This document shows, in pieces, positions 1-64,000 of a stretch of 64,000 bases of DNA (position 1 is its first letter; every line of letters starts with the position of its first letter). The position numbers were made by a program, and so were the translations under genes. The DNA is from Malacoraja senta (Eukaryota): the NCBI GenBank assembly GCA_038087875.1, contig CM075977.1:235414001-235478000 (forward strand), in the 5' to 3' direction. The notes below the pieces were generated by a model that was not told the DNA's origin, searched no databases, and saw only the letters and a program-made list of their open reading frames with translations.

Positions 1-279
1 AGCCGCTGTTCGCGGCCGCTGCTGCCGCTGTGCGGGGCCCGTCATTCACTCCGACTCGTCTGAAGCAGCTGCACCAAAGATCCTATAGCTAAAGGATCTC
101 TGAGCTGCACCGCCCGGCCCCGCACCTTGCTGTTGGCTGGCGGAGGAGGGAGGCGGTGGTGAGGAGTTCCCAACGGCCAAGGCAGCGGGGTGTTGTTGTC
201 CGAGGAACGCTGACCTTCCTTCCTCCCCACCACGCCTCTCCCTCTCTCTCTTGTACGCCCCCTCCACCCCCTTATCCTG

Positions 280-1065
280 GGACCCCTCCTCTCCATCCCG
301 CACTGATCCCCATTCCCGCCTCTATTCAGTCCTCACTGACATCCCCTGTGCTCCCCTCCGCATCTACCCCCCCATCTATTCATCCTGCGCTGATCACCCT
401 ATCCACCTCGCATTGATTCTCCTACCACCCCCCCCCCATCCATCCTACACTGGTTCCCCAATTCACCCTGTACTTACCCCTTTCCCATCCATCCTGCACT
501 TCTCCTCCATCCATCCTGTACTGATCCCCCATCCATCCTGTACTAATCCACGCATTCATCCCGTACTGACCCACCCTCCATTTACCCTGCACCTTCCCCC
601 CCTTCCCCTCATTCATCCTGTAGTGATCCCCCATTCATCCTGCACAGACCCTCCGATCCACACTGTACTGACCCCCCCCCCCCATTCATCCTGCGCTGAT
701 CTCCCCCCCCCCCCCCCTCCATCCATCCTGTACTGATCCTCCCATTCAGGAAGAATGGGGGGAACAGTCTGAAGAAGGGTCATGACCCGAAACGTTGCCT
801 ATTTCCTTCGCTCCATAGATGCTGCCTCACCCGCTGAGTTTCTCCAGCACTTTTGTCTACCCCCATCTGTCCCGTACTGAACCCCCCCATTCAACACCAC
901 TGACATCCCCGGTGCTCTCCCCTCACAATTTTACCTACTCCAACCAACATGTACTAATTCACCTGCCTCAATCCATCCATTCTGCACCGACTGCATTCTA
1001 ACCCCCCACCCCCGCCATCTATCCACCCCGCACTGATTCACACACGCCCCCCCTCCCTGACCCTA
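280..1065. repeat. degenerate C-rich minisatellite (unit approx. CCCATTCATCCTGTACTGATCC)
   Basis: Many imperfect tandem copies of catccatcctgtactga / cattcatcctgcgctga separated by C-runs. Confidence 0.8.
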
Positions 1066-1079
1066 TTGTGCTGGAAATG

Positions 1080-1744
1080 TCTTCAGAGCGAACATTGACT
1101 ATGTTTGATAACGGAATGCAATCAAATGTGTTTTAATTCCCAATGTTTTGTTTTAATCCATAAAGATGGATTAATTAAATTGTGAACACGTGAAACATTA
1201 AAACCGCAGTGTTCGATTGTCACTGCTGCCGTTGACACGTATTACAGAATTCATTTTTACGGCAAATCAATGCTCTTAATATGGAGTATCAGTACTGTAG
1301 TTATTTAATGAGCAATATTCACAACTATACGTACTCATATATGTTACCATGGTCCAGGATTTAATGACACAGGTTGATCATAGGCTGAATAATCCAACCA
1401 CATTTTTGTTTGGAAGTGGAAAGAACTAATAGAAATTGCATTAATTGCAATGTGTAAAAAGAGTTGAGATACTGTCTTATAATTTTGCTGCATGTCATTG
1501 TGGGATATATCATGTCTTGATTGGTGAATATGTTTAGTTTGTGACTTTATTTGAAACAGAAATAATATGTGAATACTTCATTGAGTATAATTCCAAATGG
1601 TAACTACGCACTTCGTCCGAGCACATTATCGCACGCGTCATGCAAGCCATCTTAAATGACCACCTAAACTGTCATTTGGCAACCTAAAAAGCTGCCAAGG
1701 TTGCCCGGCTGGCAACAGGGAAAAAAAGTTAAGCGAGAGCCCTG
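1080..1744. mobile_element. right end of a probable hAT-type non-autonomous DNA transposon
   Basis: Ends ...AAGTTAAGCGAGAGCCCTG (reverse CAGGGCTCTC..., a CAGGG-type terminus). The left end is not found in the window. Confidence 0.35.
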
Positions 1745-2584
1745 TTAACTACATATAAATCCCTGTGAAATTATTTATCTTCAAAGTACCAAGGTCTTGT
1801 GCAGTTTTAGATTTGTCAGCATTGTTTTTACCAAGTTGAAACTACTGAAAGCTAAAAGCATAATTACTTTTGGGAAGATTTCATACTGGCTCAAGCAATT
1901 GTGACCAAGCCCTCTTTATATTCATGTTATTATATGAAAGGATTGATTCACAGCATCTTGCAGTGTATTTTGCAACTGCAAGCTAACAAGAACGATTTGC
2001 CTGTGATTACTTTTAAGGAGTTTTTAAGAAACAAATCCAAAAAATCTGTCATTTATGATGGAGGGGCCGTGTCCACTTTAGTATGATACGGTGGGCAATT
2101 ATCGGCGCTTTTTTATGAAAAGATTTTCGCATAAGATTTTCGCATATTTTAGTAGTTTATTACACAAGCATTCAAGACACGCTGACCTCTCTTGAAGAAG
2201 AGGAAATTAACAAACTAATCAAACGTACAGACTAAACTGAAGACCAGGGTCTGCATGGGTCATATTCACTTTTACTCAACAAAGTTAATGGCAAAAGTAG
2301 CATCAGTACTGTTACATGAAGAATGGTGCTTGAAGACAGGTGGACAGCTAAAGTCTTTCCGAGGTTTAAAGAAAACAAATTCGGAAATTAGACTTCTTGG
2401 TGGTAGGAATGACAGTTAATTGAAGTTGTAATATAACCTGAAAACAGTATTACGATCTTGTTATTTGGTAACAACTTTGTATCATCTGAAGTAACCAAGA
2501 CCAAGATAATGGCATATTCACATTTTCAAAAGGTTATCATTAAGCAGTCCTTTATCGCTTGTTTGAGATGCATGATCCCAGTCA

Positions 2585-2850
2585 AGACATAGATTTATAA
2601 TGAGAGGGGCATGATTTAATGGGAACCAGAGAGGCAACTTTTTCACAGAATGGTGGGTATATGGTGCAGCTACCAGAGTAGGTAGTTGAGGCAGGTACTA
2701 TTACACCATTTAAAATGTTCACAGGTACATGGATATGAAAGGTTTTGAGGGATATGGGCCAAACGTGGGCAGGTGGGATTAATGTAGATGGTGCATCTTG
2801 GGTCGGCATGGGCAAGTGGGCTGCAGGGCATGTTTCTGTGCAGTATAACT
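2585..2850 (+). mobile_element. CR1 (HER1-like) LINE 3' end
   Basis: Decayed GNFFTQRVV..WN.LP region plus 3' tail gggcaagtgggctgcagggcatgtttctgtgc. Confidence 0.75.
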
Positions 2851-5800
2851 CTTAAGTAGCCAGCAGGCAACATCTCTGGTAAGAAAGAATTGCATCAGAC
2901 TATACAGATCTGACACACTAAAGACAAGTTATCATTGGCTATTGAATAGGCACTATTGACCTGCCTGGCAGAGCTTAATTTAGCTTTGTTAGGATAAGAA
3001 AGACATTTAAGACTAGTTGCATTTCATTAATAATGGAGCAGGAAGCTAGGAGTCTCCCTCTGCAAAGTGATTGTGTAATCAGTTTGATTTCTTCAAAGTA
3101 TAAGTGGTCACATTACGAGCACTGCAGTCAATGAAGAAATATAATGAAACAATGGTTCACCTGGAAAATTGGGTCTTTTGGTAAAAGGGAAATAGGTTTT
3201 CTGGGGCACGTATCATTTCTGAGAAGTGAAGATGGAAAATTGAATTAAGGCATCAATCAGCAAGAGGATGGTCCCAGCAGAATGCTGAGTGAGAAAGGGG
3301 AAATGTCTCTTGGTATGATCTCATTAAAGTTGGTGAAAATTGTAGGATTAAACGTGCAAACTAGTAGGGTGGAAGTGAGAATGGGGAACTTGATCCTTTG
3401 GAGAGGGAACACAGTAGAAGAATAGGAGATCGTAGCAAAGTTTTATGATTAAGGAAAAAAATCTGAAGCATTGGTGCAGAAGGCTTTGTAATCAAATCAA
3501 AATATATTAACAAAGATGATTGGCCACATAATTGGTGATACATTTTCAAATTAGATTAATGAGTGATGTAGGGTTTTGATAGTAGGGTATCTAAATAGTT
3601 GAACCAAGGAACCTAAAGGATTATATACGTAATTCATCAAGTGCAGGTTAGTAATTACATTTTTTTTTTAATTGAAGCATGGGAATTAATTGATTTGGTG
3701 ATAGCATTGTAAAGCATGCCATGTTTGTTAAACCTTGATCGGGGTTGGCTGGGAGTAATGTGCTGAACTACTGAACTCTGTTAAAAAAAAAATTGGATGC
3801 CAGAAGAAAGTATAGATTTGTAAAAATGGTACAAGAACGGAGGTATTAAACTATTAAGTAAACAGAACAAACAGAAACTCCTCTCTGGGAAAGAAGCTTA
3901 TAGAATGACATGATGGCTATCTTTTAAAGTAATGATAAAGTCATAACTGAAACTTGGCACCGTTAATAGGAAGTTTCTTCATTTAATGAAAATCCCAGGG
4001 GATCCAAGAAAAAATTATTGAGCTCAAGGGTAGTTAGAATATAGAATAGGTCAATCCAAATAATTTTGATTCTTTTAAGGTGAAGCTCAGTAAATAATGG
4101 AGTGGTTGGACTGAATGGGATAGGTTTTATTGATGAGCGTCAGATGAAGGTAGAATTGGCATGAAGAAGCCTATTTGGAACATATACAGGCAAGGCCCAC
4201 CGCTGCCAAAATGGCTTCGTGCGCTAAGTAGTGATACGCATTTATACGATTTTTACTTCCCTTTCAGGAAGCTGTCCTTTTCTGTACTTGCGTGGAACTC
4301 TACTCTCTTGAATGGTACTATAACCAAGGTCATCTCTTTTCTCCTTTCTGCCATTGGGCAGATGATACAATCTTGAAAGCACAAGCCAATAGATTCAAGA
4401 ATGACTCCCTTGTGGTTATCACTCAAAAGGACCTTCCTTATGTGAATGATGTCTTCCCAATGAAGCTGTTCCTGGGTCTGGTGGTGCACGCTTTCAAGTT
4501 TATGCCCAGCAAGGAGAAGGAATGATCAGGGTGGGACAAGTTTATCATTATGTTGGCTGCTTTTCTGAAGTGGCGTGAAGTGTAGATGGAGTCAACAATG
4601 GGAAATCAGATCTGTGATGCACTGGGCTACATCTACAACTGCAATTTCTTGTAGTCTTGAGCAGAGCTGTTCCCAAACCAAGCTGTGTTGCAACCTGACA
4701 GTATGCTTTCTGTGGTGCAGAAGGATAGATGTAGAGCACATGTTTCCAGTTGTAGAAGAATTTAGAACTAGTCACGAGTCAAAAGGTTTTTCAGGCTAGC
4801 AATTCTCTGGAACTACTGCTCTTTCAATATTTTTAAGACAGAATTTGATAACCGCTGGATAGGTAAGGTGATTAAAAGGCTACAGTGAATATGAATATCA
4901 GGGATATAGTATTGAGATTATAATTAGATCAGCCATGATTTTATTTAATGGTGAAGGAAACTTGAGAGCTTACTCCTGCTATCATTTGTTTGTTCATCAT
5001 TGAAGGCCAATTACATGAGGCACCAAGGTTCCATAATCTAAATTGACTCTTTGGGTGTGAACAATCTGGAAAAATAATAGAATTTCAAATTATACATTTT
5101 ATGTTACCTTTTTTTAATGTATAAAAAGTTTTTTTTTAAAGACGCAATTTGTGCGATTTTAAATATTCAATAGACCTCTTGGGGATCAAACAAAAGTTGT
5201 ATTTTCCTTCCTTTTAATAGTACTTAAATTATCTGAGGTCTTTCTTATCAAAGAAAGAAAACTGAATTGTAATAACACTGCTTTTTTGATAGGGTTTTCT
5301 GCACAAGCATGGGTTTTCATTCACTTAATGAGTGTAGCTATCCGAACAAGACCTGTAGGTCCCAACTGTATTATGTCAGTTGAATGCTCCAACAAAGATT
5401 AAGGTTTGGGTCTGATTGGGCCATACTCGGCTGGCCTAGCATCCTGTCAAGGTCAGGACATCTAACACAACATCACTGCATGTTCGACATACTACATAGA
5501 CTTGCTGTAATGGTTTGCTCCGGCATGGAAAAAATACAAGGACTTTGTCTTGGGTCGAATCCAGAGCCACTGCAAGTTACGTTGGGCTCACCATTCACTG
5601 ATTTAGCACTTAAGCAGATCTTTAATGCGTTTAGGAATCGCCATTCACTTGGTCTTATGCAATCATCTCCCTTTTCACTTAATTTTGCTGCCGCATTTTA
5701 CTATGTGCTTGCATTTTGAACATTTTTGTAGAAATTGCTTCAGTGGAGCCCATGCATTTACAAGACTTGACTTTATTTCTCATAGCCTTTCCTCAGCAAT

Positions 5801-5907
5801 TCCTGCTAAATATTCTTCATTGGGAATGGGTGAATACAAGATTGTGGGGCACTAAATTTTGATAATCTAATTTTCAATTTCCCGTCTAATTTTAGCATTG
5901 AATTTGA

Positions 5908-44870
<38,963 letters not shown>

Positions 44871-45477
44871 AAATAACCTCTTTTATATTTAAAAATAGTC
44901 CCTTTGGCGTCATCTAAGACTGCAATTTCTGTTGTATGTCTAGTTTACATGGCACATTCAGTTTTTTTTCTCAAATGTACCTGGCTCGGTTTCTTTGGTA
45001 TTAAAATGGTGAAACCTCAAATCCTACCAGATTGATTTAAATATAGTAATGCTGTTAGCTGCCGATTTCTTTATTTTGTATCATCTTTTTAAGGTTTTTG
45101 TATCTGGTTTACAAGCACTTGAACAGTCACTCACCCACTTTGCAACTCTCCACTTCATGCCTTAATTCTATCTTTAAATTGGATATCTTCAAAATATAGC
45201 CACGTGCGCAACATTTTTAATTGAAAAATGGCCTGGATAATTGTAGTGTTTAAACATTGGTGTTTTATTTTACAAATGCTCCAATGGATTGTCGACTGGG
45301 ATCTGTGAACTTAATTATTTAAACTCTCACATACAACATGTATTTGTATAACCAAGGTTACTTTCCTGAACTATTAAATTACGATCTTTAGCTGATATTC
45401 CACGTATAATTGAATGTTTTTCCAGATGCACTGGAACATAATTCCTACCATGGTAAATTATAAAAATATTGAATTGT

Positions 45478-45483
45478 AATAAA
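45478..45483 (+). terminator. candidate proximal polyadenylation signal for HSPA4L
   Basis: AATAAA about 610 nt after the stop codon. Confidence 0.4.
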
Positions 45484-46453
45484 GATACACGAGCTGTTCT
45501 TAGCAATATTATGCAAAATAGGCAAAAATCACACAGCCTGTTAATGGGAGCATTTCAACTGGTGCTTTGCAGAAATGATAAAGGAAAGCCAGTAATTGCA
45601 GTCAAATATATTCTTTCAAATGATGTTAAATGTCTTGCACTGGGGGACAAAGGCTGCTTGTGCTTCAGACATCAGTTGAAGCTATGATATATTTTGGTAT
45701 ATTCTCCTTGATTTATGGCTAGCTGTTAATTTCACAGGACTGTAAACATTGACATCTGCTTTCCAGCTTAATAATTTTGGTAAATTGGTTGTGCTTTAAA
45801 GCTTGTGAGACTTGGTATAGCAGGAATGTAATTGTTCTGTTCATATATGCCCATGAATTCAAATTCTAGATATGGGGATTCCTGTGGTAACCATTATAAT
45901 TTGTTTTGTTAATCCTCTGTATGTAGCTGGCTGCATGAGTAATGCTCATGAACAATATCTGAGAAAGACATTAGAAGCACTCCATATGAATTTCTTTAGG
46001 TTCGTAACTCAGCTCACCAGGAATGAAAATTAAATTCCGATAAAGTATTAAACGTATAGAAAAAGTATCTTTTTTTAAGTATGCAGTTACTGGCATCTGG
46101 GTATGAATATCCAAGCCTAGCTCTGTTTATTGTTGTAAGATTAGATCAATATCTCTCCACCTCCAGAATGCAACAGGCTACACAAATATGGAAAACTTGC
46201 TCATCACTCACCAACATTGTTTTGCTCTGGATCTCAGTAAGCTCTATTGGATTGTGTTCTGATTAATTACTAATTGTATCCTAACATAACTGCAGGCATT
46301 GTACAAATGTAGGATAGATGCAAGATAGTTCATGCTTGCTCAACACTTGTGTTTGTCTGCCAACATTACATTAACATTTGTTTATAAGACATTTCCATAG
46401 CCACTTGTTAACAGCTGCCAACTGCTGTGCTTTATACATCTGAAATTTCTGTT

Positions 46454-46459
46454 TTTATT
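46454..46459 (-). terminator. candidate polyadenylation signal for the WDR95-like gene
   Basis: TTTATT on + (AATAAA on -) about 730 nt after its stop; another at 46126-46131. Confidence 0.35.
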
Positions 46460-46717
46460 TTTTAAGGTCTGGTGTTACATCTCTTGGACATCACTTAGAA
46501 CCAGGGGACAGGAATATTCTCAAGTGTTCATATATAGTTTATAGGTACCATAGGCAGATGTATGCTAATAGAAGCAGATTATACAGGTAGTGAGAAGTAT
46601 GAATGGGAAAGACCTGGTTGGCCTTGCTGTAACTGCAGGTACTCTTGTATTAAAAGCTGTGACAATCTGTACGGAAGAACATGCCAAGACCTACATCACA
46701 CAAATTTCAGGTTACAG

Positions 46718-46723
46718 AATAAA
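46718..46723 (+). terminator. candidate distal polyadenylation signal for HSPA4L
   Basis: AATAAA about 1.85 kb after the stop, in repeat-free AT-rich sequence. Confidence 0.35.
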
Positions 46724-47191
46724 TACAGAACCTTTTCAAAAACCAAAATGGAATAATCTCAAAGTGAATGGATTATGTTAAAGTCCTGCAATCTTCACAT
46801 ATCCAGTTATAAATGATGATAGGCTATTTCAGCCTGAATGTATACTGCACTATCACAGAACCTTGACTAGTAAATTTGATTCACACATCAGAAGTGACTG
46901 ACACCACAAGAGAAAACACCGGTTATTCTTCCTTTAGTATCCTGGATGCAACTTGGTGCTAGAACCACCCAATTAATTTCAACACAAATATACAGATGTC
47001 CAGATAGATCCTCAAAAAGCAAGACATCTAGTCTAGCCGTCCTCCACTATCACCATCAGTAGGAAATGCAATATTAGTGACTATATTTGAAGAGCATATC
47101 TAGAATCCTATTTATAGTGATTCAAAATAACAATATCAATCACAGGTTATCAATGTAATTTATAATTACTGCCATGTCCTACTTTGGGGTT

Positions 47192-47360
47192 TCAGGGCTC
47201 TGAAATTATGTTATTAAGAGGGAACAGTTCTGTTGCTGGATCAGGCTTCAAGATCTTCATTGAAATGTCAGCCAAATCATGACAATGTAGTGATTGATAT
47301 GCAGTCAGCCTTCCATAAACTTGTTGTTTTTCAATATGCTTCAGCTTCTGTTCCTGCAAT
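47192..47360 (-). CDS. WDR95-like terminal coding exon, 169 nt to TGA
   Basis: minus strand cttttag|ATTGCAG...CCCTGA; [55 protein letters not shown]. Confidence 0.8.
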
Positions 47361-50300
47361 CTAAAAGGAAAAGCATGTTTTTGTAAATAGTGGAGAGGTC
47401 ACAGTGATCATCTTTCTTGCATTTACATTTCGGAAGTGTCAGAGTTGTATAGCATAAAAATGGATGTACATACTGACCCTATTGCCTATCTACACTAATC
47501 CAATTTGCTTGCATTTGATCTGTCTCCTTCAAGGCCTTACGTTCCATTTGTACCTACTTAAATGTCTCTTGAATTATATTGTTTCTTACTCCCACCTCTG
47601 GCAGTGAATTCCAGATAGGAGCCACTGTGTAAAGCACCTTCCCATGAAATCCCCTTTAAAACTCCTACACCTCACTTTTAACCTAAACCCTCTTGATTTT
47701 TATACCCCTACCATGGCAAAAAAATATTTTGACTAACTACCTTATCTGTGCTTTGCAATATAACTTATCAAGTCACCCCTCTATCTCCATTGTTTCAGAG
47801 AAAACATTCCAGCACAACGACATCCTTACTGAAACTGCACACTACTGAGTGGCCTAACTAGTGTTTTGTAAAGTTGCCTCAGGCCAAATATGCCACGTGC
47901 GTGTTCATTACCTGATTTCCCTGCTGCCTGTCTTAAATAAAGGAACAACATAAGCAATCCTCCCATTTTCTGGCACTACACCTGTGCCTAATTAAAATGC
48001 AAAAATGGCCATCAGGGCCTCCAGCTACAGTGCATTTAGAAAGTATTCAGACCCCTTCACTTTTTCCACATTTTGTGACTACAGCCTTATTTTAATATGG
48101 ATTAAATTCTTTTTTTTAATATCATCAATCTACACCCAATACCCCAGAATGAAGAAGCGAAGACAGGTTTTGACATTTTTGCAAGTTAATTAAAAATAAA
48201 TAACTGAAATATCATATTTACATAAGTATTCAGAGCCTTTGCTATGACACTCAAAATTAAGCTTAGGTTCATCCCGTTTCCATTGATTATCCTTGAGATG
48301 TTTCTACAACTTGATTGGAGTCCACCAGTGGTATATTTAATTGATTGGACATGATTTGGAAAGGCACACACCTGTCTATATAAGGTCCCACAGTTGACAG
48401 TGCATGTAAGAGCAAAAAACAAACCATGAAGACTAAGGAATTATCCGTAGACCTCTGAGACAGGATTGTGTCGGGACGCAGATCTCAGGCATGAGATTTC
48501 TCCGCGGATTTTGAAATTAAAAAAAAAAGGAAAATATGTCTAAATCTCTATAAATGACTTTCCGCTAGACAATGGGACTGATGATCGAGGGCGCCGATTG
48601 GACGAGAGACGTCGGTCAGCAGGCAGTGGGGGAGGGTGGGACTGAGGATAGAGCACGGTGATTGGACGAGGGAGATGCATTTATGGTAGAGTCGCCAGAC
48701 GGAAGCCACTCCTCAGTAAAAGGCACATAAAGGACAGACCATGAGAAACAAGGCACCTAAAGATTTTCTGGTCTGATGAAACCAAGATTGAACTCTTTAA
48801 TGCCAAGTGTCACATCTGGAGGAAACCAGGCACCACTCATCACCTGGCCAATACCATACCTACGGTGAAGCATGGTGATGGCAGCATCATGCTTTGGGGA
48901 TGTTTTTCAGCGGCAGGAACTGGGGGACTAGTCAGAATTAAGGGAAAGATGAACGGATCAAAGTACAGAGATCCTTGATGAAAACATGCTCCAGAGCGTT
49001 CTGGACCTCAGACTGGGGTGGAGGTTCACCTTCCAACAGGACAACGACCCTAAGCACACAGCCAAGACAACGCAGGAGCGGCTTCATGACAAGTCTATGA
49101 ATGTCCTTGCGTGGCCCAGCCAGAGCCCGGACGTGAACCTGATCGAACATCTCTGGAGGGACCTGAAAATAGCTGTGCATCGACGCTCCCCATCCAATCT
49201 GACAGAGCTTGAGAGGATCTGCAGAGAAGAATGGGAGCAATTACCCAAATACAGGTGTGCCAAGCTTGTTGCATCATACCCGAGAAGACTTGAGGCTGTG
49301 ATCGCTGCCAAAGGGTCTGAATACTTATGTAAATGTGATATTTCAGTTATTTCTTTTTAATTACTTTGCAAAAATTTCTAAACACCTGTTTTCTCTTTTT
49401 TATTATGGGGTATTTTGTGCAGATTGATGATAAAAAAAAAAGAATTTAATCCATTTTAGAATAAGGCTGTAACGTAACAAAATGTGGAAAAAGTGAAGGT
49501 GTCTGAATACTTTCTGAATGCACTGTATCTCTTATCTTACCTGTCATCATAACCTGGGAAATTCTCATTAATCTTTAATGGGGTTTAATTAAACAATATG
49601 CCCCCAATGACATCTTAACTCTCCTCCTTGATACATGTTTCGGATAGATACAAAATGCTGGAGTAACACAGCGGGACAGGCAGCATCTCTGGGGAGAAGG
49701 AATGGGTGTCGTTTCGGGTCGAGACCCTTCTTCAGACCTGAAACGTCACCCATTCTTTCTCCCCAGAGATGCTGCCTGTCCCGCTGAGTTACTCCAGCAT
49801 TTTGTGTCTACCTTCGATTTAAACCAGCATCTGCAGTTCTTTCCTATACTTGTTCCAGATTATCCATATACTACTCACTTCCTCTAATAACAAAAGCAAA
49901 CTGCTGGAAGAACTCAATGTGTTAAGCAGCATCTATGACCAAAGAGATGGTCGACATTTTGGGTCAATAGACAATAGGTGCAGGAGTAGGCCATTCGGCC
50001 CCGAGCCAGCACCGGCATTCAATGTGATCATGGCTGATCATCCCCAATCAGTACCCCGTTCCTGCCTTCTCCCCATATCCCCTGACTCCACTATTTTTAA
50101 GAGCCCTATCTAGCTCTCTTGAAAGCATCCAGAGAACCTGCCTCCACCGCCCTCTGAGGCAGAGAATTCCACAGACTCACCACTCTCTGTGAGAAAAAGT
50201 GTTTCCTCATCTCCGTTCTAAATAGCTTACTCCTTATTCTTAAACTGTGGCCCCTGGTTCTGGACTCCCCCAACATCAGGGACATGTTTCCTGCCTCCAG

Positions 50301-53300
50301 CGTGTCCAAGCCCTTAACAATCATATGTTTCAATGAGATACCCTCTCATCCTTCTAAACTCCAGAGTGTACAAGCCCAGCTGCTCCATTCAAGACACTGG
50401 CTTCACAGATGCTGCTTTAAGAGGACGCACAATTTCTCTGGCTACCCTCGTGCTCCTGATGTACCACTGAAATGCCTTGGGATTATCCTTGATCTTAGAC
50501 AAGGATATCTCTTGGCCTGTTTTTGGAGCCCGATATCTTTGTTTAATTCTCTCCCACTCTATATTCCACAAATGACTCCCTCAATCCTAATTGTCCATGT
50601 CTGCTATATGTCTTTTATTTCCTGGTCAAACCTTTAATACACTCCAAAGGTATATTGGTATCCCCCATCTCTTTCTCCACTACATCGACGATTGCATTGG
50701 GGCTGCAACCGTGCAAAACATGTTGATTTAATTAACTTTACCACTAACTTCCACCCTGCCCTAAAGTTCATTTGGACTATCTCTGACAGCTCTCTCCTCT
50801 TTCTTGATCTCTCTGTCTCCATTATAGGGGACAAACTATTGACTGATGTATATTATAAACTTACAAACCCACTAACTCCCCCCCTGCCTATTGCAAAAAT
50901 GCTAATCTCTACTCTCAATTTCTCCTCTGCCGAAACTGCACCGAAGATGAAGCTTTCCATTCTAGAACATCCGATATGCCCTCTTACTTTAGTAAATGTA
51001 GTCCCCCCCCCCCCCCCGCTGTCAAAGATGGATGCCTCCCCCACCCCTTACACTGCTGTAATGCCTTCCATCCCCGTGCCAAATTAGCTTAATTATCCCT
51101 CAGTAGCATGATCAAACTTCTGCAATGAGATTGGCTCCCTTTTAGTTTAGGTACAACCCTTACTTCTCGTACAGATCCCACCTACCTAGGAAGTGATACA
51201 TATCATCCAAGTACCTGAGGTCTTCCTGTACTAGCTCTTTAGCCACAGGTTCACCTGTCCAATCCTCCCATTTCTACCCCCTCACTTGCATGTGGCACAA
51301 GGAGTAATCCTAAAATTATGACCCCAGAAGTCCTGCTTTTTTAATCTGCCTTTTTCATTAAGATCGTTCTGTTTATGTTGTCAGTGAGAGAATAATGTTT
51401 TGTATACAAATTACCTCATCTTGATAACAGAATCCACCTGTTCTATGTCTTTTGTAACTTCTTGATATTTCGTTTTGAGTAGGAACAATGCAATCTCCGA
51501 TTTACTTTTAACCTAGATCAGGTTGAAATCAAATTGAGAAAATGAAAGAAAAAAACAATTTCTGCACTACCCCAGAGACCATACTATAAAGAATTTCATT
51601 GACATTTCAATTCACCTATCACCACAACAGATCAAAAAGGCATGCGACCTTGCTGGCTCTCCACTCTGCACTACTTGGACAATAAGACTATGTAGGTCAG
51701 GCTGTCGTTCATCAACTACTCATCTGCTCAATCCTAGGTAATTTGATCCTCGACTTCCTCATAATCAGTATGAATTGGCAGTTAACCATCAATGCAGGCA
51801 TACCCCAGGCTGTGTTCTCAGTACCCTGCTCTCACCGTCTTCATGACTAGCCAGACACAGCTCCAATTCCATTCGCCAATTATACCACTGTTATTGGATG
51901 AAGACCGATTGCAATGATTCACTCCAGGAGGGAGATTGCCAGAATAAATATTACTTTCAATGTTAGCAAGACCAAGGAATTGATTGTAGACTATAGGAAG
52001 GCAAAACAGGGATCCATGAACCCATCTTAGATGAAATGGCAGTGAAGAGAGTCAGCAGCTTGAAGCACTATACATATCTCTGAAGATCTGTCATGGGCCT
52101 GGCACATCGATGCAATCACAGAAAAGCTAATTAGTGCCTCAAAGTAGCTAATTAGTGCCTCCTTCATTCCTGGGCATTCTAGTTGCCGAACTAAACCGTG
52201 ATGCAATCAGATAGTATGCTCTCTATTGTACACGGATAGAGAATTCACTGACATACATAATCTCAGTCTTCTAGGAAAGTTCTGAGGAGATTATGTATGT
52301 CAGTGAATACTCTAACAAAACTTCTATCCGTGTACTGTAGAGAGCATACTATCTGATTGCATCACGGCTTAGTTCGGCAACTAGAATGCCCAGAAATGAA
52401 GGAGACTACAGGGAGACTGGACAATGCCCAGTCCATCATGGGTAACAATCTCCCCACTATCAAAGGCATCTATAGGTGATGTGCCTCAAAAAGACAGCCA
52501 ATATAATCAGATCAACACCATCCTGGCCACACTCTCATTTCACTACTACTATCTGGAAAAAAGTACAGGAGCCTTGAAACCATGACCACCAGGTTCATAA
52601 ACAGCTTCTTCCCAGCAACTATCAGGCTCTTGAATACTACATACAACTAACCTCACCAACATTGACCTTCTATGGGCTGTGTCTTTGGTTGCACAGCAAA
52701 CTTCAATTATAGCATTATTATGGTTACCCAGTATTAAGTTTAAATTTGTGTGTTGCAATCATTATATATTTATGTGTGCGTTATTGTGTTTTCGAGCCTG
52801 GTAAGCTTAAGCAAGTAAGAATTTCAGTGTACTATTGCCAGTACATATGGCAATTAAACTCTTGATTCGACACTTAGTCCTTCATTCTGATGTACAAATT
52901 TGAAGAATGAATTCCCTTTTTGTCTCTTTCCCTTCACTGTTAGGTCAGGTAGATTGCATCAATTACAATATATCGTAGATACTATTTAATAACTTTCATT
53001 TAATAACTTTTTTACATGTTCCTTCCAATTATATATTTATTGGAATAGCATTTAAGGTGCTTTTGATTAATTATTGAAGAATGTGCATGAGATCCAAAAT
53101 GGTTCAGGGCAGGGTCAATACTGCAGGAGGGAGGGGAAGATATTTTGTTCCAGCAGAACAGAATCTCCCCTCCATCAAATCCTTTTGTCTTTTGAATCCA
53201 ATCTACCCACAGATTACTTCTATATCACGATTTAAAGGGTATGAATTTACAGACCAGTGCTATTTACTATATCAGAAAACATTCATACTTACTCTCTCAT

Positions 53301-56300
53301 TTGTTCCGCCATCACATTGTGAACTTAACTCCTTGGTGATTATTGATTGCCCCTGATTTTTTTCTGAAAGGCTTCTATGAATATTCCACAGTTTACCTTG
53401 GCCAAAGATACCTATAGAAAAATAAAATATTTTCCAAAATAGTACAATCCAAGTTACAACCTCACCATGCTGTGGACATTGCTCTCCTGTCATGAGGGGG
53501 TATAAAATCTACCTTTCTCCATGTGAATAGGTGGTGCACCATCGGTGGACGATATCTCGTCTGGAAACCATGTTTCAAAAAAATTCATTGCAGCTGGTTT
53601 TGTTTCTTTGGTAGCAATCCAGCGCTTGAATAAGCATTACAGATGGACCTCTTTTGACTTCAATTAGGTCATGCTTATTAAAAATGACTTTTAAATAAAA
53701 AAAGTAAAAACTCCATCCTGAACATCTCTCACCAAAAAGTAAATTTATGCCATCAGTTCATTGCTATTTATAATTTAAACAGTTCCCGTTTGCATAAGAG
53801 TCAAGAAGTAGGAACTGGGTAATTGACAACAACCCCAATAATTACACAAAAAAAAAACTTTTATACAGCAGAATGTGATTAAGGTCTGGAATATAACACC
53901 AAGCATCGGTGGAAGGAGAATCAGTTGTATTGTTCAAAAGGGATTAGATCGAATTTCTGAGAATCTATGGAGAGCGAGGAACCACCTGAATATCGACCTG
54001 AAATGCACCAAATAGCCTAATTCCATGTTATAATCATTGTTCCTTTATGATTTCTTGCACATGGCCAACTTGTTGCAAATATCAATTTAAATAGATTTAG
54101 TTAAAAATCTGTTGAGTCGAGATAAATGCAAAATCTATATAGCCTCACCAACTTAAACATAGTTTTAATATAAGTTGGATTGCCAAATTTCTCTTCAACC
54201 CACCACCATACATGTTTTTGTTGAAACTAAGACAACAATCACCTGACACGAGAATTACTTTGATAGTGATGTACCTTTCAGGACAGTTTGAGATTTCAAG
54301 ACATTCAAGACTGCCATCTCTAAAATGTGGGCAATTCTTATTGCAGTAAGTGAACTAAATCTTAATATTTTTAAGTTCCTGTGTTTCCTGCCACTTCAAG
54401 GAACAATTTCAGTTTATTTGCTACAAAGTTAAATTTTCACCAAACCTCGGTGACAATTATTTAGGATCAATTTGTCTTTGTCTTCGTATTTGTTTTTCTC
54501 TTTTCCCTCTTTCTCTTTTTTCTTCTTTTTTAGGGTCTATTTCTTAACTATTTTTTTTAATTTCTTTCTTATAGGGTCTTTGTTCTTTTTTGTTGTCACG
54601 TTTTTTACACTTTCACTTTTTTCCTTCACTTTCTCCTTTCTCTCAATCTCATCCTTTCCCTTTATTAGTGTAAAAAATGACGGAGTACATTAATTGTAAT
54701 AAGATATACGTGACGAGTACTAATGTAATTGGTTGTAATGTAATGTACTAATAAATAAAACAATTTAAAAACATTTAAAAAATTGTCTTTGCCTTGGAAT
54801 AACATCAACTGATATCTATAAGATTTATTTTAAAATTATTTAATATTCAAGGAGCATTAGCAGATTTAATTTGACATCCAGCCAGACACAAAGATATTAA
54901 GGCCATGACCAAAAAACAAGAGTGACAGATGAGTGGTGAGTGATGGGTGTGTTTAAATATTAACTTTCAGAGAGAGCTAAGAGCCTAGGTAGAAAAAGAT
55001 AGTCACGGGTAAAGTCCCAGAGGATTGGAACGTAGCCAATGTTGTTCCTTTGTTTAAGAAGGGAAGTAGAGAGAATCTTGGGAATTATAGGCCAGTGAGC
55101 CTCATATCAGTGTCAGGGAAGCTATTTGGAGAGGATTATTCGGATAGGAGTTATTCCCATTTGGAAGAGAATATGTTAATTAAGGACAGTCAGTATGGTT
55201 TTGTACGTGGCAGGTAGTGACTTACTAACAATCAAGTTTATTGAGGAGGTGACAAAGTTGATCAATGAGGTGGATGTTGTCTACATGGAGGCCAAAATAT
55301 GCCAAGTCAGAGAAAGGACAAAATTAAAGTTCTCACCGTTACAAATTCCCATCGACTATTGAAGTCAAGATTTTAGGAAATAAAATAGACCATTGCTTGC
55401 CCACTGTAACTTTTTCTGTTACTCAGAAGTATGGGTGGGGAATGCAAGTAATGGAGCGAATTATTGAACATTAAGTGAAAATCAAAAAATATTGCTGATG
55501 CCGGTAAACTAAACTAAAAACAGAAACTGCTACAAAATCCCAGGTCAGGCAGCACCTGCAAAACCCCTCATCAGAACATGAAACTTTTTTACTTCCCACG
55601 GATGATCTATTGAGCGTTTTCTGTGTTTTTAGATTCCCAGTGCCTACATTGTCACTTACTTGTTGAATTCACTCGCCACCTCTCTTTCAGGAATGTCTAA
55701 CCTGAATAAGTTATTTTCTGCTTTTCAGTGGGATTTCCCTACATCTCTCTTGCCTTGCAGTGAAGGGTTTTAAAACTCAAATGTCAGCTCTGTTTCATTT
55801 CCCACAGATGCAGCCAGATCTGTTGGGTATTTCCAGCAATTTCTGTTTTTAATTGAGCATTTATTTTTTAATTTTTTTTTTAAATTATTTATTTCGAACA
55901 GAATAAAAGAATAAAAAGCAAGTGTGAAACAGCATACAAAAAAAAGAAGAAAAAAAATATATTTATAAAGTGTCATAAACAATATTTATAAATAAATGAA
56001 ATCATATGTGTCCGAAAAGGAGCAGGAAGAAGCCAAAGCTTATTAATTCCCACCCCTAATTCAACTGCTTATACAAATTTAGCAGCTATAAACACCTATT
56101 TCCATAAGTACACCAACTTATTTACATTTATACACTAATCAAATATTTACAAAGCCATACAAAAAAAGAGAGAAAAAAATAAAAAATAAAAAACCCTCAT
56201 ATACTATACAGTATCTCTTAGTCATATATACAACCCATCACCCTATAATCACCTTTCCCAATACAATCAGTATAACAAATATCCCACTCAAAATCACCTA

Positions 56301-59194
56301 TCCTCATCCCAATATCCTTTAAAAAATTTGTTTTTGTACATCTTTTTTAACTGAATTATGTTTGTGCTAAGTTTTATCTCCTGTTCCAAACCATTCCACA
56401 AATTCACCCCACAGATTGCTATGTATTGAATTTGATAAATGTAAACTGCTGGCTCTCTACTCTCATTTCAATATGGAACAAGGTGTACAACATCTGTACG
56501 CAAAGATAACCAAAACGTAATGTTCAGAGCAAGACAGGCTTAGTTCTTCTGATGCGTACCTACAAACTCTCCTTTAACATTCCAGAGCTTCACAGTACAA
56601 TCCACAGAAGATGTAAACAGTAACTGATCTTCTTCCACCAGCCCAATACTGTTATCAAAATGAGAAGGGAAAGTTGAAAGTGACAATTTAAAATATACCT
56701 TCACATGATTGTTGAATAGATTATGCAAAGAGTTATATGACCATAGATAGACACAAAAAGCTGCAGTAACTCAGCGGAACAGGCAGCATCTCTGGAGAGA
56801 AGGAATGGCTGACGTTTCATGTTGAGACCCATTCCAAACCAGTATCTTCAGTTCCTTCCTACACAAGTATATGACCGTCATTTTCTGGTGCAATTGCAGG
56901 ATAACTTTCCTACGTGACTGGTCCACATTGATAGAATGTTTATTAAGAGCCTGCAATCGAATAAAATCCATAAAAAGCTATAAACAATTGCATATTGGTC
57001 AAGGTTCCTGAACCAAGTCAAAGTATATTTACAAAAATAACCCCAGGAATGATTGGGTTAACATATGATGAGCATTTGACAGCACTGGGCCTGCACTCGC
57101 TGGAGTTTAGGAGGATGAGGGGGGACCTCAGTGAAACTTACCGAAGTGAATGGCAGGGATAGAGTGGACATGGAGAGGATGTTTCCACTCATGGGAGAGT
57201 CTAGGACCAGATGCCATAGCCTCAGAATAAAAGGACGTACCTTTAGAAAGGAGATGAGGAGGAATTTCTTTAGTCAGAGGCTGGTGAATCTGTGGAATTC
57301 TTTGCCACAGATGCCTGTGGAGGTCGTCAATGGATATTTTTAAGATTGTCAGATTTTTGAATAGTAAGGGTGTCAGGGGTTATGGGGAGAAGGTAGGAGA
57401 ATGCGGTTGAGAGGGAAAGATAGATCAACCATGATTGAATGGTGGAGTAGACGATGAGCCGAATGGCCTAATTCTGCTCCTTTAACTTACAAATTTATAT
57501 TAGGATTTTAAACTAAAAGCAAATCTTGCAAATATGGGAAATCTAAAATAACAGAAAATGCTAGTAATACTCAACAGAACCGACAGCAAATGTGGGCTGA
57601 GAAATATAATAATAGTTTCATGTTGAAAAACTTTATCAGTTAACCTGAAATATTAATTCAGTTTCTCTCTCCATAGATATTGCCTGATCTGTTGAGCATT
57701 TCAAGCATTTTCAGTTTATTATTTCTTGCATTTTTAATGTTCAATGTTTCAGTACATCTTTTTGAGTCATAAAACTTTAATATTGTTAATCTAGAACAGG
57801 AGGAGTCACTGAAGGTGTACATAAAGTGTAAAGGACATGTAATACAGAGCAACTTCTCTCAGCTTCTATACTTTTGCAAAATCTTCTTTGCATCTTCATG
57901 GAAATAAATGGTAGACTTTGATGGTTTCAGAAAACACTACCACAAAATGATAAATATATAGTCATGAACGTTCATATTATGATTTTGGTGCTATATTCAG
58001 ATAATTGGAAAAACTGAGGTGAGCATATTTATATTTTGAGATTGTGTACTTTTCGGAACATTCATTATCACATTTATTTCTGGAACATCCAGCTTACCTT
58101 GTGACACTGCATTCGTGTGCTTTCCAACGCGCCGATGCTTTACAAGAAAATTAATTTAACCAAAAGATTAGTTACTGCACGTTCAGTTTCAGTACTTTTG
58201 TTGAATATGGATTTAGTACAGTATTTAATTAAACTCCATTCTTACTTTCTGGAGGATGTGTTTCTGGTCCACGAAGTGCAAAATGAAGAACATGAAAGAT
58301 GTAGATATATCCACTGTGATCAGCAACACAAAGCAGCGAGCTGTCCTCACTAATTGTCATGCTAGTTACTGTAGTTCTATATGCGGACTGATAGGAATAT
58401 ACAATGTTAAAATATTTCTTAACAAACCACATTTGAATTTTTTGTTACCCTAAAGTTCGCTTTTTCTGAATCGCATTGATGTGATTCCATTGGATATTAA
58501 GAAACATTTCATCCCAAGTATAAAGAGAAAGTGAAGGAAGCACTCAGCAGGACAAGTGGCATTTATGGTAAATAAAACAGAGTTAATGTCTCAGGAATTA
58601 CCCTAAATTCTTAGGCATTTTTTCTAGTTATCTCAAATACATTGGCTGAAGAGTTCCTGGCTCTTGTACTCCCTACATTATCAAAGCAAACTAAGGACAT
58701 TTAGAGCACCTTTATCACTAACTGACTGTGCTTGACAAAAAATTCATAGGGCATTTCAATTTGTACAGCTTGTCGAACAAATTCATGCAAATTACCCAAT
58801 GATCATCTAACAATATCAAAAAGTGTAAGATTTGCTGCAAGTGTTGTTAAAGATGCACTCATATATTAGTCAGTGATGTCCACTTCCTAGCACATTTCCC
58901 TGCTTTAACTAGAATACAGAAAGTTTAAATATCCATCTGTATCATATCTTCCGTTTCCACAGATCTTTTTCTGATGTTAATACAGTACATTTGGTGAATC
59001 ATTGTAGTGGCTCTCCCTGTGTAGCAGACCTCTACACAAGTCTGCATGACCCATCTCCAAAGACCACCTCCCCAAATGGAAAATCAGGACAGAAGGCAGC
59101 AACATAATTAGATAAAATAAATACTTAAAACTTACACACGGGAAGTAAGCCAACAGCTTTCCACCATGGAATATATTCCAAAAATGAATGCAAC
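47192..59194 (-). CDS. WD40-repeat protein, WDR95-like (WDR49/WDR64/WDR95 group), 5'-partial: 7 exons, 716 nt of CDS in window
   Basis: Seven phase-compatible GT-AG exons give [118 protein letters not shown]...[24 protein letters not shown]...EP*. It has a WD-like signature (AH...[11 protein letters not shown]). The family call is from recalled similarity to mammalian WDR95. Confidence 0.8.
48028..49525 (+). mobile_element. Tc1/mariner transposon with both TIRs, internally deleted
   Basis: TA|CAGTGCATTTAGAAAGTATTCAGAC ... GTCTGAATACTTTCTGAATGCACTG|TA. Motifs [19 protein letters not shown] and [11 protein letters not shown]. Same family as the 29102 copy. Confidence 0.95.
49643..49848. mobile_element. 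palindromic Penelope-terminal-repeat-derived element
   Basis: Inverted arms; minus strand carries CTGAAGAAGGGTCTCGACCCGAAAC. Confidence 0.7.
49965..50620 (-). mobile_element. CR1 fragments (3' end joined to an upstream ORF2 piece)
   Basis: [24 protein letters not shown] and [15 protein letters not shown]. Confidence 0.8.
50630..51000 (+). mobile_element. Penelope-like element (PLE) reverse transcriptase fragment
   Basis: YIDDCIG (frameshifted), then [43 protein letters not shown]: a PLE-type RT C-terminus. Confidence 0.8.
51415..51512 (-). CDS. WDR95-like exon, 98 nt
   Basis: minus strand tctag|GTTAAA...GATGAG|gtaatt; [32 protein letters not shown](R). Its phases bridge the flanking exons exactly. 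Confidence 0.7.
51590..52870 (+). mobile_element. decayed Rex1/L2-like LINE RT-3' fragment with an internal inverted duplication
   Basis: [30 protein letters not shown] and [17 protein letters not shown] remnants. Confidence 0.75.
53293..53411 (-). CDS. WDR95-like exon, 119 nt
   Basis: minus strand tatag|GTATCT...GAGAGA|gtaagt; (G)[39 protein letters not shown]. Confidence 0.82.
55860..56430 (-). mobile_element. L2/Crack-like LINE 3' end
   Basis: Minus strand [28 protein letters not shown], followed by a T-rich 3' UTR ending GTTCGAAATAAATAA. Confidence 0.65.
56560..56648 (-). CDS. WDR95-like exon, 89 nt
   Basis: minus strand aacag|TATTGG...TTGTAG|gtacgc; [29 protein letters not shown](G). 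Confidence 0.88.
57040..57492 (+). mobile_element. CR1 3' end
   Basis: [47 protein letters not shown]. Confidence 0.88.
58098..58137 (-). CDS. WDR95-like micro-exon, 40 nt
   Basis: minus strand taaag|CATCGG...CACAAG|gtaagc; (T)[12 protein letters not shown](S). Confidence 0.85.
58246..58387 (-). CDS. WDR95-like exon, 142 nt
   Basis: minus strand atcag|TCCGCA...CAGAAA|gtaaga; [47 protein letters not shown]. Confidence 0.88.
59136..59194 (-). CDS. WDR95-like exon, 59 nt
   Basis: minus strand tctag|GTTGC...CCGTGT|gtaagt; (G)[19 protein letters not shown]. Confidence 0.85.
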
Positions 59195-59559
59195 CTAGAA
59201 TACAAATAAATCATCATGATCCGAAATGGCTACATTGGCCAATGATCAAACTATGTTAAATTAAAGTTTCTAAAAAATATAAAAACACAATTTGCACCAA
59301 AGCACTATGTTGCAGGTCATATTTAGCAACACATGCTTGTATGTTGTATTATGTTAAAGCTATTAAACCTATGCCCTCTACTCCTTGATCCCCCTTAACT
59401 GGGAAAAGGAATCTGTGCATTCATCCTATCTATCCCCCTCATCTATGAGATTACTGCTCAGTCTCCTGCGCTCCGAAGAATAAACCTTTAGTCTGCTCAA
59501 CCTTACCGTATAGCTCAGGAACTTAAGTCCTGGCAATACCCTCAATCATTGCTCATTTG

Positions 59560-60695
59560 TTTCTCGTTGAACGTAGCATCACAAGTACATGCTGTACAAG
59601 TAGAGAGATTGGTAAAGAAGGTGTATGGTATGTTTGACTTCATCAAGTGGGGCATTTTGAATCACAATCAGGAAGTTGTGTTACAGCTTTTTAAAACTTT
59701 GGTTAGGCCGCATTGGTGTATTGAGTATAGTTCTGGTTGCTCCATTACAGGAAGGATGTGGAGGCTTTGGAGAGGGTGCAGAAGATTAATGCTTTCTGGA
59801 TTAAAGGCTATTAGCCATAAGGAGAGTGTATAGGAAGGAACTGCAGATGATGGTTTAAACCAAAGATAGACACAAAATGTAAGTAAGTAAGTAAGTTTAT
59901 TGGCCAAGTATTCACATACAAGGAATTTGCCTTGGTGCTCCGCCCACAAGTAACAACATGACATACAGTGACAGTTACGAATGACTCAGGAAACACTAAA
60001 CATTAATAATAATAAGACATTAATGATAAAACACCATTGATCAAGCATGTGAACCAACAAAATACCAGATCAAAGTGAGGCTACATATTTTTGGCTGTTG
60101 AGTAGAGCAACTACTCGTGGATAAAAACTGTTTTTATGTCTGGCTGTGGCAGCTTTGACAATCCGGAGTCGCCTTCCAGAGGGAATGCTGGAGTAACTCA
60201 GCGGGACAAGCAGCATCTCTGGAGAGAAGGAATGGGTGATGTTTCCAGTCTGAAGGGTCTCGACATAAACATCACCCATTCCTTCTCTCCAGAGATGCTG
60301 CTTGTCCCGCTGAGTTACTCCAGCCTTTTATGTCTTCGGACAAACTTGGATTGTCTTGTCTGGAGGCTGATGGGAGACCTATTAGTTTATAAATTTCTGA
60401 GGCAAAGATAGAGTAGACAGTCAGAATCTTTTATCTAGGATGGAAATGTCAAATACTTGAGGACATGGCTTTATGGTGAGAATGGGTCATTTAAAGGAGA
60501 TGTGCAGGCCAAGTTTTTATGCAGAGAGTGGAAAGTGCCTGGAACGCACTGCCAGGGGTGGTGATGGAAGCAGAAACGATAGTGACATTTAAGAGGCTTT
60601 TTTGAAACATGAATATGCAGGGAGTGAAGGTATATGGGTCATGTGCAGGAAGAAGGGATCAGTTTATTCTGGCATCATGTTCAGCACAGACATCG
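59560..60695 (+). mobile_element. CR1 3' part containing a palindromic element (59828-60335) that itself contains a minus-strand Rex1-like 3' end (59878-60185)
   Basis: VVLQLFKTLVRPH segment; the palindrome arm GACACAAAATG is split from CTGGAGTAACTCAG by an (ACTT)n-tailed insert. Confidence 0.8.
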
Positions 60696-61194
60696 GGGGA
60701 GATAGTAATATTAGGATTTAGATATATAGTTCTTTAAAAGTAGTTTCTTAATAATGCCTCAAAAAGTGTTACTAGATTTTATAAATATGAACATATTCAA
60801 ACAGAAGCAGAGGCAGTATTACATTTAAACGAGTCAGCTATTTTATTGTTACAAGAATATGATCCCTTGGTTACAACAGGAAACAAGAAACCAAAAGCCC
60901 TTTCATTAGAATAGATCGAGAGGTGTAAATAAAAGTATTGCAGTCAAAGGTTTTGAGAAGAAAAATATTTCAAAGAATACAAAGTGTCTAGGAATATTTT
61001 TAAAGCAGATAGTTGATCAAACACCAAGGTAAAATAGAATGCAAAATAACTCTTGAAGGAACATTTTAATATTTATTTTTAATAATATTTTTAAAGATGA
61101 TAAGAATGCGACTAGGCCATACCTCGCTAAAGAGGTGTTTGCCCATTCATCCACTCTCCATGTTATGATGATAAAGTTTACTCATTTAAAAAAT

Positions 61195-62165
61195 TCATAA
61201 GTTTATGTCACAGGAGCAGAATTAGGCCATTTGGCCCAGTGAGTACTCTGCCATTCAATCATGGCTGATCTATCTTTCCCTCTCAAACCCATTCCCCTTC
61301 TCCCCATAACCCTTCACATCCTTACTAATCACAAATCTGTCAATTTCTGCCTGAAAAACTACCCAATGACTTGACCACCGCCATCTGTTGCAATGAATTC
61401 CACAGATCCATTGATAAAAATGTAAAATTGTGCAAGTTGGTGATATGCAGAGTTCTGCCCTGCCGACTACAAAATTCTGAAGGTTCAGAAGATCCACCAT
61501 GCTCTGACTAAAGAAATTTCTCCTTAGCTTCTTTCTAAAGGCGTCCTTTTATTCTGAGGCTGTGGCCTCTGGTCGTATACACTCACACTCGTGGAAACAT
61601 CCTCTCCAGGCCTTTCACTATTCTGTAAGTTTCAATGGGGTCCCTCCTCTTTCCCCTAAACTCCAGTGAGTACAGGCTCAGTGCCGTCAAACGCTCATCA
61701 TATGTTAACGCAATGATTCCTGGGATAATTCTCGTAAACCTCCTCTGGACCCTCACTAACGCCAGCATATCCTTCCTCACATATAGGGTCTAAAACTACT
61801 CACAATACTCCAAATGCACTCTGACCAGTGCCTTATAAAGCCTCAGTATTACATTCCTGTATTTGTATTCTAGTCTGGAAATAAATGCTAGCATTATATT
61901 AGCCTTCCTTGCTACTGATTCAATTTGCAAATTAACCTTTTTGGAATCCTGTACCAGCACTCCCAAGTCCCTTTGTAGCTCCAATTTCTGAATCCTGTCC
62001 TCATTTAGAAAATAGTCTATGCCTTTATCCCTACTATATAAATGCATGACTGCACAATTTGTTTACCGTATTTCATCTGCCACTTCTTTGCCCACCCTCC
62101 TCATCTGCCATTTCTTTGCTCACTCTCCCAACCTGTCCATCTGCAGAGTCCATGCTTTCTCTATA
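61195..62165 (-). mobile_element. CR1 3' part
   Basis: ELQRDLGVLVQDS, LYKALVRVHLEYC, VQRRFTRIIPG. Confidence 0.88.
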
Positions 62166-62184
62166 TTACCTGCCCCTCCATCCA

Positions 62185-64000
62185 TTCAAGATGGCGGTGC
62201 GACCGGTGCTTGCAGCAGCCTCTCTCAGTGAAAATGCAGTGCTTTTGTGTATTATTGGAGCGAGTGGTGTGTCTGCAGAATGTGTGGAAGGAGAGCGTAT
62301 GTATGAGCGACAGTTTCTGTTGGACACTCACAACAAAGTTTCTTGTTACGACAAACGCTTACTGAGCGTATTGAGCGAGCTTGGATTTCTGCGCCGTATA
62401 GGCCCAAGGAAAGCCGCAGCTGCACCTGGAGCAACACTGGTGAGGAATCATCGTAAGCGGTGTAGCAGGATGCGGAAGCGGGGGAAGTGCGGAGGAGTCT
62501 ACGCTAGGCTAATCGCTAATCCATACAAACCAGCAGTGCCTACACTCATGTTGGCAAATGTCCGATCCCTCGACAACAAGATGGATTACATCAGAGTGTG
62601 GAGAGCTTCTCAACGTAGCGTGAGGAACTGCTGTGTCTACGTTCTCACGGAGACCTGGCTGAACCAGAACATCACTGACGCTGCGATCCAGCTGGAGGGG
62701 CTAATGCTACACAGAGCTGACAGAGTAGCTTCGCTAACCGGTAAGTCAAGGGGAGGCGGCCTGGCTGTGTACGTCAACAGATCATGGTGCCGGGATGCCG
62801 TGGTGGTTTCCACTTACTGCTCACCCCACGTAGAGCTAATGACTGTGAAATGCTGACCCTTCTACTTACCGAGGGAGCTGACGGCAGTCTTCATAACGGC
62901 CGTTTATGTACCATCGAGCGCGGACGTGAAGGATGCTATGACAGAGCTCTACAACAACATCAGTGAGCAGCAGAGGGAACATCCCGATGCCTTTTTCATG
63001 GCAGCTGGGGATTTCAACCAGGCAAGTCTCACATCTGTTCTGCCTAAATTCTACCAGCATGTGAATATTGCAACCAGGGGAAAGAACAGACTAGACCTGG
63101 TGTACACAAACATCAAAGTTTCATATAGAGCAGCCCCCCTCCCCCATATCGGCAACTCTGACCACCTGGCGGGTATGCTCACACCTGCATACAGACCTAG
63201 GGTGAAACAGGACAGGCCAATGGTCAGAGAAGTCAGAATATGGCCACAGGGAGCTACCGCAGCACTGCAAGATTGTTTTGAAACCACACAGTGGGCCATT
63301 TTCAGAGAGGCAGCAACATGTGACAGCGGCATTGACCTTCAGGAATATGCAGAGTCTGTCATTGGCTATATTAATAAATGCATTGATGATGTGACTGTGA
63401 TAAAAACTGTCAAGAGGCATGCCAATCAGAAACCTTGACTAACTGGGGAAGTTTGTTCTTTGCTGAGAGTCCAAAATGCTGCATTCAAATCTGGGGACAA
63501 CGCAGCATACAAATTGGCACGGAGTAATCTGTCCCGGGGATCAGGGAAGCGAAGAGGCGGTATGCACAAAAACTAAACAGCCACTCCACAGAGGACGCAG
63601 TCTCTACAACACTCAACCTCGCACTATCACATCTCGACCGGAAGAACACCTATGCCAGGATCCTCTTCGTAGACTTCAGCTCAGCTTTTAATACAATCGT
63701 CCCATAGCAGCTGGTGGAGAAGCTGAAGCTGTTGAAGGTGGACACTGGCACTTGTAACTGGGTCCTTAATTTTTTGATTAAGCGGCAGCAGACAGTCAGG
63801 GTGGGCAGCCAGACATCAAGAACCATCTCAGTGAGCACTGGCTCACCCCAAGGCTGTGTCCTAAGCCCCCTGCTGTTCAGTCTGCTTACTCATGACTGTA
63901 CTGCCAGACTCAGCAATAATTATATCAATAAGTTCGCTGATGACACAACAGTGGTGGGTCTCATCAGCGACAACAATGAGTCGGCATACAGGATGGAGGT
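62185..64000 (+). mobile_element. Rex1/Babar (L2-group) LINE with intact-looking 5' end; APE plus RT ORF disrupted by stops, a frameshift and an internal deletion; runs off the window
   Basis: Begins CAAGATGGCGGTG. APE motifs LANVRSLDNKMD, LTETWL, AGDFN, LDLVY, GNSDH; RT motifs [36 protein letters not shown]. Premature stops at 62854, 63436 and about 63705. Confidence 0.9.

Follow-up and report, generated by a model that had tools for sequence, protein, structure and literature searches.

Gene content of the window

The window, the whole 64,000-nucleotide stretch of Malacoraja senta DNA analysed here, contains an Hsp110 chaperone gene on the plus strand and, facing it tail to tail on the minus strand, the 3' part of a gene encoding a WD40-repeat protein. 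The features are given below by position; WD40 exons are numbered in the direction of transcription, starting with the first one in the window.

5908..44870, plus strand: Hsp110 gene body, spanned from nucleotide-binding domain to stop codon by at least 13 ORF blocks that carry exons; splice sites approximate
44661..44870, plus strand: final coding exon of the Hsp110 gene (by synteny, HSPA4L), with ...NTEMEVD before the TGA stop codon
44871..47191, no strand: convergent spacer, 2,321 bp between the two stop codons, which would hold both 3' UTRs
47192..47360, minus strand: WD40 exon 7, the last coding exon, 169 nt, its TGA stop codon (47192-47194) included; acceptor ccttttag
51415..51512, minus strand: WD40 exon 6, 98 nt, helical C-terminal region; acceptor gatctag, donor gtaatt
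53293..53411, minus strand: WD40 exon 5, 119 nt; acceptor ttctatag, donor gtaagt
56560..56648, minus strand: WD40 exon 4, 89 nt; acceptor ataacag, donor gtacgc
58098..58137, minus strand: WD40 exon 3, a micro-exon of 40 nt; acceptor tgtaaag, donor gtaagc, phase fitting
58246..58387, minus strand: WD40 exon 2, 142 nt, SAYRTT...GPETHPPE; acceptor cctatcag, donor gtaaga
59136..59194, minus strand: WD40 exon 1 in the window, 59 nt, of which the first 2 nt belong to a split codon; acceptor ttctag, donor gtaagt

The seven exons of the WD40 gene (59194..47192, minus strand) have canonical AG/GT splice sites and compatible phases. Every acceptor is an AG following a pyrimidine-rich tract, and all donors are GT, with gtaag at four of them and gtacg and gtaat at the others. 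Splicing yields 716 nt, in which 2 nt left from a split codon are followed by 237 codons and TGA without an internal stop, which bears out an earlier note on this DNA that had described seven phase-compatible exons encoding an uninterrupted WD40 C-terminal region of ~237 amino acids. The peptide contains the last WD repeats (WNIF... and GIFGQ..W motifs) and a helical tail. Overall it is 66–72% identical to four shark proteins, with which the seven exons are colinear, and the exon model is far beyond chance because seven blocks align in order to shark C-termini.

Exon 1 matches Pristiophorus P0057 (aa 437-460) and Stegostoma P0002 (aa 569-592) at 79% identity. HMMER matches of exon 2 were to P0001, on a contig of a related organism (98%), and to Stegostoma P0002 (64%); this exon alone retrieved Stegostoma XP_059499963.1 in a search of 1.8 billion proteins. 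The micro-exon aligned to TLACWRAHEYSVTS of Pristiophorus P0057, and exon 4 has 84–87% identity to P0057 and P0055. Exon 5, whose peptide ends in GGTNER, completes the final WD blade and continues into a variable linker; it gave tblastn matches to P0057, P0055 and P0002. Exon 6 is 55–67% identical to shark homologues, and the terminal exon, which is 87% identical to P0057 (aa 628-673), bears the signature of the clade designated A below. A low-stringency tblastn search of 59195-64000 for further upstream WD40 exons returned only chance matches; ~570 codons therefore lie beyond the window, and the visible share, 237 of roughly 800–890 codons, is the 3' third of the gene (its last ~30%).

In the Hsp110 gene, the exon at 10141-10386 matches the nucleotide-binding domain (NBD) of human HSPH1 (Hsp105; 6gfa, 1.4e-39) and yeast Sse1, a match that cannot separate paralogues, HSPH1 being the only vertebrate Hsp110 with a solved structure in the PDB. 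The Hsp105 NBD and Sse1 were the best solved matches, well above canonical Hsp70s, and Hsp110-type C-terminal exons are present, placing the chaperone in the Hsp110 subfamily. Motif scans of positions 1-8000 for its 5' exons found nothing convincing. The spacer between the WD40 stop codon (47192-47194) and the Hsp110 stop codon (44868-44870) agrees with the gap of 2.3 kb given in the earlier note. AATAAA-type hexamers occur in it on both strands.

Phylogenetic position of the WD40 gene

Colinear tblastn matches (7 blocks) and a tree placement supported at 100/100 assign the window peptide to the FAP337/WDY/WDR95 family. Maximum likelihood trees were built under LG+G4 from vertebrate homologues and invertebrate WDY-like proteins. 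The peptide fell inside a clade, here called A, with 100 SH-aLRT in one tree and 100/100 in another. Clade A comprises proteins of sharks, a skate, sturgeon, bowfin, coelacanth, lungfish, amphibians, turtles and lizards; in these trees it included none from mammals, birds or teleosts. Its sister, clade B, was likewise supported at 100/100 and does not contain the window peptide. Invertebrate proteins annotated as WDY-like formed the direct outgroup of the two clades together, vertebrate and invertebrate proteins being separated at 100/99, and the lamprey was placed weakly (81/50). Clade A proteins are ~870 aa long and thus ~200 aa shorter than those of clade B (~1080 aa). The EF-hand domain PF13499 is listed for non-mammalian clade B proteins and for no clade A protein.

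Clade B is WDR95: the 90%-identity clusters of its hamster and deer-mouse proteins include sequences annotated as 'Wdr95' and 'WD40 repeat domain 95'. A zebrafish homologue of FAP337, absent from the present trees, has been listed as WDR95 (PMC6761771).

Cartilaginous fishes carry both clades, as seen in pairs of related species: Scyliorhinus canicula (B) and S. torazame (A), Chiloscyllium (B) and Hemiscyllium (A), and Leucoraja (B) and Amblyraja (A). The gene in the window is thus not the single-copy orthologue of WDR95, in keeping with the earlier note. Identity of the gene with WDR64 was also considered and rejected, in that the solved WDR64 (9fqr) scored 149 bits over ~110 residues, compared with ~690–1900 bits for the family matches listed.

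Two parts of the earlier proposal need rewording. A second paralogue kept by this lineage and lost in mammals is consistent with the lack of mammalian members in clade A, but the wording understates retention, because most gnathostomes other than mammals, birds and teleosts have kept the gene. It had also been called unnamed. No name of its own, mammalian counterpart or paper was found for it; gene models do exist, but under borrowed names, those of the nearest relatives at NCBI being 'WDR49-like', 'WDR64(-like)' and 'CFAP337-like'.

Gene order around the Hsp110-WD40 pairs

In Amia the order is PLK4 (minus), the clade A gene (plus) and an Hsp110 gene of 843 aa (minus), with the last two tail to tail as in the window. 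The gecko Heteronotia has the same layout, with an Hsp110 of 840 aa, and in Xenopus tropicalis PLK4 (minus) is followed by the clade A gene (plus; protein XP_017951623.2) and INTU (minus). The human order is INTU-ANT4-HSPA4L-PLK4-MFSD8 (PMC3155547), confirming that HSPA4L adjoins PLK4 in human, as stated in the earlier note. PLK4 itself lies outside the window; indirectly, from the PLK4-linked order of clade A together with this published order, we infer that the window chaperone is HSPA4L, as had been suggested. Consistent with this assignment by synteny, its terminal coding exon aligns to that of the PLK4-linked Hsp110 in bowfin (L004) and gecko (L005), and its exons are much nearer to these genes than to the Hsp110 adjoining a clade B gene: per-exon identities were 84, 62, 72 and 57% to Amia, against 60, 51, 45 and 35% to the clade B-linked Hsp110 of Colossoma.

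In that characiform fish, the clade B gene (plus) and an Hsp110 gene of 840 aa (minus) lie tail to tail, 1.6 kb apart; the Hsp110 partner is presumably hsph1. For the clade B genes of Carcharodon, Callorhinchus, Monodelphis and Fukomys there was no called neighbour within 10 kb, and direct observation of the clade B-Hsp110 pairing is therefore from one genome, supplemented by the human literature. One human SNP is annotated to the intergenic interval that separates WDR95P from HSPH1 (PMC7890067), in line with the earlier note, which placed WDR95, a pseudogene in human, next to HSPH1.

Origin and integrity of the gene

We consider it likely that the WD40 gene in the window is a genuine gene, an unnamed gnathostome paralogue and sister of WDR95 that arose when an Hsp110-WD40 block was copied in the vertebrate stem, most likely in the vertebrate genome duplications. 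An ancestral convergent Hsp110-WD40 pair would have been copied as a block before cartilaginous and bony vertebrates split, leaving the clade A gene between HSPA4L (tail to tail) and PLK4 (head to head); this HSPA4L-linked copy would later have disappeared from mammals and, it seems, from birds and teleosts as well. The synteny of clade A with PLK4 and Hsp110 and the pairing of clade B with Hsp110 support the interpretation as a retained ohnologue put forward in the earlier note, as do the sister relationship of the clades and the presence of both in cartilaginous fishes.

Origin of A and B in a smaller regional or tandem duplication of the Hsp110-WD40 pair in the vertebrate stem, which would make them paralogues and not ohnologues, seems rather unlikely to us. 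The trees date the split after the divergence of amphioxus and before the gnathostome radiation, both copies being found in cartilaginous and bony vertebrates, a bracket that a local event would fit too; the poorly supported lamprey position also leaves room for it. Against such an event, the pairs are in different human regions, 4q28.1 and 13q12.3, and both members were duplicated together with orientation retained, the Hsp110 gene being one duplicated neighbour common to the two copies. We place 4q28.1 and 13q12.3 in the 2R paralogon of the ParaHox and PDGFR-FLT groups, which also carries the third Hsp110 gene, HSPA4, at 5q31. It is highly improbable that the gene is a plain orthologue of WDR49, WDR64 or CFAP337 with nothing extra in the lineage. 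The NCBI names of its nearest relatives point that way, but they are best-hit labels, because they are also attached to clade B proteins elsewhere called WDR95; moreover, the score of WDR64 to clade A is low and clade A is linked to PLK4 and HSPA4L. In human, WDR49 lies at 3q26, WDR64 at 1q43 and EFCAB8 at 20q11.

Also unlikely, in our estimation, is that the seven exons are the tail of a unitary pseudogene, recently inactivated or untranscribed in the source species, with functional orthologues in sharks. Five RNA-labelled runs (X1-X5) contained nothing of the stretch from exon 2 through the intron to exon 3, which was found only in runs of unspecified kind from three organisms; the 6–7% of words of 56000-59300 present in X1-X5, equal to the exonic fraction, probably stem from repeats. 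The 5' ~70% of the gene, where a lesion could lie, is beyond the window. Compared with other sharks, the window peptide has a somewhat longer branch, and its last ~10 residues are atypical, departing from the family ending AAEL.D.FD. Of 39 alignment columns with conservation of 85% or more over the two clades, four are changed, but the other 35 are retained, compared with 36 in Pristiophorus and 36–39 among other clade A proteins generally. Further evidence against inactivation comes from the 12 internal splice sites, all canonical, from the 716 nt free of stop codons and frameshifts, from the 98% amino-acid identity over exon 2 to the contig of a related organism, and from the persistence of the gene in this lineage since before sharks and bony fishes split.

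Implications

The shark, lungfish, amphibian and reptile proteins labelled WDR49-, WDR64-, CFAP337- or WDY-like resolve into two vertebrate genes, WDR95 and its HSPA4L/PLK4-linked sister, which clarifies a muddled family. For genome evolution, the locus would be a tidy case in which two convergent genes were copied together and one of them was then lost in particular lineages. The value is in annotation and nomenclature, and the finding is no surprise in kind.

Both duplicated copies of the convergent Hsp110-WD40 layout have lasted for over 400 million years; the layout is seen in shark, bowfin, gecko and a characiform fish, and in human the WDR95P remnant still adjoins HSPH1. HSPA4L and HSPH1 are testis-enriched, as is mouse Wdr95. 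That the long-kept convergence reflects functional coupling and not inertia, for example through a common 3' regulatory or termination region driving joint expression in germ-line or ciliated cells, is a speculative and rather doubtful idea; if it were true, mammals could have tolerated losing the WD40 gene only once this coupling had been rewired.

Comparison with known systems

The closest known proteins are orthologues from sharks in the same clade, all of them automatic gene models: Stegostoma tigrinum XP_059499963.1 ('WDR49-like'), Pristiophorus japonicus 'CFAP337-like isoform X2' and Scyliorhinus torazame scyTo_0010777. They carry names taken from human genes that are not their orthologues. 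Compared with them, the window copy has an exon 5 linker shorter by 9 residues and diverges in its last 10 residues. WDR95 (clade B) resembles the window peptide in its final WD blades, linker and helical tail ending KPD/KPN, and in its convergent pairing with an Hsp110 gene. It differs in sequence, the window peptide being only 26–33% identical over 237 aa, and in its neighbour, which is HSPH1, whereas clade A adjoins HSPA4L and PLK4. The distribution differs too: mouse has Wdr95 and human the pseudogene WDR95P, while clade A was found in no mammal.

More widely, CFAP337/FAP337 of Chlamydomonas and Tetrahymena, Drosophila WDY, and mammalian WDR49/WDR64 combine an EF-hand, a double WD40 propeller and a helical C-terminus; these axonemal proteins bind CCDC96/113 and CFAP57 close to inner dynein arm d. 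WDR64 is just a distant relative, the scores of its structure (9fqr) being 149 bits against clade A and 117 bits against clade B. By homology, clade A proteins would function as axonemal double-propeller proteins. Like CFAP337 and WDR64, they would use their propellers to dock on the coiled-coil network of CCDC96/113 and CFAP57 close to inner dynein arm d. The clade A protein is accordingly a candidate component of the CCDC96/113-CFAP57 hub that would be open to study only in non-mammals such as Xenopus, geckos and bowfin; axonemal docking on CCDC96/113-CFAP57 is known for CFAP337 and WDR64.

Structure and identity of the WD gene

The seven terminal exons of the minus-strand WD40 gene (hereafter the WD gene) were rebuilt from the DNA:

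59194-59136, minus strand, WD gene exon
58387-58246, minus strand, WD gene exon ('exon 2')
58137-58098, minus strand, WD gene exon
56648-56560, minus strand, WD gene exon
53411-53293, minus strand, WD gene exon
51512-51415, minus strand, WD gene exon
47360-47192, minus strand, WD gene exon

All have a GT donor and an AG acceptor preceded by a pyrimidine tract, and their phases chain to give 716 nt (237 codons and a TGA stop, preceded by 2 nt of a split codon), with 2,321 bp between this stop and that of the plus-strand Hsp110 gene. The earlier description, seven canonical, phase-compatible minus-strand exons encoding ~237 aa and ending 2.3 kb from the Hsp110 stop, was thus correct in every detail. 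An upstream exon was sought in 59195-64000 at very low stringency and none was found; the remaining ~570 codons therefore lie outside the window. The tail-to-tail Hsp110 gene is a plus-strand chain of Hsp110-type exons that extends from ~5.9 kb to the stop codon 44868-44870, of which exon 10141-10386 matched the human Hsp105 nucleotide-binding domain (1.4e-39) and also yeast Sse1, well above ordinary Hsp70s.

Exon 2 (47 residues), run by HMMER against 1.8 billion representative proteins, gave two informative matches, a related organism's fragment of 98% identity and zebra-shark XP_059499963.1 (807 aa, 'WDR49-like'). The latter and its relatives in Pristiophorus, Scyliorhinus torazame and Hemiscyllium were colinear with all seven exons, identity over 237 residues being 72% for Pristiophorus, 68% for S. 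torazame and 67% for Stegostoma. Used as a query, the zebra-shark protein retrieved a large family whose automatic names are used interchangeably (WDR49-like, WDR64(-like), CFAP337(-like) and 'WD repeat-containing protein on Y chromosome'). Solved bovine WDR64 scored only 149 bits over ~110 residues against clade A (defined below) and 117 bits against clade B, which places it as a much more ancient relative and argues against WDR64 as the identity of the peptide.

The window is repeat-rich DNA of vertebrate type. Tc1/mariner-type transposase remnants, for example with two 19-residue stretches, occur at 48986-49360, 29529-29954 and 31176-31454 (all plus strand), in the last WD intron and in one Hsp110 intron. 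Long open LINE fragments lie at 30050-30982, 31458-32255, 11843-12592 and 62059-63438 (plus) and 61586-62062 (minus). They include reverse-transcriptase C-terminal parts ending in a 14-residue motif, and an endonuclease-like 5' part (265 aa and 170 aa) directly upstream of the first WD exon in the window; shorter copies of the tail motif are numerous and scattered across introns of both genes. C/T-rich low-complexity DNA at 93-1100, 8957-9541 and 27749-28233 (plus) can be read in several frames as long ORFs rich in proline and serine (PPPPSILH-type); these are probably arrays of simple repeats or SINE tails and not coding. The first 2 kb have a GC content of 0.48 and a GC skew of -0.30.

Phylogenetic analysis

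Maximum-likelihood trees of 56 rows (quick search) and 40 rows (careful search, ultrafast bootstrap and SH-aLRT), with rows drawn from outside WDR49 and EFCAB8, gave the same topology. Vertebrate sequences formed one group (100/99) against 'WDY-like' proteins of amphioxus and of hemichordate, echinoderm, nemertean and cnidarian origin, and contained two sister gnathostome clades, A and B (100/100 each); placement of a lamprey sequence was weak (81/50). Clade A comprised the window peptide, four sharks, a skate, sturgeon, bowfin, coelacanth, lungfish and, among tetrapods, caecilians, salamanders, frogs, turtles and lizards; its proteins are ~840-920 aa long, with an EF-hand domain listed in none. 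Clade B (~1080 aa, with an EF-hand in non-mammals) comprised a chimaera, sharks, rays, ray-finned fishes including teleosts, coelacanth, lungfish, amphibians, reptiles, a bird, a monotreme, marsupials and placentals. The EF-hand Pfam domain, present in fish, shark, amphibian and reptile members, was unlisted in mammalian ones, where either it has been lost or degraded or N-termini are mis-modelled.

Hamster and deer-mouse 90%-identity clusters of clade B include 'WD40 repeat domain 95' and 'Wdr95' (Ensembl/UniProt, Phodopus annotation), and two of these WDR95-named rows, included in the 40-row tree, both fell in clade B; this identifies clade B as WDR95 and clade A as its sister paralogue. A zebrafish FAP337 homologue was listed as WDR95 in 2019 (PMC6761771), a sequence outside the tree rows. 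With both clades at 100/100 and cartilaginous fishes in each, the WD gene is not a single-copy WDR95 orthologue. No mammal, bird or teleost of clade A was among the family matches to the zebra-shark protein; with members from reptiles and amphibians at 745-830 bits, any full-length mammalian member should have been listed.

Synteny and the Hsp110 partners

Clade-A loci were arranged as follows:

Bowfin: PLK4 on the minus strand, the clade-A gene on the plus strand and, tail-to-tail with it at 3.8 kb, an 843-aa Hsp110 on the minus strand
Gecko (Heteronotia): PLK4 followed by the clade-A gene and, 7.5 kb on, an 840-aa Hsp110
Xenopus tropicalis, chromosome 1: PLK4 followed by the clade-A gene and INTU

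The published order in human, anole and chicken is INTU, ANT4, HSPA4L, PLK4, MFSD8 (PMC3155547). Clade A therefore fills the HSPA4L-PLK4 interval on the opposite strand, and the window shows the HSPA4L side of this PLK4 / clade A / HSPA4L arrangement. Exons of the window Hsp110 were 84, 62, 72 and 57% identical to the PLK4-linked bowfin gene (51% to the gecko gene in one long shared exon) vs 60, 51, 45 and 35% to the clade-B-side Hsp110 of Colossoma. Because bowfin and Colossoma are equidistant from a shark, the difference in identity marks paralogy. By synteny and exon identity the chaperone is the predicted HSPA4L orthologue, as the earlier note had named it. In Xenopus (CM004443.2: 64301749-64354074), INTU, not an Hsp110, lies 2.2 kb 3' of the clade-A gene; that assembly thus has neither HSPA4L nor ANT4 between the two, which suggests that hspa4l was lost or relocated there.

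In Colossoma, a characiform, the clade-B gene is tail-to-tail with the other Hsp110 at 1.6 kb, a partner we infer to be hsph1; four other clade-B loci had no called gene within 10 kb. A human SNP in a GWAS table is intergenic between WDR95P and HSPH1 at 13q12.3 (PMC7890067), in line with the earlier note's placing of mammalian WDR95 beside a different Hsp110 paralogue, HSPH1.

History and condition of the window copy

The two sister WD genes arose after the divergence from amphioxus and before cartilaginous and bony vertebrates separated, and each stands in convergent orientation to an Hsp110 paralogue of its own. An ancestral Hsp110-WD pair may have been copied as one block, most simply through the vertebrate whole-genome duplications; 4q28, 5q31 and 13q12 presumably form one paralogon. 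The HSPA4L-linked WD copy would then have been lost in mammals, and apparently in birds and teleosts, with WDR95 additionally pseudogenised in humans. The proposal of a retained second WDR95 paralogue lost in mammals is supported by the 100/100 sister clades, the location between HSPA4L and PLK4 and the duplication of the convergent pair.

Several features argue for a live copy: all splice sites are intact, 716 nt are free of lesions (the other 70% of the gene being outside the window), 35 of the 39 columns with conservation of 85% or more over both clades are kept (36-39 in other clade-A proteins), and the related organism's exon 2 is near-identical (the 98% fragment). Against this stand a somewhat long branch and an atypical stretch of ten residues at the C-terminus. 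Words spanning exon 2, the intron and exon 3 were absent from five RNA-labelled public runs. In the same runs, 6-7% of sampled words of 56000-59300 were present, probably from LINE fragments at ~56.7-57.4 kb and not the WD gene.

Novelty and likely function

The suggestion of an unnamed gene is only half right, as orthologous models are already publicly annotated under misleading names. Novelty is modest, since the family is known and those models are public; a limited literature search did not find the WDR95 sister link, the HSPA4L/PLK4 address or the duplicated convergent Hsp110 pairing.

In Chlamydomonas, FAP337 depends on FAP57; Tetrahymena CFAP337, built of two propellers plus a helical bundle, lies on CCDC96/113 and contacts the dynein d stem, and mammalian WDR64 is located on CCDC96/113 in sperm. 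Mouse Wdr95 is testis-enriched and its knockout fertile. By analogy, the clade-A protein would most likely have a docking function of this kind in sperm or motile cilia and, having no listed EF-hand, may lack a calcium input.
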